From Clostridiales bacterium (GTDB lineage Bacteria; Bacillota; Clostridia; Christensenellales; UBA3700): a DNA stretch of 64,000 bases. The position numbers and the translations under genes were made by a program. The stretch covers positions 143,570 to 207,569 of the forward strand of contig JAAVHS010000015.1 of assembly GCA_014799575.1 (NCBI GenBank). Direction: 5' to 3'. Shown here one piece after another: positions 1-64,000 of the stretch. Each line of letters begins with the position of its first letter. Within the stretch, counting starts at the first letter, position 1. The notes beneath the pieces are model-generated. The model saw only the letters and a program-made list of their open reading frames with translations, did no database searches and had not been told where the DNA came from.

Positions 1-255
1 TATATCTTCACTTTCTCTTAATGAGTGAGCACCTGTTACGATACCTTTTTCAATAAGCAACTTTGTTTCGTCAAGAGTAAACGTGTTACCTTCTATTGCG
101 TTAGAGTTATGACTCGCACTGATAGAGAACTCATTATTGTAATATTTGAGTTCGCATTCTTTCAGCGGACGAACTTTTTTCATAAGTGCATAGTTCTTCT
201 CTATCTCGCCGATAATATCTATGTACTTTTGTTGTTCTTCCATATTTTTTGACAT
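1..255 (-). CDS. Fic/DOC family protein, first 85 codons (gene runs off the window start)
   Basis: Reverse-strand ATG at 253-255 with AAGGAG 8 nt upstream. Reads MSKNMEEQQKYIDIIGEIEKNYALMKKVRPL...SASHNSNAIEGNTFTLDETKLLIEKGIVTGAHSLRESEDI. About 85% identical by eye to residues 3-87 of the Fic ORF at 58700-59608. Contains the SxxxEG inhibitory-helix motif. Confidence 0.8.
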   Translation of the reverse strand, partial: MSKNMEEQQKYIDIIGEIEKNYALMKKVRPLKECELKYYNNEFSISASHNSNAIEGNTFTLDETKLLIEKGIVTGAHSLRESEDI

Positions 256-277
256 AACCGTTACTCCTTTGTTTTAT

Positions 278-306
278 ATTATACCCATTTTACAATCAAT
301 AGTCAA
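278..306 (-). promoter_or_regulatory. SigA-type promoter of the left fic gene
   Basis: Minus strand TTGACT, 17 nt, TATAAT (plus-strand agtcaa 301-306, attata 278-283), just upstream of the RBS. Confidence 0.6.
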
Positions 307-331
307 GGTTAATTCTATTGCCCGTTAATAC

Positions 332-724
332 TTATTTCGCAGGTCTAAAACCTTTTCTGATTATACTTGGTAAAGTTTCGACGTTTAATTCTCCGTCTTT
401 CACAGAAACTACTCTTACTCCTTTATTAGTAAGAAAACTTATCTCTTCGGTTATCTCGATTGCAGAATTACCAAGCACTTCAAGTTCAGTTACAATTAGC
501 ACTTCAAATTCATGGTATTTTGCTTGCAATCTAAAATTGTTGTACGTGAGAGCATCCATCGTCCCACTTTCCAAGTAAGTGCGAACTACAGACAATTCAT
601 TTGCTTTGGCATAGTTGCCCAATACTTTGCTTTGGCTTTGCAAATCCGCATAATTTCCTTTTGCCGAACGGCAATATAAGATTGCACGTTTTTCTTTCTC
701 TCTAATTGCTACTTGTCCATTCAT
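332..724 (-). CDS. Serine-recombinase (resolvase/invertase) catalytic-domain-like protein lacking a DNA-binding domain
   Basis: 130 aa with a GGAGG RBS. AILYCRSAKG..LQSQ resembles YxRVSTxxQ. EFEVLIVTELEVLGNS resembles vlvxxlDRLGR, but Asn replaces the Arg. KGVRVVSVKDGEL is also resolvase-like. No C-terminal HTH. Confidence 0.5.
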   Translation of the reverse strand: MNGQVAIREKEKRAILYCRSAKGNYADLQSQSKVLGNYAKANELSVVRTYLESGTMDALTYNNFRLQAKYHEFEVLIVTELEVLGNSAIEITEEISFLTNKGVRVVSVKDGELNVETLPSIIRKGFRPAK

Positions 725-743
725 ATCTCTGTCCTCCTATAAA

Positions 744-780
744 TACAAAAGGGTTTGATTGCTTTTGCAAATCAAACCCT
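744..780 (-). terminator. Rho-independent terminator after the 1935-aa gene
   Basis: Minus-strand RNA AGGGUUUGAUUUGC-AAAA-GCAAUCAAACCCU (13-bp stem with one bulge) followed by UUUGUAUUU. Confidence 0.6.
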
Positions 781-911
781 CTATGTTACCCCACGGATTA
801 AATGATTTTATATTTAACTGTATTGATTATAACATCTTAATCCTTGTTTGTAAAGATGTACAGAGAACATTTTTATTAAAAACAATGCTTTCACATAGCA
901 AATCATTTCCA

Positions 912-3900
912 TTAAGCTATTTCTGCTTCACACTCGTCGTCTTCTTCTATTATTTCAACGACAGGTTTCTCAGATGTATCTTCATCCATAACTATGGGCG
1001 CTTCTTGCTTACCCAAGTCAAGTTCTGCATCTATGGACGCAAGTTCTTCTCTCAAGCGTTCCACTTCTTCCGCTTGTTCAAACGGCTTGTTTACTTGTTC
1101 TTTTGCCGCTGACAAGTTATGTTGTAAATTCTCTTTTTCTTCTTGTGAGTTAATCAAGTTGTTTTCTAAATTACTCAGACTGTTTTCCAAACGAGATATT
1201 GTTCCTACGTCACTTTCAGATATTTCCACTTTATGACTTCCCGCTCCAACCAACTTCACATAATTGTGTTCGCCTTCTTTCGGTTGCGGAACTATGGCAA
1301 AGCCTTTGATAAAGCCTATCGTTTTTCCGACATACTCGCCCGATGCAACCACACGAATCAACAATGCGCCTGCGTCTTTTCTTTCTTCGTACTTATTCTT
1401 TCCGACCTGTATTAAGTCGTTTTCGTGTTCTGTGCGAAGTTGAATATCATTCTGCAAAGTCTTAATCTTTTCGTCATTGAATTGTATTTTTTCGGGCGTA
1501 TGTAATATCTGCGTTTGCAACGCATAACGGTTATCGCGGTAAACCTTTTCCAAATCATTCAATTGTCCTAATCTCATTTCAATTTCCATTTTTCTCTTAA
1601 TCTTAGGATTATCCGATGTTATGGCTTTAATCTCCGCAAATGTCAGTGTTGCGTCATCTATATCTTCCGCAACTCTTACTGATAAATCTCCACGATTGAT
1701 TTGTGATATAAACCTTTGCTTTGTCTCCAATATCTGATATGAATAAGCGTCGAAAGTTCTTTTTGTAACATAGGTATAAAGCGATACTCTCTTATTCGTA
1801 TTACCTTGTCTAACTATACGTCCTTCACGTTGCTCCAAGTCACTAGGTCTAAATGGCGTATCCAAATGGTGCAATGCTATTAACTTATTTTGGAAGTTCG
1901 TACCTGCGCCACATTTCTCTGTTGAGCCGATAAACACCCTAACTTCGCCACTTCTAACTCTATCGAAAATATCTTGTTTCTGTTGATCCGTCTTGGCTTC
2001 ATGAATGTATGCAATTTCATTCTCTGGTATTCCGCACTCAATTAGTTTGCGCTTAATATCATTATATACGTCAAAGTCTTGTTCGGGATTGTAATCGCCA
2101 TACATCTTTTTCGGCGTTGACATATCACAAAATACAATTTGCGTACTTCTTTGCTCCGCTGTATCCGACCAAATCTTATAGATATTATTCACACAACGAT
2201 TCAACTTACTATTGCTATCATCTGGTATTGTTGGGTCAAAACATCTTGGGTCTAGCGCAATCATTTTACCGTCGTGAGTTACACAAAGCATATTGTCCTG
2301 TGACGGATCAACTGCTCCGTCTGCTATCATTTCAGAACGCTTAACTATTTCATCATTCAATGCTAAGATAGTGTCCGTAGGCTCTAATTGCTCAACGTGT
2401 TTATCGACTTCCGGAACAGGCAAGTTCAACATATCTGCCGTCTTAACGTCTGCAAAACTACGATACATCTTCAAGAGTTCTGGAAGGTTTGTAAACTTAG
2501 CAACTCTTGTCTTTGTCCTATATCCTTGTCCGCTAGGCGCAAGTTCCAATGCCGTAATAGTTTCAGTATATAATGCTGCCCACGAATCAAAGAATTGCAA
2601 TCCCACCTCTTTTAATCCGTTTCTTTGCAAATAAGTCTGCAATGTGTACATTTCCACCAATGAATTGCTAATGGGCGTTCCTGTTGCAAATACTACACCT
2701 CTATCGCCACCTCTGATTTCTCCTATGTACTCACACTTTAAGTCCATATCCGAAGAACGTTGCGACATTGCCCTGCTTATACCTGATACGTTATTCATTT
2801 TCGTAAAGATAAACTTATTCTTGTATTTGTGCGCTTCGTCAACAAAGATATAATCTACGCCTAAATCTTCAAATTGCAACAAGTCGTCTTTCTTTTCCGT
2901 ATTCATCAATTTCTCAAGCTGCACTCTTTTGTTTTTCAAAGTGCGTTCAAGGTCTTTGATTCTAATACGTTCTCCTCTCCCTTCTTTTGCCTCGCGTATG
3001 CCAATCTCTATTTCGGATATTTCTCTATTCAACCTTTCCTCTTGTCGTTGACGTGATATTGGTATTTTTTCAAAACTAGACATTGCAATAACTACTGCGT
3101 CCCAATCGCTGGTTGCGACCTTTGCTACAAATCTTTTGCGACTTGTTTTTTCAAAGTCTTTCTTTGTCGCCATAAGCACATTAGCGTTTGGATAAAGCGT
3201 ACGGAATTCATTTGCCCACTGTACCACTAAGTGATTAGGTACAACTATGATAGGTTTCTTTGCCACACCACATTCTTTAAGTTTCATACAAGCGGCCGCT
3301 ATCTCAAATGTTTTTCCTGCGCCTACTGAATGATGTAGTAAAACATTGTTTCCTTGCAACATACGCGCTACTGCGTCCTTTTGATAAGGCTTCAATGTAA
3401 TTTCAGGATTCATACCCGGAAATTCCAAGTAGCTGCCGTCATATTGCGGAACAACTGTCGTATTATAAATTTCGTTATACTTATTTACAAGATATTCTCT
3501 CCTTTCTGGCTCATCAAATATCCAACGCTTGAACTCATCATATATCTTTCTTTGTCTTTCACGAACTGCAATAGTTTCTTTTTTATTGGTAACTCGCTTT
3601 GTTTTTCCGTCCTCTTCTACTTCGTCCGTTATAGTAGGCGTTTGTTGATTGAGACATTTTTCAAAAATTCGAAAGGCGTCCATTCTATTCGTACCATAAA
3701 CCGAACTTGACTTTACGCTATGTCTAAGCCAAGCAGGTCTCTCAACTTTCCACTCTCCGGTTATTGAATTAAAGCTAATATCTATGTCCTCAATATAATA
3801 TGATTGTATGTCTAATAACTCACATATAAATTGTTTATAGTATTTTGTATCAACCCAATTTACACCTATCTTAACGGATATATCATTTGCTTCGAGCGGT

Positions 3901-6719
3901 GTAGGTTGAGCCAAACGCAATGCTTCTACGTTCTTCTTAAAAGAGTCATTATGTTCGGCCATAAATTCTGCTTGTTGCAATTTCTTGCGAACATTACCAG
4001 ACAAATATTCCGACGCATCTTCCCAACCCAAATATGGATCGTTCTCGTCCATTAAACATTTCGACGGATTACGATAGACTTTGTCTCCAAGTTCTTCGAC
4101 CACTTCGTCATAGGATTTTCCTGTCAACTTCTCAATTACACGCAAGTCAACAACACCACGTTCACTCTTACATACGTTTAGCGCGTCCATTACACTGTTA
4201 CAATGCGTAACCTTTTGATATGGCTTAATTGTACGTTTTGAGAACACATCTGTTTTCTCTGCCGTCCCTGTCTTTTCGTCAACCTTTTCGATAGAAATCA
4301 ATAACGCAAAGTCAGCATCTTCTCGGAACAGACTTCTATTAAGTTTTGAATTTACTATGCCATAAGTCTTTACAAATTTATCGTAATCCCTATTAAGTTT
4401 CCTTTGCTCAGTTTCTAAAATCTCATCAGTACAGTTGTCAAGTTGCACACTCAAAACTTTACGCACTTGCTTACGCAACTCTATAAGCGCTCTCATGCGG
4501 TCTATATTTGTTTTTGCAATATCTCTAGCTACAAGAGTGTCTTGCTCTCTTTGGTATAAAGTATTGCCAATAAAAGTGTAACAGTAGTTTTTTAAGTCTT
4601 TATGCTCATTATCAATAGGCAGTTCGGCTTCGGCTACCGCTTGTCCAACTGGCACTGCTTTCTTTTCGTCATACACATTTATAGGCAAATTCTCTACCGC
4701 TTCCGCAATGGCTTGTCCAAGTTCTCTATCATCTGGCAAAAGTTCAGTTTCATCGTCGCCGCCATACATAGATTTATGTTGCACCATTGTACCAAGCAAC
4801 ATCTCAGGATGTTCGATAAAGTATTGATTGACAGGTACACCGTTATCGTCAATGCCAATATTAATCCAACTATCCTTTGCTTTCTCGACAATTTTATCGC
4901 GCTTTTGAAAAAACAATATATCTGCCGTCACTTCCGTACCCGCGCTTGTCTTAAACGCATTGTTAGGTAAACGTATTGCGCCCAACAACTTCGCTCTGTT
5001 TGCTATATACTGTCTAACGTCCGTATCTTTTTTATCTAGCGTACCCTTTGTAGTGATTGCCGCGATTATTCCACCCGGTCTAACTTTATCTAGCGATTTT
5101 GCAAAAAAGTAGTTATGTATAAAGAATCCAAATCTATCATATTTCAGATCGTGGACTTTGAAAGCTCCGAATGGAACGTTTGTAATGACACCGTCAAAAG
5201 AGTTATCCGCAAAATTTGTTTTTTCAAATCCTTGTATTTTGACTTTTGTTTCTGGATACAAAAGATTTGCTATATTACCCGTTATCTCATCTATCTCTAC
5301 ACCGTAAGTTTCTTTTGCATTGAACGTGTCTGGCAATAATCCGATAAAGTTTCCTATTCCCATTGCGGGCTCAAGAATCTTTCCTTTCTCAAATCCTATA
5401 CGCTTTAACCCCGCATACACTCCGTCTATAATAGTTTTAGGCGTATAGTGCGCTGACAATACGGACTCTCTCGCCAAACGATATTCGTTATTATCTAGCA
5501 CTGACAATAGTTCGTTGTACTCTTTATTCCACTCAGGCTTATCTGGGTCAAATGCGTAAGCAAGTCCGCCCCAACCAACGTATTTAGAAAGCACACGTTT
5601 TTCTTCGTCAGTTGCCATTCTTCCCTCTGCTCGAATTTCGTGCATTAGTTTTATTGCCTCGATGTTTTGGCGAAAACGAGTTTTCACACCCGTTGCATAG
5701 ACAAAGTTCTCATCTGTTAAACGGTAGTTTCGTATGGTTGATACACTACTTTCGTCAACACCATTTCCTCGATTGTATGCTCCGTCTCTCGAAGATTCTG
5801 TACGTTCATCAGGAAGTTCAAAGACGATTCCCCCGTCATCTGCTTGCTCAACTGCTTTCTCATGTTCATCGCTTGCTTTTGTATTGATTTCAAGTGTCTC
5901 GGAAGTTGTCCCGTCATCAACAATATTTGATACGTTCTCGGATATTCCGATTTCAGGTAATCCCGACGCAAGTTCCCATAGTGAAAGTTGTGAATGCTGT
6001 TTTGTTTCATTTTTATCTTCCTCCAACTGATAATTTTGTCTTGCTACTTTTATGCGCTCTTTTTCTTTTCTCTTTTCTTCACGGATCTGTTCTTCTTCAA
6101 CAATTGCCTCTCGCAATCCTTCGGATATATCCAACACCTCCATACAAAGCCGAAAGTTCGTATCGTCATCAAATGGCAACGGCGCAATGTTTATACCTTT
6201 ATTACCAGTGTATACTGTCATGCATTGAGTTACACCTTCGGTCAAACAAGCTAGATACTCTTCCGTATATTCTTCTGAATCTCCGTCTGCAATATGCTCT
6301 TGACAATAACGATATATCGCTGCTTGCAATTCGCTCTCATTTCCTTTCGGCATTCCGCAAAATATGTTTTGACGATTGATACTGTCTTTAAGTTTGCTCT
6401 CGCTCATTCTATGTTGTATTCCGTGATACCTCTCGCTGCCATACGTCTGAGATATGTCGAATACATACACTTTCCTATTAGGTTTATCTTCGTCATAATA
6501 AGCGATACCGTGTTCGCCACGTTTTATTCTACGGTTATCTTGCTCATGCCAATCGTCAAATGTTTTGCAGATAGTAACGCTTGGTCTCTCCGAATAAATT
6601 TGCACACTATTCCAAAATGACAAATGCGGATTATTAATTAAAAACGCATAAAATCCCGCTAGACGTGTACCACTTGAAAAAATGCTATTTATTCTTTCAC
6701 TCGCTTCTTCTATTCTCAT
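912..6719 (-). CDS. Giant ArdC-N / N6-adenine methyltransferase / SNF2-type helicase fusion (DarB-like anti-restriction protein of conjugative elements)
   Basis: 1935 aa. N-terminal ArdC-N-like module (SFWNSVQIYSERPSVT..RRIKRGEHGI..VYVFDISQTYG). MTase motif I LEPAMGIGNFIG and motif IV NVPF. Helicase motifs SVGAGKT, DEAH and QREGRIVRQG. Confidence 0.85.
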   Translation of the reverse strand: MRIEEASERINSIFSSGTRLAGFYAFLINNPHLSFWNSVQIYSERPSVTICKTFDDWHEQDNRRIKRGEHGIAYYDEDKPNRKVYVFDISQTYGSERYHGIQHRMSESKLKDSINRQNIFCGMPKGNESELQAAIYRYCQEHIADGDSEEYTEEYLACLTEGVTQCMTVYTGNKGINIAPLPFDDDTNFRLCMEVLDISEGLREAIVEEEQIREEKRKEKERIKVARQNYQLEEDKNETKQHSQLSLWELASGLPEIGISENVSNIVDDGTTSETLEINTKASDEHEKAVEQADDGGIVFELPDERTESSRDGAYNRGNGVDESSVSTIRNYRLTDENFVYATGVKTRFRQNIEAIKLMHEIRAEGRMATDEEKRVLSKYVGWGGLAYAFDPDKPEWNKEYNELLSVLDNNEYRLARESVLSAHYTPKTIIDGVYAGLKRIGFEKGKILEPAMGIGNFIGLLPDTFNAKETYGVEIDEITGNIANLLYPETKVKIQGFEKTNFADNSFDGVITNVPFGAFKVHDLKYDRFGFFIHNYFFAKSLDKVRPGGIIAAITTKGTLDKKDTDVRQYIANRAKLLGAIRLPNNAFKTSAGTEVTADILFFQKRDKIVEKAKDSWINIGIDDNGVPVNQYFIEHPEMLLGTMVQHKSMYGGDDETELLPDDRELGQAIAEAVENLPINVYDEKKAVPVGQAVAEAELPIDNEHKDLKNYCYTFIGNTLYQREQDTLVARDIAKTNIDRMRALIELRKQVRKVLSVQLDNCTDEILETEQRKLNRDYDKFVKTYGIVNSKLNRSLFREDADFALLISIEKVDEKTGTAEKTDVFSKRTIKPYQKVTHCNSVMDALNVCKSERGVVDLRVIEKLTGKSYDEVVEELGDKVYRNPSKCLMDENDPYLGWEDASEYLSGNVRKKLQQAEFMAEHNDSFKKNVEALRLAQPTPLEANDISVKIGVNWVDTKYYKQFICELLDIQSYYIEDIDISFNSITGEWKVERPAWLRHSVKSSSVYGTNRMDAFRIFEKCLNQQTPTITDEVEEDGKTKRVTNKKETIAVRERQRKIYDEFKRWIFDEPERREYLVNKYNEIYNTTVVPQYDGSYLEFPGMNPEITLKPYQKDAVARMLQGNNVLLHHSVGAGKTFEIAAACMKLKECGVAKKPIIVVPNHLVVQWANEFRTLYPNANVLMATKKDFEKTSRKRFVAKVATSDWDAVVIAMSSFEKIPISRQRQEERLNREISEIEIGIREAKEGRGERIRIKDLERTLKNKRVQLEKLMNTEKKDDLLQFEDLGVDYIFVDEAHKYKNKFIFTKMNNVSGISRAMSQRSSDMDLKCEYIGEIRGGDRGVVFATGTPISNSLVEMYTLQTYLQRNGLKEVGLQFFDSWAALYTETITALELAPSGQGYRTKTRVAKFTNLPELLKMYRSFADVKTADMLNLPVPEVDKHVEQLEPTDTILALNDEIVKRSEMIADGAVDPSQDNMLCVTHDGKMIALDPRCFDPTIPDDSNSKLNRCVNNIYKIWSDTAEQRSTQIVFCDMSTPKKMYGDYNPEQDFDVYNDIKRKLIECGIPENEIAYIHEAKTDQQKQDIFDRVRSGEVRVFIGSTEKCGAGTNFQNKLIALHHLDTPFRPSDLEQREGRIVRQGNTNKRVSLYTYVTKRTFDAYSYQILETKQRFISQINRGDLSVRVAEDIDDATLTFAEIKAITSDNPKIKRKMEIEMRLGQLNDLEKVYRDNRYALQTQILHTPEKIQFNDEKIKTLQNDIQLRTEHENDLIQVGKNKYEERKDAGALLIRVVASGEYVGKTIGFIKGFAIVPQPKEGEHNYVKLVGAGSHKVEISESDVGTISRLENSLSNLENNLINSQEEKENLQHNLSAAKEQVNKPFEQAEEVERLREELASIDAELDLGKQEAPIVMDEDTSEKPVVEIIEEDDECEAEIA

Positions 6720-6733
6720 TTTCCCCTCTATCT

Positions 6734-7252
6734 TTACTCGGCTTCCGCAATATACTTTTTCTGTTTCTCGTCATAGACAAATCCTCCGTCTCCCCATAAT
6801 TCACGATAAAGAATAATTGCATCTTGACTAAGTTCTTCGTACTCTTCACTCTCAATTTCATTACCGCCATAAAACACTTTGTGTCCCGCAATAGTAGCTG
6901 AATTATCACAATACTCATATCGCACTCTAAATTGTGGCTGCGCTTTCGATATTGCTTGCGCAATCTTTCCAACCGTATCATTCGTATCAAAGTAAATTAG
7001 ATTACCTAACACAGGTGGATTCCCATCTCCCTCAAATACGATTTGCGTATTTGTTGCCGCATTTTTAGTTCCCCATTTGTCCAAGCACTCTTGCTCATCG
7101 TGTTCGTCATTAACATCTATTATTTTCGCAAAGTCGATTATCTCATCTCCGTCACTTTCGGGATCAGCCGTTATTATACTTTCGATATATTCTTTAATCT
7201 TTGCATTGTAATCGCCTGTAATTGACAGCAAATTGCCCATTGTATTGTTCAT
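6734..7252 (-). CDS. Hypothetical protein related to the 264-aa MPNW-family protein (DUF1281/Api92-like, tentative)
   Basis: 172 aa. Shares KWGTKNAATNT, IYFDT and RVRYEYCDN with NWGTKWNAHNT, LYFDTAW and KFEYEYAEE of ORF 13556-14350. Confidence 0.5.
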   Translation of the reverse strand: MNNTMGNLLSITGDYNAKIKEYIESIITADPESDGDEIIDFAKIIDVNDEHDEQECLDKWGTKNAATNTQIVFEGDGNPPVLGNLIYFDTNDTVGKIAQAISKAQPQFRVRYEYCDNSATIAGHKVFYGGNEIESEEYEELSQDAIILYRELWGDGGFVYDEKQKKYIAEAE

Positions 7253-7260
7253 TCTTTCAC

Positions 7261-7644
7261 CTACATCTCTGGCTCACGTTCTTTCTCTGCACTTCCACCT
7301 GCGCCGCCAGTCCAATTTGATTCGAGTTCTTGTGCATACTTTTCTACTTCCTCATTAGCAACACCGAAGAAATTGTATTTTTCCCAACGGCAATGTTCAC
7401 CGTCAAAACAAAAATGTCCGTAGCAAGCATTACCTGAATTAGTAGGCTCAATGCCAAAGCCCGAAAGCACTCTAAACAATTGATATTCTGGTTTGCGATA
7501 TTTCTCTGTCAATTTTTCAAGCGGTATAATACACACCCGACCTGCGTTATCTAACGTACCATCAGTAGGCACGTCATACATACTTCTTATACAATCCTCT
7601 TTTGTAAAACTTTTTCTATCTTTCATGTTGTTTGTCTTATTCAA
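7261..7644 (-). CDS. Hypothetical protein
   Basis: 127-aa ORF packed tightly into the minus-strand operon. No motif recognised. Confidence 0.55.
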   Translation of the reverse strand: MNKTNNMKDRKSFTKEDCIRSMYDVPTDGTLDNAGRVCIIPLEKLTEKYRKPEYQLFRVLSGFGIEPTNSGNACYGHFCFDGEHCRWEKYNFFGVANEEVEKYAQELESNWTGGAGGSAEKEREPEM

Positions 7645-8017
7645 TTTCTGTTTCTCCCATAATATTTTCGTGATACTTTTCGCAATATCTGATTATTAAG
7701 TCTCCTATTTCGTCCCAACTATTAACACTTGCGTATTCTTGTTTCAAATAGTAGGTATATAGACTATCTAACACGTCCTCGCCTTCTTTATACAAGCACT
7801 TAAATGCTTTTTCATTGAGATAGAAATTACCTTCATCTGTTACTAGATAATCTTTCATTTCATTATAAAAATTTATTTTGTAATAATCATAAAAGATTTC
7901 GTCTTTCGATTTCTCCATCTCTTTTGCATAAAAAAGGTTGAATTCATTAGTTACATTATTTGCTACCCTAATTCTATAATTTATCTCTATTTCATAAGTA
8001 CTTGTATCTTCCGACAC
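7637..8017 (-). CDS. Hypothetical protein
   Basis: 126-aa ORF overlapping the next gene by 8 nt (operon packing). No motif recognised. Confidence 0.55.
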   Translation of the reverse strand: MSEDTSTYEIEINYRIRVANNVTNEFNLFYAKEMEKSKDEIFYDYYKINFYNEMKDYLVTDEGNFYLNEKAFKCLYKEGEDVLDSLYTYYLKQEYASVNSWDEIGDLIIRYCEKYHENIMGETEIE

Positions 8018-8048
8018 TAGCCTTTCCTCCTTTCTAATAATTAGCTAT

Positions 8049-8672
8049 TTACATCTCAACTTCGCTCTGCATAAACTTATCAAATGCACTCTTATCTGTT
8101 CCTTGAAGATGATTGGAAAAGTATTTCAATGCAGACTTAATGTTATGGTTATCATAAGATAAACCGCAAAGATGCCGATTATTCTTATCCATAATTGAAC
8201 ACACATAGCTGTGCCATTCGCCTTTGTGATAGATTTCCGTAATCTCTATATTCCTACCATTTTCTTTGTCTGAAAACTCTTTTAGCGTCGTGTAATCAAG
8301 GATATTCCATAAAGTTCCGTTTGTATGTCCTTGCATTAAAAAGTCATAAACGTCTTTTGGCTCATATTGTTCTTTCATAAAATCAAGATGTTTCAATGCC
8401 TGTTCTTCTGGTAAATTTGCTATGAATTCCGCTTCATCTTTCATTTCCGGCAAATAAACGTATAAAGGAATTACTCTGCCAACACAAGACAATTGCTGTT
8501 TATCAGTAGGCTCAAATACGATATATCTATCCCCACACTTTGCTACGTTTTCATCGTTAGCAATCTTCTCTGTTGCCTTGCAAATAAGAACGTCCTCGTC
8601 AAGTAATTTATAGAAACTCTCTTTCAAGCCTTGATCTTCTAATTGCTCTATGATTTTATTCTTAACTTGCAT
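8049..8672 (-). CDS. Hypothetical protein
   Basis: 207-aa ORF overlapping the C5-MTase gene stop. No motif recognised. Confidence 0.55.
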   Translation of the reverse strand: MQVKNKIIEQLEDQGLKESFYKLLDEDVLICKATEKIANDENVAKCGDRYIVFEPTDKQQLSCVGRVIPLYVYLPEMKDEAEFIANLPEEQALKHLDFMKEQYEPKDVYDFLMQGHTNGTLWNILDYTTLKEFSDKENGRNIEITEIYHKGEWHSYVCSIMDKNNRHLCGLSYDNHNIKSALKYFSNHLQGTDKSAFDKFMQSEVEM

Positions 8673-9783
8673 CTCTATCTACTTCCTCCATATATCTAAA
8701 CAGTGGCAATTCGTAAAGCAACTGTTCTGGCGTTTTCTTGCGTTCTTGATAAACCTTATCTTCCCAATCATTAATTCCATATAAGACTCCGAATATCGCC
8801 ATTAGCACTGTTACTACAATACTGTTTCCTGCTTGCGCATACAAATTCGTCTCACGGACATTATTCACTTTCTTTCCATCTACAACTTTATACCGACATT
8901 TATCATAGTCTTTGTCAGTAAATCCCATTAAACGAAAACTTTCTACCGCTGAAAAACGCCTAATTATCTCTTTGCCTTTTATTCTGTTGTCATAGATTTT
9001 TGCGCCATTGTATGAATCGTCGGAATACATTACACATTCAGCAATCCCCTCTATCGAAAGTATTACATTTGTCTGTCTGTATTTATTCCAATTCAGAAAG
9101 CCACATCGTATAATCTTGTGCGTTTGCTCATCTATATACGGTTGATACAATTCCATTTTTTCGAGATTAGGCAGTTCCATAATAGTACTCACATCATCTT
9201 GTAAAACATGTTTTATACGCATTCCTGAATCGTATCCTATTGGGAACTTATAGCCACAATCAACGTCTTTTCTAATAGCAATTAAAAACAATCGTTCCCT
9301 ATTCTGTGGGACATTGAAATACTTTGCATTGACAACTTCCGAATATATGTTGTACCCATAAGCTAATAACATAAAATAAAATCTGCGAAAATTATGTAAA
9401 TGCTTTTGCGTAAGTACGCCCGGCACATTTTCCCAAACAACTACTTTGGGTTTCGATATAGAAATGAATTGCAAATAACTCCACATAAGGCTTGATCGTG
9501 TTCCGCTCCCCTCATCTCCACCTTCGCCTTTGCCCGCTACTGAAAAACTTTGGCAAGGCGTTCCTCCAACAAGCAAATCTATATCTAGTGGAATCGGTTT
9601 TTCATTCACTTCCGTCAGGCTGCCGAAATTCTTGTTTCTATCTACGTTATGTATTGAACAGTATGACGTAATTGCCGCCTCGTCAATTTCACTGAAACAA
9701 ACGAGTTCATACGAAATACCAAGTCTTGTCAATGCTTTTTCAGGCGCACCTATTCCACTACATACCGTTGCAACTTTTAACAT
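8662..9783 (-). CDS. DNA (cytosine-5)-methyltransferase, orphan
   Basis: 373 aa. Motif I VCSGIGA, IV GGTPCQSFS, VI ENVPG, VIII QNRERLFLIA, X GNSIVV. No restriction endonuclease gene nearby. Confidence 0.9.
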   Translation of the reverse strand: MLKVATVCSGIGAPEKALTRLGISYELVCFSEIDEAAITSYCSIHNVDRNKNFGSLTEVNEKPIPLDIDLLVGGTPCQSFSVAGKGEGGDEGSGTRSSLMWSYLQFISISKPKVVVWENVPGVLTQKHLHNFRRFYFMLLAYGYNIYSEVVNAKYFNVPQNRERLFLIAIRKDVDCGYKFPIGYDSGMRIKHVLQDDVSTIMELPNLEKMELYQPYIDEQTHKIIRCGFLNWNKYRQTNVILSIEGIAECVMYSDDSYNGAKIYDNRIKGKEIIRRFSAVESFRLMGFTDKDYDKCRYKVVDGKKVNNVRETNLYAQAGNSIVVTVLMAIFGVLYGINDWEDKVYQERKKTPEQLLYELPLFRYMEEVDRDAS

Positions 9784-10217
9784 AATTCAGGCTCCCTTTT
9801 CGATAATCTTTTTTCATAGTAATCAATACCGTCTTGAACGTCTATGTGGCTTTCTTCTTCATTAAATGAATGAATAGAGACGCCCCTTTGCGGATCGTAA
9901 TTCCAAATCTCTGTATCTACTCCATCTTCGTGCCAATAACAATTTGCAGATAAGAATTTAACACCGAGTTCCTTGCAGTACGATTCCATATTTTTTTGCT
10001 TGGTCTTGTACCAACCGTAATAAATACCTTGTCCGTTTTGACAATCAAATTCAAGTACGACGTTCCCGCTCGGCAATTTAGTTTCACTTAAATTTGCCAT
10101 CACTCCGAAATTATATAATTTAATTCTATCGCCAGTATTAAAGAACAAACCCTTGAATGCTTTTACATTTTCAGATGGAAGTACCGCAATACAATCAAAC
10201 ACTGCAAAACTTGACAT
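9777..10217 (-). CDS. Hypothetical protein, distant paralogue of ORF 10217-10675
   Basis: 146 aa. The N-terminal pattern AVLPSENVKAFKGLFFN parallels VVLPTENADKFEKLFITN of the neighbouring gene. Confidence 0.5.
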   Translation of the reverse strand: MSSFAVFDCIAVLPSENVKAFKGLFFNTGDRIKLYNFGVMANLSETKLPSGNVVLEFDCQNGQGIYYGWYKTKQKNMESYCKELGVKFLSANCYWHEDGVDTEIWNYDPQRGVSIHSFNEEESHIDVQDGIDYYEKRLSKREPELC

Positions 10218-10675
10218 TACTCAGCCTCCGCTTGATTATCATCGTCCAATGTTTCATCATCGTCTAATTCGTCATAGTCAGGCTCATCATAAAGGTCATG
10301 ACATTCTTCTGCAAGTCCATTTTTTCTATCATATGACACCGATTCTTCAAAACCTATTCCCGGCTCTCTACTTTTTGCAAGTAATCTTTTCACTTTCAGT
10401 TCTTTGCAAATCTCTTCTAATGTAGGACACTTTCCATTTGATTCTTGTGGATAGCCATCTATCATACACGAATGAATACTCCAAGCTGCGTCAAAATGTA
10501 TTAGTAGCCTTGTTAGTCCATGCTTGTTTTCTTGTCTTTCCACATTGCCCAGAAAACATCTTGCAAAGTACCTATCTTCTTCTTTTGTATCATTAGTGAT
10601 AAATAGTTTTTCAAACTTATCAGCATTTTCGGTCGGCAATACAACCGACATCTCACTTTCCGCCCAATTTGGCAT
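10217..10675 (-). CDS. Hypothetical MPNW-start protein (DUF1281-like, tentative)
   Basis: 152 aa. Starts MPNWAESEMSVVLP, like MPNWVRNRLTISG of ORF 13556-14350. Acidic C-terminal tail. Confidence 0.5.
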   Translation of the reverse strand: MPNWAESEMSVVLPTENADKFEKLFITNDTKEEDRYFARCFLGNVERQENKHGLTRLLIHFDAAWSIHSCMIDGYPQESNGKCPTLEEICKELKVKRLLAKSREPGIGFEESVSYDRKNGLAEECHDLYDEPDYDELDDDETLDDDNQAEAE

Positions 10676-11004
10676 TATGCCACCTTCCTTTGTCTCGCAT
10701 TATTTTCGCGATATAGATTTATGAGTTGGCGAAGATAATCTCTTGATTGTCTAGGCAATTCGCTTACTACGAATATATCCCAAAGTTTCTCGATAATCTT
10801 TTCACCCAAAAATTCGTTATATTCTTCGTCTCGCAATACGTCATCCATTAGATATTTATATACTTCTTTATAGAACGTAACTTTGAGCGAATTTTTGTAG
10901 ACTTTATCTACTCCGCTTCGCAGTTGAAAATGACGAAAACTGTCATATTCACTCTGCACTTGCTTGAAAAATGCTCTGCGCACTTCCTCCATATTTTCTT
11001 TCAT
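10675..11004 (-). CDS. Hypothetical protein
   Basis: 109-aa ORF. Its stop abuts the next gene's start. Confidence 0.5.
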   Translation of the reverse strand: MKENMEEVRRAFFKQVQSEYDSFRHFQLRSGVDKVYKNSLKVTFYKEVYKYLMDDVLRDEEYNEFLGEKIIEKLWDIFVVSELPRQSRDYLRQLINLYRENNARQRKVA

Positions 11005-11032
11005 TTCATTCCCCTTCTTCTAAATTTTATTT

Positions 11033-11623
11033 TTACATCATAGCCGTATAAGCCGAAGAGTGCTTTTCCATTTTGTTAAACAAATTTCCAAACTCGTCAT
11101 TACACGAATCTCGCATTTCTTTCAACACCTCTGCTAATTCATCTCCATAGAATCCACCGCAAGAATCTATTTCTTCGCCTTGTTCGTCTATAATCTTAAA
11201 AGCGTAACAATCGCCTTGTAGGTATTGGTCATACATTTTCACTTCGCCAATTAACCTTTCACGAATAGTTGTCTCTAATCTTTCATCTAACTCGCAATGA
11301 TATTCTTTCTTCGCTTGTTCTTTTGTAACGTAAATATAGCCAACTTGTCCGCTATCAAATCTATCCCCAAAATCGCAAGTAGATATTGTTATTCCAGAAT
11401 GGTCATATAGATAGAGCGGCAAAATCACAAAAGCATTTTTGTATTCTTTGCTTTCTTGAAACTCTCTTGGATTTCCATAGCCGTGCTTATCTCCGAGCAT
11501 ATATCTTCTATGCCAACAAACCATTTTTCCAAGATTGTCCCAAGTGCGTGGACTTTCTGCAAACTCATCTCTATATACTTCCAATTTGTATTTACCGTCT
11601 CCTACCGTTATTAAATCTTCCAT
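11033..11623 (-). CDS. Hypothetical protein
   Basis: 196-aa ORF in the operon. No motif I can name. Confidence 0.55.
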   Translation of the reverse strand: MEDLITVGDGKYKLEVYRDEFAESPRTWDNLGKMVCWHRRYMLGDKHGYGNPREFQESKEYKNAFVILPLYLYDHSGITISTCDFGDRFDSGQVGYIYVTKEQAKKEYHCELDERLETTIRERLIGEVKMYDQYLQGDCYAFKIIDEQGEEIDSCGGFYGDELAEVLKEMRDSCNDEFGNLFNKMEKHSSAYTAMM

Positions 11624-11633
11624 AATTCTCCTC

Positions 11634-12623
11634 TTACATTTCAGCTCTACTGTGCGTTACACTCAATGCCATATTGATCGTTCTTCTCCCATAATATCCA
11701 CCGCTGTTATCCCACTTAGGTCTATACAAGCCACTTGAACGGAAAATACTATCTATCTGGGATTCGTCTTGCGTCCAATACGCTAATATACTTGCAAGTG
11801 CAAAATCTGCTGAACTTTGTGTATCGTAACTACCTTGCCAATCACCGCGGAATAATCTATCAAACTTTGTCCCTTGCCTACTACTTCTTATGCGTTCAAC
11901 AAGTTCTCTATCGGACATTGTGGCCGGTGTACGTGCAATGGGTTTGTATTCTATCGGCTTGCCTAAATAAGTTTCATTTAACTCGCCAATTATGTCGGAT
12001 AAATCTTTTACTTCTGTTGTCTCTCCAACAATGTTACCAGTCATACATACAAATCTTTTGGTATCATACATTTCAAGTCCAAAAGTATCATTCTTCTTCC
12101 TCGCATTTTCAGGCAACTTTCCATAACAAAGAAAATGTAATCCTTTCCCACTTACCGAAGTTTCACAATATGTATCAAGTCTTGACGCTAGTTCAATTGT
12201 TTTTTCTTTTACTATGTCTGGCTTCTCATCTACTTCATCAATATCCACAAATACAATCCCGCTTGTTAACACAAAGCTCAACCCATCTTGTCCGTGCGTT
12301 TGCGCATATCTTAATGCCGTATCGAAATCGCTCCATGTTGTTGGCTCATTGCTTTTGGCAAAGTCGCCCGTAATGGGCGAAATCATAATCTTACCCCAAT
12401 GACCTTCTTGCGGTTTTGCTTTGAAACACACCCATTGCCGTAATCTCTTTAATTCGTCAGGTACGTTCTCAAGCTGCTTCCATTTCCGAATGCTTGGCTT
12501 TCCCTTCGCGAAACGGCTCTTCGGCAGTCTCACACCCACCGCCAGTGGCGGTAGGTGTGGGCGCTGCTTGCGCCCTTGCTTGTTGATCCTTATAAAACGC
12601 ACGTGAAATCTTGTCCATAACAA
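11634..12623 (-). CDS. PrimPol / P4-type primase-like protein (start uncertain)
   Basis: WVCFKAKPQ..GK..SP..G..AKSNEPTTWSDFDTA, GLSFVLTSGIVFVDIDEV and SADFALASILAYWTQDESQIDSIFRSSGLYRPKW are typical of bifunctional primase-polymerase / plasmid primases. The first ~50 codons (TTG start in the ORF track) overlap the ArdC-like gene. Confidence 0.65.
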   Translation of the reverse strand: MLWTRFHVRFIRINKQGRKQRPHLPPLAVGVRLPKSRFAKGKPSIRKWKQLENVPDELKRLRQWVCFKAKPQEGHWGKIMISPITGDFAKSNEPTTWSDFDTALRYAQTHGQDGLSFVLTSGIVFVDIDEVDEKPDIVKEKTIELASRLDTYCETSVSGKGLHFLCYGKLPENARKKNDTFGLEMYDTKRFVCMTGNIVGETTEVKDLSDIIGELNETYLGKPIEYKPIARTPATMSDRELVERIRSSRQGTKFDRLFRGDWQGSYDTQSSADFALASILAYWTQDESQIDSIFRSSGLYRPKWDNSGGYYGRRTINMALSVTHSRAEM

Positions 12624-13494
12624 GTTTCGTGCTTGCGCAAATAAGGTTGAGATTATCGCGGAAAAGTCCCGTTTGTTCTTCGTTCATATTTTGAATATAA
12701 TCAAAGTTAAAACCGCTCGTATCAAGACCGAAATGCGACGCAAGAATACATGCTCTACTGTCCGCTTCAATCTTTTCTGCGTTCTCGCCGGTCATACCTT
12801 CAAAGCCTCTTCCTTTATAGTTGTCGTTTATTGCCTTGCTTGCCGCTTCTATCGCAGTCAAAACCGTGGTAGTGTTATCCATTCCCTTACATATCTTAAT
12901 GGTTTTCTTCGCTTTGTCGATTTTATAGTTTTCATTCTGCGCGAACTCGGATTCGTCCGTAAACTTATATTTCCAATGCTTTGCAGACAAAGCCGAAAAT
13001 ACACCGTCAAGGATATTTTTTTTCTCTACGTCCGACACTTTCTTGCCAATTTTATAAGGCTTGTAATCCTCGCCTTCCGTTGCAGAAATATCGAATACGT
13101 ACACAGCATGGAATCCGTCAGTTCTTTCGCGGGTATGAACAATCTCTTTACCTTCTGCGTCAAGTTTCGGTTGATTATTCTCGTCTTTCTCTATTACTTC
13201 ATACTCGACTTTGGTAGGCGCAGTAATTTCCATACTCTTTGCACCCTCTTTGATATGTCTGCCGTCTCTTACCCATTCATTCATACCTTTCACAACCGTT
13301 ATCTCTGGGTTTTGGTCAAGCATGAGAAGAATATTGTTTACAGAATACTTGCTATTCTTACCGCATTTCAAAAGCAAATCTTTGTACTTGCCATCTGCTA
13401 TAATCTTCTTGTATTGCTCTTCGATTCTGTTATTGATTGCTTCTCTTTCTTCGTCCGTGTAGTTATTAACTACTTTTACATTCTTATCTTCCAT
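12469..13494 (-). CDS. ArdC-like ssDNA-binding / anti-restriction protein (N-terminal domain only recognised)
   Basis: 341 aa. KYSVNNILLMLDQNPEITVVKGMNEWVRDGRHIKEGAKSMEI and VYVFDISATEG match the ArdC-N pattern and the N-terminus of the 1935-aa protein. Confidence 0.7.
   Translation of the reverse strand: MEDKNVKVVNNYTDEEREAINNRIEEQYKKIIADGKYKDLLLKCGKNSKYSVNNILLMLDQNPEITVVKGMNEWVRDGRHIKEGAKSMEITAPTKVEYEVIEKDENNQPKLDAEGKEIVHTRERTDGFHAVYVFDISATEGEDYKPYKIGKKVSDVEKKNILDGVFSALSAKHWKYKFTDESEFAQNENYKIDKAKKTIKICKGMDNTTTVLTAIEAASKAINDNYKGRGFEGMTGENAEKIEADSRACILASHFGLDTSGFNFDYIQNMNEEQTGLFRDNLNLICASTKLVMDKISRAFYKDQQARAQAAPTPTATGGGCETAEEPFREGKAKHSEMEAA
12531..12575. other. Two adjacent GC-rich hairpins inside the ArdC-like/primase gene overlap
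   Basis: cacacccaccgcc-agt-ggcggtaggtgtg (13-bp stem, 1 mismatch) followed directly by gggcgc-tgctt-gcgccc. A GC island in AT-rich DNA. Confidence 0.7.
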
Positions 13495-13555
13495 TTTTTA
13501 TTCTCCTAATAATTTAATATATTTGTTTGTTGTTATTTGATATATAGGAACACAC

Positions 13556-14350
13556 CTATTCCATTTCATCTTCATAGACGTAATCGTATGTACCTGTTTT
13601 CTCATTGAACTGAAATTCATCTTCGCCACCCCAAAGTTCAAAATACTTTTCATAAGCCTCTTTGCTATACGGATCATATTCAGTAGCACTTGTAATTTTT
13701 CCGTTCTCATATTCACATTGTCCCGCAAAATATCCCGCGCATTCTTCTGCATACTCATATTCAAACTTGCACTTAGGGTGCAATTCTGAAAGTTTCCGAA
13801 TTAAATTCATCACTCTACTCCATGCAGTATCAAAGTACAACTTTGCAGTATTTAAGTCTGGAACTTCCGTATTATGCGCGTTCCATTTAGTGCCCCAATT
13901 ATTGCAGTGCCACGTATACCAATCGACTGCGCCATATTTCTTAAAGTTGTCTACAGCTTGTTTTCCCAATGCTAAAATGCTGTTCTCATCTTTATTCTTA
14001 CTTTGCATATTTTTGAGTTTTTCAGCGATTTCTTCTTGCGACATTGCAAAACACGGTTTAGCCTTTAACATGGATTGCGGTATCTTATTACACAAATCTA
14101 TGTACTCTTCAACGGGTATCTTCTCTGTACCGTAATAATTAATAAGCGGATTAATTGATGTGAGATAAATATCAATTGCTTCATACGTTTCTCCTCCTGC
14201 GTCAATATCCAACTCTTCTGGCATTGGAATTATTTTATTGAAATCAAAGTCATATTCGCCATCTATGTCATTCTTTACAAGATATGACTTCATTATTTCT
14301 ACCGCATTATCTCCACTTATCGTTAAACGATTTCTAACCCAATTAGGCAT
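13556..14350 (-). CDS. MPNW-start protein (DUF1281/Api92-like ferredoxin-fold family, tentative)
   Basis: 264 aa. MPNWVRNRLTISG, IIPMPEEL, NWGTKWNA, FDTAW. Confidence 0.55.
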   Translation of the reverse strand: MPNWVRNRLTISGDNAVEIMKSYLVKNDIDGEYDFDFNKIIPMPEELDIDAGGETYEAIDIYLTSINPLINYYGTEKIPVEEYIDLCNKIPQSMLKAKPCFAMSQEEIAEKLKNMQSKNKDENSILALGKQAVDNFKKYGAVDWYTWHCNNWGTKWNAHNTEVPDLNTAKLYFDTAWSRVMNLIRKLSELHPKCKFEYEYAEECAGYFAGQCEYENGKITSATEYDPYSKEAYEKYFELWGGEDEFQFNEKTGTYDYVYEDEME

Positions 14351-14377
14351 TATCTTATTCCTCCTTTTCTTTTTTTC

Positions 14378-14944
14378 TTACGCACAAATATTTACGTCAT
14401 TTCCCCAACAATCCCACCCACCTGCACTTTGTCTTGCAAACAATTCAATTCTTGGCACATCTCCAAACAACTCCACAATGCGGTCTCTTACTTCGTCAGG
14501 CTTCTTGCTATGCTCTTGAATTGGAGATATTATGCAACTTGATACACTATTGCTTATAGGCTTCATCTTTCCTTTAATACCCATAAGGCAAATTTCACAG
14601 TTACTTTTTGCATAATATCCTATACCGAAGAAAGGCTTGCTGTTTTTCTTATTTGTCTTTACCCAACTAAAACCTAACGTCGTATATCGAAATCCCCAAC
14701 TCTCAAACAATTTTATTTGCTCGTTTAAATATGGAAATGTTACCCACAAGAACAATACACAGTTGTCTGCCGCTATCTTTGGAATGGGCAAGTTTGCTAT
14801 ATCTTGCATTGTCATTAAATCATAATGTCCGTATGCGCCTTTTCCAAATTTAGTTTTGGGATTATTGCGCTTGTTGTATTTCCACGGCGGATCAGCGTAA
14901 ATGATATTGTATCTTTTGTCAGTTTCATATATGTTTGTAAACAT
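14378..14944 (-). CDS. MT-A70 family N6-adenine DNA methyltransferase, orphan
   Basis: 188 aa. IIYADPPWKY (DPPW catalytic motif), followed by FLWVT and WGF blocks typical of MT-A70. Confidence 0.85.
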   Translation of the reverse strand: MFTNIYETDKRYNIIYADPPWKYNKRNNPKTKFGKGAYGHYDLMTMQDIANLPIPKIAADNCVLFLWVTFPYLNEQIKLFESWGFRYTTLGFSWVKTNKKNSKPFFGIGYYAKSNCEICLMGIKGKMKPISNSVSSCIISPIQEHSKKPDEVRDRIVELFGDVPRIELFARQSAGGWDCWGNDVNICA

Positions 14945-14953
14945 TGTGCCTCT

Positions 14954-15202
14954 CTACATTTCTACCGTATTTTTAATTTCTTTGCAGTTATCAATTTCTT
15001 CCAAGCAATCAAGAAAATCGCATAAGAATTGAGCGCACCAAACTAATTCATTTTCCTCAATTTCGCCATTCTCAAATTTTTCAAGCACATCACCCAAATA
15101 ATTCTTGTGAACATTGTAGACCTCTTTGAAATCGTCAAGTGACCACCCTATGCTTTCCATTTTGTCAAATGTCGCTTGCAGTATCTTCTTTTCATTTTTC
15201 AT
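14954..15202 (-). CDS. Hypothetical protein
   Basis: 82-aa acidic ORF between the VirB4 and MT-A70 genes. Confidence 0.45.
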   Translation of the reverse strand: MKNEKKILQATFDKMESIGWSLDDFKEVYNVHKNYLGDVLEKFENGEIEENELVWCAQFLCDFLDCLEEIDNCKEIKNTVEM

Positions 15203-15217
15203 AATCTATCTGCCCCA

Positions 15218-17836
15218 CTAAAACAAACTCTCTATAAAGTCGCTCGTTACAATGTCAATGTTAGTTCTGTTTTGCGATGACGAAATAAAGAATGCTGTAC
15301 CACGTTTATTGTGCATTATGTAGTTTTGTTCTGCTTCGTTGATTTGCCCTGCGTGAGCGTATAAATCGCATAGGTCACTCATATCGTTTGGCGAAAGACT
15401 GAATATCAAAGAATACTGACAAACATCTATAAGCGCCTGACTCTTTCTCGCAATTTCTGGTGTTCCTGCCACGTCCTTTACACTCTGCGTAATGGTTATG
15501 AGCATACCTTCGTACTTACGAATTCTCTTTGCTAGACTTGCCATGAAATCAAGAGCTATCGGATATTTTTCGTCAATAAACAAGTGTGCCTCATCAACTG
15601 CAACAACCAATTTTCTTGACGTGCCGTGTTTTACGTTGTAGTCTTTATTCTTTACAACTTCGTTCTCAAGCCACTTCACGATTAACAGCATTTGCGCGTT
15701 CGCAACTATATTGTTTTTGTTTGCAAGCAACTTTTGGAAATCGAATACAACAAAATTCTCTTGCGGATTGAATGACGTTGCGCCATTCCACAAATTGCTA
15801 TATCGACCGCCTTGACGAAACTTTGCCACATAGTTCATAAGAACTTTCAAGCATGAACGATTGTATTCGTCCTTTTCTTTCTTCTCTCGCTCTTCAATCA
15901 AGTTGCCTAGATCGTCAAAGGTTGGATATTGTTTTGCCGTAACATTTGCCAAGTCGGTATACGGTGTAATACCACTCTTTTCATACAACTCTTGCGTCAA
16001 CTTATTTAAAAGTTCAAGCGAATCAGAATTGATTCCCGGCAGCACTACACGATAGAACTCTTCCAAGAACTGCAAGTGAGCAAAATAGTCATTGCTCGTT
16101 CCATCGCTATTTTCATCGTCCTCAGATCGTATGATGTGGAATGGATTGAGTTTTCCAAACTTACCGCTTGATACGTCCAACACCTTTCCGCCGAAACTCT
16201 GACAAAGTTTTCCGTACTCACTCTCTGGGTCAAGCACAAATACTCTTGTGTTGCAACTTGCTATATTTGCAATAATACTTTTGCAAGCGTAACTTTTACC
16301 GCTTCCAGGCTTGCCGAGAACAATCATGTTTGATGACAAGTGCGCTTCGTCTCTTTTTGTAAAGTCAACAAACACTGGCAATTTGTTTTCGCCAATAAGC
16401 AATCCCTTGTCATCTACAACGGCGTTACTTATAAATGGGAACACCGCTGCAATACTGCTCGTCTGGATACCGCGCGATACGTTGATTTTATCAGCCATAC
16501 AGATTTGGCTTGTGAGATATGCGTCTAACTGTCTACCTATCATCTCGTTGTAGCCGAAACCCATTTCTCTCAATCTTCGACGCACTTGTTTCTTAACAAC
16601 ATTCTTTCCTTTTTCGTCATAAGCGGTTAGGATTATCGTTGTGTCAAACAATACATCATTCTCGTTCTGCAAGTCCAACAAGAGACTTTGCAAACTTTCC
16701 AAATGCGTATCTTTCTCAATACTGTCGCTTGCGCGATTTCTCTTGCTTTGCGTTTGCACTTCCAAGATTGCATTGTCTATGCGGCGAATGGCTTTGAATT
16801 TTTCAACGGGCTTCATTTTCATTACAACTTTCGTATTAGGAATATCGAATAATCCCTCTCCCCAACCATTACTAACTCTCAACGGATAATTGTTGATTAC
16901 AAAATGAGTCAATGTCTTTCCGTTCTGTTGAGTTGTTGCAATGCCAAAATATACATCGTTAGGCGTAAAGCAATCTGCATACTTTTTATCGTCTATACTG
17001 CGCTCGTCAAACTCACTATCTATCGAATATCTTATAAAGGCTGCAAGTTCTCTCTGATTGAGTACACTTGTTTCAATACCAGACGATTTTAATGTAACAG
17101 CGGCAGTTTGCAACTGCAACTTCAAATCTCTTTCACTCCCACTATGTAAAACAAGATAATAACTTGAATACAAAATTTGATTACTGCTATTTATCTCGTC
17201 TATCGTAGTAATGCGATCTTGGATAACGTCTACCCTAGTCATATACTCGTCATCTGTCAGTTCGCCTTTTTCTTTGCTTTCAGCAATCTTAACGATACGT
17301 TCCATCTCGTCCGACACAAAGTTATCCAAAATCAACGGACGTTCCAACTTCACAATATCAGCTTGATTGCCAACCGCGACATTATTCAGCACCCTTGACA
17401 ATGCTCCGTCAATAAGTTCGTTTTGTTCAAACTCTCCAAGCATACGGAAATCCACAGGGTGGATCTCCATAACGCCAATGTAACGAGAATCTTTTAGTGC
17501 TACGATTCCATTGCCACATATTCTGTCATAAGCGGAAATACTTTCGACGTCGTTTTGGATTACTTCTCCCGCATTAGCTTTCTTAAATCTCTTGCGACTT
17601 ACCAAATGCTTGAAAAAGCACCCGACAACCTTATAAAGCCTATCGCCGTTTATCGAAATGAACAGTGGAATGAACATGACCAAGATTGCTCCCGCTATCA
17701 AAAACTTAAACGACAAATTACTCGCAAGCGCTATCGCAATCAGCAATGCTCCTACAAAACCGACAATCACGTCTGCAAACGTAATGCCTTTATAAAATGT
17801 CATCTTAACCTTTGTTTTCTTCGGAATTATTCTCAT
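15218..17836 (-). CDS. VirB4-family conjugative ATPase with N-terminal membrane segment
   Basis: 872 aa. Two N-terminal TM helices, Walker A GKPGSGKS, Walker B VAVDEAH. Confidence 0.85.
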   Translation of the reverse strand: MRIIPKKTKVKMTFYKGITFADVIVGFVGALLIAIALASNLSFKFLIAGAILVMFIPLFISINGDRLYKVVGCFFKHLVSRKRFKKANAGEVIQNDVESISAYDRICGNGIVALKDSRYIGVMEIHPVDFRMLGEFEQNELIDGALSRVLNNVAVGNQADIVKLERPLILDNFVSDEMERIVKIAESKEKGELTDDEYMTRVDVIQDRITTIDEINSSNQILYSSYYLVLHSGSERDLKLQLQTAAVTLKSSGIETSVLNQRELAAFIRYSIDSEFDERSIDDKKYADCFTPNDVYFGIATTQQNGKTLTHFVINNYPLRVSNGWGEGLFDIPNTKVVMKMKPVEKFKAIRRIDNAILEVQTQSKRNRASDSIEKDTHLESLQSLLLDLQNENDVLFDTTIILTAYDEKGKNVVKKQVRRRLREMGFGYNEMIGRQLDAYLTSQICMADKINVSRGIQTSSIAAVFPFISNAVVDDKGLLIGENKLPVFVDFTKRDEAHLSSNMIVLGKPGSGKSYACKSIIANIASCNTRVFVLDPESEYGKLCQSFGGKVLDVSSGKFGKLNPFHIIRSEDDENSDGTSNDYFAHLQFLEEFYRVVLPGINSDSLELLNKLTQELYEKSGITPYTDLANVTAKQYPTFDDLGNLIEEREKKEKDEYNRSCLKVLMNYVAKFRQGGRYSNLWNGATSFNPQENFVVFDFQKLLANKNNIVANAQMLLIVKWLENEVVKNKDYNVKHGTSRKLVVAVDEAHLFIDEKYPIALDFMASLAKRIRKYEGMLITITQSVKDVAGTPEIARKSQALIDVCQYSLIFSLSPNDMSDLCDLYAHAGQINEAEQNYIMHNKRGTAFFISSSQNRTNIDIVTSDFIESLF

Positions 17837-19520
17837 CTTTCTTCTCCTCTGGTTTTAGTGATGTTGTACCAGACTCAATGTTTCTTGTAGAGTCTGTATT
17901 TGTTGTCGGATTTACGCCTGCGACATTATTGTTCGGTACATTTGACGTATCCACACCCACATTTATGTTTTCTGGACTTCTTGTCGAATTCATATCCGAA
18001 TCTCTTGTTGAACTCATATCCGTGCCTTGCGTATTTGTTCCCAAATCAGTTGAAAGGTTTGGACTTTGATTTGCATTGTCAGCGTCTATTGTCGAACTTG
18101 TAATTTTCTTTGCCATATCTTCTGCCTTTCTCGCATTTTGAGTTGTATTAGCAGACTTATCTTCTCTCGACTTTTTAGGTTTCACTTCCGCTCTGCTTGT
18201 AAACGTGCTACCAGTTGCTACATTGCGCAATCTAGGAACAAAATTCTTTCCTGCTTGAATGATACCGCCTTGCATCATATCCTTTACGACTCCGGCTGGC
18301 ATTGTTGCAAGTCTTGTTACCGCTCCACCATATTGCTTTGCTTTACTCGTTTTCTTATTCTCTGGTTTCACTGTTTGATTGCGTGTACTATTTACCGACA
18401 TCTTCAAGCTATCGCCTGTACCATTTCCTTTCTTGCGATTCTTCAAGTAATCAGATCCACCTATCGCACGGCCTACAACTGCGCCAACTGCTCCCTTTGT
18501 TGCTCTTGCAAATGCTATTCCTGAACGGAAATTGTAAATCATTTGAGCAAACTCCCTACCGCCGGCTTGACTTCCTGTTAACTGTGATATAACTAGATTT
18601 GCTTTTGTTATCGCAAATGCTCCACCGATTAAGAACAAGATATATACAACGCCATTTTCAAAACGATTGTTAAAGAAGGTCATTCGACTCACTTGCGGTA
18701 TTATCATAAAGAACAGATTCATTACCAAAATAATGCCGTATGCTCCTAGCATTTTTGCAATCATCATGTCTTTCCATACTCGGAAACGATTACCGTCATC
18801 AAGTGGTATTGTACTTGCCGATATAGGCGAAATTATGTAGAGCAAGATTATATCGAATATTCTTTGAATGAACGTAATACTTGATATGACAAACATTACA
18901 AGCATTACCAGTCCGCCTAGAATACCTACCACGAAATTCATTTGAGATAGATCATAATATTTTTCTACCACACTCAACTTCGTGTAATCCAACTCGCCAG
19001 TTAAGAACATTTTCTCTATTACTTCCCGATTTCCCGACGATTCAATGAACGCATTGTTACCTGTTGTAATAAGCATTTGTCCGCCAATCAATGTTTGACC
19101 GTCCGTTACATATTGCTGCATTGAAAGATTTATAGATGACATAATTACGTTAACAAGCGTCATACTTGCAAGCATTATGAACGGAATTAGCAACATCGTT
19201 AGAAAACTTTGCCCTGCCTTTGCAATAACTGTCCCCCTCGTTTTCTTTTCATTCGTTTGATAGTTCATGCGAATGAGAGCAATTATCACAAAGACTGTGA
19301 GCAAAATCACGCCTATTAGCATTATGGTTAGGAATACTCTATGTACCGTGTTTGATTGAACTAAACTCGAAACAAGATCGCTTTCCTTTCCATCAACAAG
19401 AACAGTGTCGAGACCGCAAAGTTTGAAAAATATTTTCTTTATGAAATCTATTAGAAAACAAAGCATTGATTGTAATTGATATAGCAATCCATAAAACCAA
19501 TCTTTTAATGAATCAAACAT
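17805..19520 (-). CDS. Polytopic membrane protein, VirB6/TcpH-like T4SS channel component
   Basis: 571 aa. Multiple hydrophobic helices in the first ~330 aa and a low-complexity hydrophilic tail. Sits between the pilin-like and VirB4 genes. Confidence 0.6.
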   Translation of the reverse strand: MFDSLKDWFYGLLYQLQSMLCFLIDFIKKIFFKLCGLDTVLVDGKESDLVSSLVQSNTVHRVFLTIMLIGVILLTVFVIIALIRMNYQTNEKKTRGTVIAKAGQSFLTMLLIPFIMLASMTLVNVIMSSINLSMQQYVTDGQTLIGGQMLITTGNNAFIESSGNREVIEKMFLTGELDYTKLSVVEKYYDLSQMNFVVGILGGLVMLVMFVISSITFIQRIFDIILLYIISPISASTIPLDDGNRFRVWKDMMIAKMLGAYGIILVMNLFFMIIPQVSRMTFFNNRFENGVVYILFLIGGAFAITKANLVISQLTGSQAGGREFAQMIYNFRSGIAFARATKGAVGAVVGRAIGGSDYLKNRKKGNGTGDSLKMSVNSTRNQTVKPENKKTSKAKQYGGAVTRLATMPAGVVKDMMQGGIIQAGKNFVPRLRNVATGSTFTSRAEVKPKKSREDKSANTTQNARKAEDMAKKITSSTIDADNANQSPNLSTDLGTNTQGTDMSSTRDSDMNSTRSPENINVGVDTSNVPNNNVAGVNPTTNTDSTRNIESGTTSLKPEEKKDENNSEENKG

Positions 19521-19539
19521 CTAACAGTCTCCTTTTGCT

Positions 19540-19830
19540 TTATGCTATCTGCGCTTGTACCCAACCTTGCAAAATCGGCAAAGCAACCTTTAGTGCGACT
19601 ATCAAAACAAAGATTGCAACAAAACCTATGATTGCGCCAATCAAATCTTTCTTTGCTTTCTCTCTACTGTTCTGCTCATCACTCTTTGCAAGTTTAATAC
19701 CGAGTACAATACAATAGATTGCACCTGCCGCTCCGACAAGTGCTATTGCCGGCCACAAGATTGCATTCAACACTTCAAGTATTGGTGCAATTACTGGTGA
19801 GAAATCCACCGCTGCCAAAAAATACTTCAT
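19540..19830 (-). CDS. Small two-TM pilin-like (VirB2/TrbC-like) conjugation protein
   Basis: 96 aa. Two hydrophobic helices separated by the charged loop KLAKSDEQNSREKAKKD. Located first in the MPF gene set. Confidence 0.55.
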   Translation of the reverse strand: MKYFLAAVDFSPVIAPILEVLNAILWPAIALVGAAGAIYCIVLGIKLAKSDEQNSREKAKKDLIGAIIGFVAIFVLIVALKVALPILQGWVQAQIA

Positions 19831-19875
19831 ACTTTTTCCTCCAATTTTTTAATCTTTTTTAAGTTCTTTCAGAAC

Positions 19876-19948
19876 GAAGGCGGGTATCCCGCTTCCGTAG
19901 TTTTTGGATTAGGCTCAAATGACTTTGACGGCAAATTGAGTCTAATCC
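19876..19948. other. Two intergenic hairpins upstream of the pilin-like gene
   Basis: gaaggcggg-tat-cccgcttc (19876-19895). ggattaggctcaa-17 nt-ttgagtctaatcc (19906-19948, 13-bp stem, one mismatch). Confidence 0.55.
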
Positions 19949-19993
19949 TTATCCTGCTTGCCTTTTGGGGTATTTTTAGCCCTAATTCTTCTA

Positions 19994-22900
19994 CTATTCT
20001 TCTATTGAATCTTCGCAGGTGTTGTCGTTGTTTTGGACGTTTTTGAACTTCTTTTTATAGACTGCTTTTTTGCCGAAAATAATTGCAACTACTATGCCTA
20101 CGGCAATTAAAATTCCAATCACAATCAGAGCTATTGCGCCGCCGTTCATTTGGTATTTAAGCACAAATTTGTACGTCTGTTCGTTGCCTAGTTCGTCTCT
20201 TACTCTTACTTCATAACTGCCGTATTCTTTGAGCTCATCGCCCAAGTTGTACTCAATTCGTTCTCCGTCTTTGTACACTTCAACTGTTCCTTCTTCTGAC
20301 AAATCAGTTATCGTTACCGTCACGTTACCCTTGCCACCGTTCGATATTCCGTTGAGATTGACTGTTGGCGCAGTAGTGTCAAGAGCAAGTTCAAAGGAAT
20401 ATTCTTTGCCGTCCGCTTCGCAAACTACAACGTACGTTCCGTCCACGGTAAAGTTCAATCTATTTCCGTCCGCCTGAACTGCTTCGCCGTCGAGCATAAT
20501 GGATTTAATCTTCACGTTGTTACCGAGCGTATAATCAAGCGCCGTTTTTGTACTCCTAATGATTTGGAACGATAAAGTTTTCTCATTGCCATAAAGGTCG
20601 TAAGCCGTAAGTTTATAAAGTCCTTCTTCTTTCAACGGCGATCCGATTTCATATCCATATTCCGTTCCGTTCCTTGTTACAATTAGATTGACCTTTTCTG
20701 ATGACGAAATGATAACGTCCTTGTTTGAAATTACCCCGTTTCCTATCGTTGCTTTCAAGTCCACAGACTTGTCGATAACGACTGAAATAGTTGTATTGTT
20801 GCCGTATTCATCGGAAATGCGAAAACTGTAAATACCCTCGTCCGAAATCACTTGTCCGAAATCAAAGTCATAAGGACTTCCGTTCTTCGTTGCGGTCACA
20901 GATAATGGCTCATTGTTGACGAGCATAACGTCTTTGTTTGTAACATCAATACCAACTGTTTGCGTATTGTTTATGAGAATGGCATAGTCAAGCGTTTTGT
21001 CTATGGCAAAGGTCTTAATGCTTTGAGTTCCTAAATCGTTAGTTGCCACTATCGTATATTCGCCTTCATCAGATAACGTAGCTCCGTTTTGCAATTCAAT
21101 GACTTCTGCGTTGTTTCGAGAATAGGTTACTTGTACAATATCGCTTGCCGTCCAAGTTACGATAACATTTTTATTTGTCGTTGTACCGTCTGCCACGCTC
21201 AATACAAATTCGGGTGCAAGCGTATTGATTATGAACGTATAGTCCGTATAGTTCTCTGTATCGGTCAAACGGATTAAGCGTACCATGTAATATCCGCTGT
21301 TTCTATCTCTTCCAAAGAAATAAATCTCGCCATTGTAGTTTGTCGCATAGTCTTGACCATCTTTGTTAACCGTTGCAAAATACTTCGTATTGTCGAATGA
21401 GAACACAACGTCTGTTTTCGTCTTACCACCGTTTTCCACTCCAATCAAATTGCCCGAAGGTAACGACTTGTTAAACACGTATTCTTTCATAATCATTCGG
21501 CCGAAATTATCTCGCAAGTTTATTGTGTAGTATCCTGCGCGATCAAACGTATAATAAAGTTTGTTTGTTGACACACCGGTAAGGATTTCGCCGTTTCTGC
21601 TAATTTCAAGAAATACAACTGTATCAAAGTTCTGTTCAAGTGTAATTGCAATATCAAATGCAGTGTCGTCGTCATTGTTTTGAATAGTTATTGTTGCAGG
21701 ATTGCCGACGATATAAACCGTAAATGAAAAGCCGTTTCCAAGTCTGTCATATACGCTTAAAAGGTATTCACCACCCTCTGTAAGACACGGCAACGTATCG
21801 CCAAATGTATAATAAGTTGTTACATCGGCACTTGTAACGGAAATTACTGACCACTTGTCCGCATCAATGATTTCGCCTACTTCAAAACTTACATAGTAGT
21901 AAGCCGCTGTACTCGTCAAACTTTCTTTTGAAATGTTCAACTCCTTTGCGGATTCATTTCCATAAATCGTTGCCAACACTTTAAGTTCGGGAGCAAATTT
22001 ATCAAGGATACCGAAGAATACCGTTTCATTTCCTGCTTCATCCATTTCCGTAAGTTTATAAAGACCGCCTACGGAAATCTGCTTATCAAAAGCTATTCCA
22101 TAATTGAGTTTAGTTCTCGTTCCACTTCCGACAAACTCGGCATACAAATCTACTCCGTCAACCATATCAAACACAACTCCATTAAGCGAAGGCGCATTCG
22201 TTCCGTCCGAAGATGTCAGCAAATTGTCCGTCATACTCTCAGCAGTATCGCCGTAAACATTGTCTCCGTTCCATACGAAGTGATTAGCGTCTGACACATA
22301 GTCTTTTGCATAAAATGCAATTACCTCGTTCAATAATTCACGGTCAAAGTAATACAAATAACTCTCTGCATTTGCACGGGATTTGTAAAGCCAATATTCG
22401 CCCGTCCTAACTTCGCTGTTGCCTGCAATCAAGTGATGCTGATTAAAGTCTCCTACGTCGTTGAGTGTAAGTACAGTAACGGCTTTATCAAATTCTTTGC
22501 TACTAGCAAACTCAAGCGCTTCCGTAAATGTTGCAAACGAATAATCATTTTGGTCAAATGAAACCTTATACCATTTTGAAATCTTCAATTCCGAGCAAAT
22601 TAATTTATCCGCATTGTAGGTAGGCGCAACAGTGTCAATTTCGATAACGTAAGTTGTCGTGTTATTCGCCAAGTCCGACAATACAAATGTATAAACGCCG
22701 TCCTCTGACAACACTGTATTTTTTTCATAGGCTTGTCCATTTACAGTAGCAAAATTATCCGTTCCGTCCCAAGTGAAATATACTTTTGTATTAGTTACAC
22801 TATCGCTTAGTACAGGTATATAATTTGCATATAATTGTCCCGTTGGCGCAGCTGTATCTATGTAGGCTATAAACGTACTGCGATTATTTGCAAGGTCGCA

Positions 22901-24955
22901 CAAAGCGACTGTATACATTCCGTCTGCCGTAAAGGTCTGACCACTTTTTAGTGGCTTAAATCCACTATTATTAAATGAATATTCGCCTGTTACTCCTGCT
23001 TCGGTAAACTTGAATGTAAGTGGCTTTTGCGTATATCCACCATTCTCAAGTTCTCTCCCATCTGTTTGCCAAATACCTTGTGGGGCAAGTTTATCTATTA
23101 CAACGGTAAACGTGCTTTCATTCCCTGCTCTGTCATTCAATATAAGATTGTAAACAGTTTCCGTACCTTCAGCCGTAACAAGTTCTTTGCCCTTATCACT
23201 TGAATATGATATAAATTCGGTATTGTTCCCTGCTTGTATTGTTGCGCCTGTATGGGCGCTATTTACTATCGCTGTATCATCTGAAAACGTTACCGTCTTA
23301 TCGGTGTTAAAGTACAGTGTTGAGCCGCTCTCATAGTAAATTCCATCAATTGCTATCGTAGGCTTTTGTTTGACAACGTGATAAGTAAATCCACCCACAA
23401 TACCTGTTGAACTTGTGACGGTAATTGTGTGGCTACCAGCATTATAAGAATCGTTAATTACAATATCAGTATTTAATGCGTGGTCTGATGAAACTCTACC
23501 CGATGACGTTGTACACTCAATTCTTAAAATGTCATTTAGATTCAAGTAAATATCCGTATCGTAACTTGCCGATGTCGAAAACGATTTACTAAATTCTTTC
23601 GTTCCGTTCCTATATATTTCGACAAGTGGGGGTTGCGTTTCAAGGTACACAGACGTGGTCTCAGAACGATTGCCAACCTTATCAACAGCATAGAAGTAGT
23701 ACCAACCGTCGCCCGCATTTACAGGAATAATTGAGCCTGATGAATAAGGCGTATAAATGCCACTGATAGGCGACTTATAATAAAGGCTATTTATTCCACT
23801 TTCTGTATCTGTAGCTATATAATAGAACGTGGAACTGATATAACTTCCATCTGCAACTGTTGTGCCGTTTGCATAAATCGTGCCTATGGGCGATGTTCCG
23901 TCGTAGTATATCGAAACAGTATCGCTCGTCTTGCCAAAAAGATCTTGTGAATAAGCATAATACCAACCATTTGCCGTTCCTATCGTATACGTTTTACTTG
24001 TGGTAGAAACATACTCGCCACTAGTCGGAGTCTTATAATATATTTTAGAAAAGAAATCCCCGTCTGCCGTAAATTTTACTCGTTGATTAGTACTGCTTCC
24101 ACTTGCCACTTGGCTTCCGCTTGTATCAGTTATTGAGATAGTTGGAACAGATTTTCTGATTTGGATTTTACCTCTTATTGTTGAATGCGCTTCATAGCAT
24201 TCCCAACCGCAATAGAATAAGAATCCGTTTTCAGGCACCATATATTGATTATCTGTCCACAGATATACCCTTTGAATTGTTATCGTATAATCCCCATCAG
24301 GCAAATTTACAAGATGCCTTCCAAAAAAACTCGGCGACAATCGTATTAAATCTTCATCAGTACTTTCTTTCCAAACATATTGTTCGCCGTTAAGGTATGA
24401 ATCAAAGTAATAATTACAGTATTCAAAATTATAATCCTCCTCAAATGTGCCAAAATATTCTACAGAAAAGACAGTATCTCCCGCGCTGTTTTGAATACCA
24501 AAGTAATAATCCGTATCAATATATGCGTAAGATCGAGACGATACTTGCAATGGTGTGGCACTATTAAAATCAATATAAAAAGAATTTCCATTCAATTTTA
24601 CTGTATTTGTATTTGTTGTCGTACCTGTTGCATTATCATTCGTAGAATAAAACTTAATACCTGTATTAACCGATTTGCTCTCGGTAAAATCCACATCCAC
24701 ATATTTCGTGTGGCTTACCTCTTCTGTACCGGTAAAAGTTTGTGTTGATACTATGTCTGTTGACGCTGATGCCTTTTCGGTATTCAATGTCCCAACAATG
24801 CAACAAAGCAAAACTGAAACAATAATTAGCAATGCGCCAATAAATATTTTTGATTTTATCTTTGTTTTCAAATGTTCCCTCCTTTTACTTTTTTTCAACT
24901 CGGATTTCTCCGTTTTGTGTCTCTTCAAGTCGAGCAATCGCATTTTGAATTCCAC
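19994..24955 (-). CDS. Giant membrane-anchored surface protein with ~10 Ig-like repeats (putative mating or adhesion protein)
   Basis: 1653 aa. N-terminal TM/signal and C-terminal TM anchor (IALIVIGILIAVGIVVAIIF). Recurring ~90-aa repeat ending D..GN.s.f.v.iDk.aP, e.g. LNDRAGNESTFTVVIDKLAP and LSDLANNTTTYVIEIDTVAP. Confidence 0.75.
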   Translation of the reverse strand: MEFKMRLLDLKRHKTEKSELKKSKRREHLKTKIKSKIFIGALLIIVSVLLCCIVGTLNTEKASASTDIVSTQTFTGTEEVSHTKYVDVDFTESKSVNTGIKFYSTNDNATGTTTNTNTVKLNGNSFYIDFNSATPLQVSSRSYAYIDTDYYFGIQNSAGDTVFSVEYFGTFEEDYNFEYCNYYFDSYLNGEQYVWKESTDEDLIRLSPSFFGRHLVNLPDGDYTITIQRVYLWTDNQYMVPENGFLFYCGWECYEAHSTIRGKIQIRKSVPTISITDTSGSQVASGSSTNQRVKFTADGDFFSKIYYKTPTSGEYVSTTSKTYTIGTANGWYYAYSQDLFGKTSDTVSIYYDGTSPIGTIYANGTTVADGSYISSTFYYIATDTESGINSLYYKSPISGIYTPYSSGSIIPVNAGDGWYYFYAVDKVGNRSETTSVYLETQPPLVEIYRNGTKEFSKSFSTSASYDTDIYLNLNDILRIECTTSSGRVSSDHALNTDIVINDSYNAGSHTITVTSSTGIVGGFTYHVVKQKPTIAIDGIYYESGSTLYFNTDKTVTFSDDTAIVNSAHTGATIQAGNNTEFISYSSDKGKELVTAEGTETVYNLILNDRAGNESTFTVVIDKLAPQGIWQTDGRELENGGYTQKPLTFKFTEAGVTGEYSFNNSGFKPLKSGQTFTADGMYTVALCDLANNRSTFIAYIDTAAPTGQLYANYIPVLSDSVTNTKVYFTWDGTDNFATVNGQAYEKNTVLSEDGVYTFVLSDLANNTTTYVIEIDTVAPTYNADKLICSELKISKWYKVSFDQNDYSFATFTEALEFASSKEFDKAVTVLTLNDVGDFNQHHLIAGNSEVRTGEYWLYKSRANAESYLYYFDRELLNEVIAFYAKDYVSDANHFVWNGDNVYGDTAESMTDNLLTSSDGTNAPSLNGVVFDMVDGVDLYAEFVGSGTRTKLNYGIAFDKQISVGGLYKLTEMDEAGNETVFFGILDKFAPELKVLATIYGNESAKELNISKESLTSTAAYYYVSFEVGEIIDADKWSVISVTSADVTTYYTFGDTLPCLTEGGEYLLSVYDRLGNGFSFTVYIVGNPATITIQNNDDDTAFDIAITLEQNFDTVVFLEISRNGEILTGVSTNKLYYTFDRAGYYTINLRDNFGRMIMKEYVFNKSLPSGNLIGVENGGKTKTDVVFSFDNTKYFATVNKDGQDYATNYNGEIYFFGRDRNSGYYMVRLIRLTDTENYTDYTFIINTLAPEFVLSVADGTTTNKNVIVTWTASDIVQVTYSRNNAEVIELQNGATLSDEGEYTIVATNDLGTQSIKTFAIDKTLDYAILINNTQTVGIDVTNKDVMLVNNEPLSVTATKNGSPYDFDFGQVISDEGIYSFRISDEYGNNTTISVVIDKSVDLKATIGNGVISNKDVIISSSEKVNLIVTRNGTEYGYEIGSPLKEEGLYKLTAYDLYGNEKTLSFQIIRSTKTALDYTLGNNVKIKSIMLDGEAVQADGNRLNFTVDGTYVVVCEADGKEYSFELALDTTAPTVNLNGISNGGKGNVTVTITDLSEEGTVEVYKDGERIEYNLGDELKEYGSYEVRVRDELGNEQTYKFVLKYQMNGGAIALIVIGILIAVGIVVAIIFGKKAVYKKKFKNVQNNDNTCEDSIEE

Positions 24956-27146
24956 TTATATGCTCGATGTCATTGACACGTTCTGCTATCTGTTTCAATT
25001 GCGTAATAGCCTTATCGTATTGACGAGACTGCACTTTCATAAATAAGTCTCCCAATTCCTGTTCTGTAGCTATTCCTTGCACCCCATTTGCGACAATCAT
25101 TTGTAATTTTTCAGTTATACTTGCTTGTCTACGTCGCTCTGCGATTTGCTCTCTAACAGATCCACCGCTATTGCTCTTACGACGTGTAGCACTTACAATA
25201 GCATTTCGTGCTTTCATATCGTAGAATGCTGCCGCCTCATCAAAGTATCTACCAACTAAAAGTTCTTGTTCGCTCATCTTCAAATCGTAAAATTTACTTT
25301 GGTAACTCGGCGTAAACTTTGCTTTTATAGGCTGATAACCAAACACTGTTACAATCGCATTACCCATATTGCCTTTACTGTTGAGTTGTTGCAACTCTGA
25401 CGGATATATCAGCGGACGTTCTTTCACACTTGTGTTTGAGTTGACGTCATCTGCACGAACAGTATTAAAACCTACCGAGCGTTGAACAATACTGTAATTA
25501 CCGCACCTCTTGGAAAACTCTTCTATCGTTTTATAATCAGTTGTACCTATAAAGATTTGCGTATTACAGTTACTCTTGATAATATCTGCCGATTTCTCAT
25601 CATAAACTTTTGCAAGTTGGGCATAACTCTGAACTACAAGGTTGAGCCAAATGTTTCGGCTACGTCCGACCGTAATCATTTGTTCCAACTTATGTATCTG
25701 CGGAAGTTGTCCAAACTCGTCCAAGATGAAATAGACTGGTCTTGGCAATGACAACGTAGGATAATCATTTGCCTTGCGCACCAACTCTTTGTACGCTTGC
25801 AATATGACCATCGCTGCTAACGTGTGTCTGGTCTCTTTTTCATCAGGTATTTGCAAGAACAATGCAATCGGTTTTTCTCCCATCTCAGCAAATTCAATTT
25901 CGTTCTGGCTAGTCAAAGCGCAAAGCGATAGATCTGCGAACATTGAGAGCTTGTCAAACGTACTCGAAAGATAACTACCTCTCGTTTTATCCGAGCTATC
26001 CAACACTTGCTTTGAAAGTGACACTGCTTTTGACAACGGACTTCTCCCTTTAAAGTAGTTAAGCAATTCTGTACACTCATCGTCTGTGCTAGTTGCAACT
26101 TTCATCAACGAATAGAAGTTGTATTTTTCTTTCGTCATGTTCAGTTCTGGGTTTGCGCAATCTTCGAGCATAGCAAGAGCGATTGCAAGTACAAAGTTTC
26201 TTGCGCCACCCTCCCACATAGGCTCGTTCTTGTTTGTGATTGGACAAAGGACCGTTATAATATCATGCAAATCTTCATATACAATGTCACTGAGTTGCTG
26301 TTTCTTTACTTGAACTGCTGCGTCCTTATCTTTGGGATTGTAATACTCTTTCCCTTCGAACTCGTACGTCCCCCTGTCCTCGTGAATAATTACTTCCTTT
26401 TCTAAGTTCAACATTCGGGTATAGTTTAGGTATGCGCTTTCCATTGGATTCCATCTAACCGAGTTATATGGGTTACGCAAGTCCAAAATCTTTACGGTGT
26501 ATCCCTCGCCCTTGAGCTTTTTTGCATGCATTTGATACAGTTCGCCTTTTGGATCGGATATTATCATTGACGGCTTCGTCTTGCTTGTTGCAAGTATTTG
26601 GATTGTTGGATTAACAAACGTCGTTGTCTTACCACTACCAGTAGTACCTATTGCCAATGCGTGCGTAGATGGCGAAAAAGTGACTTTAAGTCTTTGCTTT
26701 TCTTCATACGCAATTATAGGTATTCCCTTGACCTCTGTGTTTGGTAATTCGTCATAGTAAACCGTTTGAAAGTTCTTTGCAATTTCCGTTTCCGTCTCAA
26801 ATCGTGCTTGTTCAAGATTCGCTGCAATATGCTTGTCTCGTTCCTTGCCCTTAATGATATTTTTGGAATTGAATATCCAATAATGCGTGTAGTAGTAATA
26901 CAACGCAAAGAATAGGAATAATCCACAAAGCACTCCCGAATACAAGAACGTTTTGCCGTCAAAGAGCAAGCGAGCCGAAATCTTGAGATGAAATCCCGCC
27001 GCAATAAAGCAGTTAATCGAAAATCCAAAAACATAACTACTTAAAATTACTCCCCCTAAAATCAAAAACCATTTCAAAATACTTTTTCGCCTATTCGAAA
27101 GCATTAAAAATAACTGCCTTACTTTTCCCTTTACCCAATTTCTCAT
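24885..27146 (-). CDS. Type IV coupling protein (VirD4/TraG family)
   Basis: 753 aa. N-terminal TM helices, Walker A GTTGSGKTT, Walker B FILDEFGQL. Start overlaps the relaxase stop. Confidence 0.85.
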   Translation of the reverse strand: MRNWVKGKVRQLFLMLSNRRKSILKWFLILGGVILSSYVFGFSINCFIAAGFHLKISARLLFDGKTFLYSGVLCGLFLFFALYYYYTHYWIFNSKNIIKGKERDKHIAANLEQARFETETEIAKNFQTVYYDELPNTEVKGIPIIAYEEKQRLKVTFSPSTHALAIGTTGSGKTTTFVNPTIQILATSKTKPSMIISDPKGELYQMHAKKLKGEGYTVKILDLRNPYNSVRWNPMESAYLNYTRMLNLEKEVIIHEDRGTYEFEGKEYYNPKDKDAAVQVKKQQLSDIVYEDLHDIITVLCPITNKNEPMWEGGARNFVLAIALAMLEDCANPELNMTKEKYNFYSLMKVATSTDDECTELLNYFKGRSPLSKAVSLSKQVLDSSDKTRGSYLSSTFDKLSMFADLSLCALTSQNEIEFAEMGEKPIALFLQIPDEKETRHTLAAMVILQAYKELVRKANDYPTLSLPRPVYFILDEFGQLPQIHKLEQMITVGRSRNIWLNLVVQSYAQLAKVYDEKSADIIKSNCNTQIFIGTTDYKTIEEFSKRCGNYSIVQRSVGFNTVRADDVNSNTSVKERPLIYPSELQQLNSKGNMGNAIVTVFGYQPIKAKFTPSYQSKFYDLKMSEQELLVGRYFDEAAAFYDMKARNAIVSATRRKSNSGGSVREQIAERRRQASITEKLQMIVANGVQGIATEQELGDLFMKVQSRQYDKAITQLKQIAERVNDIEHISGIQNAIARLEETQNGEIRVEKK

Positions 27147-28360
27147 TCGGCTTCTATCTCTCCTTCCTCAACTAATCTTTCATAATTTGCTTTTGCTAAC
27201 CGACGTCTATACTCTTCAAAGCAATTTATAGCTTCATCATCAACGTCTGCGACTATCCGCAATGATTTTCCTAACAGATAGCTCCTGTATTTTTTTGCTA
27301 TATGTTTTTTTGCTAATTCAGTCTTACATCTCTTTACCTCCCTATCGTCTTTTTGTTTTATATGCAATGCGAACTTTATGACTTTGTCGCCAAGTCGCCT
27401 GTATATATCCGTAATGTATTTTTCACTTATTAGATACTTGCTCGGATTATCTATTTTTTGCTCTTCACAAATACGCCTTCTATTAGCGTCAAATCTCGCT
27501 AAATCCGTGCAAAACGTGTCAAAATCAATCTTCAAGTTTGGATTGTTCTTGATAATGAAATTGACAATATCATTTACTTGCGGACGAAGTTTGTCCATAT
27601 TTTTACTTCCGTAACTGACACGGCCGTCTAATGGCAATGCTCGATATAATGCTAGCAATCTTTTCTTCAATTCTCTTTCATAGTCATTTAGTCCTTGCAA
27701 ATGAAACAGTGTATCGTGAACGGACTCGGTTAGGTTACGACGGCTACGCTTTAAGTCAAAGTTGGCATCTGTCAATCGTTCTTCAATCTTCATGCGGAAC
27801 ATACTAAGTTCCTCTTGTCCTATCGTGCCGTATCGATAACGTTTCGTTGCCCCATTTTCCTTAGTGAATAGCGGTTCTTTCTCGAAGAAACCTAAATGTA
27901 TGTGTTGGTTATCTGTGTTTTCGTGTAACCCTGCATACCAAATTACATTGTCAGTTGAGATTCCTATACTGCGAAAGAAATTCGGCAATTCAGCGTTCAA
28001 TAATTCCAAGGCATCTTTATAGGATGTCATATACTTGCCACCGAAATCTTCTGTAAAACTAATTACAGCGTGCCATATATTGCTGTCAGTTGACCGAAGC
28101 ATAGCTCGTAAATCTCGTATCGCTCTTTTTGTGAGTAATCCATTTGCTCCAAATAATCCGCTACTCTTTTCTTCGTTGCCTGCATATCCGAGAAAATCCC
28201 CCTCATCTATTCCCTCATTGACATATTTGAGTATGTCATAATGTTGCCGACAAGCATAAAACTGCCGTTCCGCAATATATCTCGGTTTCATAGAAAAACG
28301 ATTCATTGTGTCATTATTCGGAGCATACCCCATAATTACTACGACATTGGGATTGCCCAT
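27143..28360 (-). CDS. Relaxase (MobA/VirD2-type HUH nuclease)
   Basis: 405 aa. Histidine-triad-like HENTDNQHIHLGF. Lies directly upstream of, and overlaps, the T4CP gene. Confidence 0.7.
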   Translation of the reverse strand: MGNPNVVVIMGYAPNNDTMNRFSMKPRYIAERQFYACRQHYDILKYVNEGIDEGDFLGYAGNEEKSSGLFGANGLLTKRAIRDLRAMLRSTDSNIWHAVISFTEDFGGKYMTSYKDALELLNAELPNFFRSIGISTDNVIWYAGLHENTDNQHIHLGFFEKEPLFTKENGATKRYRYGTIGQEELSMFRMKIEERLTDANFDLKRSRRNLTESVHDTLFHLQGLNDYERELKKRLLALYRALPLDGRVSYGSKNMDKLRPQVNDIVNFIIKNNPNLKIDFDTFCTDLARFDANRRRICEEQKIDNPSKYLISEKYITDIYRRLGDKVIKFALHIKQKDDREVKRCKTELAKKHIAKKYRSYLLGKSLRIVADVDDEAINCFEEYRRRLAKANYERLVEEGEIEAE

Positions 28361-28363
28361 AGA

Positions 28364-28897
28364 TTATTTGTTTAATATACCCGGTATATCTTCCGAATCG
28401 CCGTCATCTTCTTCGTCATCAAGCCACAAATCGTCAAGCAATTCTGTCAAAAGTTCGACAAATCTTTTTGGCACATCGTCCATATACCCTATCTCTATCT
28501 GCGTTCTTGTAATAGGCTCGTCCGTTGCAATAGCCAAAAGAATGTTATATATGCAAGATGACATCTTCTCTGACATTTTGAGATGAGCCAACAAGCCTTC
28601 AACGTGCTTCTTATTGTAATCTTGCATACCCGAAATCATCTCTTTGAGTTGTTTGAGCATTACAGCAATATCGTCCTTGTTATTGCACGTTGGTATAATT
28701 GCGCTTGCTCCGACAGGTGAATCTGGCGGTGGCGTAAGATCTTTCATCTTATCTTTAATTCCACGTTCCAAGAGTTCGACAATCAACTGATTCTTCGTCT
28801 GATAGCGATTTTTACTCAACTTAAAAATCGTGTTCAAGCTCTCAATGAGCTTCGTGTCGTAAATCCTTACTGTTAGTTTGGTTTCAAATTGTTTCAT
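28364..28897 (-). CDS. Putative relaxosome accessory protein (MobC/RHH-like, tentative)
   Basis: 177 aa immediately upstream of the relaxase. The N-terminal beta-strand/helix pattern KLTVRIYDTKLIESLNTI is RHH-like. Acidic C-terminus. Confidence 0.35.
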   Translation of the reverse strand: MKQFETKLTVRIYDTKLIESLNTIFKLSKNRYQTKNQLIVELLERGIKDKMKDLTPPPDSPVGASAIIPTCNNKDDIAVMLKQLKEMISGMQDYNKKHVEGLLAHLKMSEKMSSCIYNILLAIATDEPITRTQIEIGYMDDVPKRFVELLTELLDDLWLDDEEDDGDSEDIPGILNK

Positions 28898-28913
28898 ATA
28901 TATTCTCCTTTAT

Positions 28914-29312
28914 TTAAAATATTATTTTTTTTAGTGATTCAAAAAAGTTGCGAATTACGCTTTGTAACTGCTCTTGCTTGTATCCGTGTACCGACATAAG
29001 GTAACGAATTGATTTATCATCACGGAAAAGGTCGTAAAGTATCTTTCCGTGTTCTACTGGTACTTTTACAATCTGGTTATGAATTAGATCTTCATATCCT
29101 TGCTCTTCCAAGACATCTTCAAAAACATAGATAAACTCTGAGTCCATTACTACAAGCTCGTTCTCAATTCTTCCGCGATATGCTTTTCGCATTTTAGCAA
29201 TGTGCTTTTGAAAATTGATTCTTCCGCGAGTTTGTAAAATAAGTTTACCTAACTTTTCATTGACGGGAACATACATTTCCATATCCCCTATTACTGCATT
29301 TATGTATTCCAT
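28914..29312 (-). CDS. Hypothetical protein
   Basis: 132-aa ORF with a GGAGG RBS. First gene of the mob operon. Confidence 0.5.
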   Translation of the reverse strand: MEYINAVIGDMEMYVPVNEKLGKLILQTRGRINFQKHIAKMRKAYRGRIENELVVMDSEFIYVFEDVLEEQGYEDLIHNQIVKVPVEHGKILYDLFRDDKSIRYLMSVHGYKQEQLQSVIRNFFESLKKIIF

Positions 29313-29399
29313 TTCTACCTCCTGACGGGAATTATTTTTGTACCCCTCACCTATTAGAGAAAAATTGGGGGTTTCTCAAGTAGTTTTTCGAAAAAAAGT

Positions 29400-29825
29400 T
29401 TAAATTTTTTTTAAAATCTTTCTTAATCGAGCGTAAAGGTGCTCCATTCTATCTGATATTGCTTGATCAGATACCCCTTCTTCTTTTGCAATTTCTGCCT
29501 GAGACATATTCGAAACAAAAATTTTATGTATCGTCTTTCGTTGTATATCTGTTAGCTTTGGTAGTGCCGCCCTCATCTTACGTATCAAAACTGATCTCGC
29601 CGCTTGCTCTTCTCTTTCAATTAATATCTTTTCTATGTCTGCATTCTCATCTACGAAGTCATGACCTGCGTCTGTAATCTTATCAAGCGAAGTTGTATAA
29701 TAACTTTCATACGCATTACTACGCCACTCTTCTTGCAAACTATCTCGATATTGCATTGCTATCTCTTCCGAGACTTCTACCGAAATTTTTTTACCACTCG
29801 CATTTTCTAAATAAATTTTTGCCAT
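29400..29825 (-). CDS. Sigma-70 region-4 type HTH regulator
   Basis: Start moved to MAKIYLEN (ATG 29823-29825, GGAGG 8 nt upstream), giving 141 aa. LTDIQRKTIHKIFVSNMSQAEIAKEEGVSDQAISDRMEHLYARLRKIL fits a sigma r4 / LuxR-like HTH. Confidence 0.7.
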   Translation of the reverse strand: MAKIYLENASGKKISVEVSEEIAMQYRDSLQEEWRSNAYESYYTTSLDKITDAGHDFVDENADIEKILIEREEQAARSVLIRKMRAALPKLTDIQRKTIHKIFVSNMSQAEIAKEEGVSDQAISDRMEHLYARLRKILKKI

Positions 29826-29938
29826 TTGGAAATACCTCCGATTTTTTTGTTTTTGATTTCGAAAATCGCAATCGGTAAGTATTAGCCACAAAAAATCCTT
29901 GTTTATGGAAGAAATTCGGTGTAAATTGCAACTAAAAT

Positions 29939-29980
29939 AAAAAAATACCCGATTGCGTGGATAACTCCAAACAATCGGGT
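29939..29980 (-). terminator. Rho-independent terminator
   Basis: Perfect 9-bp inverted repeat acccgattg / caatcgggt with a 16-nt loop. On the minus strand it is followed by AUUUUUUU. Confidence 0.55.
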
Positions 29981-30152
29981 ATAACTGCAACAACAAAAGA
30001 AGCCTGTCAAATAGAATAAACCCTAAGCAGGAATTATCTATCTGTCAGACTCCTCTTGACCTATCTCATCAAGTCCAATCTCATAACAAGATGTTAGCGA
30101 CGGCGTTCAACGGAATCCCGTCGCCCAAAATATTCATTTGTAATTTTCTAAT

Positions 30153-30338
30153 TTAAGCGTTTGCTCTCACTAGCTTGTCCTTTTGTGGTTGTAATGGCTT
30201 GTCACTTATATGTAAATTATCATTTTCTATTATTACATAAGCAAACTTACCACACTTCGGGCATTCGAGTTCAACTTTTGTTCCCGACTCACCCTTGCAG
30301 AGCCTTTTGCCACAATTTGGGCACATAGCGTACTTCAT
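30153..30338 (-). CDS. Small zinc-ribbon protein (Cys-rich, KTR-like)
   Basis: Start at MKYAMCPNCGK (GGAGG 9 nt upstream), giving 61 aa. Two CxxC pairs (CPNCG, CPKCG). Confidence 0.6.
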   Translation of the reverse strand: MKYAMCPNCGKRLCKGESGTKVELECPKCGKFAYVIIENDNLHISDKPLQPQKDKLVRANA

Positions 30339-30489
30339 ACTAATAAACCTCCATTTCCCCCAAAACAAGCATCTTTGAATTTAATATACCACTATGTTAC
30401 GGTTGGGGATTCCTATAACGCAGTACATCAAATGCTCGTCCAATATATATATCTTGTTGCAATGGGGCTGTATGCAACTTAATATTTAA

Positions 30490-30672
30490 TTAATCTTGCT
30501 TTACATTTTTCGTTGCAACTACTCTGAATCCAAATTCTTCTTTTGAATTTTTCAATTCAGTTACAACTATCTCTGCATCGCATTTATCACATATAAAATG
30601 ATTTTCAGTTTCTTCCAAATTAACTTGTTTTTGCAATTCCCCACAAAGTGGGCAATATAAATCTCTTCTCAT
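30490..30672 (-). CDS. Small zinc-ribbon protein
   Basis: 60 aa. CPLCG and CDKCD pairs. Confidence 0.55.
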   Translation of the reverse strand: MRRDLYCPLCGELQKQVNLEETENHFICDKCDAEIVVTELKNSKEEFGFRVVATKNVKQD

Positions 30673-30779
30673 ATAAATACCTCCTTATTCTTCTTTTGTA
30701 AATATATGAACATTTGTTCGTATTGATATGATAGCATAAGGCTTGGAGCTGTGTCAATAGTTTTTATATGCTAATATAT

Positions 30780-30817
30780 AAAAAAAACCTGTTATTGAGT
30801 TGAAGCTCAATAGCAGG
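30780..30817 (-). terminator. Rho-independent terminator of the surface-protein operon
   Basis: Minus-strand CCUGCUAUUGAG-CUUCAA-CUCAAUAACAGG followed by U8. Confidence 0.8.
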
Positions 30818-30828
30818 TTTTAATCCTC

Positions 30829-33800
30829 TTAATATTTATCTCGGCCTTCTCCATTTTCACCAGGCGAACCACCCCATCTTTTACTAGAATCGTGAGCCCC
30901 TGAATCTCCTACAGCTCCACCGTCACCACCATATCCTTTTATACCAGTGGTATACGATGCGACATATTTTGCACCATCAGAATCATATACACTACACATC
31001 GAATTTTCTCTAGTGAATGGAACTTTTTCTACTGCCAATCCTGATTCGCCACTTGTTCCTGCATTTCCGCCATTGCCACCATTGCCGCCGAAACCTTCTT
31101 GACCAGAAGTCTGTGTGTCTGGACCGCCTTTGCCACCAGTACCGCCATTACCTCCATTACCGCCTACGCCGCCTGCGCCGGCATCTCCATGACGGAATGC
31201 AACTGATGATCTGTTAACTATACTAACTGGTTGGTTGGCAACTACGGCTTTACCGCCATCACCGCCTTTACCGCCATTGCCACCATTGCCGCCTTTGCCG
31301 CCTGTACCGCCATTACCTGCATCATCACTATTTTTGTCGCTACTTCCAAAGCCACCACGATTAGTGGTTGCTGCACCATTGCCGCCGGTACCACCTTGTC
31401 CGCCATTGCCACCATTGCCGCCTTTGCCGCCTGCACCACCACCTGCTGAAAATGATGAAGCGTCAATAACTAATGTATTACATTCTATAGCGGCTCCACC
31501 ATCGCCGCCATTTGTACCATTAGTTCCATCTGTACCATCGCCGCCTGTTTTACCATGGGCATGGCTCAAATAGCTACCTTTATAATTTACTCCATCGTCT
31601 CCTTTTTCTCCAGGATTACCGTCAGATCCATTTGAGCCATTTCCACCTTTTCCACCACCAGCGCCAAAAAACCTTACATTATTAATTCTAAGGTTATTAC
31701 ATTTTATAGCGATACCACCTTTTCCTCCACTACTATCACTATCTTTGCCCAATATTCTCACAAGGTCTCCATTCCTTATCTCTATATCACCTTGTGAATA
31801 AATAGCAGCATTATTTGTGCTAGTTGAAGAAATTTCTCCTTCTTTCTTAAAGTTTAAAAGCGTTTTCGAATAAGAATTAATACTAATATATCCACTTATA
31901 GCTACGTTATCAAGATTAATACATAAGTCAGAAGTTCTACTTGAAACTATGATTTTGGTATTTTTCTTATTTGACAAGCCTTCTCCTGTAATTGTTACTT
32001 CCAACATATTACTTGGAATTTCTATATCACAATTATCAAATTTACTTAAACTTAAATAAGCCTGATTCGTGTTATTTTTATATTTATTCCAATAATTATA
32101 TTGATTACCATCGATAGTTCTGTTAAATCCCGTAATATCTTCACTAAGAACAAATCTTACATCTTTAGCAGTAATTTCCTGATTTTTATCAGTATTATAA
32201 TGAATGTAAATAAAGTATTCAACATGAATTTTTTCTGGTTTTACAAAACATAACATTTCCGTCAAATCAATGCTCTTGTTATTTGCATTATTATTGTAAC
32301 TATATGACTTTTTACCAATCTCTTGACCTTGATAATATAATGTTACATCTGCTTTTTCTAAGTATTGCACATTAGACATATTAACAAGAGTGGAACTACT
32401 TGTTTCACTAATGCTTGCGGATATGACTAAGCCATGATTAACTTTAATTTCATACACTTGCTCTTGATTGTCTATCCTGACTTTAATATAGAATAATTCA
32501 TCTATAACGGCAGATGTTGTAAAACCAAAATCATATAAATATACTTTTCCTTCGCTCGCTTTCGTTGTATAAATCAACTCATTACCGATTTGAGTACATT
32601 CATTTTTCCCATCAAAATTAAACCAATCTGTTCTACCAGCATGGAAAATAATTTGCACATCACCGTAGTAATATTTCGGGCTATATTCAACCATAAACGA
32701 TATTTTGCTAGATTGTTTCATAGATGTAGGCACTGCCTCTTCATTGGTTTTGGTCATCTCAAAACTATCTATACTTGTATCTTCTACAGTAAAATACGAA
32801 TACTCAGAAGTAATTCCATTGTGCGCAACTGCTAAAATCACGATCTCTGTACCGACATAATCTCCGCCTTCTCTAAGTCTATATAAAGCACTTCCATCTG
32901 GATTGCTGCTAATATAATAACCATCTTCATCTTCTTTTAAAGAACTATCATCAATGGCTTCATAGCCAGAAATGATTCTATACTTAATATTCTTATCATT
33001 AACAGCAGCTGGTGATATATTTGATAAGATACATTGTACCGTACGTCCGGCTTCAAATTTCCTGTTTTCTGCCTGATACCTAATATCAATACTTTCGACA
33101 GCAACTTTTATATGTAAATTAATAGAAGCACTAACTCCATTTATAGAACCTGATAAAGTTACTATTTCTTCCTTTTGCGGGTTAGCAATTATTCTTATCA
33201 TAATACTATTATCATCAACTTCATAAGTTAAAAAGTTCTTCGCCAAACTGTCTACTTCCCATGCATAATTCAAGTCAGTCGCAAACGCTTGAGGCTCCAA
33301 TACAAAGTTATATGTATTTCCCACATACATAGCATTAGTTGGATAATTGTTTTGCTCTCTGATTACTGCTTTCTTAACTTCAACTGGTACAACTTTAAAT
33401 ATTACCGTCCTTTCACACTTTCCTGCATAAAATACAACTTTGAATTGTTTCGATTCTCCATTGTCTTTTGTAGTTTTATTAAGTGGGAACAATTTCAATA
33501 ATAATTTTCCATTGTTCAACTGATCGTAAGATACTATTTCTTCGTGTTCCGAAATAATATACTTAATTTTAGTTTCAGTAGTATTTATCGGCAGCAAATT
33601 AATTATCAAATCACTTCTATCACTACCTAATTTACTATTTGGCGTGATATTAAATACCAAATCGCCATTTGATAATGTTTCTACATACTTACAAAAGTTC
33701 TTACTAACCTTGTCAACTTCAATTTCAATGTTATTAACTGGAATAGCTATATCATATGTTTTTATTCTCTCTAATCCGTCCTCTGTTGTTGCTTTAATTG

Positions 33801-35790
33801 AAAATGCTCCACCATTAGCCGTAGAATCAATGCTCAAATATTGTGCTGATAATATTTCAAACATTTTTGTCTCAATATAAATCCCGTCTACTGAATTCGG
33901 CATTGAGAAATCTACTAAACCATGATCGAGTTCATCGTAGAATCTATATTGAATTAATTGACTACTACCTAGATTGATTAACAATGGATTAACATAAAAA
34001 TCAAATGGTATTTGAGGATAAACGACATTTATACTTAATTTGTTATCCATCATAATCCCATCAATAGAAACCTCTATTTCATATACACCTGTTTCTGCCA
34101 TAAAATCTACACATATGACATTGTCAGTATAAAAACTCAATGGCGCTTCATCATCTACTATATTCGATTCAATAAACTTGAATTGTGCATTCTTAGGCGA
34201 TACTTCTATATGCTCCGTTAAATCTATAATATCGCCAGGATTTACTGTCAAAATATTTCCAGTTGAAAATGCGACGCTAATGGGTTTAATTACTTCTACT
34301 GTAAATCTTAGCGCATTGCTTTCCACTCCGTCAGCAACCGCAATGACCGAGAATTCATATCCTTCTGGGCAACCGCGCTTTAATGTTATTTCATCATTTT
34401 CTATTATGACAAATTCTTCATCATATTTATAACTTACATTTTGATATGTAGCATTGCTAGGCAATATGGTTGAAGCCAACTTGATTGTTTCACCATATGT
34501 AATTATATTTTTCTCTGACTGAATAGTAACTTTTTGCACGTCGTTTTTCACAATTTTGAATGCATGCGTGAATGTCTTGCCGTCCGCATTTACCGCAATT
34601 GTAACATCTGCGCCAATTTTAGCCGTGTTATCTATACTAATTGTACCACTTTCCGCTTCCATATCAGCATATTGCCCACCTGTCACTACATCATAATTTA
34701 ATTTAATAGGAGTAGCATTTGAAGGTGAAAACGTTGCTTTAAATTTATATTCTTCACCTTGGCGGACTTCATTAGGACTTCCTGTAAAATCTACATCTTT
34801 AACTTCTACGTATTCTTTCATCAATGAAGGATATTTATATCCACTCATAAAAAGCCAATTATTATCGAAGTTAGTCCAATTATATTGATTACGATTACGC
34901 ATCAAAGATAATGTCGATTCTTTGACGTTTACGGCTTGTCCAGAATTAAATGCTATTGCCTCCAAACCTGTATCGGATGAAAATAAAACATTCTCTACCG
35001 TACCATTCCAATTATCGCCACAAATTGCAGCCTTTGCAATGCCGCTAATCTCTCCAATATTATAGCATTGATTTATTGATGATTCATAATTTGCTCCATC
35101 TCCATTGCCCGCAATTCCGGCAACATATGTACCACCTGTAACTTTACCTGAATTATAACATTGAGATATTGTTTTTAAGTTACTACCACATATTCCACCA
35201 GTATACATACCAGAATCGGAATTTTCTACAATGCCTTTATTTGAACATTGCTCTACAGTACCACTATTGCTTCCTACAATTCCGCCTACGCCTTCGCCGT
35301 TACCAACTACTTTTGCATTATTTGTGCAACCGTCAATTACTCCCAAATTTGCTCCAGCAATAGCACCAACTTGTGATTTTCCCGATATTTGTCCGTCATC
35401 AATAATTACATTTTTAATTGTTCCTCTATTAATGCCAAACAATCCTAATCCAGAACTAGTTGAATTAAGACTTACATTTTTTATTTTATATCTTTGTCCA
35501 TCGTAATTTCCCCTGAAATATTTCCCAATGCCAGTGAAATTAGATAATTCGGAAAGATCAATATCTTGCGTTTGTATATAATGCCCCGTTAAATTATTCC
35601 TAATTTTAGCAAAATCCTCAGCTGATTCAATTAGTATAGCCGAATCAGTATTACTAGCCAACAAAGTATTGTCAGTATCAGTATTTAATCCTAACCAATT
35701 GCTACCATTTATAGATAATAGACACACCATGCCTATAACAATAACTAAAGCAATAGTTACACACATCATTTTTCTTCTTAACGTAGACAT
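30829..35790 (-). CDS. Giant surface protein: N-terminal anchor, GLUG-type beta-helix repeats, Ig-like (Big_2-like) domains, C-terminal glycine-rich GGNGG region
   Basis: 1653 aa. GGIVGSNSGTVEQCSNKG..GGICGSN..AGIAGNG (GLUG pattern). Several ~90-aa Ig-like segments. The last ~260 aa are dominated by GGxGGxGG repeats. Confidence 0.75.
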   Translation of the reverse strand: MSTLRRKMMCVTIALVIVIGMVCLLSINGSNWLGLNTDTDNTLLASNTDSAILIESAEDFAKIRNNLTGHYIQTQDIDLSELSNFTGIGKYFRGNYDGQRYKIKNVSLNSTSSGLGLFGINRGTIKNVIIDDGQISGKSQVGAIAGANLGVIDGCTNNAKVVGNGEGVGGIVGSNSGTVEQCSNKGIVENSDSGMYTGGICGSNLKTISQCYNSGKVTGGTYVAGIAGNGDGANYESSINQCYNIGEISGIAKAAICGDNWNGTVENVLFSSDTGLEAIAFNSGQAVNVKESTLSLMRNRNQYNWTNFDNNWLFMSGYKYPSLMKEYVEVKDVDFTGSPNEVRQGEEYKFKATFSPSNATPIKLNYDVVTGGQYADMEAESGTISIDNTAKIGADVTIAVNADGKTFTHAFKIVKNDVQKVTIQSEKNIITYGETIKLASTILPSNATYQNVSYKYDEEFVIIENDEITLKRGCPEGYEFSVIAVADGVESNALRFTVEVIKPISVAFSTGNILTVNPGDIIDLTEHIEVSPKNAQFKFIESNIVDDEAPLSFYTDNVICVDFMAETGVYEIEVSIDGIMMDNKLSINVVYPQIPFDFYVNPLLINLGSSQLIQYRFYDELDHGLVDFSMPNSVDGIYIETKMFEILSAQYLSIDSTANGGAFSIKATTEDGLERIKTYDIAIPVNNIEIEVDKVSKNFCKYVETLSNGDLVFNITPNSKLGSDRSDLIINLLPINTTETKIKYIISEHEEIVSYDQLNNGKLLLKLFPLNKTTKDNGESKQFKVVFYAGKCERTVIFKVVPVEVKKAVIREQNNYPTNAMYVGNTYNFVLEPQAFATDLNYAWEVDSLAKNFLTYEVDDNSIMIRIIANPQKEEIVTLSGSINGVSASINLHIKVAVESIDIRYQAENRKFEAGRTVQCILSNISPAAVNDKNIKYRIISGYEAIDDSSLKEDEDGYYISSNPDGSALYRLREGGDYVGTEIVILAVAHNGITSEYSYFTVEDTSIDSFEMTKTNEEAVPTSMKQSSKISFMVEYSPKYYYGDVQIIFHAGRTDWFNFDGKNECTQIGNELIYTTKASEGKVYLYDFGFTTSAVIDELFYIKVRIDNQEQVYEIKVNHGLVISASISETSSSTLVNMSNVQYLEKADVTLYYQGQEIGKKSYSYNNNANNKSIDLTEMLCFVKPEKIHVEYFIYIHYNTDKNQEITAKDVRFVLSEDITGFNRTIDGNQYNYWNKYKNNTNQAYLSLSKFDNCDIEIPSNMLEVTITGEGLSNKKNTKIIVSSRTSDLCINLDNVAISGYISINSYSKTLLNFKKEGEISSTSTNNAAIYSQGDIEIRNGDLVRILGKDSDSSGGKGGIAIKCNNLRINNVRFFGAGGGKGGNGSNGSDGNPGEKGDDGVNYKGSYLSHAHGKTGGDGTDGTNGTNGGDGGAAIECNTLVIDASSFSAGGGAGGKGGNGGNGGQGGTGGNGAATTNRGGFGSSDKNSDDAGNGGTGGKGGNGGNGGKGGDGGKAVVANQPVSIVNRSSVAFRHGDAGAGGVGGNGGNGGTGGKGGPDTQTSGQEGFGGNGGNGGNAGTSGESGLAVEKVPFTRENSMCSVYDSDGAKYVASYTTGIKGYGGDGGAVGDSGAHDSSKRWGGSPGENGEGRDKY
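30890..31680 (-). repeat. GC-rich coding repeat region encoding GGNGG/GGKGG tracts
   Basis: Includes an exact 34-nt duplicate ccgccattgccaccattgccgcctttgccgcctg at 31271-31304 and 31400-31433. Confidence 0.8.
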
Positions 35791-35808
35791 TATATTTCTC
35801 CTTTTAGT

Positions 35809-36531
35809 CTAGTCTACCCAATATGGAAAGACAATTTCTCCTATTTCTTCTGCAGTGCATTTCGCTATAACATGCGCACTCTGTCCACTCTGAATAGTAT
35901 CGTAAACGAATTCAACAACCATTTTATTGACATCATTATACATTGTATAGCTAAAGCTCATATTTTCGATTGGCAGATCCTTCTCACCAAGAAAATCCTC
36001 TATATTTGCATTATTAACCTCAAATATGATTTTGACAGCATCCTCCAACTCTTCGTATGCCATATCATTAAAATAATCATAATTATAATTATAATTAAAA
36101 ATATTATTTGTTCCATCTGAAATCAACGTCATAAACGAAGTTATATCGGAATCATAATTTCGAATTGATTCGCCATTGGAATCAGTATATTTCATATAGA
36201 TAGTATCATTTTTGAAATATACTTCTTGAAAATTATTCATATCACAATTAAAATCGTTGAAATAGATGGTATTAATCTCCAACTTTCCTATATTATCTTC
36301 TAGCAAAACGTAACTTTTGTTATATCTTACTATTTCTTCGGAATTAGATAATACCACTATTTCATTCTGCACGCTTAATGGCCTGAAATTGCTCCATTCA
36401 TTATGTATACTATCATCTAATGTCTCAACCATAGCTCTAGCATCAACTTCCGAATATTCCTTCGAACAACCTGCGAAAATTACAACAAATATTAATATAA
36501 AAATAATTAATATACTTACTTTCTTTTTCAT
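35809..36531 (-). CDS. Lipoprotein, function unknown
   Basis: 240 aa. Signal peptide with a lipobox-like VIFAGC. Confidence 0.6.
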   Translation of the reverse strand: MKKKVSILIIFILIFVVIFAGCSKEYSEVDARAMVETLDDSIHNEWSNFRPLSVQNEIVVLSNSEEIVRYNKSYVLLEDNIGKLEINTIYFNDFNCDMNNFQEVYFKNDTIYMKYTDSNGESIRNYDSDITSFMTLISDGTNNIFNYNYNYDYFNDMAYEELEDAVKIIFEVNNANIEDFLGEKDLPIENMSFSYTMYNDVNKMVVEFVYDTIQSGQSAHVIAKCTAEEIGEIVFPYWVD

Positions 36532-36541
36532 ATATACTCCT

Positions 36542-37456
36542 TTAAAAATAATTTATTCTATTTGATTGTGGCAATTCTATTCCTTGCTCTTCGCAATACG
36601 AGATAAACGACTTTGGAATTTCAAAGGCAAAATCATTATTTATCTCTAATACCTCTAGTATTTGAGGCTGATTGACTCTTCTCCTTTTGGTTTCCGTCCA
36701 ATCCATATGGATAGGATAATACTCAATTGAGTTGAGCTTATTCTCTTTCAATACCATCCTCGCTGACTTCGCTCTAAAACTTTTTGGTTTCGTCGCTTCG
36801 TTCAAGTTTATTGGATTTTTTACATACACTTCAATATTTCCGTTCTTCAACTCTTTAAGTCTTAATCTACCGACAAAGCGAGAAAACAACAATCTGCTAT
36901 CCATATAATAATCAGTTTCTATTTGCACCCATTTGCCTTCTTCTTCGGTATACTCATAAATCATATCCCTTCCAAGATAGATTGTAATATCGTCTTCTTT
37001 TTTATATACCGCCATTGAGCGTCCATTGAATTTCTCATACCATACTTCGTACTTTGTTTGTCTACCGCTAATAAACCATATAACTATACCTACAAATAAA
37101 CAAATAACAAAAATCCCCCATCTATTGCCTTCGCCATTACTCCTATTAGGAGAATTCGTCGCCATCAAAACAATAGACGTAATTAAACATACCAAAGATA
37201 TTAAAAAGAACGGGACTGTTACAATCAATCTTTGTATTAATGCCTTATGTTCAGGATAGAAGATTCCATGTAACGTATTTATGTCTTTATAGGTATTTTT
37301 TACTAATTCTACAGCTTTCGTGTCGCCTTTGATAATTTCGTCCGTCAAATCGAACTTTTCGGGCAATTCTTCGCCAGTCTCACGATTGGTATTTTCGTAA
37401 AATATATCTAGGTAAAGATTTAGTTCATCTTCTACTTTTTCTTTTAATTTCCCCAA
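36542..37456 (-). CDS. Membrane protein, function unknown
   Basis: 304 aa. Two central TM helices (FFLISLVCLITSIVLMA, WGIFVICLFVGIVIWFI). Confidence 0.55.
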   Translation of the reverse strand: MGKLKEKVEDELNLYLDIFYENTNRETGEELPEKFDLTDEIIKGDTKAVELVKNTYKDINTLHGIFYPEHKALIQRLIVTVPFFLISLVCLITSIVLMATNSPNRSNGEGNRWGIFVICLFVGIVIWFISGRQTKYEVWYEKFNGRSMAVYKKEDDITIYLGRDMIYEYTEEEGKWVQIETDYYMDSRLLFSRFVGRLRLKELKNGNIEVYVKNPINLNEATKPKSFRAKSARMVLKENKLNSIEYYPIHMDWTETKRRRVNQPQILEVLEINNDFAFEIPKSFISYCEEQGIELPQSNRINYF

Positions 37457-37458
37457 TC

Positions 37459-40400
37459 TTAGATAACGCCTCCCAAAACTCTCTTTGCTATTTTCAATGT
37501 GTCCTGAACAAAATCCACATCCGCCTCATTGTATGGTTGCACTATCTCGTTTATAATAATCGCCGTTCCACACGATATTGCTTGTTTGTTAGTGGTTACT
37601 ATATCAATGTACAGCCTATCATTATAATTGCAACCTAATTCGGCATAGTTTAACTCTATTAATTTTTCAATATTATTCCCTGCTTGTATTATAAATTCAT
37701 TGCTTTCGTATACTATTTCTCCATTTTTATTATCTCTTCTTATAACAACTTTTGCATTTTCGGCTCTGTATCCTGCATTATTTATATTTAAAGCTATAGA
37801 TTCTTTGCCCGCTTTTAAATGTTGAACAATATTGAGTTCTATGTTTGCATAGTCTACTTGTATTTGCGTATAATCATTTGCACCATTGCCATCATTAATT
37901 AAATCTAGTTTCAAATCAATAACACTAGGGATAGATTGACATGTCCAAATTATTTTAATTAACCTTTCTTCGTTAGGTAACAATGCTTGATTCAAAACAA
38001 CATTTTGCTCCTCGTTATTGATTAGTGCTTTAAACTCATTAATATTTGTGCATCCCTTATTCTTTATGAAACAATATATTTCATTGTCTCCTAACTTAAC
38101 AAAATCTAACATAAACGCCTCATCTAAACCAAGATCAGCCTTTAATTCACAAGATTCTGATTTAATTTCTCCTATTGATATATTTTGATTCGATGAGTAC
38201 TCATAAGTTACACCTACTATTTCTATTTTTGAATCAACAACGCAGCCATTTATAGCAATATAATTATTGTTATTATCCAAATAAATTCCATTAGTCCAAG
38301 AATCTTTCTCTCTGTCAAATTGCGCTAAATATAATTCCCTACTATCGTCAGCTGCTATCGTATAGATTATTCTGCTATCAACATCTTCTATGACCGAATA
38401 ACTATCCATAAGATTCGAATCCTGAATAATAGTTTTTTCAGTATTGTTCTTAATGTCAAGCATTTTTATGCTTCTGTCTTGATAATAGAACATCACAGTT
38501 GAATTATTTACGTTACCAAATTGAGGTTCACATTGCATAGTCTGAGATACTTTCTCAACTGCTTTTAAACTGTTTTTCTTTCCATAATATATGGACAACT
38601 TATCTGTAGACTCTAAATCGTTGGCTTCATTAATTGAGACCGCTATATTTATTTCTCCTTCCATATATGTAGCATCAAACGAACTAATTGGCGAATCAGT
38701 TTCATAGATTACATAAGGCTGCATCCAATTACTGTTTATTCTCTCAGCGCAATATAACTTATTCCTACCAGTTGCACCAAATGGATTGTTGTCCGTATTG
38801 TTTAACCAAACTATTGCCATATTTTGCGAAGTCGAATTCTTTACAAATTTAGGCAACGTACTCATCGTATCCAGAGAATAGGCTTTTATTTCCTCAAATG
38901 AACCGGTTGTAGTATTAAATTGAGCAACTTTAATCTGAGATGAAGCAAAGACATCACCAATTGTAGATTCTCCATCAAACACATTCGTACTCTTGTGCCA
39001 TACTACCATTGCAACATTGTCTATTACTTTCAACTCTGGATAATAGTCTGCCTTACCGTCATCAAGAACACTTCCCATTTTATCTCCATAAGAATAAACT
39101 AATTTGGTTTTATTATAGTTATCCCGCATATCATCTTTTTCTATCCATACACTTAACTTTTCATTATTGATATATACGCTTTGAGGGCGGGCATCCATAT
39201 AAGTTCCATTATTATTGGAATTATCTGACAAGTATTTCATTTTTGCGCGTTCATTAACGACATTTTTCTCATCGACTATTTTCCAATCGATTTCATAACC
39301 CAATATGCCAACTAGAACACCGAATGATAAAAATATATCTAACCCATCTTCACCATTTAATATATTAATTAAGAAGTCAATTTCGCCCTTGCCGTATGCA
39401 CCTATACTGCATATCTGCTTGATACCTACTCCTCCGCCAATACTTCCTCTAAATTTGACGATTAATTGAAGAACATGCTGAAGTTCTCTCAATTGTTCAT
39501 AGTCATAGTCAAATTCAATAGCACCACCTAAACCATATGTCATATAGATTGGTATTGGCACTGGTCCTGCGGTAACAATATGGTACTTAGTGAAATCGAC
39601 TCCACCTTCTAGTTCTAAATTGAATCCACCAGACAATATTCCATCTTTTCCTTTAACTTCGCCAGTAAAAACCTTATCAGAAATTTCAATATAACCTACT
39701 ACATTCAAAGCTAAAGACATTTTCTTTTCTAGTTTTGGTAATGCTGCAATCATATCTTTATAATAAAATTTGTCAAAAGCTCCCCACAAAGATTTAGCCA
39801 CTGACTGTTTCTTTGCCTTAGGATTAATGTTATCTCTTCTCATTTTATAACTATTTACAAAAGAAGTGAATTTCTTTTTGTTTTCGTTTTTTCTCGCTGC
39901 AGCCTCTTCCTTGGTTTCTTTTGGTTTTTTATCTTTTTTAAAATCCAACTTAACTCCTACAACCACCTGAAAACTACCTCTAATGTTGTCGTGAATAACT
40001 TCTAGTCCCGAGCCGCTTATATTAACTTTTCCAGCATTTATAGAAAGCTTTTCTTTCAACATTTTAAATATATCTATCTCACATGATCCCAAAAAATCAG
40101 TCTCCCCTAATTGTAGTTTTAAGGAATCGGAAAGACTAATTTTTATATATTCTTCAGCCGGCAAATCTGTTAATTCTACGACCGCAACCTTGATTTTCGT
40201 TTTTCTACTTCTTAATCCGCCTTTTTCGGTTACCAAATAAATATTATCATTTGCTTGAGAAATAGTTGATCTAACAGCTGGAGCCACTCCACGAGCATCC
40301 AAATCTTTTACAGGTAAATCTAAGAAATTGCCATCAGATGATGTGGCAATCAGCGTATCGCCATTATATAAATAATATGTATCGGCGCCATTTGCTTCTA

Positions 40401-41064
40401 CAGAAATATCAATAGTATCTTCATATGCATCATCTTTATAAAACGAGTAGGACTGCTCCGCAACGTTTGCCTTTTCGCCTAGATAATCTAGAGTAACATT
40501 ATAAATATCCATGTCGTCTGTTGGATTTTTTAAATAAATAGTCTTCTCTGTCTTACCTTCTTCATTTGCATAATAAACATCATAGAATTCTACATAAGGA
40601 TTATATCCTTCTTTTTCTATTCGCAATTCGACTATTTCCTCTGTCAATTTCACAAAAATCTGTCCAGACACATCTGTAAATCGAGGAACTCCATCAATGA
40701 CTATAACAGCTCCAGAAATTGCTTTATTTGTTTTACGATCCTTTACAGTAAATGTATGCCAAATTGGAACACTCTCGTATTCTGCCATTAAATTTATGCT
40801 TTCCGATGCTTTTCTTTGCTGATCTGCTATATATTCATCCTCTGATGTATATAATTTAATCCCTGCTCGTTCCAACACTTCTTCAGGTAAAACTTCTTGC
40901 ACTTCGCTAGATGTTGCGACAGCGGTAATTTCTTTGCTCTCAGTCTTCTCATTTTGTTTAAGCAGACTAAATGAAGTAGGTATTAATGTTACGAGCATAA
41001 TAACTAATAATACTGTTGCTATTGATTTTTTCATGGTTAACATATGTGTCTCCTGCATCTCCAT
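37459..41064 (-). CDS. Large secreted/surface protein, function unknown
   Basis: 1201 aa. Signal/anchor MKKSIATVLLVIMLVTLIP, a CarboxypepD_reg-like Ig segment, and C-terminal CARDB-like segments. These assignments are tentative. Confidence 0.6.
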   Translation of the reverse strand: MEMQETHMLTMKKSIATVLLVIMLVTLIPTSFSLLKQNEKTESKEITAVATSSEVQEVLPEEVLERAGIKLYTSEDEYIADQQRKASESINLMAEYESVPIWHTFTVKDRKTNKAISGAVIVIDGVPRFTDVSGQIFVKLTEEIVELRIEKEGYNPYVEFYDVYYANEEGKTEKTIYLKNPTDDMDIYNVTLDYLGEKANVAEQSYSFYKDDAYEDTIDISVEANGADTYYLYNGDTLIATSSDGNFLDLPVKDLDARGVAPAVRSTISQANDNIYLVTEKGGLRSRKTKIKVAVVELTDLPAEEYIKISLSDSLKLQLGETDFLGSCEIDIFKMLKEKLSINAGKVNISGSGLEVIHDNIRGSFQVVVGVKLDFKKDKKPKETKEEAAARKNENKKKFTSFVNSYKMRRDNINPKAKKQSVAKSLWGAFDKFYYKDMIAALPKLEKKMSLALNVVGYIEISDKVFTGEVKGKDGILSGGFNLELEGGVDFTKYHIVTAGPVPIPIYMTYGLGGAIEFDYDYEQLRELQHVLQLIVKFRGSIGGGVGIKQICSIGAYGKGEIDFLINILNGEDGLDIFLSFGVLVGILGYEIDWKIVDEKNVVNERAKMKYLSDNSNNNGTYMDARPQSVYINNEKLSVWIEKDDMRDNYNKTKLVYSYGDKMGSVLDDGKADYYPELKVIDNVAMVVWHKSTNVFDGESTIGDVFASSQIKVAQFNTTTGSFEEIKAYSLDTMSTLPKFVKNSTSQNMAIVWLNNTDNNPFGATGRNKLYCAERINSNWMQPYVIYETDSPISSFDATYMEGEINIAVSINEANDLESTDKLSIYYGKKNSLKAVEKVSQTMQCEPQFGNVNNSTVMFYYQDRSIKMLDIKNNTEKTIIQDSNLMDSYSVIEDVDSRIIYTIAADDSRELYLAQFDREKDSWTNGIYLDNNNNYIAINGCVVDSKIEIVGVTYEYSSNQNISIGEIKSESCELKADLGLDEAFMLDFVKLGDNEIYCFIKNKGCTNINEFKALINNEEQNVVLNQALLPNEERLIKIIWTCQSIPSVIDLKLDLINDGNGANDYTQIQVDYANIELNIVQHLKAGKESIALNINNAGYRAENAKVVIRRDNKNGEIVYESNEFIIQAGNNIEKLIELNYAELGCNYNDRLYIDIVTTNKQAISCGTAIIINEIVQPYNEADVDFVQDTLKIAKRVLGGVI

Positions 41065-41423
41065 CTTATTTTTTTATATTTTATTTTTACTCAAAATATT
41101 TACTACTATAAAAACTTACACCCATCATCATATTTGAATATCTTCTCTGAATTTTTTAGGATCTTTGGGCTCCTTCCACAACTATTCTATAACGATGACG
41201 ACCAGTTACGACGTTATCACCCTCTATAGTCCAATTATCATGTGTAATGATATACACTCTCTCACCCTCTATACATTCTGAGAACATTATTAATCTTAAT
41301 GGCGACTTTATCATAACTCCATAGTAATATTTATTTCAACCAACTTTACTTTGAACTTTGTCCATTTTATATGTATTTTTAGTTTTACAAACAATCCAAA
41401 TAGCTTAATTAGCAATTTTGCTC

Positions 41424-41464
41424 AAAAAAATAAGCAATTAAAATTGATTTAATTGCTTATTTTT
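41424..41464 (-). terminator. Rho-independent (bidirectional-looking) terminator
   Basis: 13-bp stem ataagcaattaaa / tttaattgcttat flanked by A7 and T5. Confidence 0.75.
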
Positions 41465-41487
41465 AACTTTTGCTACTTTTACCTAGT

Positions 41488-41976
41488 TTATTGTTTTATA
41501 ACATTGCCATTTCCATCTAATAAAACAATAGATGTTACCTTCTCTATCCAATCATCGGAATCATGTTTATATCGCATTAATGCACACCAATACTTTTGTT
41601 CTCCATTTGTGCTACAAGATGTGGATATGGTCTTAAAAATATTTAAATCTGTCGTTGTATTGCGACTTTCAAGCGTCATATTGGAAATATATTCTTGAAA
41701 CGTGTAAGATGAATAGAGTTCCACAACAACGGGTATCTTAGAATTGCCTATAGTAAAATCATTCTTCACTGTAGCCGTAACAATACCATCTTTTGCATTA
41801 ATTGAAAGCGATAGTTTTGTATAAATACCTCTAGCGTTATCATTTTCCATCTCTTCGCTTTCGATAGTATCTGCTTGTGCAACGATAGGATTAAAATAAA
41901 AACAAAACAACATAAATGTTAATAGTATAGTAATTGAAATTAAAAAAATTACTTTCGATTTGCCTTTTGTTATCAT
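41488..41976 (-). CDS. Secreted protein, function unknown
   Basis: 162 aa. Signal peptide ending IVAQA/DT. Confidence 0.55.
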   Translation of the reverse strand: MITKGKSKVIFLISITILLTFMLFCFYFNPIVAQADTIESEEMENDNARGIYTKLSLSINAKDGIVTATVKNDFTIGNSKIPVVVELYSSYTFQEYISNMTLESRNTTTDLNIFKTISTSCSTNGEQKYWCALMRYKHDSDDWIEKVTSIVLLDGNGNVIKQ

Positions 41977-42008
41977 AAACTAGTACTCTCCTAAAATGTT
42001 TATAAGTA

Positions 42009-42037
42009 TTATAAACCTTTATCTATCACTTGTCAGT
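42009..42037 (-). promoter_or_regulatory. SigA-type promoter for the 162-aa gene
   Basis: Minus strand CTGACA, 17 nt, TATAAT, ~30 nt upstream of the AGGAG RBS. Confidence 0.55.
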
Positions 42038-42078
42038 CTAGTAAACTTGTATATTCGTCCATATTACATTGTTTTTTA

Positions 42079-42627
42079 TTATTTTTTACGACTTTTGCTT
42101 AAAAAACAAATAAGAGTAACGATAGCTCCTACTAATACCGCAACTAATAATACAAATAAACCTATATTCACTGATTGTGGCATTCTCCAATGTGCGGATT
42201 GTACTGTATCTATTCCTTTATTGGTAGTGAATAATGTAATAGATAATATAAATATTGACAAACCTGCAAAAATAGTAACAATGATTAGCATAATGATACT
42301 TAACTTTTTATGCTTTTTAGGTCGTTTCTCATCTTGCTGAATCTGCTCTTCTACTATTTCATCTTTACTTTTATTATCATTTTCTACACGTTGCGCTTCA
42401 AGCATTGTTGCGCAAGTTTCATTATCTTGCTCTACAAACTCATTTGCGCTTACATTAAATGTTTCACAAATCACTTTTATTCTAGCAAAATTAGGCTTAC
42501 TAGTTCCTAACTCCCAAGATGAAACTGTTTGTTTTGCAACTCCCACTCTATAAGCAAATTCTTCTTGAGATAAACCGTTTTTCTTTCTTGTTTCTCTTAT
42601 CTTGTCGCCTATGTAATTATCTTCCAT
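42079..42627 (-). CDS. XRE-family HTH regulator with C-terminal membrane anchor
   Basis: 182 aa. IRETRKKNGLSQEEFAYRVGVAKQTVSSWELG. Two C-terminal TM helices. Confidence 0.8.
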   Translation of the reverse strand: MEDNYIGDKIRETRKKNGLSQEEFAYRVGVAKQTVSSWELGTSKPNFARIKVICETFNVSANEFVEQDNETCATMLEAQRVENDNKSKDEIVEEQIQQDEKRPKKHKKLSIIMLIIVTIFAGLSIFILSITLFTTNKGIDTVQSAHWRMPQSVNIGLFVLLVAVLVGAIVTLICFLSKSRKK

Positions 42628-42822
42628 TATTTCTCTCGCAAATTATTTTATTATATCAAGTTCATTTGATTTTGTCTTTAATCTTATGTTGTTATTATAC
42701 TATAACTATAATGAATTTTCAAGAACTATCGTTAATTTATTTTGATAGTATAATCTTATCGACATTATCTTCCATTTTTCGACATCCAACATATATAATT
42801 ATAAATATAAAACAATAATTTT

Positions 42823-43006
42823 ACAAGCAACTTTACTCGACATCTTGTCAACTTTAGTTTACATTATGCCGATTTACACTTAACATCTTGTCAACTTTTG
42901 TTTACATTATGTAAACTTACACATAATGATTTGTCAACTTTACTTAACATTGTGTAAACTCACACGCAAAATCATGTTAACTTTACTTAACATTGCGTGA
43001 TTTGTT
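42823..43006. repeat. Array of 4-5 direct repeats, period 42-46 bp (iteron or operator-like)
   Basis: Units start near 42823 (partial), 42841, 42884, 42930 and 42972. Core (c/t)ttgtcaactttNNtt(t/a)acatt(a/g)tg. Unit 2 contains the palindrome tttacat-t-atgtaaa. Confidence 0.75.
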
Positions 43007-43078
43007 ATTAAAAAAATAAAATACACTTTATTGTTTGGTAGAATTAAATATTTTTCTTATTTGAACAAATTTTGAATA

Positions 43079-43591
43079 TTACGGTTTAATTATAATAATT
43101 TCTAAACCTTGATTACGCGCATAATCTATTGTTGATTTAGTTCCCCCATATAGACCATTAAATAACGCTATCATTAGCGATGAATTGTTTACCATAAATC
43201 TATTTCTTTCCAACATACATTCAGGTCCAATATATGTATCAAATTTGCAACGGATTCCGTCTAATTGTTTTAGTAGTTCTCTATATCGTTCTCTATCTTT
43301 ATATTGCCATATTTTATCTTGAGTTTTGCAAGGCAATGCGCCTATGATCTTTATGCCGCTATACTTTTTCTTTAATGCAAGAATTGTTTCCGCGCATATC
43401 ATATCAAAACCAAGCGCCATTCCGCAAAGAAAGGTCCTGTACCCTCTCTCTATTACTTTTTCCAATTCCGTTCGCAATGTTTCTTTCATTACTTTGCAAC
43501 GCTCATCTTCTTCATTAAACCGCCAAGGCAACTTCTGACTCCTATGCCCTGTAAAACATACCGCTCGCTCTTTCTCTATAATTTCACACAT
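43079..43591 (-). CDS. SLOG-fold DUF1273 (YpsA/YoqJ-like) protein
   Basis: 170 aa. CFTGHR, GYRTFLCGMALGFDMICAE, ERNRFMVNNSSLMIALFNG..GGT. Confidence 0.65.
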   Translation of the reverse strand: MCEIIEKERAVCFTGHRSQKLPWRFNEEDERCKVMKETLRTELEKVIERGYRTFLCGMALGFDMICAETILALKKKYSGIKIIGALPCKTQDKIWQYKDRERYRELLKQLDGIRCKFDTYIGPECMLERNRFMVNNSSLMIALFNGLYGGTKSTIDYARNQGLEIIIIKP

Positions 43592-43756
43592 AAAAAATGC
43601 CGCCCTTTGCAGAACGGCACTGTAGATATACCGTCCACCGCAGTCGCCAAACCAAAAGCAGAATTCCCCAACGAGAAAATCAGCGCGATGTAGGTATAGT
43701 TCTACCTATAGCTCGCGTCGGGTACTTTTATATTCTACTTTTAGTTTGGCATATTG

Positions 43757-43785
43757 ATTATATCAAATTACTATTTATGTGTCAA
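43757..43785 (-). promoter_or_regulatory. Consensus SigA promoter driving a ~165-nt leader of the SLOG gene
   Basis: Minus strand TTGACA, 17 nt, TATAAT (plus-strand tgtcaa 43780-43785, attata 43757-43762). Confidence 0.7.
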
Positions 43786-43787
43786 TC

Positions 43788-43815
43788 AAAAGAGCCGTTC
43801 CTTACGGAATGGCCC
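43788..43815 (-). terminator. Rho-independent terminator after ORF 43828-44181
   Basis: Minus-strand GGGCCAUUCC-GUAA-GGAACGGCUC followed by UUUUGAUU. Confidence 0.7.
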
Positions 43816-43827
43816 TTCTGACACTCA

Positions 43828-44181
43828 TTACTTATTCACATCTAATACCCCACTTGAAATCAAGTGATTCTTTACTTTTATAGGAAATACCTTTGCCAAG
43901 TCCATTAGTTCCTTTGTGGATATTTTGTTTTTCACAATGAATTCTATTATCCTTTCTTTAACTAAATCATTCAACTTTGTCTGTGTTCCCATATCCACAA
44001 ATAGTTGTAGTATTTTATAAGCATTTACATTTGCTTTTGAGATTTGGCAACGCGCTTTTCTTAACACAAATTTTCTACCGCCAATCTCAATTTTCCTACA
44101 CTTCATTTCGCCGTTGCTTGTCACAATTTCAACAACGTCAGGCATTTGCGACGTAACTGAAAATTCATTCTGCAATTTCAC
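43828..44181 (-). CDS. C-terminal part of an AbiEi-type (DUF6088-like) protein, tentative
   Basis: 117 aa with a GTG start overlapping the upstream stop (GTGA). FSVTSQMPDVVEIVTSNG..RKIEIGGRKFVLRK resembles the middle of AbiEi-family antitoxins. Confidence 0.4.
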   Translation of the reverse strand: MKLQNEFSVTSQMPDVVEIVTSNGEMKCRKIEIGGRKFVLRKARCQISKANVNAYKILQLFVDMGTQTKLNDLVKERIIEFIVKNKISTKELMDLAKVFPIKVKNHLISSGVLDVNK

Positions 44182-44459
44182 ACCGCTATAAATTCCATAG
44201 ACATTAGAACATACTTTTTGTTCATTACGTCATCAGACGTTATTGTAGGCAATCCTAAATCAGCCTTTTGTGGGATATAATATACCCCACTACTGAATTG
44301 CGCAAGTTCACCAACGGACTTTGACTTATTTATAAGACGAAACACATAAGCGCGCGTATATTCTGCAAACAACTCCAATATCTCGTTCGTAAATATGGGT
44401 TCATTGCTACTGAACTTCTTTTTCAATCTATTGGCAAACGAAACTTGACTTTTATCCAT
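44178..44459 (-). CDS. AbiEi-type N-terminal winged-helix-like protein, tentative
   Basis: 93 aa. FTNEILELFAEYTRAYVFRLINKSKSVGELAQFSSGVYYIP resembles the AbiEi N-terminal domain. Confidence 0.4.
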   Translation of the reverse strand: MDKSQVSFANRLKKKFSSNEPIFTNEILELFAEYTRAYVFRLINKSKSVGELAQFSSGVYYIPQKADLGLPTITSDDVMNKKYVLMSMEFIAV

Positions 44460-44467
44460 ATTTACTC

Positions 44468-47400
44468 TTATCTTCTATTCATAGCCTTTTGCTCTTTCAA
44501 GTAATCGGCATATCTTTCGATTTGATCTTCCCTAAGGTCAATCATATCTTTTGCTGTTCCAAACGCTTGTGCATCCGCTACAATGAGTTCCGTTTCCTTG
44601 ACTTTTATCTTAGAACCGTCGCTAGTCGCATTACGGCGAATATCTTTCATATACTCATCTTCCATTTTATAAAGCGCAACAACCGTGTCTTTCTTGATCG
44701 TCAACTTCAACAATGGATTTGCCGTATTCGGTCCAAAGACTACAAAGTACGTTGACTTCTTCTCTTTGCATTTATCCTTTGAGAGAGCGTAATCTCTAAG
44801 TCCGTCAAAGTACTTCTTCTGTTCTTTACTAAGAGTTGCGTAAGCCTCATCAAGCGTAAGACGTGGAGCAACTTCCTTTTTAGGCTTTGGCGCAGCTGCC
44901 ACCTTAACTTCCTTGATTACCTGTTTTTCAACTACCTTTTCTACAGGCACTTCGACAACCTTTTCTACGACCTTCTCGACTTCGATAGGTACTTCCTTGA
45001 CGACTTCCTTCTCGACTATCTTCTCTACCGGTACTTCAACAACTTTCTCCACTACCTTTTCGACAGGAACTTCAACAACCTTCTCTACGACTTGCGGTTG
45101 ATTGTTTTGGTTGGCAGACAGCTCTAATATCTTTGCCATAAGCAATTCTTGGTTTTTCAACATCTGCTTTATTGTCTCGTCATTTTGTCCGCTTTGCGTT
45201 ACTACTTTAAGTATAGTTTCATCGCTTATGTTTGAAGAAATCGGTTGTAACTTATTAACAAGTTTTTCCAACGTTTCTTCGCTTATGTTGGCGCTTGCGA
45301 CTTCTCTTTCAGCGGGCATCTCAACAAGTTGTTGCATCAACTTCTCAACGCGCCTTTCCGTCTGCTCATTAAGTTTTCTCAATCGTTCTTCATTTTGTGC
45401 GTTCTGCTCCATCAGTTTCTGTACAAACACATCGTTGTTTGCAGTTTCCGAAGGTTTCTCGGCGAGTTGCTTCATAAGTTTCTCATTTTGGTCAATTAGC
45501 TTTTGCACCATCTCATCGTTTGTCGATGCTTGTTGCGGTAACATTTGTTGCATACCTGGGAGCATTGCCGTAACGGTCTCGGATATAAGTCCTCTCATAT
45601 CATCTGCTGTTAAGCCTTGTTGATAAGCAAAACCGCCTTGAGCTCCCGCTCCGCCTGCATTTCCGCCCATCATACCCATGAGCATCATACGCATATTTTC
45701 ATCGCGTTTTTTCTCGTCAAAATCAGCCTTATTGCGATTGTATTCGTCGAGATGATCTTCGTACTCTTCTTCCGCTTTATTGCGTCTTGACTTGGCAATC
45801 AACATCATTACAAACGATACCACTGCCATTACAATCAACACACACGCTATTGCAGTCCATATAGACATTGCCACGCCCAAGAATGCTCCTGCGTACATAC
45901 TCTCCAACTTACTTGCTTTCTTGTTGAACTTCTTTCTCTCTCCGTCATACTTTGCAGTCTTTGATAAGAATACTATAATAAGTATTATGCTTATAAAACT
46001 TGCTATCAACTGCCACAATGGTATTTCTTTGAGTTTCTCTAATATCTCTTCAAGTGAGCCGCCAAATAAGCCTCCACCCTCATTATTGTTGGGGGGATTT
46101 TCGCCGCTTTGGTCTCCGCTGTTTGGATCTTTGTTATCGTCCTCATTAGGAGCATACGTAACTTCTTCCACAACGGAATTACTTGCGTCTATCATTGCAT
46201 AGTTGCTATTGTTAAGTTTAGCGACTACTTTTGCTACTTCCACTCCGTCTGCAATTTCTGCAAGCGTAAGTTCATAGCCATCTTCGTCATAATACGTATA
46301 CGTAAACTCTATATCGCTGTTTCCTCTAACACTCAACTTAGGCAAACCGCTTTCTTCATCTGTCGTCCAATTCAACCTATTTTGCGTTATAGTTGCCTTT
46401 TCAATCTTGACGGTAACAGTGTAACTATCCGTAGTTCCGTCTTCGTCATCCCAACAGAATATTTCTTCATCTTCAAGGCTAATTCTTATGGTGTATTCGC
46501 CCGCATCGGTCAAGTTGCCATCTAGTATTTCAAACTTGACACCCGTAGGCATTTCATCTCCGCTTCTCAAGAATTCTTCGATAGTATGCGGATTTCCGTC
46601 ATAGGTAATTTTCTTGTTGGTATCGAATACAGGTTTTACAATAGATGCGCTCGATCCCGGTCGAAGTACCGTCTTTGGCTCGCCGTATATCTTGATATCG
46701 TCCTCGTAGCCATCTTTAGCGAACAACTCTTTGAAGTATGGAACGCCTGTTTCCATATCTCTAATACCATTTGCAAGAATATTGCCATCGCTGTCTTTAT
46801 ATCTGTAATCTACGTAGGATTTTACCCAATCGTCCAATACTGCCGTAGCGTTGGTATTATTACCTTGCCACTCCAAGTTTATCTCATAAGCCTTTACTCT
46901 TACCAAAGTGGAAGCCGCCGGCCAAACTCCGTCTTGCCAATCTATATTGTCATAATCTAACAAATCAAATACTACTGTGTACTCGCCCGCCTTGATTGCC
47001 TTGTAAGCGTCTCCGTCAAGTCCGTCAAAAGCGCTACCGTCTTTCGTGATGGTAATCGTCATATAATTTTCCCATCCCTCTTCGGTTATGCCAAACATTT
47101 GGGCGAAATCGTGTACTTCTCCGTCAAATACCGTCCAACTCTTGTCAAATACAGGAGTCGGCAATATCTTGACTGAAATGCTCCAATTCAATCTTGTCTG
47201 CAAAGAGCTTGGCATAACTACCGTCTCATAGTTGCTACCCAAGTCAGCGAGTGCGTATTGTATTGAATAATTACCCACTTTGCTCTGTGTACGTTCACCG
47301 CTATTATAAGAGATATAATCTTTCAAGATTTCGGGTACGTTGATAAGTCCGACGGTATATGATGCTTCTCTACCGCTTGCTCTAGTATACGGCAATGCTC

Positions 47401-49978
47401 CCGTATATTCCGTTTCTTCTCCGTCTCCAATTACGTATCCCCATACGATAGCCGACGCATCTACCTTGGCTTTTGCTATGCTCCAAGAAAGCGTAGTCGG
47501 GAAGTTGGGCGCATTGTAATTCTTGGTATCGTAAGAGAACGTAATACGCGCGGTATAGTCGTTGCCCGCATTGGTTTCTTCGTGACCTATTACGCTTATG
47601 CTCAAGCCGTTTATACTGTCCTTACCGACAAGCGTCAACGTATGCGCCGTATTATCATACGTCATCGGATCAATTTCATTGTTGCTTGCATCCAACCACT
47701 TGTTTTGGTCGAAATCATATGTAGCCGCAACGTTGCCGTGTGTATACTGCCATTTGAGTCCGCTCACGTCAAAGTCGGCTTTGATTATCTCGAAATTAAA
47801 TTCCAAACATCCGCTGTCAATATAGTTATCCTCTGCTTTATCGCTATTAAGTACGACTTCTATTCTGTACTTACCCACTTCCGTAGGTTCGCCAATAATA
47901 GGACTAGTAGCTCCGTCCTTGTAGTAATGAAGCGTGATATCTTGCGCTCCTACTCCGCCATCGGCTTGAAGTATCTCTATACTAGGCGAGTATGCGCTAC
48001 CTGTGTATGACAACTGTTTGTCTTGGATATTCTCGCCATTCCATTGCAATTCCAACTTGACAACGAATTTATCCTTACCAATGACGAACGTGTATTCTGC
48101 CGTATCGCCTGTCGATAACTTATAATTCCCGCTATACGCTGTCTTGAGCGTAGCCACTACCCTATACGTGGTCTCTTCTGTTACTTCATCAGGACTCGGC
48201 AACGTGGTAACTTGTTCGCTGCCTTTATAATAAGTATAGTCTACCATGTTCGCTTGTGGAAGATTGTTAAGCGTAGGCCACGTGTATTGAGTCACGTTTC
48301 CGTTGTTGTCATTCTTCCAACTTACGCTGATTGTCGCTTGGATTATCTTCCAACTTACAGAAAATTCGAAGTCATCGCCTATATAAGAAGTCTTATCACT
48401 CGCAATAGGTACGATATAATTATTCACGTAATCTGACGTTATACTAAACGTAACGGTCGTGGTATAGTCGCCCACGGGCGTTTTACTTCTGTCGCCTGTA
48501 TACGTCGCTGTCAAACCTGCGGGCAATACGCCTTGCAATTCCATGCTTTGCGGAGATCCGTTGTATTCTAATTGTTTTACGCTAGGCCAACTCAATCCCG
48601 TCAAATTGTACTTCGCCTTATCTATGCGATAAGACAAAGTATATTGCTTGGTGTAAGTCTCGTAAGTGTTGTCTAAATTCGTTAAATGAACTGTGACTGA
48701 ATATAGCGACGTACTAGCGTTTGTTGCGCTAATATTTCCGCTATATCCGCCCGTAGTACCACTCTTGGTCGTGTCTATCTTGACGCCGTGCGAAGCAAGT
48801 ACGCTGTCGTCTATGCTAAACGTATACGGACTGCCTGTGTATACAACTGAATAATTCGTAGGATAGCCTATTGAAATACTATTGCACAACCAATCAATAT
48901 CTGTGTCTTGTAGCGTAATACCTACTCCGCTGACGTGGAATACCAACGTCTTTGGCGTAGACAACGTGTAATTGCCGTTGGCATTACTACTGCTTGCGTT
49001 AGCCTTTTCGACGTATATCGTATAGTCGCCTTTGGCAATGCCCGTCGGCATTGTTATAGTAGTTGTCTTACCGCTTACTACTTTAATGGTATTGATTTCA
49101 TCGTACTTTGTGCCTGTACCTATACTGTTATTTATATAATATATCTTTAATTCTATTGTATCATTAGTATATGAATCTTCCGTTATCGTTACGGTAGGTT
49201 GAACTCCGTAATTCCAAGTATTGTTGTTTGCATCGCAACTTATTGTGATGCCCAACGCTTTTGGATTTATTGTCACAGGCAATGAAAAACTATCCGTTCC
49301 ACCGCTCGACCACACCATTGAGCTTTTCTCGACTAGCGAAAACGTGACGTAATAAGTACCCGCGTCTTTGACTTTCAATTTACCGTCTTTCAACTCTAAT
49401 ACGCCATCTTTTAACTCTAATATATTATTGTCTTTTTTGATATTATCGATTTTAACGTCATCGCTCAATCCGTTGATGGTAAATTCTTGCAGTTCGCCGT
49501 TATACGACAAAGTATTCGACCCTATGGTCGGCTTTGTCACGGGTTTTGCGGTAATCGAAAGGTCAGGCGTTGCTTTGCAAGTACCTTTCAATTCATAGTT
49601 ATTGTTTGGGTTCATCGTCGCTGTGACGGTATACGTACCTACCGCAGTGGGATATTGGGTATATGTTTCGCCCGTTAAATTGTTTTTGTAAGTAATAGTA
49701 AACGTCGGCGCTCGATCTCCTGTATCGCTGTCGTATATCTTATTGGCGTCAGGGTCGTTGGCAACGACTATAGGCGTGACGGTATAACCTCCGCCGCTCG
49801 ACGTAGGTTTTATCTCACATTCTATAGGTTTTTTCTTGATTGTAAATGTAAATTTTCGAGTTGTAGCGTCTTCACCTTTGCTTACATCGGGGTCGCCTTT
49901 GAACGTAAATTCCGGGTCTTCTTGTAATTTCTGGTCAGAAATCTTCGCCGTCACTGTATAAGTGCCGGCGTCTTTCAT
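44468..49978 (-). CDS. MBG-repeat surface protein, distal part of the DGR target. The frame stays open upstream to 50209.
   Basis: 1836 aa as listed. Repeated AGTY(T/Y)VT...YNG MBG-type units, a TM helix (LWQLIASFISIILIIVFL plus a second helix), and a cytoplasmic tail with EKVVEVPV repeats. No signal peptide and no clear RBS at the listed ATG. Confidence 0.7.
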   Translation of the reverse strand: MKDAGTYTVTAKISDQKLQEDPEFTFKGDPDVSKGEDATTRKFTFTIKKKPIECEIKPTSSGGGYTVTPIVVANDPDANKIYDSDTGDRAPTFTITYKNNLTGETYTQYPTAVGTYTVTATMNPNNNYELKGTCKATPDLSITAKPVTKPTIGSNTLSYNGELQEFTINGLSDDVKIDNIKKDNNILELKDGVLELKDGKLKVKDAGTYYVTFSLVEKSSMVWSSGGTDSFSLPVTINPKALGITISCDANNNTWNYGVQPTVTITEDSYTNDTIELKIYYINNSIGTGTKYDEINTIKVVSGKTTTITMPTGIAKGDYTIYVEKANASSSNANGNYTLSTPKTLVFHVSGVGITLQDTDIDWLCNSISIGYPTNYSVVYTGSPYTFSIDDSVLASHGVKIDTTKSGTTGGYSGNISATNASTSLYSVTVHLTNLDNTYETYTKQYTLSYRIDKAKYNLTGLSWPSVKQLEYNGSPQSMELQGVLPAGLTATYTGDRSKTPVGDYTTTVTFSITSDYVNNYIVPIASDKTSYIGDDFEFSVSWKIIQATISVSWKNDNNGNVTQYTWPTLNNLPQANMVDYTYYKGSEQVTTLPSPDEVTEETTYRVVATLKTAYSGNYKLSTGDTAEYTFVIGKDKFVVKLELQWNGENIQDKQLSYTGSAYSPSIEILQADGGVGAQDITLHYYKDGATSPIIGEPTEVGKYRIEVVLNSDKAEDNYIDSGCLEFNFEIIKADFDVSGLKWQYTHGNVAATYDFDQNKWLDASNNEIDPMTYDNTAHTLTLVGKDSINGLSISVIGHEETNAGNDYTARITFSYDTKNYNAPNFPTTLSWSIAKAKVDASAIVWGYVIGDGEETEYTGALPYTRASGREASYTVGLINVPEILKDYISYNSGERTQSKVGNYSIQYALADLGSNYETVVMPSSLQTRLNWSISVKILPTPVFDKSWTVFDGEVHDFAQMFGITEEGWENYMTITITKDGSAFDGLDGDAYKAIKAGEYTVVFDLLDYDNIDWQDGVWPAASTLVRVKAYEINLEWQGNNTNATAVLDDWVKSYVDYRYKDSDGNILANGIRDMETGVPYFKELFAKDGYEDDIKIYGEPKTVLRPGSSASIVKPVFDTNKKITYDGNPHTIEEFLRSGDEMPTGVKFEILDGNLTDAGEYTIRISLEDEEIFCWDDEDGTTDSYTVTVKIEKATITQNRLNWTTDEESGLPKLSVRGNSDIEFTYTYYDEDGYELTLAEIADGVEVAKVVAKLNNSNYAMIDASNSVVEEVTYAPNEDDNKDPNSGDQSGENPPNNNEGGGLFGGSLEEILEKLKEIPLWQLIASFISIILIIVFLSKTAKYDGERKKFNKKASKLESMYAGAFLGVAMSIWTAIACVLIVMAVVSFVMMLIAKSRRNKAEEEYEDHLDEYNRNKADFDEKKRDENMRMMLMGMMGGNAGGAGAQGGFAYQQGLTADDMRGLISETVTAMLPGMQQMLPQQASTNDEMVQKLIDQNEKLMKQLAEKPSETANNDVFVQKLMEQNAQNEERLRKLNEQTERRVEKLMQQLVEMPAEREVASANISEETLEKLVNKLQPISSNISDETILKVVTQSGQNDETIKQMLKNQELLMAKILELSANQNNQPQVVEKVVEVPVEKVVEKVVEVPVEKIVEKEVVKEVPIEVEKVVEKVVEVPVEKVVEKQVIKEVKVAAAPKPKKEVAPRLTLDEAYATLSKEQKKYFDGLRDYALSKDKCKEKKSTYFVVFGPNTANPLLKLTIKKDTVVALYKMEDEYMKDIRRNATSDGSKIKVKETELIVADAQAFGTAKDMIDLREDQIERYADYLKEQKAMNRR
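44905..45092 (-). repeat. In-frame tandem repeat encoding (V/I)VEKVVEVPVEK units
   Basis: Protein VVEKVVEVPVEKVVEKVVEVPVEKIVEKEVVKEVPIEVEKVVEKVVEVPVEKVVEKQV. The corresponding DNA units recur with small changes. Confidence 0.7.
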
Positions 49979-50090
49979 ATCCGACGGATATGAAAGAGTT
50001 ATGACGTCATTGTTAAACCACTTTTTCTGCTCTGCCGATATATTTGCGATTGTCTGAATGTCGCCGTTATATACGGATTCTACATCCGTC

Positions 50091-50128
50091 GGGCGCTCAG
50101 CGCCCAGAGAGCCAGCGCGAGCGCTGGC
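50091..50128. promoter_or_regulatory. Two GC-rich hairpins just 3' of the VR (DGR target-recognition-like element)
   Basis: gggcgc-tca-gcgccc (50091-50105). gccagcg-cgag-cgctggc (50111-50128). Confidence 0.6.
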
Positions 50129-50149
50129 AGATTTTAGATTAAGATGAAA

Positions 50150-50207
50150 CGCGGGCCGAACCGCGGCCGGCGGCGGTAAACTAACAAGCCGAACGCAGCC
50201 ACGAATA
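50150..50207 (-). repeat. DGR variable repeat (VR), collapsed form
   Basis: 58 nt identical to 52674-52731. Flanked on its 3' side (coding sense) by TTTCATCTTAATC, where the TRs have CTTCACTC(A/G)CTTG (an IMH versus IMH*-like difference). Confidence 0.75.
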
Positions 50208-51269
50208 GCTTACGCTATTCCCGGAAACGGTTGTTGATGTAGATCTTTGATTTGTCGATGTTTTCCACAAGCCATTGGCTGTGTCAGCATATCCTACTTC
50301 TGCAAAACTAGGCAACCATAGCCTATCGTTTCCCCATGCTAAATAAGAATCTGTATTTACCGTAGTACACGTGTAATAAATACGCGGACTGTTAGCCGTC
50401 GTATACTGATACATATTCTCCGTTATCGGCGCTCCCAAACAATCATTGTTTGCGTCATAAGAATATGACGAATGTAGAGCTTGTTTCTTTGCGCTCTCTT
50501 TTTCATTATTCTTTTGATAAGGCGTATTGTTAGGTATTTCTATGAAATCTGTCAAACTTCCCTTCATTCCGGGAGTTGTATTGGGCACTGTGAATTTTGC
50601 GTAAGTACTGCTTACTTGCTGCTGAATGTTTTCCGTTGCGCTTGTATTACTTCTTGCAAAATAACCGCCGTTGTTCAATACCGCTGTCGCCATTGCGCTT
50701 GTGCCGTAAGAGTTGGACGGATAAGTATTCACGCTGTTTGTACTATTGGTAGGATTCCATGCTATATTTACCCCTGTTGCCATAGCATTGGTACTCACGT
50801 TGTAATAATTAAGTGATATTGCGTCCGCTTGCCATAAAGTCAATATCGGATCGCCATTCGCATTCTGCGATAGATACGTCGCCGTCCACGGTTTTCCGTC
50901 TATCATTACAACTACGTCAGCTCCACCATTGTTAGTGCGGAAGTCTGCCGACGTCTTTTCCGTACTTCCAAGACCTTCAAGTGTAGCCGCTGTAGGATTG
51001 GTCACTCCTGATATCTTACTGACGAGTTTCCAAAATATCTCGCCGTTGAATACGTTACCCTTGCCTGTGGTATCATCCGCATATCCATCAAGCAACATCT
51101 CAGTCGTCGTATTATCATCTGCTTTCAATGCCGTATAATTACCTTGAAAGGCATTGGCTACTTCGCTACCATTAAATAATATCCCCACACAACTAAACAC
51201 TATTGCCAATACCAATATTGACACCAACGCTGTTGTTATTCTCTTATTTCTGCTTTTTTCATTATTCAT
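50181..51269 (-). CDS. Proximal part of the DGR target: signal peptide plus a WLRS-type (C-type-lectin/DUF6273-like) domain truncated in the VR
   Basis: 362 aa. TM/signal ITTALVSILVLAIVFSCVGILF. C-terminus ..RLWLPSFAEVGYAD..SVSYSWLRSAC-stop. Confidence 0.75.
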   Translation of the reverse strand: MNNEKSRNKRITTALVSILVLAIVFSCVGILFNGSEVANAFQGNYTALKADDNTTTEMLLDGYADDTTGKGNVFNGEIFWKLVSKISGVTNPTAATLEGLGSTEKTSADFRTNNGGADVVVMIDGKPWTATYLSQNANGDPILTLWQADAISLNYYNVSTNAMATGVNIAWNPTNSTNSVNTYPSNSYGTSAMATAVLNNGGYFARSNTSATENIQQQVSSTYAKFTVPNTTPGMKGSLTDFIEIPNNTPYQKNNEKESAKKQALHSSYSYDANNDCLGAPITENMYQYTTANSPRIYYTCTTVNTDSYLAWGNDRLWLPSFAEVGYADTANGLWKTSTNQRSTSTTVSGNSVSYSWLRSAC

Positions 51270-51550
51270 ACGATTTCTTCCTTTCTTGTCTTACTCTCTA
51301 ACAACTTGTCAATTGCGACTAGTTTAATGTCACATTTACTTCGTTTTTCGACATAATGACTCAATATAGAATTTTCGATACCTATACTTAATAATCATAC
51401 GCTATTAAAAAAAATTTTGCAAGGCTTTTTATAAAATTTATGGAATATGGGCGATTATTTATGATATTTTTACTAAATATTGATATATTTTCGCTTTCCT
51501 TTTACCTTTGCTCATTTTTATCATTATTTATGTCAATAACTTAAATGCTA

Positions 51551-51579
51551 TTGACATACAATATATTATATGATATAAT
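51551..51579 (+). promoter_or_regulatory. Consensus SigA promoter for the only plus-strand gene
   Basis: TTGACA (51551-51556), 17 nt, TATAAT (51574-51579). AAGGAAA RBS precedes the ATG at 51607. Confidence 0.7.
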
Positions 51580-51606
51580 CAACTTACCGAATAAGGAAAA
51601 TTTATT

Positions 51607-52071
51607 ATGTTTGTAAAAATCACATCTGTTGCTACTCTTCCCGATTATATCCTTCTCGTAGGATTTGTGTCAGGCGAATATAAGCAATTCGACTTAAAAC
51701 CGCTTATAGAAAAATATGCGCCGTTCAAATCTTTGGTAGAAGTGGAAGGCCTTTATGAACAAGTGAAAATCGACGTAGGCGGTTATGGTCTTGTCTGGAA
51801 CGACGATCTCGATATCGCCGCAGATGGAATTTATGACAAAGGTATTTCTTGCGCTCCTCCGAGCGACATAGAAACTTACAGACAAAAACTTGTCGAAGAG
51901 TTTGTCAAAGCGCGTAAGAACGCAGGTCTTTCTCAAAAACAACTCGAAATTCTTTCGGGGATTCCCCAACCATGTATCGCTCGAACGGAAAAAGGGTTAA
52001 CAGATCCGCAACTTACAACTTTACTAAAACTACTTTCCCCATTAGGTTTGACTCTTTCAATTACAAAATAA
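51607..52071 (+). CDS. DUF2442 domain / XRE-type HTH fusion protein
   Basis: 154 aa. N-terminal pattern V..LPDYILLVGFVSGEYKQFDL..DVGGYGLVWNDDLDIAADGIY fits DUF2442. C-terminal AGLSQKQLEILSGIPQPCIARTEKG is an HTH. Confidence 0.65.
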   Translation: MFVKITSVATLPDYILLVGFVSGEYKQFDLKPLIEKYAPFKSLVEVEGLYEQVKIDVGGYGLVWNDDLDIAADGIYDKGISCAPPSDIETYRQKLVEEFVKARKNAGLSQKQLEILSGIPQPCIARTEKGLTDPQLTTLLKLLSPLGLTLSITK

Positions 52072-52081
52072 GTTTATCCCC

Positions 52082-52271
52082 GAAGTGAGCCTTGCCGCCG
52101 TAGCAATAAAAGCATTAACCGTCATTACAGGACAAGGCTCTGTTTCGTCTTTGCCACTAACATTGTCGACAAAAACAGGACAAAAGTTTCCTTCATCTCT
52201 ATCTTATCTGTCCGCTCGACCGTGATCGATACGGATACGGGAATTCCTTGCCTAATAGCAAGTGAGTGAAG
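52082..52271 (-). ncRNA. TR1-flanking conserved segment (DGR spacer-like RNA, copy A)
   Basis: Blocks shared with 52483-52673: atccgtat.gat, agcggacaga, gagatgaagg, aaacagagccttgtcct, atgacgg, ggctcac (coding sense). The complementary gagcct(t)g / c(a)aggctc segments are kept in both copies. Confidence 0.45.
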
Positions 52272-52388
52272 CGCGGGCCGAACCGCGTTGGTATTATTGA
52301 CATTATTGTTATTCATAGAAGTGCCGGCGGCGGCTAGTCTGTATGAATTGTTGTAATTGTTATAATTAGCCGAACGCAGCCACGAATA
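52272..52388 (-). repeat. DGR template repeat TR1 (full length, adenine-rich)
   Basis: Coding sense encodes YSWLRSA-NYNNYNNSYRLAAAGTSMNNNNVNNTN-AVRPA. 12 of the 27 central codons are AAY. Confidence 0.8.
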
Positions 52389-52482
52389 ATACGGCAACCA
52401 GATACAAAAACTTCTACCCTGCGCCCATTATAGCATATCACTTACTGAAATATCAACTTTTTCTATAACATAAAGTAAAAAT

Positions 52483-52673
52483 GTGAGCCTCGCCATTTTT
52501 ACGCTAAAAGCAGTCATTGTTTTCCACCGTCATCGTAGGACAAGGCTCTGTTTTGTCTCTCCCGCCTTTGCGGTCAAGACTAGACGAAATCCCCTTCATC
52601 TCATATCTTCTGTCCGCTTGACCTTAATCAATACGGATGCTGGAAATACTTATCTTTTGACAAGCGAGTGAAG
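52483..52673 (-). ncRNA. TR2-flanking conserved segment (DGR spacer-like RNA, copy B)
   Basis: Homologous in blocks to 52082-52271. Directly follows TR2. Confidence 0.45.
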
Positions 52674-52731
52674 CGCGGGCCGAACCGCGGCCGGCGGCGG
52701 TAAACTAACAAGCCGAACGCAGCCACGAATA
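52674..52731 (-). repeat. DGR template repeat TR2 (deletion derivative, identical to the VR)
   Basis: Equals TR1 with a clean 35-nt deletion and 34 nt replaced by 10 nt. Carries the TR-type 3' flank CTTCACTCGCTTG. Confidence 0.7.
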
Positions 52732-52822
52732 CATACAAACCTCAAACAAAAGATTTCGCCGTGTGTATTATATTGTATATAATAATTTACTATCACTTCA
52801 ATAGATATAGTAATTTCTATGT

Positions 52823-54466
52823 CTACTGTCTGGCTTTTGATTTCATCCAACCGCTCAACATCTTCTTGACTTCGCAAACTTGCTTACCTATAAGCATGGC
52901 TTGTTTGTTTGTAATGGCCTGCTTAACCTTTGCGGTCTCAGCATAAAAGTCCAATAGACACAAGTTGACCATTGCTTGCTTTTGGTACTCGCTACGCTTT
53001 TCATCTCTTTCAAAATTTGCGTAGTACAAACTCTCTATGACTGACGTCGATGCGTCCATAAGCCTTGATACAATACTCCATCTCAATGTCTTTGGCGACT
53101 TTTCCGTGATAACAAAAATATACTCGCTCAATTTCTTTGCGCCTGTAAACACTTGCATTTCTCTGTCTTTGGGTTGATTGAAGTCAGTTATCTTAAAAGG
53201 CTTTTTCTCCCCTTCTTGCGTTTGGTTTTCAATTGTGTTTTCTTTGGTTTCTCCCAAAAGTTCATTCTTTATTTCTTGGTCTATGTCGTTCATCATCTCT
53301 TTCAAATACTCCTTTTGTCCTTCATACGTAGATAATTTTTTCTCTTCGGCAAATGCTTTTTCTTTCTCTTCGATCGGCTCTAATTTCCGCTCGATTTCTT
53401 TTGCAAACTTTATACTCTTTGCGTGTTTCAAATGACCGTGAAATGCTGCGCACGTTTGCCTTATTCGTTCAATATTTATCAGTCCCTCATAGTATCCTTT
53501 CTTTATTAGTTTCACTCGCCATCGGAATCTTCGCTTGGTTTGCTTCTTTATCGTCTTGACTATTTCCCCTTCAGGTGTAACAACAAATCTGTACCCAAGA
53601 TAAGTCACTCCGTTCTTTATCGGAAATATCTGTGTCTTGGAATTTAATTTCAAGCCTAGCCGCTTTACCAAATCTTCTATCCGTTCTTTGACGTACTTTA
53701 TGTATTCAAGGTTTTCGTGCATAAGTACGAAGTCATCCATATACCTTGAATATACCTTTATTCTCAACTGCTCTTTTATTAATCTATCCACGGGGTCAAG
53801 ATAAAACATTCCAAAAATTTGACTTGTCTGATTTCCAATCGGTATACCCCTTCCCGTCTCTTCGCCTTTGCCTAATGGCTCTATACCGTACTTAGTCAGA
53901 TAATCGGGACTTGTGCTGTATCCGTCAATTACGCCTTCTATCATCTTTCGTATGCGCTCGTCCACTATGCGAGTACAAACTACCGACTTTAACTTGTCAT
54001 GCGGTATGCTTGCAAAAAATTTGAGTACGTCGCACTTGAGAAAATACCCATTGACTCCATTCTTATCTATGTGTCTACGCAACATTTTTTCAAATCTATC
54101 CAATGCAAAATGACTGCCTTTGCCCTTTTGGCAAACACAATTATCATAAATTACCCTATTTGCAAAATATGGCATAAGCATATTATCGCATAAGACGTGC
54201 TGTATCACTCTGTCGCAATACCGCATATTTTGAATCTCTCGACGCTTGGGCTCAAATACTAAAAAGGTGTTATAGCCACCAAACTTAAATGTACCGTTTA
54301 TTAATTTCTTATGTAATTCGTAAATATTTCCTAATGCGGAAATTTCAAATTTTACTATGGGTTTCTTACTTCTACGAGAAGCCCTGCTCTTCAAGTGAGC
54401 TGCATAAAGATTTTCTATACTGAACAACTCTTCGTAAGTGTTCGTTATCAATTTATTTGTTTTCAA
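52823..54466 (-). CDS. DGR reverse transcriptase with C-terminal Avd-like domain
   Basis: 547 aa, TTG start with GGAG 5 nt upstream. RT motifs FEPKRREI, CQKGKGSHFA, GIPIGNQTSQ (the DGR-specific (I/L)GxxxSQ) and SRYMDDFVLM. C-terminal ~115 aa: SPKTLRWSIVSRL..ESLYYAN..EVKKMLSGWMKS, resembling the Avd four-helix bundle. Confidence 0.85.
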   Translation of the reverse strand: MKTNKLITNTYEELFSIENLYAAHLKSRASRRSKKPIVKFEISALGNIYELHKKLINGTFKFGGYNTFLVFEPKRREIQNMRYCDRVIQHVLCDNMLMPYFANRVIYDNCVCQKGKGSHFALDRFEKMLRRHIDKNGVNGYFLKCDVLKFFASIPHDKLKSVVCTRIVDERIRKMIEGVIDGYSTSPDYLTKYGIEPLGKGEETGRGIPIGNQTSQIFGMFYLDPVDRLIKEQLRIKVYSRYMDDFVLMHENLEYIKYVKERIEDLVKRLGLKLNSKTQIFPIKNGVTYLGYRFVVTPEGEIVKTIKKQTKRRFRWRVKLIKKGYYEGLINIERIRQTCAAFHGHLKHAKSIKFAKEIERKLEPIEEKEKAFAEEKKLSTYEGQKEYLKEMMNDIDQEIKNELLGETKENTIENQTQEGEKKPFKITDFNQPKDREMQVFTGAKKLSEYIFVITEKSPKTLRWSIVSRLMDASTSVIESLYYANFERDEKRSEYQKQAMVNLCLLDFYAETAKVKQAITNKQAMLIGKQVCEVKKMLSGWMKSKARQ

Positions 54467-54529
54467 GCAGCTCCGCCTATCTCTTCCGTGTATTCTTGAG
54501 ATATAGCAATGCCTTTCTCAATGCTACTG

Positions 54530-54559
54530 ATTTTATCAAATAATCTAAGTGATTGTCAA
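54530..54559 (-). promoter_or_regulatory. Candidate promoter of the RT gene
   Basis: Minus strand TTGACA, 18 nt, TAAAAT, ~60 nt upstream of the RT start. Confidence 0.5.
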
Positions 54560-54668
54560 TCAGTTACTATATTCTCTTTTTGGTAAATATTCCTATATCA
54601 TCTTTTATGATATATTTTTCATTCCATTGGGGATGGTGTTTCCTTTTTCCCTTTCGATGTTTCTAACT

Positions 54669-54703
54669 AAAAAAAATATAACCACACTTTTAAAAGATGT
54701 GGT
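54669..54703 (-). terminator. Rho-independent terminator after ORF 54713-55120
   Basis: Minus-strand ACCACA-UCUUUUAAAAG-UGUGGU followed by UAUAUUUUUUUU. Confidence 0.65.
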
Positions 54704-54712
54704 CATATCAAA

Positions 54713-55120
54713 TTAGTCATCTAAAAAAGATTTAAGACTCTCTCTTAAATTCTCTTCATGCTTCTTTAGTTTCTCGTCTTGTGCCTTAGTTCTAGGTTTT
54801 CCTTCAACAGAATTTATCTCAGCAAGTGTTTGCTCAATTTCAGGCTTTTGCTTCTGCCATTCTTCAATTTTTATTGCCATGCTTTCAATTTTTTTATCTA
54901 ATTTAAACCCTGAAATCACTGTATATAAAATTGCTGCAAAAGTCAACACTATTGAACATATTGCTGAAAAAATAGACCAAAATGTCGATTGGTCAATTTT
55001 CCCAATAATTCTTGCATAAATATCTAAACCAATGGCAATCAAAGTAACGACTACAATACTCGCAGATAATACAACTAATAGAATATTTCCTATATTGCGT
55101 TTTTTATTATGTCGTCCCAT
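54713..55120 (-). CDS. Two-TM membrane protein with coiled-coil tail, unknown function
   Basis: 135 aa. Helices ILLVVLSASIVVVTLIAIGL and FWSIFSAICSIVLTFAAILYTVI. C-terminus EENLRESLKSFLDD. Confidence 0.55.
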   Translation of the reverse strand: MGRHNKKRNIGNILLVVLSASIVVVTLIAIGLDIYARIIGKIDQSTFWSIFSAICSIVLTFAAILYTVISGFKLDKKIESMAIKIEEWQKQKPEIEQTLAEINSVEGKPRTKAQDEKLKKHEENLRESLKSFLDD

Positions 55121-55769
55121 CGGCGTGTCGTTCTCCCAACCAAAAATCTTGATTTGTTTCCCAAATAGGATGTAAAGTCATACCTGTAAGGATTCCTTCA
55201 ATACTTTTAGGTGATTCTGCTCTATACGCTAAAAAATAAATAAGATTTGCTTTTGCTTTTTTCCATTCATCATTGACCTTATCGGTATTGCAATGATAAC
55301 ATTTTATTTTTGTTTCATCAAACACCATAGGCAATAAATAATATGCTACTACTGCTTCATTGATGAAAAGAAATTTTGCTTTGAATTTCTTTAACTCTAA
55401 CTCAGAAAAACCATCTACTGTAAGATTTGCTATATCGCCTTCAACAAAAATAGGTTTACGCTTAATCCACCAATAGCCTAAATAAGCCGCTTCTTTAATT
55501 GCGTTAGCACATTTAACCGGATGAAATTCTTTTAGACGTTTTAAGTCTTCTACCGTATCTATAATGACTTGATTTAGCAGCAAATCATTAACTCTTATTT
55601 TAATAAAATCGCCGAAACCTTTAGCCACCAAATTGTTGCTTACTTCTTTAGCGACTCTTAACACTTCTTTTTTTAAATTTACTATATATTCTTGTTTAAA
55701 ACCGTGCTTCCTATCAATTACAGATTTTAGCTCTTTGTACTCTACAATCATGATCGTTCCTATTTCCAA
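55107..55769 (-). CDS. Hypothetical protein
   Basis: 220-aa ORF overlapping the downstream gene by 14 nt. No motif recognised. Confidence 0.55.
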   Translation of the reverse strand: MEIGTIMIVEYKELKSVIDRKHGFKQEYIVNLKKEVLRVAKEVSNNLVAKGFGDFIKIRVNDLLLNQVIIDTVEDLKRLKEFHPVKCANAIKEAAYLGYWWIKRKPIFVEGDIANLTVDGFSELELKKFKAKFLFINEAVVAYYLLPMVFDETKIKCYHCNTDKVNDEWKKAKANLIYFLAYRAESPKSIEGILTGMTLHPIWETNQDFWLGERHADGTT

Positions 55770-55770
55770 A

Positions 55771-55965
55771 TTAATCTTCTAAAAAAGATGAATATGATTT
55801 TCTAATATTTTCTTCCGTAAGTCTCTTACTGTCCCCATTATTAGAGAGCCTAAGCTGTGGAAACTTATCCGCTTTCAATACCGATATTATGTTTTTTGAT
55901 AAAGAATTTATATCCTTATCTGTTATATTCTCCATTTCAATTATATTATTATATACTCTTTTCAT
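55771..55965 (-). CDS. Hypothetical small protein
   Basis: 64 aa. Its C-terminus EENIRKSYSSFLED parallels the tail of the 135-aa protein. Confidence 0.45.
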   Translation of the reverse strand: MKRVYNNIIEMENITDKDINSLSKNIISVLKADKFPQLRLSNNGDSKRLTEENIRKSYSSFLED

Positions 55966-56008
55966 AAAACTTCACCAATTCTCAATCTCTCAGTTTTGAC
56001 CTAGCTCC

Positions 56009-56149
56009 TCAATTATTTCTCCTATTTTGCAATCTCATTTGTAGTAATTTCTTTTCTACAATAGGTCTAGTTGCATTTTGTACAAGTACTTCTACTTCCT
56101 CAGGAGTAGTATCTCCTGAAAGTATAACTTTATTGCTTCTAATAATCAT
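56009..56149 (-). CDS. Possible 46-aa small protein (not in the ORF track)
   Basis: ATG at 56147-56149 with GGAGG 5 nt upstream. Reads MIIRSNKVILSGDTTPEEVEVLVQNATRPIVEKKLLQMRLQNRRNN. Confidence 0.3.
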   Translation of the reverse strand: MIIRSNKVILSGDTTPEEVEVLVQNATRPIVEKKLLQMRLQNRRNN

Positions 56150-56234
56150 TCTATCCTCCAATTCGAAAAACGTGCTTAGATATTATACATATTAATATAT
56201 TTTAAGTCAAGCAATTTCATTGTGTTCCTAGTAT

Positions 56235-56468
56235 TTATTTTTCAATTTCGCTCAAAATATTTTCAAATATAGGAAGCCTTGCACCTAAAACAGTTTTGAT
56301 TGTTGCGGCTAACCCACCAACTTTGTATACTCTCTTTCGATTTTCGGGATCTGCCATAAGTTCTTTTACAAACTCAGTTAATTCCTCGTATGTAATTAGT
56401 TTAGATATTTGATCATCAATTTTTATTTTCAGTGCATTTGCAATTTCTCTAACATTGTTATAAGTCAT
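56235..56468 (-). CDS. Hypothetical small protein
   Basis: 77 aa with AGGAGG RBS and an upstream promoter. Confidence 0.5.
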   Translation of the reverse strand: MTYNNVREIANALKIKIDDQISKLITYEELTEFVKELMADPENRKRVYKVGGLAATIKTVLGARLPIFENILSEIEK

Positions 56469-56496
56469 ATAGCACCTCCTTTTTCTCTTTTACTAT

Positions 56497-56524
56497 ATTA
56501 TATCATATTCTCGAAAAAAGTCAA
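56497..56524 (-). promoter_or_regulatory. Candidate promoter for the 77-aa gene
   Basis: Minus strand TTGACT, 16 nt, TATAAT with an extended -10 TG. Confidence 0.5.
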
Positions 56525-56849
56525 TAATTTGATGATATTATTTTTTTTATATTTATCAATATTCTTGTATTTTACATACTTCCTGTACAATTTACATTTT
56601 TTCGGTAAATAACAAGTAAATTATTCCTTACCAAATAATGATTATTAACTTTAAATCAAAACAAATTCATTTATTTTTGATACTTTTTAAACTAAACAAA
56701 CTCATACAACTTTCCTCTGAATTTATGCTGAAATAGTATTCTGTTTAAGTAAATAATTCGCTCTATTCCTTATACTATGTTTCTATAAGTTCAATCAAGG
56801 CGAATCTGTGTTTAATTGTACCATAAAACCACTTGAAAAAAGTCGCCAA

Positions 56850-56922
56850 CCATAGGGTTGCGATACATACCTATAGATACCATTAGGTTGGAGATACTCT
56901 CTCGTACACATCTCGTACACAT
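56850..56922. repeat. Short direct repeats in the non-coding end region
   Basis: ccatagggttgcgatac (56850) and ccattaggttggagatac (56880). Tandem ctcgtacacat x2 (56901-56922). Further aaattagca x2 near 57010 and 57030. Confidence 0.6.
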
Positions 56923-57045
56923 TTCAGTCAAAAACAGATAAAAACGGAAAAAAACAAATTGAACCAAATTGAAATGATTTTTCTTGGTATGTGTCGATTT
57001 TAGCCATACAAATTAGCATTTATTGAACTAAATTAGCACATATAA

Positions 57046-57129
57046 AACTGCGATTTTTCCGTGGGTAACAACCCAATGGTAGGCGCTTCCGTATCTTGCG
57101 CAGTTGCAGTAGAAGAAGCTTTGAAGTAA
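57046..57129 (+). pseudogene. Orphan 3'-terminal fragment of an unidentified plus-strand gene (possible integration-target remnant)
   Basis: 27 codons NCDFSVGNNPMVGASVSCAVAVEEALK-stop preceded by an in-frame TAA. Followed by a plus-strand terminator. No upstream coding sequence. Confidence 0.4.
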
Positions 57130-57175
57130 TTCACCAACACAAAATATTGTGTTTTACTTAAATAAATAACAACAT

Positions 57176-57207
57176 ATAGCGGTCTTGAAAGAGACCGCTA
57201 TTTTTTA
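57176..57207 (+). terminator. Plus-strand rho-independent terminator
   Basis: atagcggtct-tgaaag-agaccgctat (10-bp stem) followed by T5-6. Confidence 0.7.
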
Positions 57208-57239
57208 TTAATTCGCATAATTTCGTATTGCGTTCTCAC

Positions 57240-57292
57240 CTCGTCCACATGCGTTAAAAAATGTGGACGAGAGTTGTATTTCCCGTCCACAT
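57240..57292 (-). terminator. Integrase-gene terminator with alternative pairing (three copies of cgtccacat/atgtggacg)
   Basis: atgtggacg (57261-57269) pairs with cgtccacat (57284-57292), followed by U6 on the minus strand. It can also pair with ctcgtccacat (57240-57250). Confidence 0.6.
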
Positions 57293-57315
57293 GAGTAATG
57301 TTTTCTTAATATGTG

Positions 57316-58617
57316 TTAACTAAAAACTCTATTAACAACACTCCTGCCCTGTTGTCTTATATCGTCTGTCACATGCTCATAAACTTCAAACGTAGTGCTC
57401 AATTTTGAGTGTCCTAATCTGCATTGGATATACTTCTGCGTAGCGCCACTTTCTGCAAGAATACTTGCATGCGTATGTCTCAATGAATGATAATCAAATT
57501 CTTCGCAAATATCTTTCTTTATTATCTTTGTCGCATGTTGCATAGTTCTTGGACTAATAAAAGTACCGTCCTCTCTTATACAAACAAAATGAATAAGATA
57601 ATCTGTTTCTTGAGTTCGAATTCTATTTTGAATATCATTGTACATATTAAATTTATTATCAAATACTAAAGGTCTATCAGAATAATAGTTGTGATAATAT
57701 ATCCCATAATACGCTTTTGCTATCTCTTGTCTTTTCTTTTCTACCGACAGTATTTTAGCTAATCCATCACTAATCTCTATGGCGCGATAAGAATTATATT
57801 TTGGCGCTGAAAAATACCAATAACCATTGCCACATTCTGATGAGCCGTTGTTAGCAATTTTGTCATATATTGTTCTTTCTTTATCTTGATACCATTGAAC
57901 TTGTCTGTTTATATAAATAACCTTGTTGACTAAATCTATATCTTCCCAACACAGTCCAAAAGTTTCCCCCAAACGTAAACCGCACTCATAGCCAAGTTTT
58001 AAAGGAATATAGCTCGAGCTTCTTTCTGTAAAGCGTTCAAATATTTTTTGCATTACTTCACCTTTAATAAAATGATGCGGAGCCGAACGTGTTGGCACTT
58101 GGGGCACTCTATTCTTAGGTATTTTCAATCTAACTGCCGGAGTGCAAACTATGTAGTGATTGTCCATTGCATAATTCATACTTTTAGTAAGCATTCCTTT
58201 AAATGAAACTAGCGAATTTCTAGAATAACCGAAGTCATACATCTCGACTAAAAAGGCTTGCAGTACTTCTCTCGTTAAAGATCTTAGCCTATACGAACCC
58301 AATTTAGGCTTGAATACGTTGTCTATAACTTTCTTATAGTGCGTCAACGTCGTTTCTTTCAAGTCAACCATACAATCTTTTTCGAACCAAATATCAAAAA
58401 AATCCGCTACTGAAATCTGATCCTTTGCAATATGTCCATAGTTCTCGTACTGTCTCATCGCTTCCCTTCCTGCTTTTCGCGCTTCAGTAACAGTTTTAAA
58501 TCCGCTCTTTGATTTCCATTTTCTTTTGCCATCAATACTCGCAATCTCAAAGCGGTATTCATACACTGCGCCATTTGTTGAAAAACGTTTTCTGATACAT
58601 AAATTAATCATATACAA
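57316..58617 (-). CDS. Tyrosine recombinase / integrase
   Basis: 433 aa. N-terminal arm-binding-like segment, then HSLRHTHAS (HxxR) and LGHSKLSTTFEVYEHV (catalytic Tyr). Confidence 0.85.
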   Translation of the reverse strand: MYMINLCIRKRFSTNGAVYEYRFEIASIDGKRKWKSKSGFKTVTEARKAGREAMRQYENYGHIAKDQISVADFFDIWFEKDCMVDLKETTLTHYKKVIDNVFKPKLGSYRLRSLTREVLQAFLVEMYDFGYSRNSLVSFKGMLTKSMNYAMDNHYIVCTPAVRLKIPKNRVPQVPTRSAPHHFIKGEVMQKIFERFTERSSSYIPLKLGYECGLRLGETFGLCWEDIDLVNKVIYINRQVQWYQDKERTIYDKIANNGSSECGNGYWYFSAPKYNSYRAIEISDGLAKILSVEKKRQEIAKAYYGIYYHNYYSDRPLVFDNKFNMYNDIQNRIRTQETDYLIHFVCIREDGTFISPRTMQHATKIIKKDICEEFDYHSLRHTHASILAESGATQKYIQCRLGHSKLSTTFEVYEHVTDDIRQQGRSVVNRVFS

Positions 58618-58699
58618 ATCTCCTTATAAAAAATTAACGGCAGTAAAACTGCCGTTAATAGTATATCTTATAAGTCAATATGTTTTTTATTATTAAAAA

Positions 58700-59602
58700 T
58701 TACATTTCCAAATCTTTCTTTTTTCTACCACTAACTTTATCATTTGATTCAGTGTTTGTTGCTCCGCTTCCAGAATATATCGAAAGCCATATTTTCATAC
58801 TCTCAAGTTCGCTTTCAGCAAGCAACTTTGCCATACCTTCCGTCTTGCTCTCAGGGCGTGTGCTATACTTTTCTTTATCCCTATAAGAACTTATTGCAGC
58901 ATAATACCTATCGCGTTCTTCATAACGCACGTCGACAGGCAAAAGTCCCAACAAAATCATCTCATAGATTAAAAGCAATCTTCCCGTTCTTCCATTGCCG
59001 TCAACAAATGGATGTATGTTTTCAAACTCAATATGATGTTTCGCAAGATTGTGGAACAACTCAACCCAGTTAAACTGTCCTTTCTCCGCAAGTTCGCAGT
59101 TGCGTTTACAATCGGCTTGCAGTTCTTCCACATACGCTTTCATCTTTTCCGGTACTTGCGACGGCGAACAAGGCGTATAAACTATTCTTGTTAGATTGCC
59201 TATATAATTCTGTATTGTTCTATATTGTCCTGCACCGTCATCACCACGCAAAACAAAACTGTGAACTTTCTTTATAAATTCTTCAGTAATCGGCTTCTTT
59301 TCCTTTACCGATTCATAGAGGAAATCAAAGGCCTGTTTATATCCAACTATGTCTTCGCTCTCACGTAAAGAGTGCGCGCCAGTAACAATTCCTTTTTCAA
59401 TAAGCAACTTGGTTTCGTCAAACGTAAAGGTATTACCCTCTATAGCATTAGAGTTATGGCTAGCGCTAATAGAAAACTCATTATTAAAATACATAAGTTC
59501 GCTTGAAGTAAGCGGACGGACTTCTTTCATACGCGCATAGCAATTCTCTATCTCGCTTATGATTTCTATGTATTTTTGTTGTTCTTCCATTTTTTTAGAC
59601 AT
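58700..59602 (-). CDS. Fic family protein with N-terminal inhibitory motif
   Basis: Start set at the second ATG (MSKKMEEQQ; AGGAG 8 nt upstream). Fic motif HPFVDGNGRTGR. Inhibitory helix motif SNAIEGN. Confidence 0.9.
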   Translation of the reverse strand: MSKKMEEQQKYIEIISEIENCYARMKEVRPLTSSELMYFNNEFSISASHNSNAIEGNTFTFDETKLLIEKGIVTGAHSLRESEDIVGYKQAFDFLYESVKEKKPITEEFIKKVHSFVLRGDDGAGQYRTIQNYIGNLTRIVYTPCSPSQVPEKMKAYVEELQADCKRNCELAEKGQFNWVELFHNLAKHHIEFENIHPFVDGNGRTGRLLLIYEMILLGLLPVDVRYEERDRYYAAISSYRDKEKYSTRPESKTEGMAKLLAESELESMKIWLSIYSGSGATNTESNDKVSGRKKKDLEM

Positions 59603-59690
59603 AGCCATTGCTCCTTTTTTACATTATAATCATATTTATATAAATAGTCAAGGTTAATTCAATCGCCTAACTGTACTTATTTTATTACAG
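59349..59690. repeat. Right copy of the fic 5'-end plus promoter module (partner at 1-345)
   Basis: See the left-copy entry. Homology runs from codon ~87 through the promoter to ~40 nt beyond the -35. Confidence 0.8.
59623..59651 (-). promoter_or_regulatory. SigA-type promoter of the right fic gene
   Basis: Minus strand TTGACT, 17 nt, TATAAT. Confidence 0.6.
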
Positions 59691-59820
59691 AAATTGAATA
59701 AACGTAGAGTAATTAACTTTCAACTTTTATCTTTGGTAAAGTCAATATACGCTAAATACATATTTCAGACTTAATAGCCTGAAAATATTCAGTTTTAAAT
59801 AGTATACATTGCTTCTTAAT

Positions 59821-60935
59821 TTACGATTCTAGTTCAATTGCCAAACCAGTTATATAAGAAAGAATATTATTGTACCCATCTTCAAGCACACTTAATCCAT
59901 CTGCTAACACTCTCAAATTAAGCCACAATAATATTAATTTAACTATTTCATTAGCATTAGTATCTATTGCATCATCAGCATAATCCCCATGCACAATACC
60001 ATTTCTGAAACAAATTCCTTCCGTCTTTACATTTGCAAATATTTTTTTATAATAATTATTAATTTTTTCCCAACTATGCTGTTCCCATTCAATACTTATT
60101 TTATCTAATAAATCTTTTATCTTTTTTGCTCTTTCATGACCTTTTCTATATTCTTTTTCTTGGTAAAATAGCCTTCAAACGCATCAGCGCATCTTTTATG
60201 CTCACTTTCCAACAATGCAAAAATATTTCTTGCAGCAGCTCGATAGCACCCTTCATTTAGAAGATTAATTGATATTATGATATCTTCTCCTTTTCTGCCC
60301 ATAATTGGACTTGGATTTGGCATATTTACATATCTATCGAGCATTACTCTTAAATTTAAACTATCGTTAAACAAGTATGTGTCAATCAAAAAACTTTCTG
60401 TTAACTCATCATCAAGTATATCTATATCAGGTGTTTCAAGAAAATACAATAAAACTCCATTATCTGCGTATTGGTCCATTCTTTCAATATATTCTTTTGT
60501 AAAAAATCTCTTTCTATCATTTTCTATCTGCTTATTTAATTTATATACCGCATTAAAATATTCGTAATTTGCCTTTCCTAACTCGTCTTGCAGTGCTTTA
60601 TCTTCTCTGAATTCTGGTATCTCTTTCATTCGTTCTGAAATATACACATATTCTTCTGATTTGTTAATGAACACATTTAACAACCATCTCATAGCTTCGA
60701 CAGAAGTTTCTTTTTGGCTAAACTTACTTTCAATATCAGGATATTTTTCTTTTAATTTTGAAAGCCCTAATATAATTAAATTTTTAGATTTCTCGTCCAA
60801 CTCATCACGTATTTCTTGCTTTTCATGTGCAATCTTGCTCAACCGTATCTGTTCCTTAATAGCTTTCTTTATTTCTTCGGTTAACATTTTTTGTTGTTTA
60901 ATTAAAAAATTAAAATATTTTTCTTCTGTCAACAT
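59821..60935 (-). pseudogene. HEPN-motif (Abi-like) gene interrupted by a frameshift at an A6 run
   Basis: The 272-aa ORF ends ..MKEQKR-stop at 60117. A 99-codon ORF with no start codon continues in the -1 frame to 59821 and contains ICFRNGIVHGDY (Rx4H). An A7 run instead of A6 (plus-strand T run 60122-60127) would fuse them into ~370 aa. Confidence 0.6.
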
Positions 60936-60991
60936 ATTTGCTCCATATTAATTTAATAACATTTTACTGAATAAAATTTTTTCTTGATATA

Positions 60992-63028
60992 TTACTCTTT
61001 GGGGGATAATAAATCTGATGGAATTGAAATTTCTATTGCATTGGGAAATCTATGTTTGAATTGTTCAACCTCGCTATTAGTGAGAACTCGAACACACGCA
61101 AGATTTTTCTTAGCACGAGAACATGCGACATATATTAACTTTTGAGAGTTTATTTTTTTCTCAACATTCTTTTCGCCTTCTTTATAAAGCAAAGAAAAGT
61201 CATATTGATTCCAAAAATATTCTTCCATTACAACAATAACAGAAGGTATACTGGTACCTTTAGTTTTGTGCATCGTAATATAATTTGTTTCCTCATCAAG
61301 ATACTTTGCATAATTTAATACCTCTGAAAACTTGAGATTCGACGAAAATAAATCTGTTATGAAGCGTTCTTTTTCCCACTGCGATAAATAAAAATCAAAT
61401 TCTTCTTTGGATGAAACAATATTACTATCCTTGATTCGGCTATATGTATTTAATCCACTTAAATAATTAGTTTTAAACTTTTGATATAAATCATCGTGTA
61501 TTAGTTGCTTCAAATAATTGTCATTCCGTGCAGATATGTTTCTATAAGTTTCAGTTCTTTTAATAATTTGTTGTTTAATAGCATTCTCCACTATGTCTAT
61601 AATAGATGAATTTGAATCATTTATTATACCATGTATTATATCATGTAATCTCTTCTTGTCAGCAATAGAATGTATAACATATCCACCTTTTTTTGCAAGT
61701 CTAATTACCTCATTATAATTCCCCTTTAAATATAAACGGCATAAGTCGCTTACATCCAGTGCTTGTATAGAACGCAAATAGCTTTCTATCCTGTCACTCA
61801 CATCAAGATATCTTTCATCAAAAACTTTATAAAGCTGTTTGAAGTCATTTTTCTCAGCGATTGCCTTATTTGTAAGAATTAATACTTTGGAATTACCCAC
61901 ATTTTTTTGCGCCTCGGCAATTAAATAATTAATAAGTTTTTGAAATTTTCCTTTTTCATCGGGGTCACTTTTTGATGTCGGTTTACTTTCTACTACAGAA
62001 TATAGAATCTTTACCACACCATGACGATCCGCTTCATTTTCATATCTTCCATCGCTTAGTTTTTTTAATGCAACATCTTGAGAAATACTGTCGATACGCA
62101 AAGAATTAATTAATTCGACGACTTCATATGAGCATCTATAATTGTCGACTTTAGCAATTTCATCAAGCATTCCAGTTTCTATATAGGCATCCAAACTTCC
62201 AATTCCATCATCATAAATAGCTTGCATACTATCTCCAAATAGCCCAATTGTCAAATTGTATTCTGAAGACAACTGCAACATATCGCTCATAATTTCTGCT
62301 CTAGTATCCTGATACTCATCGATAAAAATATAGTCATACTTATCTGAAATAATTTTACCCAATATGGGATACTCTTTTACCATGTAATGAAAAATAGCAA
62401 GAAGTCCATCGTGGCCATAACTCAAATCACCAAAACTATCAAATTTCGTCTCATTGTAAATTATTGAAGAATAATCTTTTTCATTAATGATGTCTAAGAT
62501 TTTATTATTGAGAGTTTTGATTTTTTCATTAAGAACTTGATTGTAATTTTCAGGAGATTTATCATAGTCTCTTTTATTAACAACTTTGTCGCAATTCTCT
62601 TTACAAATAGAGTATAGCTTACCAGAATACTTGCTATATATTTTTTTGTATTTTTCGTACTCATCTTTTTTATATTCCGTTTCAGAGATATCTTCAGTTT
62701 GCACACCATGTCTAATTGATGGGACTAAAAACAATCCTGGAATTACTGATTTTATATTTTTCTTATAATTTCCAATCAATCCATATAAAAACGAGTGAAT
62801 TGTACTGATGTAGTAGCCATCACCTACTCTATTCACAATTTCTTCAACTGCGGCATTTGTATGTGTAATACAAACAACTTTGGCCTGGGGTTGAGATTGC
62901 TTAATATATAAAAGCAGCTCTTTTAGTGATTCAGTTTTTCCACTTCCAGCACCACCTTGAAGAACAAAACTTCTATGCAAATCAATACACTTTTTACATT
63001 GGTCTAATGCACTTGTTTCTGTAACCAT
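60992..63028 (-). CDS. UvrD/PcrA-family SF1 helicase (GajB-like)
   Basis: Start set at MVTETS (AGGAGG 6 nt upstream), giving 678 aa. GGAGSGKT, FIDEYQDT, GDSMQAIY, ITMHKTKGTSIP, YVACSRAKKNL. Confidence 0.85.
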   Translation of the reverse strand: MVTETSALDQCKKCIDLHRSFVLQGGAGSGKTESLKELLLYIKQSQPQAKVVCITHTNAAVEEIVNRVGDGYYISTIHSFLYGLIGNYKKNIKSVIPGLFLVPSIRHGVQTEDISETEYKKDEYEKYKKIYSKYSGKLYSICKENCDKVVNKRDYDKSPENYNQVLNEKIKTLNNKILDIINEKDYSSIIYNETKFDSFGDLSYGHDGLLAIFHYMVKEYPILGKIISDKYDYIFIDEYQDTRAEIMSDMLQLSSEYNLTIGLFGDSMQAIYDDGIGSLDAYIETGMLDEIAKVDNYRCSYEVVELINSLRIDSISQDVALKKLSDGRYENEADRHGVVKILYSVVESKPTSKSDPDEKGKFQKLINYLIAEAQKNVGNSKVLILTNKAIAEKNDFKQLYKVFDERYLDVSDRIESYLRSIQALDVSDLCRLYLKGNYNEVIRLAKKGGYVIHSIADKKRLHDIIHGIINDSNSSIIDIVENAIKQQIIKRTETYRNISARNDNYLKQLIHDDLYQKFKTNYLSGLNTYSRIKDSNIVSSKEEFDFYLSQWEKERFITDLFSSNLKFSEVLNYAKYLDEETNYITMHKTKGTSIPSVIVVMEEYFWNQYDFSLLYKEGEKNVEKKINSQKLIYVACSRAKKNLACVRVLTNSEVEQFKHRFPNAIEISIPSDLLSPKE

Positions 63029-64000
63029 TCGAGTCCCTCCTTGATATATGCTGGAGTATTCCAATTTAGTCCATTTGCATGCGTGAGGAATAAAATAGTA
63101 GATGCAAAGTCAGACTTTTTACTAATAACTCGCGTTGTCAGTTTATACATGTCAGAACAAGTTTCAAATTCTTCTTTATTTTTCAATCCTTCTATTGATG
63201 AAAGATTTGATTTGATTTGCGATAAATTTACATTGATAAATGCATCTTCAAAACTTCTTGCGTAGTACGATTTTTCCTCCCCTTGATAAGCGATATGGAC
63301 ATTGGGGCTTATGCAATTAGCTTTATGCTTTAACACATCATTAAACCAACTGCTGTACGAATCATCCCCCACTTTACAATTTGGTTCTCCTAAGTAATAC
63401 ATTATTGTAGCATTGCTTGTTTTGCATACATTAGAATCATTTACCTCACATGATGAATACCAAACTCCCTTGTCTGTAGTTTCTTGCTTCACTGTATCAA
63501 TATCGGTAATTATTAGCGATGGTATTTTCAAAAACTCAAGAAAATGCCGAAACACTTTTGCATTAGCACCAGCACGAACAACCGTCACATTTTGAGCTGA
63601 TAGTGGAATATAAGTAGGTTTTAATGTAGGATCATTAGCAATTCTGGTCTCCTCTTCCTCAATCTTGACTGTATCAAATTGTGTAATGAAGTGTTGCAGT
63701 AAAATATCTTCTGATATACCTTCAATAAAAATTGCCTTATCTGCAAAAAACAGTTCTGACGATTCAATAGAAAGATACTGCTTTAAAAATTTAAACTCAT
63801 TCTGTTCACCAGAGTACATACTGCTTAAGTCTTTGTGAAAATTCTTAATCTCTATATTATAAAACCCCTCTGAATCTCTTATAGTGGACATATATCTAAT
63901 GTTCTCAAAAGGATGACTGGCTACAATATGGGAAGAGTGAGTTGTGATAATCGTCTGCATACCTGGAATACCACTAACGATTTCACTAATTTTTCTGGCA
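63004..64000 (-). CDS. OLD-family ATPase/Toprim nuclease (GajA-like), C-terminal part; gene continues beyond the window
   Basis: The frame stays open to the window edge. IITTHSSHI (ABC H-loop region), FIEGISEDILL (Toprim Glu), LIITDIDT (DxD). Confidence 0.75.
   Translation of the reverse strand, partial: ARKISEIVSGIPGMQTIITTHSSHIVASHPFENIRYMSTIRDSEGFYNIEIKNFHKDLSSMYSGEQNEFKFLKQYLSIESSELFFADKAIFIEGISEDILLQHFITQFDTVKIEEEETRIANDPTLKPTYIPLSAQNVTVVRAGANAKVFRHFLEFLKIPSLIITDIDTVKQETTDKGVWYSSCEVNDSNVCKTSNATIMYYLGEPNCKVGDDSYSSWFNDVLKHKANCISPNVHIAYQGEEKSYYARSFEDAFINVNLSQIKSNLSSIEGLKNKEEFETCSDMYKLTTRVISKKSDFASTILFLTHANGLNWNTPAYIKEGLEWLQKQVH

Follow-up and report, generated by a model that had tools for sequence, protein, structure and literature searches.

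The stretch of DNA analyzed here, referred to as the window, comprises 64,000 nucleotides of a Clostridiales contig and contains two copies of the 5′ part of a fic gene, one starting at position 1 (fic_L) and one in the right part (fic_R). By BLAST, positions 1-322 and 59349-59667 are collinear and 80.2% identical over 323 nt (E = 1.2e-63), a result with which a MAFFT alignment agrees, and both copies lie on the minus strand, which carries all genes in the repeat-bearing part of the window. The identity is 80.4% (205/255 nt) over the first 85 fic codons and 80% (48/60 nt) from the −35 box to the ATG. In both copies the sequence TTGACT-17-TATAAT, matching the consensus at 11 of 12 positions, is followed by an AGGAG ribosome-binding site; both the promoter and a ribosome-binding site had been named in the initial annotation, made from the letters alone. 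That annotation had given the repeat as 1-345 and 59349-59690 with an identity of 75-80%. The repeat itself is real, but the approximately 40 nt counted in beyond the promoter are background: the 31 nt beyond the promoter are 57% identical compared to 55% for an unrelated neighboring control stretch. As this flank aligns no better than the control, the repeat is taken to end at approximately 314-322 in the left copy and 59659-59667 in the right copy. At this boundary, the short island AAATAAGTA represents what is left of the 3′ end of the resolvase-like ORF upstream of fic_L (Table 1).

The sequences flanking the window were taken from other assemblies (Logan SRR11425444 and ENA ERZ27267574) and not from the window's own record, with 100% identity over 9.3 and 13.9 kb. 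The left-flank contig (L001, 14.9 kb) was found by exact-protein look-up with the 130-aa resolvase-like ORF; it is 100% identical to window positions 1-9307 and adds 5.6 kb on the left. Leftward, it carries the rest of fic_L, a 70-aa protein of the HTH_17/excisionase family (xis) and a 433-aa tyrosine integrase (int_L) starting approximately 0.9 kb past window position 1, followed by an AT-rich stretch containing the repeats GTGTACA and GTGCACA, a terminator hairpin and the 3′ end of a convergent gene of the GGGtGRT family (PF14057). The right-flank contig (L002) is 100% identical to window positions 50117-64000 and adds 6.9 kb on the right. The left copy of fic seems to stop after its 5′ end because the gene crosses the edge of the window: in L001 fic_L encodes 276-281 aa (281 codons), and its similarity to fic_R is spread evenly along the whole gene (82.4% identity over 898 nt), so that the repeat is not confined to the 5′ end of fic as had been assumed. 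Further exact-protein look-ups with int_R, fic_R, the 272-aa protein and the first gene of the left element gave matches in the same two samples only, and thus no independent context of the right element and no attP or attB junction; the look-up with the 690-aa GajB ORF gave no match, the called start being different.

Table 1. Features of the window and of its flanks (window positions unless a flank contig, L001 or L002, is named; X, integrase-distal att arm of E_L)
Feature	Position	Strand	Remarks
fic_L, first 85 codons	1..255	-	gene runs on left of the window; SNAIEGN inhibitory motif within
P_fic_L	256..322	-	-35 TTGACT 306-301, -10 TATAAT 283-278, RBS AAGGAG 269-264; upstream end of the repeat
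130-aa ORF, serine-recombinase catalytic domain only	332..724	-	Pfam Resolvase E = 3e-7; immediately upstream of fic_L
E_L body	1..57061	-	runs 2.66 kb further left to att core A
VirB4-like ATPase	15218-17836		Mbov_0397 family 574.7 bits, just under cutoff 590; Pfam TraG P-loop 60 bits
T4SS pilin	19540-19830		in E_L
VirD4 coupling protein, CD1115 family	24885-27146		NCBIfam 299.9 bits (cutoff 250); T4SS-DNA_transf 172 bits
MobL relaxase (MobL/MobP-like)	27143-28360		Pfam MobL 84 bits, cutoff 28.5
E_L integrase-distal att arm (X)	56847..57061	-	two GTGTACGAG arm-type repeats at 56901-56920
att core B, GGGTTGTTACCCA	57062..57074	-	E_R/E_L junction; followed by E_L distal arm
Displaced GGGtGRT 3′-end copy B	57075..57129	-	with the core encodes GNNPMVGASVSCAVAVEEALK*; initially annotated as fragment 57046-57129
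Terminator hairpin and int_R-proximal arm	57176..57292	-	hairpin 57176-57201; three GTGGACG repeats in 57240-57290
int_R, tyrosine integrase of E_R, 431-433 aa	57316..58611	-	Pfam Phage_integrase, SAM_3, Arm-DNA-bind_4
Terminator-like hairpin between fic_R and int_R	58633..58659	-	
fic_R, 300 aa	58700..59602	-	Pfam Fic E = 8e-19
P_fic_R	59603..59667	-	-35 at 59651-59646, -10 at 59628-59623
E_R cargo in the window	59821..64000	-	PADLOC; remainder from L002
57-aa ORF	59821-59994	-	E_R cargo
272-aa unknown protein	60117-60935	-	E_R cargo
GajB	60992-63028	-	PADLOC E = 6e-247
GajA, C-terminal part	63004-64000	-	PADLOC E = 4e-186
Junction A	core at L001 11971		followed by GGGtGRT gene body
Junction C	core at L002 1026		followed by an arm 90% identical (251 nt) to the E_L distal arm

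A tyrosine integrase gene had been reported next to the right copy of fic and is confirmed by the Pfam domains of int_R; a second one had been predicted just outside the left edge of the window, where int_L is indeed found. The two integrases share 61% amino acid identity with conservation of the RLGE, HSLRHTH, LGHS and VY catalytic motifs, and int_L, xis and int_R are all intact ORFs. A tblastn search of phage genomes with int_L revealed no close named relative, the best match showing 33% identity. Beyond the left integrase a second copy of the fragment at 57046-57129 had also been expected; it is present at L001 11916-11983 and represents the true 3′ end of the GGGtGRT gene, and a third copy lies to the right of the window at L002 971-1038.

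Alignment of the regions following int_L and int_R with L002 860-1100 revealed three sites in direct orientation, each consisting of a terminator, the last approximately 21 codons of the GGGtGRT gene and the 13-mer core GGGTTGTTACCCA. The three cores (A, B and C) are identical and the similarity stops sharply right after the core at all three junctions. Despite synonymous differences, the 3′-end copies A and B both specify GNNPMVGASVSCAVAVEEALK*. In keeping with tandem accretion, the core is present in three direct copies, of which the internal ones lie between the integrase-proximal end of one element and the distal end of the next. The element to the left of core B is referred to as E_L and the one to its right as E_R. 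The integrase-distal arm X of E_L is 90% identical over 251 nt to that of E_R (L002 971-1221) and contains an inverted core-like half-site, CCATAGGGTTG, at 56850-56860. The arm-type motif GTGKACGAR matches the window five times, and four of these matches flank the core; the sequence CCATNGGGTTG has just two occurrences in the 64 kb, one being part of the core and the other lying in inverted orientation approximately 210 nt inside the distal arm. The position of the junctions is best explained by insertion at the GNNPMVG codons near the 3′ end of the conserved GGGtGRT-family gene, codons that are conserved in 80 of 80 loci sampled. The target gene stays intact because each incoming element brings synonymous last 21 codons and a terminator. 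As the window is without any tRNA gene, a tRNA att site is excluded. In a literature search, which returned proteomics papers only for PF14057, no report of the GGGtGRT family as att site or integration target was found.

E_L extends from core B to core A over 59,725 nt. Judged by its gene content, it is an integrative conjugative element (ICE): int_L and xis are accompanied by direct att repeats at both ends, and E_L encodes a relaxase, a type IV coupling protein and a VirB4-type ATPase, the latter with 574.7 bits against a cutoff of 590. A membrane protein of E_L matches the families MMCAP2_0566 (163.1 bits) and Mbov_0396 (126.1 bits), and further genes encode ArdC, two methylases, a 1935-aa SNF2 protein, a primase-polymerase-like protein and a reverse transcriptase of the RT-bAvd type. 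A diversity-generating retroelement was considered at RT-bAvd; the repeats 52207-52287/52609-52689 and 50145-50207/52669-52731 lack an adenine-specific substitution pattern, and a canonical TR/VR pair was not established. Two ORFs of 1653 aa were found to be unrelated.

E_R extends from core C to core B and is 12.8 kb in size. Its structure is best explained by two units joined by accretion, with a scrambled junction between them. One unit carries a Gabija defense system, with full-length GajA (ATPase and TOPRIM) beside GajB (UvrD-like helicase) and the two genes overlapping. The other, decayed part encodes a hexapeptide-repeat protein as well as a GTPase and retains 120 nt of an E_L-type reverse transcriptase gene, a relic of an integrase-proximal arm and a frameshifted IS200 transposase pseudogene. 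In the scrambled region a partial distal arm lies in inverted orientation at L002 5473-5631, after which the adjoining segment is copied in direct orientation; a core/pseudo-core inversion with a subsequent deletion at the microhomology GTACACATTT is a speculative history of this junction. Outside the att arms, fic, int and the 120-nt reverse transcriptase fragment no similarity between E_R and E_L was found. Pfam and PADLOC searches of the E_R ORFs revealed neither relaxase nor conjugation genes, and E_R has no xis and no recognizable oriT, for which reasons the element may be immobile. With 12.8 kb it falls within the size range of 5-18 kb for integrative mobilizable elements (IMEs) and it has its own intact integrase, while a relaxase of its own is lacking. 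Left of copy C lies an arm-like segment, which hints at another remnant further out. Of the earlier proposal of two related elements integrated in tandem, the tandem arrangement is upheld by the three att junctions and the related int and fic genes; the right element is, by contrast, a non-conjugative 12.8-kb composite and not a second ICE. Likewise, the parts of the proposed att-int-fic-cargo module are all present, though their order on the coding strand is cargo, fic, (xis), int, att.

The fic genes fic_L and fic_R encode proteins with 86% amino acid identity and differ at a proportion of synonymous sites, pS, of 0.645, corresponding to a dS of approximately 1.5 with a dN/dS of 0.05 (NG86). 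By these values they are orthologues that separated long ago and have evolved under purifying selection. The divergence had been taken initially as speaking against a fresh duplication, an argument that the dS and dN/dS values strengthen: with a nucleotide identity of 80-82%, the pS of 0.645 and synonymous sites near saturation, the copies stem neither from a recent target-site duplication nor from a recent segmental one. The promoter block AATTAACCTTGACTATT...TATAAT is kept in six independent loci and is conserved to the same degree as the coding sequence, compared to an identity of only approximately 35% at synonymous sites. Together with the hairpin that follows fic_R, the conserved promoter block marks the fic unit as a self-contained expression cassette. 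Its structure is best explained as a strong sigma-70-type promoter, fic and then a terminator-like hairpin or similar downstream sequence.

Fic proteins of class II possess an inhibitory motif, (S/T)xxxE(G/N), that is N-terminal to the Fic core. Here, as in class II, residues 51-56 form the inhibitory motif SNAIEG and precede the Fic domain, which spans residues 106-215. The Fic motif HPFVDGNGRTGR, present in fic_L, fic_R and the copy of the closest species (L004), fits HPFxDGNGRxxR as well as HxFx(D/E)GNGRxxR. The best solved relatives are BtFic (3CUC), FICD and CdFic (4X2C), and the canonical motif and the N-terminal inhibitory motif are shared with these class II Fic AMP-transferases. The fic_R product matches the PADLOC profiles of two single-gene Fic defense candidates, PDC-S04 (E = 5.5e-36) and SoFic (E = 8.5e-35). 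The SoFic match covers only positions 21-248 of the 361-position profile and the NCBIfam SoFic score is 39 bits compared to a cutoff of 550 bits, so that the protein is taken to lack the SoFic C-terminal domain, which is required for SoFic toxicity (PMC12249575). On the basis of its motifs and profile matches, our best guess is that this Fic protein is an auto-inhibited AMP-transferase with a defense or addiction function for the element.

Comparison with other genomes shows the same site in different states of occupancy. In a genome of another species (L086), whose GGGtGRT protein is 79% identical, a 3.6-kb insert lies between two copies of the gene-end fragment with core (CCATAGGGTTGTTGCCCA) and contains a distal arm, xis, an integrase gene (69% identical to int_L), the P_fic-fic cassette and GTGGACGAG arm repeats, and nothing else. 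It is flanked by rhamnose-catabolism and epimerase genes on one side and by the GGGtGRT operon, McsB and ClpC on the other. This minimal element carries no genes besides xis, int and fic, which places the fic cassette in the recombination module of the element family. Two genomes of the same species as the window host have GGGtGRT proteins with 99% identity: one (L102) carries an E_L-type module that is 97% identical at the same site, whereas the other (L103) has neither int nor fic there and shows arm-like remnants next to the gene. In the latter genome, sequence matching L002 858-1038 adjoins the gene body, without E_R and E_L, and differs from L002 beyond that point; with its arm-like remnants the site is no pristine attB. 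The 97% identity of the one and the absence of E_L from the other indicate recent mobility at least of E_L. The gene order is resolvase-like ORF, fic, xis, int in E_L and L102; fic, int in E_R; and xis, int, fic in L086, and because the order varies among elements, the fic cassette was rearranged during evolution. The resolvase-like ORF adjoins fic also in L087 (67% identity) and in L102 (130 aa, Pfam Resolvase). In L033, L036 and L079 this gene end likewise carries integrase homologues or relics, and repeated gene-end copies are found in L033 and L051. Among 80 species representatives, fic lies beside GGGtGRT only in the closest one (L004) and is absent from this position in the other 79. In this species and in a second close relative of the host (L088) fic directly adjoins GGGtGRT without an integrase gene and without arm repeats, an arrangement that we read as decay, with other histories being possible.

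Taken together, it is very probable that both fic copies are one and the same cassette of two site-specific elements that inserted in tandem at the end of the GGGtGRT gene. Sequence comparison shows serial integrations at the 13-bp core, which formed a head-to-tail array with each insertion replacing the gene end. On the coding (minus) strand this array starts with an older remnant arm, a terminator, 3′-end copy C and core C, followed by E_R, composed of the decayed remnant (hexapeptide-repeat protein, GTPase, reverse transcriptase fragment, IS200 pseudogene) and the island with Gabija, fic_R and int_R. Next come a terminator, 3′-end copy B, core B and E_L, which ends with the resolvase-like ORF, fic_L, xis and int_L, and finally a terminator, 3′-end copy A, core A and the body of the GGGtGRT gene. 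From this arrangement, Int_L and Xis are predicted to excise E_L by recombination of core B with core A, and the whole array could be released via cores C and A, which would let E_R move along with the ICE. Excision of E_R by itself would need Int_R, probably together with an excisionase acting in trans. The att cores are thus a plausible and likely route for loss or joint excision. The fic repeats, which had been suggested to mediate deletion or exchange of the 59-kb segment, are unlikely to do so given a divergence of 18% with a longest identical run of 23 nt.

The same divergence weighs against the view that the fic copies serve mainly for loss or exchange of the 59-kb segment by RecA-dependent homologous recombination. 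They do form direct repeats of approximately 900 nt, and the module order, which varies between fic-xis-int, fic-int and xis-int-fic, would fit past exchanges; but no hybrid fic was found among the loci examined, and recombination by the integrases at identical att cores would be much more efficient, which makes this reading very unlikely. It is still less credible that the interval of 59 kb is not bounded by element ends, the repeat being a segmental duplication or fic_L an ordinary chromosomal paralogue. A chromosomal paralogue had been named initially as what would refute the tandem elements, and the species that have fic beside GGGtGRT without an integrase gene (L004, L088) could speak for this reading. 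Yet fic_L is followed by xis, int and att, a dS of approximately 1.5 is near saturation, and fic is missing from the neighborhoods of 79 other species and from L103 of the same species. Moreover, the gene end of L004 is 100% identical over 69 nt to copy B, which points to a decayed E_R-like element in that genome. That fic is native to the GGGtGRT neighborhood, as L004 and L088 might suggest, was rejected in view of the bounded 3.6-kb insert of L086, where fic lies between direct repeats, the fic-less L103 and the 79 fic-less species, and we consider the chromosomal origin to have next to no probability. A tandem junction created as a chimera of metagenome assembly from repeated att and fic sequences would be in line with Logan SRR11425444 contigs that break at the att repeats, one (L003) ending at window position 57100 and one (L099) starting at 57033. 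The ENA contig k119_95342 and the window, however, both cross the region from E_R through core B into E_L unbroken with 100% identity over 13.9 kb, and the repeats, being just 80-90% identical, are too diverged for assembly collapse; an artifact is highly improbable.

The alternative with more substance concerns the present state of the array, which may be a fossil: elements that once integrated site-specifically and now form a fixed 72-kb island or a composite ICE whose parts can only move together. In favor of it, E_R is without xis, relaxase and conjugation genes and holds an IS200 pseudogene, a reverse transcriptase fragment and an inverted arm. In addition, the GTGGACG repeats proximal to int_R are unlike the GTGTACGAG repeats of its distal arm, and remnants devoid of an integrase gene are found at the site in L004, L088, L036 and L103. 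Against it stand the intact ORFs of int_L, xis and int_R with conserved catalytic motifs, the identity of all three cores and the E_L-type module that is 97% identical in L102 and absent from L103. A fossil array is possible and the strongest of these alternatives, though it is considerably less probable than not. Tandem insertion of two site-specific elements remains the preferred account of the fic repeat.

Tandem accretion of ICEs and IMEs at the 3′ ends of conserved genes, with integrases that are 21-69% identical and decayed elements alongside, was described in streptococci (PMC5357655). Examples are ICESt1/ICESt3 of Streptococcus thermophilus and tandems at rpsI, rpmG and rplL (Pavlovic 2004 and Bellanger 2011, as quoted in PMC5357655). 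The array described here resembles these in having at least three direct att sites, a conserved-gene 3′ end that is replaced by the element, integrases with 61% identity and an ICE adjoining a smaller non-conjugative element and decayed remnants. It differs in its host, an uncultured gut Clostridia bacterium, in the GGGtGRT target, in the fic cassette that both elements carry in their recombination module, and in that excision and cis-mobilization are predictions here. E_L also resembles the Firmicutes/Mollicutes-type ICEs that have VirB4, VirD4 and a relaxase of the MobL/MobP type. The coupling protein of E_L belongs to the CD1115 family, linking it to the CTn CD1110/CD1115 families of C. difficile, and its VirB4, just under the cutoff, and its membrane protein are similar to the Mbov_0396/0397 families of Mycoplasma ICEs. 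In contrast, Mycoplasma ICEs use a DDE transposase and E_L a tyrosine integrase, and E_L is set apart from all those ICEs by its cargo (RT-bAvd, the giant SNF2 protein and the methylases) and its integration module. The architecture of accretion is thus already known and current concepts are unchanged; new are the target gene, for which no report was found, the host clade and the fic cassette in the recombination module. For uncultured gut Clostridia, the data identify the end of the GGGtGRT gene, which is highly conserved, as a hotspot of integration, with integrase-bearing inserts or repeated ends in several other species, and give exact boundaries to a 60-kb ICE and a Gabija-carrying island, which is of use chiefly for annotation and for mobile-element studies in gut anaerobes. 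Accretion links defense genes physically to conjugative elements and allows for joint movement, and the fic cassette in the integration module constitutes a testable case for Fic as element-stabilizing or anti-phage factor.

A further idea, which as a whole we regard as doubtful, is that the xis-int-fic unit may be the minimal selfish entity that seeded both the ICE and the Gabija island and that the distal arm is flipped by the integrase. Fic may then be the functional payload of the unit, an addiction or abortive-infection toxin that retains it in the genome. The distal arm, bracketed by the core and by the inverted CCATNGGGTTG relic of the target codons, might be inverted by the integrase, and, if so, such a flip would constitute a switch that disables excision and fuses neighboring elements. 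One instance of an inverted arm is present at the locus, namely that in the scrambled region of E_R.

The right-hand element E_R, a 12.8-kb composite non-conjugative island, carries a complete Gabija system, whose two components GajA (671 aa, E=4e-186) and GajB (678 aa, E=6e-247) were both identified, as well as an IS200-type pseudogene, for which the Pfam match to Y1_Tnp reached E=4e-35 once the frame had been corrected by hand (see table). One copy of the distal arm, i.e., the att arm far from the integrase gene, is inverted in E_R (L002 5473-5631; L002 is the contig that continues the window to the right). In the window the distal att arm lies between an inverted remnant of the target codons (CAACCCTATGGTTGGCGAC) and the 13-bp att core, where these codons also occur (56850-56860 and 57069-57079). 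The inverted arm in E_R would fit an inversion by the integrase and a later deletion at a GTACACATTT microhomology.

Features of the two elements and of related loci (L001, contig continuing the window to the left; L102 and L103, same-species GGGtGRT loci)
Feature	Position	Remarks
Complete Gabija system	window 60992-64000, on to L002 5917	cargo of E_R
272-aa gene	window 60117-60935	after Gabija
IS200-type Y1 transposase pseudogene	L002 4833-5210	frameshifted; within E_R
Reverse transcriptase fused to bAvd-like domain	window 52823-54466	547 aa; E_L
Serine recombinase ORF	window 332-724	130 aa; catalytic domain only, without DNA-binding domain
Very large ORF	window 19994-24955	1653 aa; E_L
Very large ORF	window 30829-35790	1653 aa; E_L
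Very large ORF	window 37459-41064	1201 aa; E_L
Very large ORF	window 44468-49978	1836 aa; E_L
Second variable spot	L102 5244-9060	upstream of 230-aa/GGGtGRT gene pair; GmrSD, RNase III and radical SAM genes
Second variable spot	L103 4739-9092	upstream of 230-aa/GGGtGRT gene pair; nSTAND NTPase, metallophosphatase
Second variable spot	L104 499-2555	upstream of 230-aa/GGGtGRT gene pair; ThsB-like TIR
Tandem ATAATGTAAAnTAAAGTTGAC motif	L002 1336-1389, 5701-5754; L001 14695-14736; window 42889-42918; L103 2934-2974, 7809-7862

In E_L, the 59.7-kb ICE on the left, window 15218-19520 encodes a VirB4-like ATPase, which scores 574.7 bits against the Mycoplasma-ICE family Mbov_0397 (cutoff 590), and an adjoining membrane protein, which hits two related families, MMCAP2_0566 at 163 bits and Mbov_0396 at 126 bits, whereas the coupling protein belongs to the C. 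difficile CD1115 family. Pfam matches are practically absent from the four very large ORFs of this element, and the two proteins of equal length are unrelated to one another.

Downstream of the RT-bAvd gene, GC-rich segments with hairpins are repeated (52207-52287/52609-52689 and 50145-50207/52669-52731), one of which falls at the 3' end of a 362-aa ORF (50181-51269). An adenine-specific TR/VR pattern was not found in the repeats near this gene, and the locus is therefore not demonstrable as a canonical DGR.

In another species this GGGtGRT site, with housekeeping genes on both sides, is occupied by a minimal 3.6-kb integrative element that contains nothing but xis, int and the fic cassette (L086 5593-9195). 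The small serine-recombinase ORF adjoins fic also in L102 (130 aa) and in a further fic locus, L087 (67% identity); in E_R and L086 a remnant of its 3' end precedes the fic promoter. A terminator-like sequence of about 60 nt occurs twice (87% identity): one copy follows the SNF2 gene (window 755-816), the other fic_L, the fic gene of E_L (L001 9889-9948).

The opposite side of the GGGtGRT operon constitutes a second variable spot, at which defence-type genes differ by strain. A promoter- or operator-like motif of 40-55 nt, containing tandem ATAATGTAAAnTAAAGTTGAC units, recurs at several island starts and upstream of a xerC-like gene.

Follow-up and report, generated by a model that had tools for sequence, protein, structure and literature searches.

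The minus strand of the window, a stretch of 64,000 nucleotides from a Clostridiales bacterium, carries an ArdC-like gene that runs into a primase gene without an obvious start, and the question raised by this locus is how the primase is made. As stated in a preliminary description of this DNA, the primase frame is open upstream of the primase core and lies +1 relative to the ArdC-like ORF ending at 12469. Mechanically it is open back to a TTG at 12623, and the G and A of the ArdC stop codon are the first bases of a primase Glu codon. That description offered three options: an ArdC-primase fusion made by frameshifting, or a formerly fused gene frameshifted by mutation or by a sequencing error; non-canonical initiation; and a DNA-level signal formed by two GC-rich hairpins. 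The features considered below are collected in Table 1.

Table 1. Features of the ArdC-primase junction (window coordinates)
Feature	Position	Strand	Remarks
ArdC-like gene	12469..13494	minus	341 aa; stop UGA at 12471-12469
Conserved primase-polymerase coding region	11634..12470	minus	from the GAG codon overlapping the ArdC UGA to its own stop
Conserved overlap	12469..12513	minus	last 14 ArdC codons plus stop; both frames would be read under the frameshift model
Hairpin 1, GGGCGC-AAGCA-GCGCCC	12559..12575	minus	encodes the conserved peptide R-A-Q-A-A-P
Hairpin 2, (C)ACACCUACCGCC-ACU-GGCGGUGGGUGU(G)	12531..12559	minus	12-13 bp stem, one pair being G.U
Candidate +1 shift site CCG_UUU_CGC	12508..12516	minus	UUU_Y at this place in 23/27 junctions
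ArdC end GCU_UGA_G, alternative +1 site	12468..12474	minus	NNU_UGA_R in 27/27 junctions
Elements of the initiation alternative	12489..12507	minus	SD-like GAAGGGAA at 12507-12500; AUU at 12491-12489 is primase codon -7

The ArdC-like protein has an ssDNA-binding ArdC-N domain, a metallopeptidase region that is degenerate, and a linker of Pro, Thr, Ala, and Gly. Pfam ArdcN (PF08401) matched residues 25-115 with 23.9 bits (cut-off, 22.6), and the protein was 30% identical to an ArdC-N/MPTase protein, P0024, whose IHEVAH is aligned to IEAASK, the HExxH zinc site being missing. Its C-terminal tail, ending in SEMEAA, was conserved, and 19 homologues of 341 to 367 aa shared this ending. The primase was matched by Pfam NrS1-1_pol-like_HBD (PF22763; E = 3.8e-20) and by the PDB primases 7OLA, 6A9W, and 6K9A (E of about 1e-31 to 1e-32), and these matches identify it, at the level of sequence, as an AEP/PrimPol enzyme with an NrS-1-type helix-bundle domain. 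Both catalytic motifs of AEP enzymes, DxD and sGxGxH, were present, with D76, D78, S107, G108, K109, G110, and H112 invariant; the invariant positions of primase alignment A1 included P4, E6, L7, Q12, W13, V14, and C15 as well as D76, D78, and H112. The element is conjugative, and a VirB4-like ATPase adjoins the locus. Two 1653-aa ORFs of equal length were not paralogues.

Seen in one window only, a frame that is offset by 1 nt and has no start codon suggests, at first sight, an indel introduced in sequencing or assembly, or else a once-fused gene decaying into a pseudogene. However, the same +1 layout was carried by 27 distinct junctions taken from independent metagenome assemblies (ENA, NCBI, JGI, and Logan), with ArdC identities of 49 to 98%. 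Neither 150 cluster representatives nor 130 close clusters included an in-frame ArdC-primase fusion, and a conceptual fusion used as the query returned half-length matches only. An internal primase domain occurred in a few representatives (P0031, P0032, P0058, and P0083), whose N-terminal parts were unrelated, and all of the listed close primase clusters (n = 120) were 210 to 303 aa long. In a comparison of two relatives, L008 and L010, the ratio of synonymous to nonsynonymous changes was 9:3 in the first 28 codons and 51:20 in the rest of the primase gene; the start-less N terminus of the primase is under purifying selection. The idea of an indel or pseudogene, which we regard as extremely improbable, is refuted already by the comparative sequence data. 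Searches for near-identical DNA in plasmid and phage collections gave no match, scans of IMG/VR with the primase protein and with the primase alignment gave no relatives, and an NCBIfam search gave no match.

The 155-nt overlap between the two genes described previously is present in the sequence of the window but is not kept as a gene overlap in the relatives, in which stops in the primase frame occurred at codons -18 to -24 before the ArdC stop. In codons -17 to -1, an in-frame stop was found in 0 of 27 junctions. The conserved open stretch amounts to roughly the final 17 codons (about 51 nt at most), not 155 nt, and, given the stops at -18 to -24, the hairpins lie upstream of the conserved overlap and not within it. 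The primase-frame peptide of the conserved overlap in the window is F-AKGKPSIRKWKQL-E. Across 12 clade sequences, 0 changes were seen at the third positions of ArdC codons -9 to -1, whereas other third positions had about 1 each; a freeze of this kind is expected of bases read in two frames. Past the UGA, changes at primase codon positions 3:1:2 numbered 29:11:10. Synonymous and nonsynonymous counts did not separate the frames at codons -13 to -10, and over codons -20 to -10 such counts by frame rest on too few changes.

We found no ATG between the TTG at 12623 and the conserved primase core. The earlier statement that no ATG or GTG with a ribosome-binding site is evident upstream of the core holds for ATG but had missed two in-frame GTGs (12539-12537 and 12533-12531). 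Both are part of the 3' arm of hairpin 2, where they are preceded by the SD-like GGCGGUG, with an anti-SD duplex of -8.0 kcal/mol. Among the 27 junctions, 10 had no ATG, GTG, or TTG in primase codons -13 to -1, where the chance expectation of none is 0.50 if, as in the background, 5.3% of codons are starts. When start codons were present they scattered over positions -13, -12, -11, -10, -7, -4, and -2; both their frequency and their placing are at chance level. Canonical starts were absent from L010 between an in-frame TAG at -21 and codon +30 and from L036 between a TAG at -18 and codon +52, and a conserved canonical start with an SD was not found in the window or its clade. Gene calls reflected this pattern. 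Of the close primase clusters (57% identity or more), 28/51 were called as N-terminally truncated and the remaining 23/51 started 13 to 31 aa ahead of the QW motif; the distant stand-alone primases started 14 to 17 aa ahead of QW in 67/69 cases and were called truncated in 2/69.

One explanation, which we consider possible though rather doubtful, is that the primase is a separate protein whose translation is coupled to that of ArdC and whose start within the ArdC 3' end is lineage-variable or non-canonical. Initiation might occur at the GUG at 12533-12531 (codon -21) with its SD-like GGCGGUG, locked in hairpin 2 until an ArdC-translating ribosome melts the stem, or at the AUU at codon -7 behind GAAGGGAA (anti-SD duplex, -5.6 kcal/mol). 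The arms of hairpin 2 suit the former option. A C-rich 5' arm that resembles the anti-SD pairs with a G-rich, SD-like 3' arm holding both in-frame GUGs, which is the usual design for masking a ribosome-binding site. Stand-alone relatives begin 5 to 8 residues ahead of the NIP motif, and sister lineages clearly start the primase separately. In the most distant relative, L029, ArdC ends in SPELA with an ATGA overlap, and the primase begins MSFYPENIP behind the SD GAGAGGAG (-8.3 kcal/mol); the L022 group has a primase ATG at -10 behind GGAG (-6.4 kcal/mol); and ATG occurs at -10 or -11 in L033, L013, and L032. The preliminary description had named homologues with a clear independent primase start and no conserved hairpins as evidence against its reading of the locus. 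Such homologues exist in L029 and the L022 group, with a clear SD and ATG and without hairpins, and the odd state is therefore specific to the clade of the window.

Within that clade, however, not one candidate start was conserved. The GUG at -21 is severed by an in-frame TAG in L014-type and L008-type members. The AUU at -7 is GUU in L008, L010, L013, L034, and L035, an Ile/Val change typical of an internal codon, and owing to this alternation we rejected it as an infC-like start of general validity; GAAGGGAA was absent from five sub-lineages. A GUG at -13 was present in 8/14 junctions examined from the clade but was GCG, GUC, or GUU in the window and in L001, L008, L010, L020, L034, and L035, and the GUGs at -13 and -21, neither of them conserved, were likewise rejected as starts. 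L010, L036, L037, and L038 lack a canonical start, and their N termini are nonetheless conserved. A GC stem of 12 to 13 bp with a 3-nt loop would also refold very fast behind the ribosome, and the chance-level frequency and positions of start codons likewise argue against separate initiation.

The absence of a start kept by the relatives, together with the one-base offset of the frame, makes a fusion by ribosomal +1 frameshifting probable, and of the three options raised previously the frameshift fusion is the best supported, through the +1 layout of the 27 junctions and the lack of a conserved start. Specifically, we favor, with about even confidence, a programmed +1 frameshift at CCG_UUU_CGC that yields the primase as a 619-aa ArdC-primase fusion. 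This site, UUU_C, lies 14 codons upstream of the ArdC stop and was absent from the preliminary description. In the proposed mechanism the primase would have no start of its own, and a small share of the ribosomes translating ArdC would slip +1 near its end. Peptidyl-tRNA-Phe would re-pair from UUU (12513-12511) to UUC (12512-12510), and GCG would be read next. Slipped ribosomes would produce ArdC residues 1 to 328, AKGKPSIRKWKQL, and the 278-aa primase-polymerase, with a predicted junction peptide AQAAPTPTATGGGCETAEEPFAK, whereas the ArdC-like protein of 341 aa would come from unslipped ribosomes, which terminate at the UGA 13 codons further on. In the fusion, the primase would thereby gain an N-terminal ssDNA-binding ArdC-N "header." That ribosomes shift, the codon at which they do so, and how often are all things that we infer.

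UUU_Ynn has been described as +1-prone in bacteria (PMC5009743). UUU_Y (UUU_C or UUU_U) stood at or next to ArdC codon -14 (range, -13 to -15) in 23/27 junctions, and the stop-free stretch of the primase frame from -17 to -1 fits a site at -14. Three L022-type junctions, those with the clear SD and ATG at -10, had UUU_G instead, and L033, with its ATG at -10, had UUC_C. L038 had neither UUU_Y at -14 nor a start codon and so needs another site, GGG_AAA_A or UUU_UGA. The conservation of UUU is weak evidence, since UUU is in any case the preferred Phe codon here (75%). An SD-like run lies 3 nt before the UUU in L001 (-7.8 kcal/mol), L036 (-7.3), L023 (-6.5), and L034 (-5.9), and only 8% of background positions reached -5 kcal/mol of anti-SD pairing; at the site of the window itself the SD-like run is weak (GAAGAG, -2.1 kcal/mol). 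The A-site codon CGC, a minor Arg codon, is only moderately rare (3.8 per 1000 in the window). Counting against a frameshift are the absence of a natural in-frame fusion in the family, the separate primases of the sister lineages, and the GUG codons at -21, with its SD-like sequence in the window, and at -13. Transcriptional slippage was rejected, the longest homopolymer being T3 in the window and a T7 run occurring in L032 only.

Alternatively, the ArdC stop might be the place of the +1 shift: while GCU occupies the P site and a slowly decoded UGA the A site, the ribosome would read GAG in a prfB-like manner; the product would read SEMEAA-ENVPDEL, with MEAAENVPDELK as the peptide spanning the junction. 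NNU_UGA_R is the only motif common to all 27 overlapping junctions, the conserved primase begins exactly at the GAR codon overlapping the stop, and the ArdC tail, [ED]-[MILF]-E-[AVC]-[AVSF], is kept more conservatively than the primase-frame peptide over the same bases. UGA is also a rare stop codon in the element (2/32 long ORFs in the window), and UUU_UGA_A in L038 and GUU_UGA_A in L017 re-pair well in +1. In the window, however, re-pairing of tRNA-Ala from GCU onto CUU is impossible and no SD-like element stands beside the site (-3.3 kcal/mol), in agreement with the earlier remark that GCU_UGA_G is not a prfB-type site. A shift at the stop would explain neither the absence of stops from the 17 upstream codons of the primase frame nor the lack of change at the third positions of ArdC codons -9 to -1. 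Moreover, NNU_UGA_R is kept equally in lineages in which the primase has its own ATG, and there the motif is accounted for by coding in two frames, Ala/Val-stop over Leu-Glu. On the strength of the open-frame boundary and the frozen third positions we consider a shift at the stop quite unlikely, although L038 keeps it alive.

The two abutting hairpins described in a GC island (12575-12531) were both present, on the minus strand, where the GC content was 0.63 to 0.65, compared with 0.30 to 0.48 around them. A 201-nt fold had a free energy of -71 kcal/mol (z = -3.95 against dinucleotide shuffles), and resampling of synonymous codons with the ArdC peptide retained gave z = -4.76, with 0/300 resamples as stable. 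Stability above synonymous resampling was seen in the window, L004, and L008. Across 11 clade sequences, 90.9% of the cells of hairpin 1 pair, with no covariation. In hairpin 2, three pairs change on both sides, with a covariation score of 0.118 compared with 0.068 for shuffles (3/500 of which reached it). A hairpin of different sequence occupies the place of hairpin 1 in L015, L017, L023, and L036, and L016, L022, L033, L037, and L038 lack the hairpins although both genes are kept. The hairpins are real, sense-strand-specific, and clade-restricted, and the layout does not need them. Hairpin 2 ends 17 nt from the UUU, and the two hairpins, 17 to 23 nt upstream of the slip codon, may modulate translation here, a suggestion in which we have low confidence. 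Hairpins shown to stimulate +1 shifting adjoin the E site (PMC6321510), and at 17 to 23 nt those found here lie too far off to match them. A pairing of the 5' arm of hairpin 2 with GGCAAUGGGUGUG at 12439-12427 was lost in L004 and is thus probably due to chance.

The hairpins could also be a DNA signal on the transferred single strand, such as a primase ssi site or an oriT-like repeat, or an antisense terminator, in either case unrelated to translation of the primase, which we judge highly unlikely. The conjugative nature of the element, with the VirB4-like ATPase adjacent and a primase as the gene immediately downstream, would suit a DNA signal. Indirect evidence speaks against this: hairpin 2 retains G.U pairs, which would be A.C mismatches on the opposite strand, and the hairpins are missing from the five lineages named above that keep both genes; the DNA-level signal proposed previously has no support. 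In addition, the arm sequence was not repeated elsewhere in the window beyond chance, and a search of both strands of 11500-13600 against Rfam 15 gave no match with an E value up to 1. An intrinsic terminator would require a U-tract after the hairpin, whereas AGACUGCCGAAG follows hairpin 2 on the sense strand. On the plus strand there is a weak terminator-like pattern at 12559-12575 followed by TTGCTTGTTG, but its T-rich tail is the complement of conserved Gln-Gln codons and is less T-rich in relatives, and an antisense terminator was rejected.

Few programmed +1 frameshifts are, to our knowledge, well supported in bacteria; they comprise prfB, YopN-TyeA, FseA, and some phage genes. In Escherichia coli prfB the shift occurs at CUU_UGA_C with an SD-like element 3 nt upstream. 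The present junction resembles prfB in the +1 direction, in the UGA that ends the zero frame, and in the SD-like run 3 nt before the slip codon in L001, L023, and L036; it differs in that the P-site GCU of the window cannot re-pair and has no SD, that the likelier site is not a stop, and that there is no autoregulatory logic. Genes coupled through ATGA are matched exactly by L029, with its strong SD, whereas the overlap in the window is +1 and not -1 and has no conserved start codon or SD. In the YopN-TyeA hybrid of Yersinia, the +1 shift occurs at a UUU_Y site, in a U run about 14 to 15 codons before the yopN stop, and adjacent overlapping genes are likewise fused alongside the unshifted upstream protein (PMC4914553 and PMC5009743). 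In contrast to the clade of the window, which is without a conserved start, tyeA keeps its own SD and start and separate TyeA is the main product; the proteins are also unrelated and serve type III secretion rather than conjugation.

UCC_UUU_CGU is the shift cassette of influenza A PA-X (PMC5009743). At the proposed site, where the window has CCG_UUU_CGC, exactly this nonamer is found in L011, L012, L013, and L014, read in the same frame; PA-X, however, is made by a eukaryotic ribosome for which CGU is rare, while CGU and CGC are only moderately rare in the window. UUU is also the shift codon in the +1 frameshift that produces FseA, the activator of a Mesorhizobium symbiosis ICE, from msi172-msi171 (PMC5009743). 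FseA is a transcriptional activator that limits excision, whereas the product here would be an enzyme with a DNA-binding header, and no conserved Trp-Gly nascent-peptide motif was seen at this junction. The joining of an ArdC-N domain and a primase in one polypeptide is known from RP4 TraC1 (PMC7213743 and PMC5512222). The locus shares with TraC1 and other polyvalent proteins bearing an ArdC-N header an ssDNA-binding ArdC-N domain joined to a primase in a conjugative element. TraC1, however, combines a Toprim primase with an active MPTase and is encoded in frame by one gene, whereas here the primase is of the AEP/PrimPol type, the MPTase motif is lost, and the join would need recoding.

These observations suggest that the ArdC-primase junction is probably a new example of a known recoding trick and not an assembly error. 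In a broader form, which we consider unlikely as a whole, the start codon of the primase would have been lost family-wide, so that the primase is made only by an obligatory +1 frameshift, with the hairpins as a new 5' modulator that sets the ratio of ArdC to ArdC-primase; the family would range over conjugative elements of gut Christensenellaceae and other Clostridia. Gene callers truncate the primase in about half of the sequence clusters of the family, and current annotations are therefore wrong here. If the frameshift reading is true, +1 frameshifting would be widespread in gut conjugative elements, and the family would provide a natural series of sites (UUU_CGY, UUU_UGU, and UUU_CAA) together with lineages that went back to an ordinary start. 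Recoding would then be a second way, besides gene fusion, of attaching an ArdC-N header to a primase, which would bear on the delivery of establishment proteins together with the transferred strand.

The gene upstream of the junction encodes a protein in which a domain search found a weak ArdC-N domain, and which aligns over ~300 residues with P0024, an ArdC-N/metallopeptidase protein. EAASK replaces the HExxH zinc site, and the ArdC-like protein is probably a catalytically dead metallopeptidase. The IEAASK stretch falls within residues ~205 to 260, where fold-level alignment to the metallopeptidase part is kept. Downstream lies the gene for an AEP primase-polymerase that carries a helix-bundle domain of the NrS-1 type and matches PDB entries 7OLA and 6A9W (E values of ~1e-31 to 1e-32); its DxD and sGKGxH motifs do not vary in the primase alignment. 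The gene pair is flanked by genes for a VirB4-like ATPase and orphan methyltransferases, and this part of the conjugative element serves establishment or anti-defence. The slot between the VirB4-like and ArdC-like genes varies in content among close relatives (the window and loci L001, L004, L032, L034 and L035), holding DUF1281_C with one MT-A70 methyltransferase, two MT-A70 genes, a PAPS-reductase-like gene, or YodL with DUF3846; it looks like a swappable site for anti-defence cassettes. Over the whole window, ORFs of at least 150 aa number 32 on the minus strand and 2 on the plus strand, just 2 of 32 long ORFs end in TGA, and no tRNA genes were found. Five ORFs are giant (1935, 1836, 1653, 1653 and 1201 aa); the two of 1653 aa were compared and are not paralogues, and an inverted repeat (TCTTTCATATCCG / CGGATATGAAAGA), with perfect 13-nt arms separated by 1 nt, lies where the 1836-aa ORF starts.

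Coordinates of features in the window
Feature	Position	Strand	Detail
ArdC-like ORF	13494..12469	minus	341 aa, ends GCA GCU UGA
Upstream limit of open primase frame	12623	minus	TTG
Hairpin 1	12575-12559	minus	GGGCGC-AAGCA-GCGCCC
Hairpin 2	12559-12531	minus	12-13 bp stem
First in-frame GTG	12539-12537		
Second in-frame GTG	12533-12531		GGCGGUG
Candidate shift site	12516-12508	minus	CCG_UUU_CGC; UUU_C at 12513-12510
AUU initiation candidate	12491-12489		behind GAAGGGAA
Primase R-Q-W-V-C segment	12427-12439	minus	GGCAATGGGTGTG
VirB4-ArdC slot	13556-15202		variable content
Inverted repeat	49971-49997		13-nt arms

Relatives, which come from Christensenellaceae and other Clostridia MAGs, were gathered from ENA, NCBI, JGI and Logan assemblies with three queries (ArdC protein, primase protein, primase alignment) and gave 27 distinct junction sequences (49 to 98% ArdC identity). 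In all 27, the primase lies in the +1 frame relative to ArdC, and ArdC ends in NNU_UGA_R; the most distant relative, L029, stands outside this set and has a different layout. Changes after the UGA fall on primase codon positions 3, 1 and 2 in the proportion 29:11:10, indicating that the primase is under purifying selection. Since the layout is kept in 27 junctions from separate databases and the primase is selected, a sequencing error or a decaying, once-fused gene, as entertained in the preliminary description, is excluded. Nor are the homologues fused: the family contains no in-frame ArdC-primase fusion, and in sister lineages the primase is clearly a protein of its own.

The primase frame is indeed open for about 50 codons upstream of the core in the window, in the +1 frame relative to the ArdC-like gene. 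This extension is not conserved, however. Relatives carry primase-frame stops at codons -18, -19, -21, -23 and -24 (counted back from the Glu codon overlapping the UGA), and no relative has one at codons -17 to -1. That Glu codon is exactly where the conserved protein starts, with E-N-[VI]-P-x-E-L, and stand-alone homologues start just 5 to 8 residues ahead of NIP. Together, these comparisons place the true ArdC/primase overlap at ~45 to 50 nt with the hairpins upstream of it, so that the previously described 155-nt overlap holding the hairpins stands for the open frame of the window but not for the conserved overlap.

No ATG precedes the primase core in the window, as had been stated, but the accompanying claim that no GTG with a ribosome-binding site does so must be amended: two in-frame GTGs, the second with GGCGGUG, are the sole canonical starts in the 50 codons before the core. 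Among the relatives, ATG, GTG and TTG are absent from primase codons -13 to -1 in 10 of the 27 junctions, a share near the 50% that the +1-frame start-codon frequency of ArdC genes would predict by chance, and where a start codon is present its position scatters (-13, -12, -11, -10, -7, -4 or -2). Canonical starts are absent between the TAG at -21 and codon +30 in L010, between the TAG at -18 and codon +52 in L036, and before codons +28 and +13 in L037 and L038, respectively. The first 28 primase codons, with 9 synonymous and 3 nonsynonymous changes against 51 and 20 in the rest of the gene, are under selection as strong as that on the remainder. In public gene calls, 28 of 51 primase clusters of at least 57% identity were given a truncated N-terminus and the remaining 23 begin 13 to 31 residues before the QW motif, whereas 67 of 69 more distant primases start 14 to 17 residues before it. 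In this primase family, a fixed start codon has been lost. Ordinary primase starts do occur in L029 (strong SD and ATG in an ATGA overlap) and in the L022 group (GGAG and ATG at codon -10), but no start is conserved in the other relatives. Coupled or non-canonical initiation within the ArdC 3' end is a possible but rather doubtful explanation of primase synthesis. The window offers two candidates, the second GUG, masked by hairpin 2, and the AUU, and the sister lineages make their primase separately; however, the start-less members would be left unexplained, and the codons invoked change between lineages (Ile/Val, Val/Ala) as ordinary sense codons do.

The conserved +1 layout, the absent fixed start and a recurrent UUU_Y motif are best explained by the frameshifted ArdC-primase fusion that had been proposed as one option. 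We predict, with about even confidence, that ribosomes on the ArdC-like mRNA would shift +1 close to the 3' end of the gene, with UUU_C as the likeliest site, to produce a 619-aa ArdC-primase fusion. ArdC codon -14, counted from the stop, is a conserved Phe in a [DE]-[PS]-F motif and reads UUU, with a pyrimidine as the next base, in 23 of the 27 junctions, including UCC_UUU_CGU in four relatives, CCC_UUU_UGU in L020 and L035, UUU_CAA in L015, L016 and L017, and UUU_CAG in L037. The exceptions are three L022-type junctions with UUU_G and their own SD and ATG, L033 with UUC_C and an ATG at -10, and L038, which has neither a Phe codon at -14 nor a start and carries GGG_AAA_A. In-frame stops approach the UUU to within 4 to 5 codons on its upstream side and are absent beyond it, third positions of ArdC codons -9 to -1 show no changes in 12 clade sequences, and an SD-like run lies 3 nt before the UUU in L001 (-7.8 kcal/mol), L036 (-7.3) and L023 (-6.5), all of which fit a frame switch at the UUU codon. 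The openness of codons -17 to -14 is partly automatic because of the conserved Asp/Glu-Pro-Phe codons, and frame-specific substitution counts in the variable codons -13 to -10 are uninformative. UUU is the preferred Phe codon regardless (75%), and the CGC of the window is moderately rare at most. At the homologous site, L032 (75% ArdC identity; 2440-2530) has a seven-T run, GAA TTT TTT TGC, of a length at which transcriptional slippage comes into consideration beside ribosomal slippage, and an ATG at -11 with no SD.

The weak SD-like run of the window (-2.1 kcal/mol), L038, which does not fit the UUU_Y site, the lack of in-frame fusions and the separate primase of the sister lineages keep alive both the initiation model and a +1 shift at the ArdC stop itself, GCU_UGA, which we regard as improbable. 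A stop motif of this type is universal in the junctions, and its L038 form (UUU_UGA) is ideal, but re-pairing in the window is poor, and a shift at the stop would account for neither the open primase frame nor the frozen ArdC third positions. The ArdC end of L038 (1380-1420), GCC_UUU_UGA_A, is a near-ideal prfB-like +1 site in a locus with no canonical primase start, and different lineages may shift at different codons.

The GC island of two abutting hairpins was confirmed by GC profile (0.63 to 0.65, against 0.30 to 0.48 in the surroundings) and by folding. For the 201-nt fold, z is -3.95 relative to dinucleotide shuffles and -4.76 relative to peptide-preserving synonymous-codon resampling (0 of 300 resamples equally stable), and the structure thus exceeds what the Pro/Thr/Ala/Gly linker alone would give. 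Hairpin 2 is kept across the clade of the window despite differing sequences, with arms CACUCCUGCCGCU/AGCGGUGGGAGUG in L004 and GACCCU-CCGCCG/CGGCGG-AGGGUU in L008. In an ungapped alignment with several members out of register, three of its pairs changed on both sides and its covariation score was 0.118 against 0.068 in shuffles (3 of 500 reach it). L015 and L017 have two hairpins of unrelated sequence at the homologous place (GGCAGGCGCG...CGCGCCUGCC and CCCC-UUCG-GGGG), and L023 and L036 have hairpin 1 only. Conserved G.U pairs put the structure on the sense strand and therefore point to mRNA; the suggestion that the hairpins are a single-stranded DNA signal is unlikely. Five relatives that retain the overlap lack hairpins (L016, L022, L033, L037 and L038), so hairpins are not required for the layout.

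With low confidence, we propose that the hairpins are a clade-specific translational modulator, which would either hide the G-rich SD-like run together with the in-frame GUG or adjust the change of frame. They end 17 to 23 nt before the UUU, farther from that codon than the E-site-adjacent hairpins that stimulate +1 shifting on 70S ribosomes (PMC6321510). The hairpin region has no Rfam match, no U-tract follows the hairpins on the sense strand, and copies of the arm sequence in the rest of the window do not exceed the chance level. An antisense terminator from a consensus scan (12559-12575, plus strand) was rejected, as its T-rich tail is the complement of conserved Gln-Gln codons and is weaker in relatives. 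The segment GGCAATGGGTGTG, encoding the invariant primase R-Q-W-V-C, has 2 mismatches to the hairpin 2 3' arm and could pair with the 5' arm ~100 nt upstream; this pairing is lost in L004 and is thus probably due to chance.

The predicted shift has close parallels. According to the review of recoding by Atkins and colleagues (PMC5009743), UUU_Ynn is prone to +1 shifting in bacteria, UCC_UUU_CGU is the influenza PA-X cassette, and the ICE activator FseA is made by a +1 shift at a UUU close to the 3' end of its upstream ORF. The PA-X nonamer is present in the four relatives, and the window site differs from it. The geometry is nearly the same as in YopN-TyeA, where the ribosome changes frame ~15 codons ahead of the upstream stop and enters the overlapping gene that follows (PMC4914553), and the predicted fusion would resemble RP4 TraC1 in domain logic (PMC7213743, PMC5512222). 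The ArdC/primase pair is more than an annotation glitch, being a conserved pair whose downstream enzyme lacks a fixed start codon. Recoding of this kind is already known, and the predicted ArdC-primase fusion, if true, would add a further member.

Follow-up and report, generated by a model that had tools for sequence, protein, structure and literature searches.

The enterococcal plasmid pCF10 carries the genes of the large surface proteins PrgA, PrgB and PrgC just upstream of its transfer genes, and these LPXTG-anchored proteins are known only from conjugative plasmids. Exclusion determinants are known to come as allele-specific pairs. IdsD and IdsE of Proteus mirabilis are an exported protein of ~1000 aa and an adjacent protein of ~300 aa that has two TM helices and a beta-rich C-terminal domain; their variable sub-domains are localised and overlap or adjoin the membrane-spanning segments, and their alleles form cognate pairs (PMC4471559). 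Polymorphic toxin/immunity loci such as CdiA-CT/CdiI, Rhs and WapA/WapI have been surveyed (PMC3482391). In Thermococcales, a hypervariable module linking a large immunoglobulin-like (Ig) envelope protein to variable downstream genes has been read as a conflict or self/non-self system from comparative genomics alone (PMC8416519). Here, we describe a cassette of four genes, A to D, within a stretch of 64,000 nucleotides of Clostridiales DNA (hereafter the window) that includes a conjugative element (ICE). We propose, with a probability of roughly one half, that the cassette is a self-contained, Sec-dependent envelope cargo of the ICE and not part of its transfer machinery, an estimate that includes the relation between A and B set out in the Discussion.

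Organisation of the locus

A sequence-only reading of this DNA had recognised four tightly packed genes between an upstream region and a strong terminator. All four open reading frames (ORFs) are present on the minus strand, with intergenic gaps of 2-18 nt, and have the following features.

41420 to 41464, minus strand: intrinsic terminator of the upstream 162-aa gene, a 17-bp hairpin with a T-run (-16.0 kcal/mol, z = -5.95)
41065 to 41419, minus strand: leader and promoter region of the cassette, from a consensus scan and reading of the sequence
37459 to 41043, minus strand (ORF possibly from 41064; 37459 to 41064 encodes 1201 aa): gene A, Sec-exported 1194-aa protein, the polymorphic component, from the ORF and its homologues
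40444 to 41043, minus strand: A residues 1-200, signal peptide and conserved N-terminal beta module, from the allele identity profile
39244 to 40326, minus strand: A residues ~240-600, hypervariable hotspot, from the identity profile, the mosaic comparison of L001 with L006, and dS
37564 to 39186, minus strand: A residues 620-1160, predicted beta-propeller followed by beta-sandwich domains (AlphaFold pLDDT ~80)
37465 to 37527, minus strand: C-terminal helix of A, ...AK(K/R)(I/V)LGGV(I/V), kept in every allele
36542 to 37456, minus strand: gene B, 304-aa membrane protein with start codon TTG, beginning 2 nt past the stop codon of A
35809 to 36531, minus strand: gene C, 240-aa lipoprotein with lipobox FAGC, the most conserved component
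30829 to 35790, minus strand: gene D, 1653-aa N-terminally anchored fibre, from domain and composition analysis
30779 to 30821, minus strand: intrinsic terminator ending the cassette, a hairpin with U8 (-17.5 kcal/mol, z = -6.73)

The true start of A is probably Met8 (nt 41043) rather than the first ATG at 41064, because an AGGAG ribosome-binding site lies 7 nt 5' of Met8 and the NCBI protein of the source metagenome-assembled genome has 1194 aa. The terminator at 41420-41464 is the 5' limit of the cassette transcription unit. It is separated from A by a leader of ~350 nt, which contains a promoter-like site found by consensus scan (TTGAAA-18-TATGAT, 41339-41310, minus strand) and matches no Rfam family. 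At the other end, the strong terminator previously recognised 3' of D was confirmed. Full-length homologues elsewhere support all four ORFs as real genes, and A-D match no family in Pfam, NCBIfam, PADLOC or PDB.

The placement of the cassette inside a conjugative element is borne out by ICE genes on both sides: the integrase/DGR side on the one hand and the MobL/T4CP/VirB6/VirB4 side on the other. ICE genes in the window encode a MobL relaxase, a T4CP, a VirB6-like membrane protein, a VirB4-like ATPase, ArdC, methylases and a tyrosine integrase, and the T4SS module is complete without the cassette genes. As the earlier reading had it, none of A-D resembles a standard T4SS part (VirB, VirD4, Prg and Tra families), the element's own T4SS genes being recognisable elsewhere in the window, and no LPXTG-like motif occurs near any of the four C-termini. 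The G+C content of the cassette is 0.31-0.34, versus 0.37-0.43 for the T4SS backbone. The ICE and its flank also carry defence genes (DGR-type RT, Gabija and Fic).

Properties of the encoded proteins

Homologues of A form 14 clusters among 5.8e9 proteins, every one of them full length. Searches of Pfam, NCBIfam, PADLOC, PHROG and PDB, profile searches included, returned no match, and neither 72,556 plasmids nor 50,697 phage genomes yielded a relative of A. Residues 1-200 have a mean pairwise identity of 88-93 % among alleles that are 32-65 % identical over the remainder; from this conservation we infer that they are the docking part. Composition, hydropathy and AlphaFold secondary structure (pLDDT 50-70) place in the hotspot a Lys-rich helix, long beta-hairpins that are hydrophobic and rich in glycine (440-594), and a hydrophobic stretch at residues 567-585 by Met8 numbering (574-592 from the first ATG). 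The AlphaFold model is weak in the hotspot (pLDDT 30-70). Foldseek aligns A only with propellers of a generic kind (Kelch, sialidase, EPTP), at E 1e-7 to 1e-6. In the C-terminal helix L1183, K1187, G1191 and G1192 are invariant, and its coding sequence, which is repeated before extra B genes, is, judging from the sequence comparison, a recombination handle. None of 13 A alleles contains a Pfam domain, and no toxin, enzyme or pore-forming domain could be recognised in any allele by Pfam, PDB profile or Foldseek searches. The N-terminal Sec-type signal is the only trafficking signal; Pfam and NCBIfam gave no T5SS, T6SS, T7SS, RHS/YD, LXG or filamentous haemagglutinin domain.

The earlier assignment of B as a two-TM protein agrees with hydrophobic helices at residues 78-96 and 113-131, which form a helical hairpin (residues 73-130, nt 37067-37240, minus strand) in the AlphaFold model (pLDDT 79, pTM 0.78). 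A compact beta-rich domain is predicted on the cytoplasmic side, and the fold of B has no PDB match (best E 0.2). Among 1.84e9 proteins, B homologues form 27 clusters at the 50 % level, in whose alignment the ends are conserved and the core is variable. Neither a relative on the 72,556 plasmids nor a PADLOC match was found for B.

That C is a lipoprotein is upheld by its lipobox FAG|C at residues 19-22, with Cys22 encoded at nt 36466-36468. D starts with a TM anchor (aa 9-27). A region of GLUG type (aa ~60-330, nt 34801-35613) follows, then an array of Ig-like domains (aa ~330-1300) and, at the C-terminus, a GGxGG-rich domain (aa ~1350-1653, nt 30832-31743). A Big_2-type Ig domain was detected in D, and the glycine content of its last 300 residues is 24-48 %. 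Of the GLUG/Ig/glycine-rich description given to D before, the Ig and glycine-rich parts stand, and the GLUG part holds by transitive homology only: the PF07581 model does not match D even at E <= 0.1, and the first ~250 residues of D match hundreds of PF07581-carrying proteins (phmmer E 1e-114 to 1e-24) in N-terminal alignments that cover 10-25 % of the query. The GGxGG-rich tail is present in eight of nine cassette-type D proteins that were checked, the ninth (P0024) being a partial sequence, and absent from all ten generic GLUG proteins that were checked.

Distribution of the cassette

The four genes had been regarded as one unit, and co-occurrence analysis agrees: the same order and similar sizes recur in two other lineages. 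Collinear, orthologous A-B-C-D cassettes are found in the window, in Christensenella-like genomes (L001-L006) and in L022, with identities across the three lineages of 36-46 % for A, 25-39 % for B, 40-49 % for C and 40-47 % for D. The Christensenella-like cassettes are complete and occupy a fixed housekeeping locus (IspDF, GT4, NagB ... FAD enzyme), and the L022 cassette lies beside an ECF sigma gene and also adjoins a recombinase. The available flanks of L001-L006 and L022, which reach up to 10 kb, contain no T4SS gene. Linked A, C-like and D-like genes extend to remote loci (L007, L009 and L011), down to 22-34 % identity, with transitive homologues of C in all three (L007_298, L011_260 and L009_249); in L012 A-like and D-like genes are linked and the contig ends before any C-like gene. 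In the remote cassettes a small two-TM protein of another family flanks each A-like gene, in multiple divergent copies, and in L009 the two A paralogues share only 36 % identity and each precedes a small membrane gene of its own.

Independent occurrence, which would speak against a single unit, was seen for B only, which stands alone in four or more unrelated contexts. Its orphan loci include L013-15, L017/18 and L024/25. The B of L023 is a probable orphan, on a short contig with no A gene upstream. One orphan is 85 % identical to the B of the window, with DNA similarity limited to the ORF; others adjoin the purine operon in a genome of 55 % G+C or neighbour genes of fumarate metabolism. B also forms tandem arrays, with three copies in L002, where a run of N falls inside B2, and at least two each in L020 and L021. 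Each array spacer contains the B-to-C junction, joined to ~70 nt from the conserved 3' end of A (stubs in L002 and L020), and recurring B types are combined differently from strain to strain.

Variation in A and B

Among Christensenella-like strains whose flanks are 94-99 % identical, A is 46-51 % and B 39-71 % identical, versus 96-100 % for C and 93-98 % for D. This small sample, 13 A alleles and six cassettes for which DNA is available, comes almost wholly from metagenome assemblies, where misassembly can affect repeats and hypervariable regions. The 13 alleles fall into about four groups, with 36-49 % identity between groups. DNA alignments between strains stop ~630 nt into A and restart ~100 nt before the end of B, such that the hotspots of A and B form one variable island between conserved flanks. 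A mosaic is seen between L001 and L006, where A codons ~260-510 and 660-760 and B codons 67-264 (TM hairpin and core) differ; the two genes do not vary in strict proportion, A being 91 % but B 55 % identical in this pair. The variability of B begins at TM1.

Synonymous divergence follows the same boundaries: dS is 0.7-1.9 in the hotspots versus 0.007-0.1 in C and the flanks, and within A it is 0.7-0.9 in the hotspot versus 0.03 in the N-terminus, while dN/dS stays below 1 throughout, with a maximum of 0.87 in TM1 of B. The saturated synonymous divergence of the hotspots indicates that the A/B variants are old alleles, moved by recombination. The window has a single B and no sign of variation, since no close relative of this ICE was found.

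Discussion

How might the four proteins work together? We give even odds to an arrangement in which C and D are a conserved scaffold that deploys the polymorphic A, and B is the cognate membrane partner of A, with a role in immunity or identity. D would be a membrane-anchored fibre with a GLUG region, an Ig stalk and a glycine-rich tip, and could form the scaffold together with the lipoprotein C. Exported A would dock onto it via its conserved N-terminal ~200 residues, leaving the hypervariable glycine-rich hydrophobic hairpins, the beta-propeller and the beta-sandwich domains as a putative polymorphic working end. B, which appears to be translationally coupled to A, would sit in the inner membrane, where its TM hairpin and predicted cytoplasmic beta domain co-vary with A, as expected of an allele-specific partner. 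Most likely, B would neutralise or recognise A on its arrival at a cell membrane: a cell with a matching B would be spared or taken as self, and one without it inhibited or taken as non-self. Extra B modules and orphan B genes may be stacked by strains to tolerate the alleles that circulate in the community. The pairing is favoured by the joint variability of A and B, the B arrays with A 3' stubs, the orphan B genes, the small two-TM genes beside A-like genes in the remote cassettes, and the likeness in layout to IdsD/IdsE. Against it, A diverges along an alignable protein and does not exchange unrelated C-terminal domains. The absence of a recognisable toxin, enzyme or pore-forming domain, the weak model of the hotspot, the unequal variation of A and B between L001 and L006, the small sample and the single, invariant B of the window also count against it. 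Because the globular domain of B is predicted to be cytoplasmic and A is exported, direct contact would need A to insert into or cross the membrane.

Could the variation instead reflect exposure to a host or to phages? A, C and D may form a fibre or coat of which A is the exposed immunodominant or phage-receptor part, diversified under pressure from host IgA or phages, with B acting in assembly or anchoring at the membrane and having to fit every variant of A. We think such an antigenically variable structure or adhesin unlikely, although the architecture of D (GLUG, Ig array, N-terminal anchor) is that of a Gram-positive surface adhesin, propeller and beta-sandwich domains such as those of A are typical of binding proteins, surface antigens and phage receptors, too, typically have old alleles that recombination maintains, and no toxin domain was found. 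The variable part of B, a TM hairpin and a predicted cytoplasmic domain, is unexposed to antibodies and phages, and the largest exposed protein, D, keeps 93-98 % identity; a dedicated assembly factor would hardly be expected in divergent tandem arrays beside a single A, or alone in genomes that lack A, C and D. Phages could also have acted on B alone, as a defence membrane protein (superinfection exclusion or injection blocker) that hitch-hikes beside an unrelated surface operon and owes its diversity to a phage arms race. B is indeed hypervariable and occurs by itself in many settings, and other defence genes are present on the ICE and its flank. However, B is without a PADLOC match, it is translationally coupled to A in three lineages, its array units carry the A 3' end, the variability boundary crosses A as well as B, and a small two-TM gene stands beside every A-like gene in the remote cassettes, all of which makes this explanation very improbable.

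The sequence-only reading had suggested an adhesion, exclusion or cell-contact apparatus of the element. Its idea of an exported unit stands, and that of a conjugative apparatus is not supported, in view of the chromosomal loci without T4SS genes, the lack of plasmid relatives, the G+C content, the cassette's own leader and terminators, and a T4SS module that is complete without it. A conjugation accessory would combine a mating-pair adhesin with surface or entry exclusion, like PrgB/PrgA/PrgC of pCF10 or TraG/Eex of SXT, with exclusion groups set by A/B allele pairs. That the window cassette is flanked by regulatory genes and by the relaxase/T4CP genes, all on one strand, would suit this role, as would the pairing of known exclusion determinants and the neighbours of related loci (YqaJ, RecD2 and DUF3854 genes beside L009, L010 and L012, and the recombinase beside L022). 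Yet the fixed-locus Christensenella-like cassettes diversify actively with no T4SS gene within 10 kb, neither A nor B has relatives on plasmids, G+C content and terminators set the cassette apart from the T4SS backbone, and the T4SS module is already supplied with a T4CP, VirB4, a VirB6-like protein and a 1653-aa surface protein of its own; we consider a conjugative role improbable. Exclusion and cell contact nevertheless remain compatible with the data in spirit, because these suggest an allele-specific discrimination between cells, without a tie to DNA transfer.

If the cassette is an envelope cargo with a cognate A/B pair, its carriage on an ICE would give a new host a weapon or identity together with the matching protection, and may also favour retention of the element. 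Tentatively, and with the odds rather against it, one may go further and see a new inter-bacterial discrimination system of monoderm gut Clostridia that works without a specialised secretion system: D and C would present A, the hairpins of A would enter the membrane of a contacted cell, and only a matching B would neutralise or recognise A. The tip of D could then be of a polyglycine-type receptor-binding kind, and B would represent a new membrane-protein fold. In such a case, alleles for a complete weapon and shield, or for identity, would pass from one species to another on ICEs.

Comparison with known systems

The GLUG region of D is homologous to that of large Firmicutes and Bacteroidota surface proteins (PF07581). 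Cassette-type D differs from generic GLUG proteins in adding the N-terminal TM anchor, the long Ig array and the GGxGG-rich C-terminal domain, and has no SLH, dockerin or LPXTG module. With the Prg proteins of pCF10 the cassette shares the layout of a multi-gene block for large surface proteins on a Gram-positive conjugative element; in contrast, A-D lack LPXTG signals and sequence similarity to Prg, and are present in chromosomes without T4SS genes.

Similar to polymorphic toxin loci, A has a conserved N-terminal part and a variable remainder, the small partner gene B lies directly downstream and varies together with A, tandem extra partner genes follow 3' stubs of the large gene, orphan partners occur elsewhere, old alleles are exchanged by recombination, and carriage on mobile elements is a frequent trait. 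However, A has no recognisable toxin domain, its variable region is central (240-600) and alignable rather than a swapped C-terminal module, the stubs measure only ~70 nt, the cassette lacks T5SS, T6SS, T7SS, RHS/YD or LXG trafficking domains, and the partner B lies in the membrane and has a fold without a counterpart in the PDB.

The layout of IdsD/IdsE, compared by description, is matched by A (1194 aa with a signal peptide) and B (304 aa with a TM hairpin at 73-130 and a beta domain). Variable segments at the membrane are clear in B, from TM1 onward; the A hotspot has hydrophobic, glycine-rich hairpins and one hydrophobic stretch, which may insert into a membrane. Ids export depends on a type VI secretion system in a diderm, whereas the present cassette has Sec signals only and resides in a Clostridia genome, and no T6SS gene was noticed in the window or at the related loci; ids has neither a C-like lipoprotein nor a D-like fibre, and the B arrays and orphans of the cassette are not a hallmark of ids. 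The Thermococcales module, finally, resembles the cassette in joining a large Ig-domain envelope protein to variable linked genes. It is archaeal and made of unrelated proteins, and the Ig protein itself is hypervariable there, whereas the Ig-bearing D is conserved here.

Results

The block consists of four tightly packed minus-strand genes, A to D, separated by gaps of 2–18 nt and followed by a genuine terminator, which bears out what a sequence-only reading of this DNA had reported, as does the absence of an LPXTG-type signal from A, B, C and D.

Genes and terminators of the block
37459–41064 (−): gene A, 1201 aa
36542–37456 (−): gene B, 304 aa, TTG start
35809–36531 (−): gene C, 240 aa
30829–35790 (−): gene D, 1653 aa
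about 30779–30821 (−): terminator 3′ of D, −17.5 kcal/mol, z = −6.7
about 41420–41464 (−): terminator of the upstream 162-aa gene, hairpin and T-run, z = −6.0

Translation of A probably starts at Met8 (nt 41043) rather than at 41064, since an AGGAG site lies ahead of Met8 and the annotation of the source MAG, ‘Clostridiales bacterium’, gives the protein 1194 aa (HDT32_03840). Because the hairpin at 41420–41464 ends the upstream gene, A has its own leader of ~350 nt, inside which lies a promoter-like site. For export, A begins with a signal-type segment, B has two hydrophobic helices, C the lipobox FAG|C and D a TM anchor at its N-terminus.

The A-B-C-D unit, which we call the cassette, is real and conserved, without a tie to conjugation. 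The A family is very small, with only 14 clusters (90% identity) in a set of 5.8 billion proteins, each of them full length. All Christensenella-like A homologues (36–41% identity) with examined context, including one from the MAG ‘uncultured Christensenella sp.’, sit in the order A-B-C-D, and tblastn of the window against these orthologues gives 36–40% for A, 26–31% for B, 43% for C and 47% for D. There the cassette is found at one constant housekeeping position (OmdA, IspDF, GT4 glycosyltransferase, NagB, DUF2238, cassette, FAD enzyme, amidohydrolase), with no conjugation genes within 10 kb. The locus L022, from a third lineage, holds all four genes; ahead of them lie a sigma gene of the ECF type and genes for 396 and 228 aa, and behind them a XerC-like recombinase. 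At remote loci, where identity is 22–25% for A and 28–35% for the D N-terminus, A-like, D-like and C-like genes are kept together in L007, L009 and L011, the C-like genes being tied to C through transitive BLAST matches; in L012 the A-like and D-like genes are linked and the contig ends ahead of any C-like gene. Relatives of A were absent from 72,556 plasmids and 50,697 phage genomes, as were relatives of B from the same plasmids. Scanning metagenomes and viral sequences with C added no more than three Christensenella-type loci and no viral contig, and megablast of the block DNA against plasmids and phages gave no match. Plasmid T4CP relatives, only ~30% identical, were too remote for a cargo comparison. 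The earlier proposal of a conjugation apparatus is only partly supported: the four genes do form a conserved unit, but the chromosomal cassettes speak against a link to conjugation.

Two lineages, represented by L022 (3321–5748) and L009 (7321–9795), have a conserved trio ahead of the cassette: an ECF-type sigma factor, a secreted protein of 387–396 aa (27% identity between the two) and a single-TM protein of 228–240 aa with anti-sigma-like topology, which suggests regulation by an envelope signal. The window is devoid of this trio and has only the sigma-r4-like gene downstream of D (29400–29996). We rejected the sigma-like genes as TcdR/UviA toxin regulators: those of L022 and L009 are generic ECF-type, and that of the window falls below the family cut-off.

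One integrative conjugative element (ICE) dominates the window, with nearly all of its genes on the minus strand, and the block does lie inside it, as had been claimed, flanked by an integrase/reverse transcriptase side and a relaxase/T4CP/VirB side.

Genes of the ICE, in order
57316–58617: tyrosine integrase
52823–54466 (−): reverse transcriptase fused to a bAvd domain (RVT_1 5e-18, bAvd 6e-9)
44468–49978: 1836-aa ORF
between the 1836-aa ORF and the four-gene block: YpsA/SLOG and HTH genes
29400–29996: sigma-like gene, after the block
after the sigma-like gene: MobL relaxase, then T4 coupling protein
19994–24955: second 1653-aa surface protein, after the T4 coupling protein, in the T4SS module
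17805–19520: VirB6-like ICE membrane protein
next in order: VirB4-like ATPase
after the VirB4-like ATPase: MT-A70, ArdC-like, primase-polymerase and C5-methylase genes
last: SNF2 protein, 1935 aa

The G+C of the block, 0.31–0.34 (32–44 kb), lies below the 0.37–0.43 of the transfer backbone. At finer scale, the cassette with the upstream HTH and YpsA genes (30000–44000) has 0.31–0.34, the transfer backbone 0.37–0.40, the 44–54 kb segment 0.40–0.43 and the non-ICE flank (58.7–64 kb) 0.29–0.35; by this step the composition of the cassette resembles the host and the Christensenella-like chromosomes (0.33), not the ICE backbone. The second 1653-aa protein is no duplicate of D, being unrelated despite its equal length (BLASTP E > 0.2); its C-terminus carries a TM anchor, its domain matches are weak and of Ig/OmpL47 type, and it is probably the ICE's own surface or mating adhesin. 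The membrane protein at 17805–19520 falls into the MMCAP2_0566 / Mbov_0396 / pLS20_p028 families (NCBIfam E 9e-48), a link between the transfer module of this Clostridia ICE and its counterparts in Mycoplasma ICEs and Bacillus pLS20.

Window 50145–54466 looks like a candidate diversity-generating retroelement (DGR) within the ICE. A GC-rich hairpin core (GCGCGGGCCGAACCGCG...) is common to three copies of ~60–120 nt (50145–50207, 52207–52287 and 52609–52731), and the last two also have ~130 nt in common, differing at scattered positions. Candidate targets are a 362-aa ORF (50181–51269) and the 1836-aa ORF, which separates the cassette region from the DGR-type genes, contains a 12/24-nt periodic repeat (44907–45100) and has no match in Pfam, PADLOC or PHROG. 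The DGR-type repeats all lie outside the block, at 50.1–52.7 kb, and the cassette is therefore no target of the DGR. Upstream of an HTH_3 repressor-like gene (42079–42627), a 43-nt direct repeat stands three times in tandem at 42845–42994 (TTGTCAACTTT.GTTTACATT...); the array resembles operator or iteron sites of an ICE regulatory region. A defence island lies just past the integrase (58700–63960), where a Gabija system is indicated by GajB (60992–63064; PADLOC E 7e-247) together with GajA (63004–63960; E 8e-93), of which the window end leaves only the C-terminal part, and a Fic-domain protein (58700–59608) matches the PADLOC SoFic and PDC-S04 models.

Searches of A–D against Pfam, NCBIfam, PADLOC and PHROGs gave nothing above threshold, bar an Ig-type match of D to phage tail proteins, the sole domain-library signal; Pfam scans of each member of the A and B alignments, and PDB sequence and profile searches with A, B and D, were likewise empty. 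By homology, A–D stand outside every described family, D being GLUG-related in its N-terminus only. D opens with ~250 residues that are GLUG-type, being homologous to hundreds of PF07581 proteins; behind these come an Ig-like array and a GGxGG-rich C-terminal domain. Eight of nine cassette-type D proteins checked have this glycine-rich tail (the ninth, P0024, is a partial sequence) and none of the ten generic GLUG proteins checked does, which sets D apart as an architecture of its own.

The AlphaFold model of A, built with 13 homologues, has a mean pLDDT of 62 and a poorly defined N-terminal third; residues 440–594 form unusually long, glycine-rich hydrophobic beta-hairpins (pLDDT 50–70), and a confident beta-propeller (620–950), beta-sandwich domains (955–1160) and a conserved C-terminal helix follow. 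We judged the fold searches with A uninformative, Foldseek against the PDB returning generic beta-propellers only and BFVD large uncharacterised multi-domain proteins of jumbo phages (Bacillus phage G and others) at low TM-scores. For B, the model from 19 sequences (pLDDT 79, pTM 0.78) has a helical TM hairpin (73–99, 109–130) bearing a compact beta-rich domain, built from residues 61–67 and 136–303, with no significant structural neighbour in the PDB (best E 0.2). The N-terminal 72 residues of B are charged, lack a signal peptide and pack against the C-terminal domain, so that its globular part is most likely cytoplasmic.

Within the cassette, A and B form a hypervariable island. Among four Christensenella-like loci whose flanks are 94–99% identical in DNA, protein identity is 96–100% for C and 93–98% for D, 46–51% for A (91% in one pair) and 39–71% for B; the DNA alignment breaks ~630 nt into A and restarts ~100 nt ahead of the end of B. 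Thirteen A alleles fall, in the Christensenella-like set, into about four groups, 36–49% identical to each other, and the A of the window is as distant from any of these as they are among themselves. The first 200 residues of A are 88–93% identical among alleles, and variability peaks at 240–600. The closest pair, L001 and L006, is mosaic, with A differing at codons ~260–510 and 660–760 and B from codon 67, the start of TM1, to 264, its ends conserved; the B family alignment has the same pattern. dS is 0.7–1.9 in the hotspots versus 0.007 in C and 0.03–0.1 in the flanks, and dN/dS is below 1 throughout, with a maximum of 0.87 in B TM1. With dN/dS below 1 and dS saturated, positive selection by point mutation was rejected in favour of recombination of old alleles. 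The A/B hotspots represent old alleles swapped by recombination, not recent sweeps, as expected under balancing or frequency-dependent selection.

B also occurs in arrays. L002 has three tandem B genes, 37–51% identical among themselves, and L020 and L021 have at least two each. Each spacer runs from the B stop through a normal B-to-C junction (RBS and the first bases of C) and a ~70-nt A stub, with the same sequence as the conserved 3′ end of that gene (...NTAKKILGGVV*), to the next B start. The same B types recur in new combinations per strain (L002_2/L020_1 88%, L002_3/L021_0 90%, L020_2/L021_1 96%). Exhaustive HMMER over 1.84 billion representatives gave only 27 B clusters (50% level); the B family is rare, yet internally very diverse.

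None of the five B relatives looked up outside recognised cassettes is followed by C or D, and three are clear orphans: that of L013-15 is 85% identical to the window B, with DNA similarity confined to the ORF, that of L017/18 adjoins a purine operon in a genome of 55% G+C, and that of L024/25 adjoins fumarate-metabolism genes. The B of L023, on a short contig, is a probable orphan; in L016 the contig ends 197 nt before the gene and the upstream side cannot be judged. Linkage of the four genes consequently holds for A, C and D, kept together even in remote loci, but B is also found apart. The L013 orphan (9700–11150) keeps the TTG start and has its own promoter-like sequence and hairpin, then, on the opposite strand, a candidate tRNA gene (by eye), and adjoins a DUF4379/NUMOD homing-endonuclease-like gene. 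Next to every A-like gene of the remote cassettes lies a gene for a small two-TM protein from another family, in multiple divergent copies, and L009 has two A paralogues only 36% identical, each with its own small membrane gene after it. In L011 (8301–9014) the A-like gene is followed by one for a 237-aa protein without a TM segment, ending ...RFPKSKFINYVD, reminiscent of the conserved B tail (EIPKSF..FC...LHYV); this may be a soluble relative of B.

Discussion

A conserved scaffold (C, D and the A N-terminus), a co-varying island (the rest of A with the B core), modules of A stub and B, orphans and old recombining alleles together give the genetic picture seen for cognate effector/immunity pairs (CDI, Rhs, WapA; PMC3482391) or for self-recognition pairs. 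We propose that D and C display or deploy A, that B would be its allele-specific membrane partner, in immunity or identity, and that the ICE bears the whole set as cargo; we put the probability of this reading at about 0.5, and infer with it a physical A–B interaction, some activity of A and the topology of B. Against it stand the lack of a recognisable toxin domain in domain, profile and fold searches, the variation of A via allelic divergence rather than domain replacement, the low model confidence in the A hotspot, and a thin, MAG-based sampling.

A surface structure under antigenic variation would match the architecture of A and D; we consider it rather unlikely, as it leaves unexplained why the most variable component is largely cytoplasmic and intramembrane, and why B forms arrays and orphans. 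An adhesion or exclusion device dedicated to conjugation, as the sequence-only reading had it, fits the position of the block inside the ICE, but the chromosomal cassettes, the lack of plasmid relatives, the G+C break and the T4SS module, complete elsewhere in the ICE, all contradict it, and we consider it improbable. We found no paper on GLUG with conjugative surface proteins. Least credible to us is B as an independent phage-exclusion gene, given its coupling to A and the A stubs in B arrays.

In the gut flora of humans and mice, Christensenellaceae and related Clostridia are heritable and associated with health, and to our knowledge almost nothing is known of how they compete with or recognise one another. 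If the effector/immunity or recognition reading is true, the cassette would add a new protein machinery that tells strains apart and could serve to type strains of these bacteria, and ICEs would be shown to spread competition or identity alleles. Its value lies in a possible secretion-system-independent, ICE-spread discrimination system in Christensenellales. For annotation, the lesson is that a large surface-protein block beside transfer genes need not be transfer apparatus.

Known contact-dependent and polymorphic systems of Gram-positive bacteria largely use the type VII pathway (LXG toxins) or YD/Rhs proteins. The cassette has no detectable domain in common with these, but is like them in its genetics, with hypervariable cognate pairs, stacked partner genes and orphan partners. 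The closest layout known to us is IdsD/IdsE of Proteus, an exported protein of ~1000 aa with a 312-aa protein that has two TM helices and a beta-rich C-terminal domain; the specificity of the pair lies in variable, membrane-spanning sub-domains (PMC4471559). The sequence families of the cassette are undescribed and the B fold is without a PDB neighbour; in its genetic logic, however, the cassette follows polymorphic effector/immunity or recognition systems already known.
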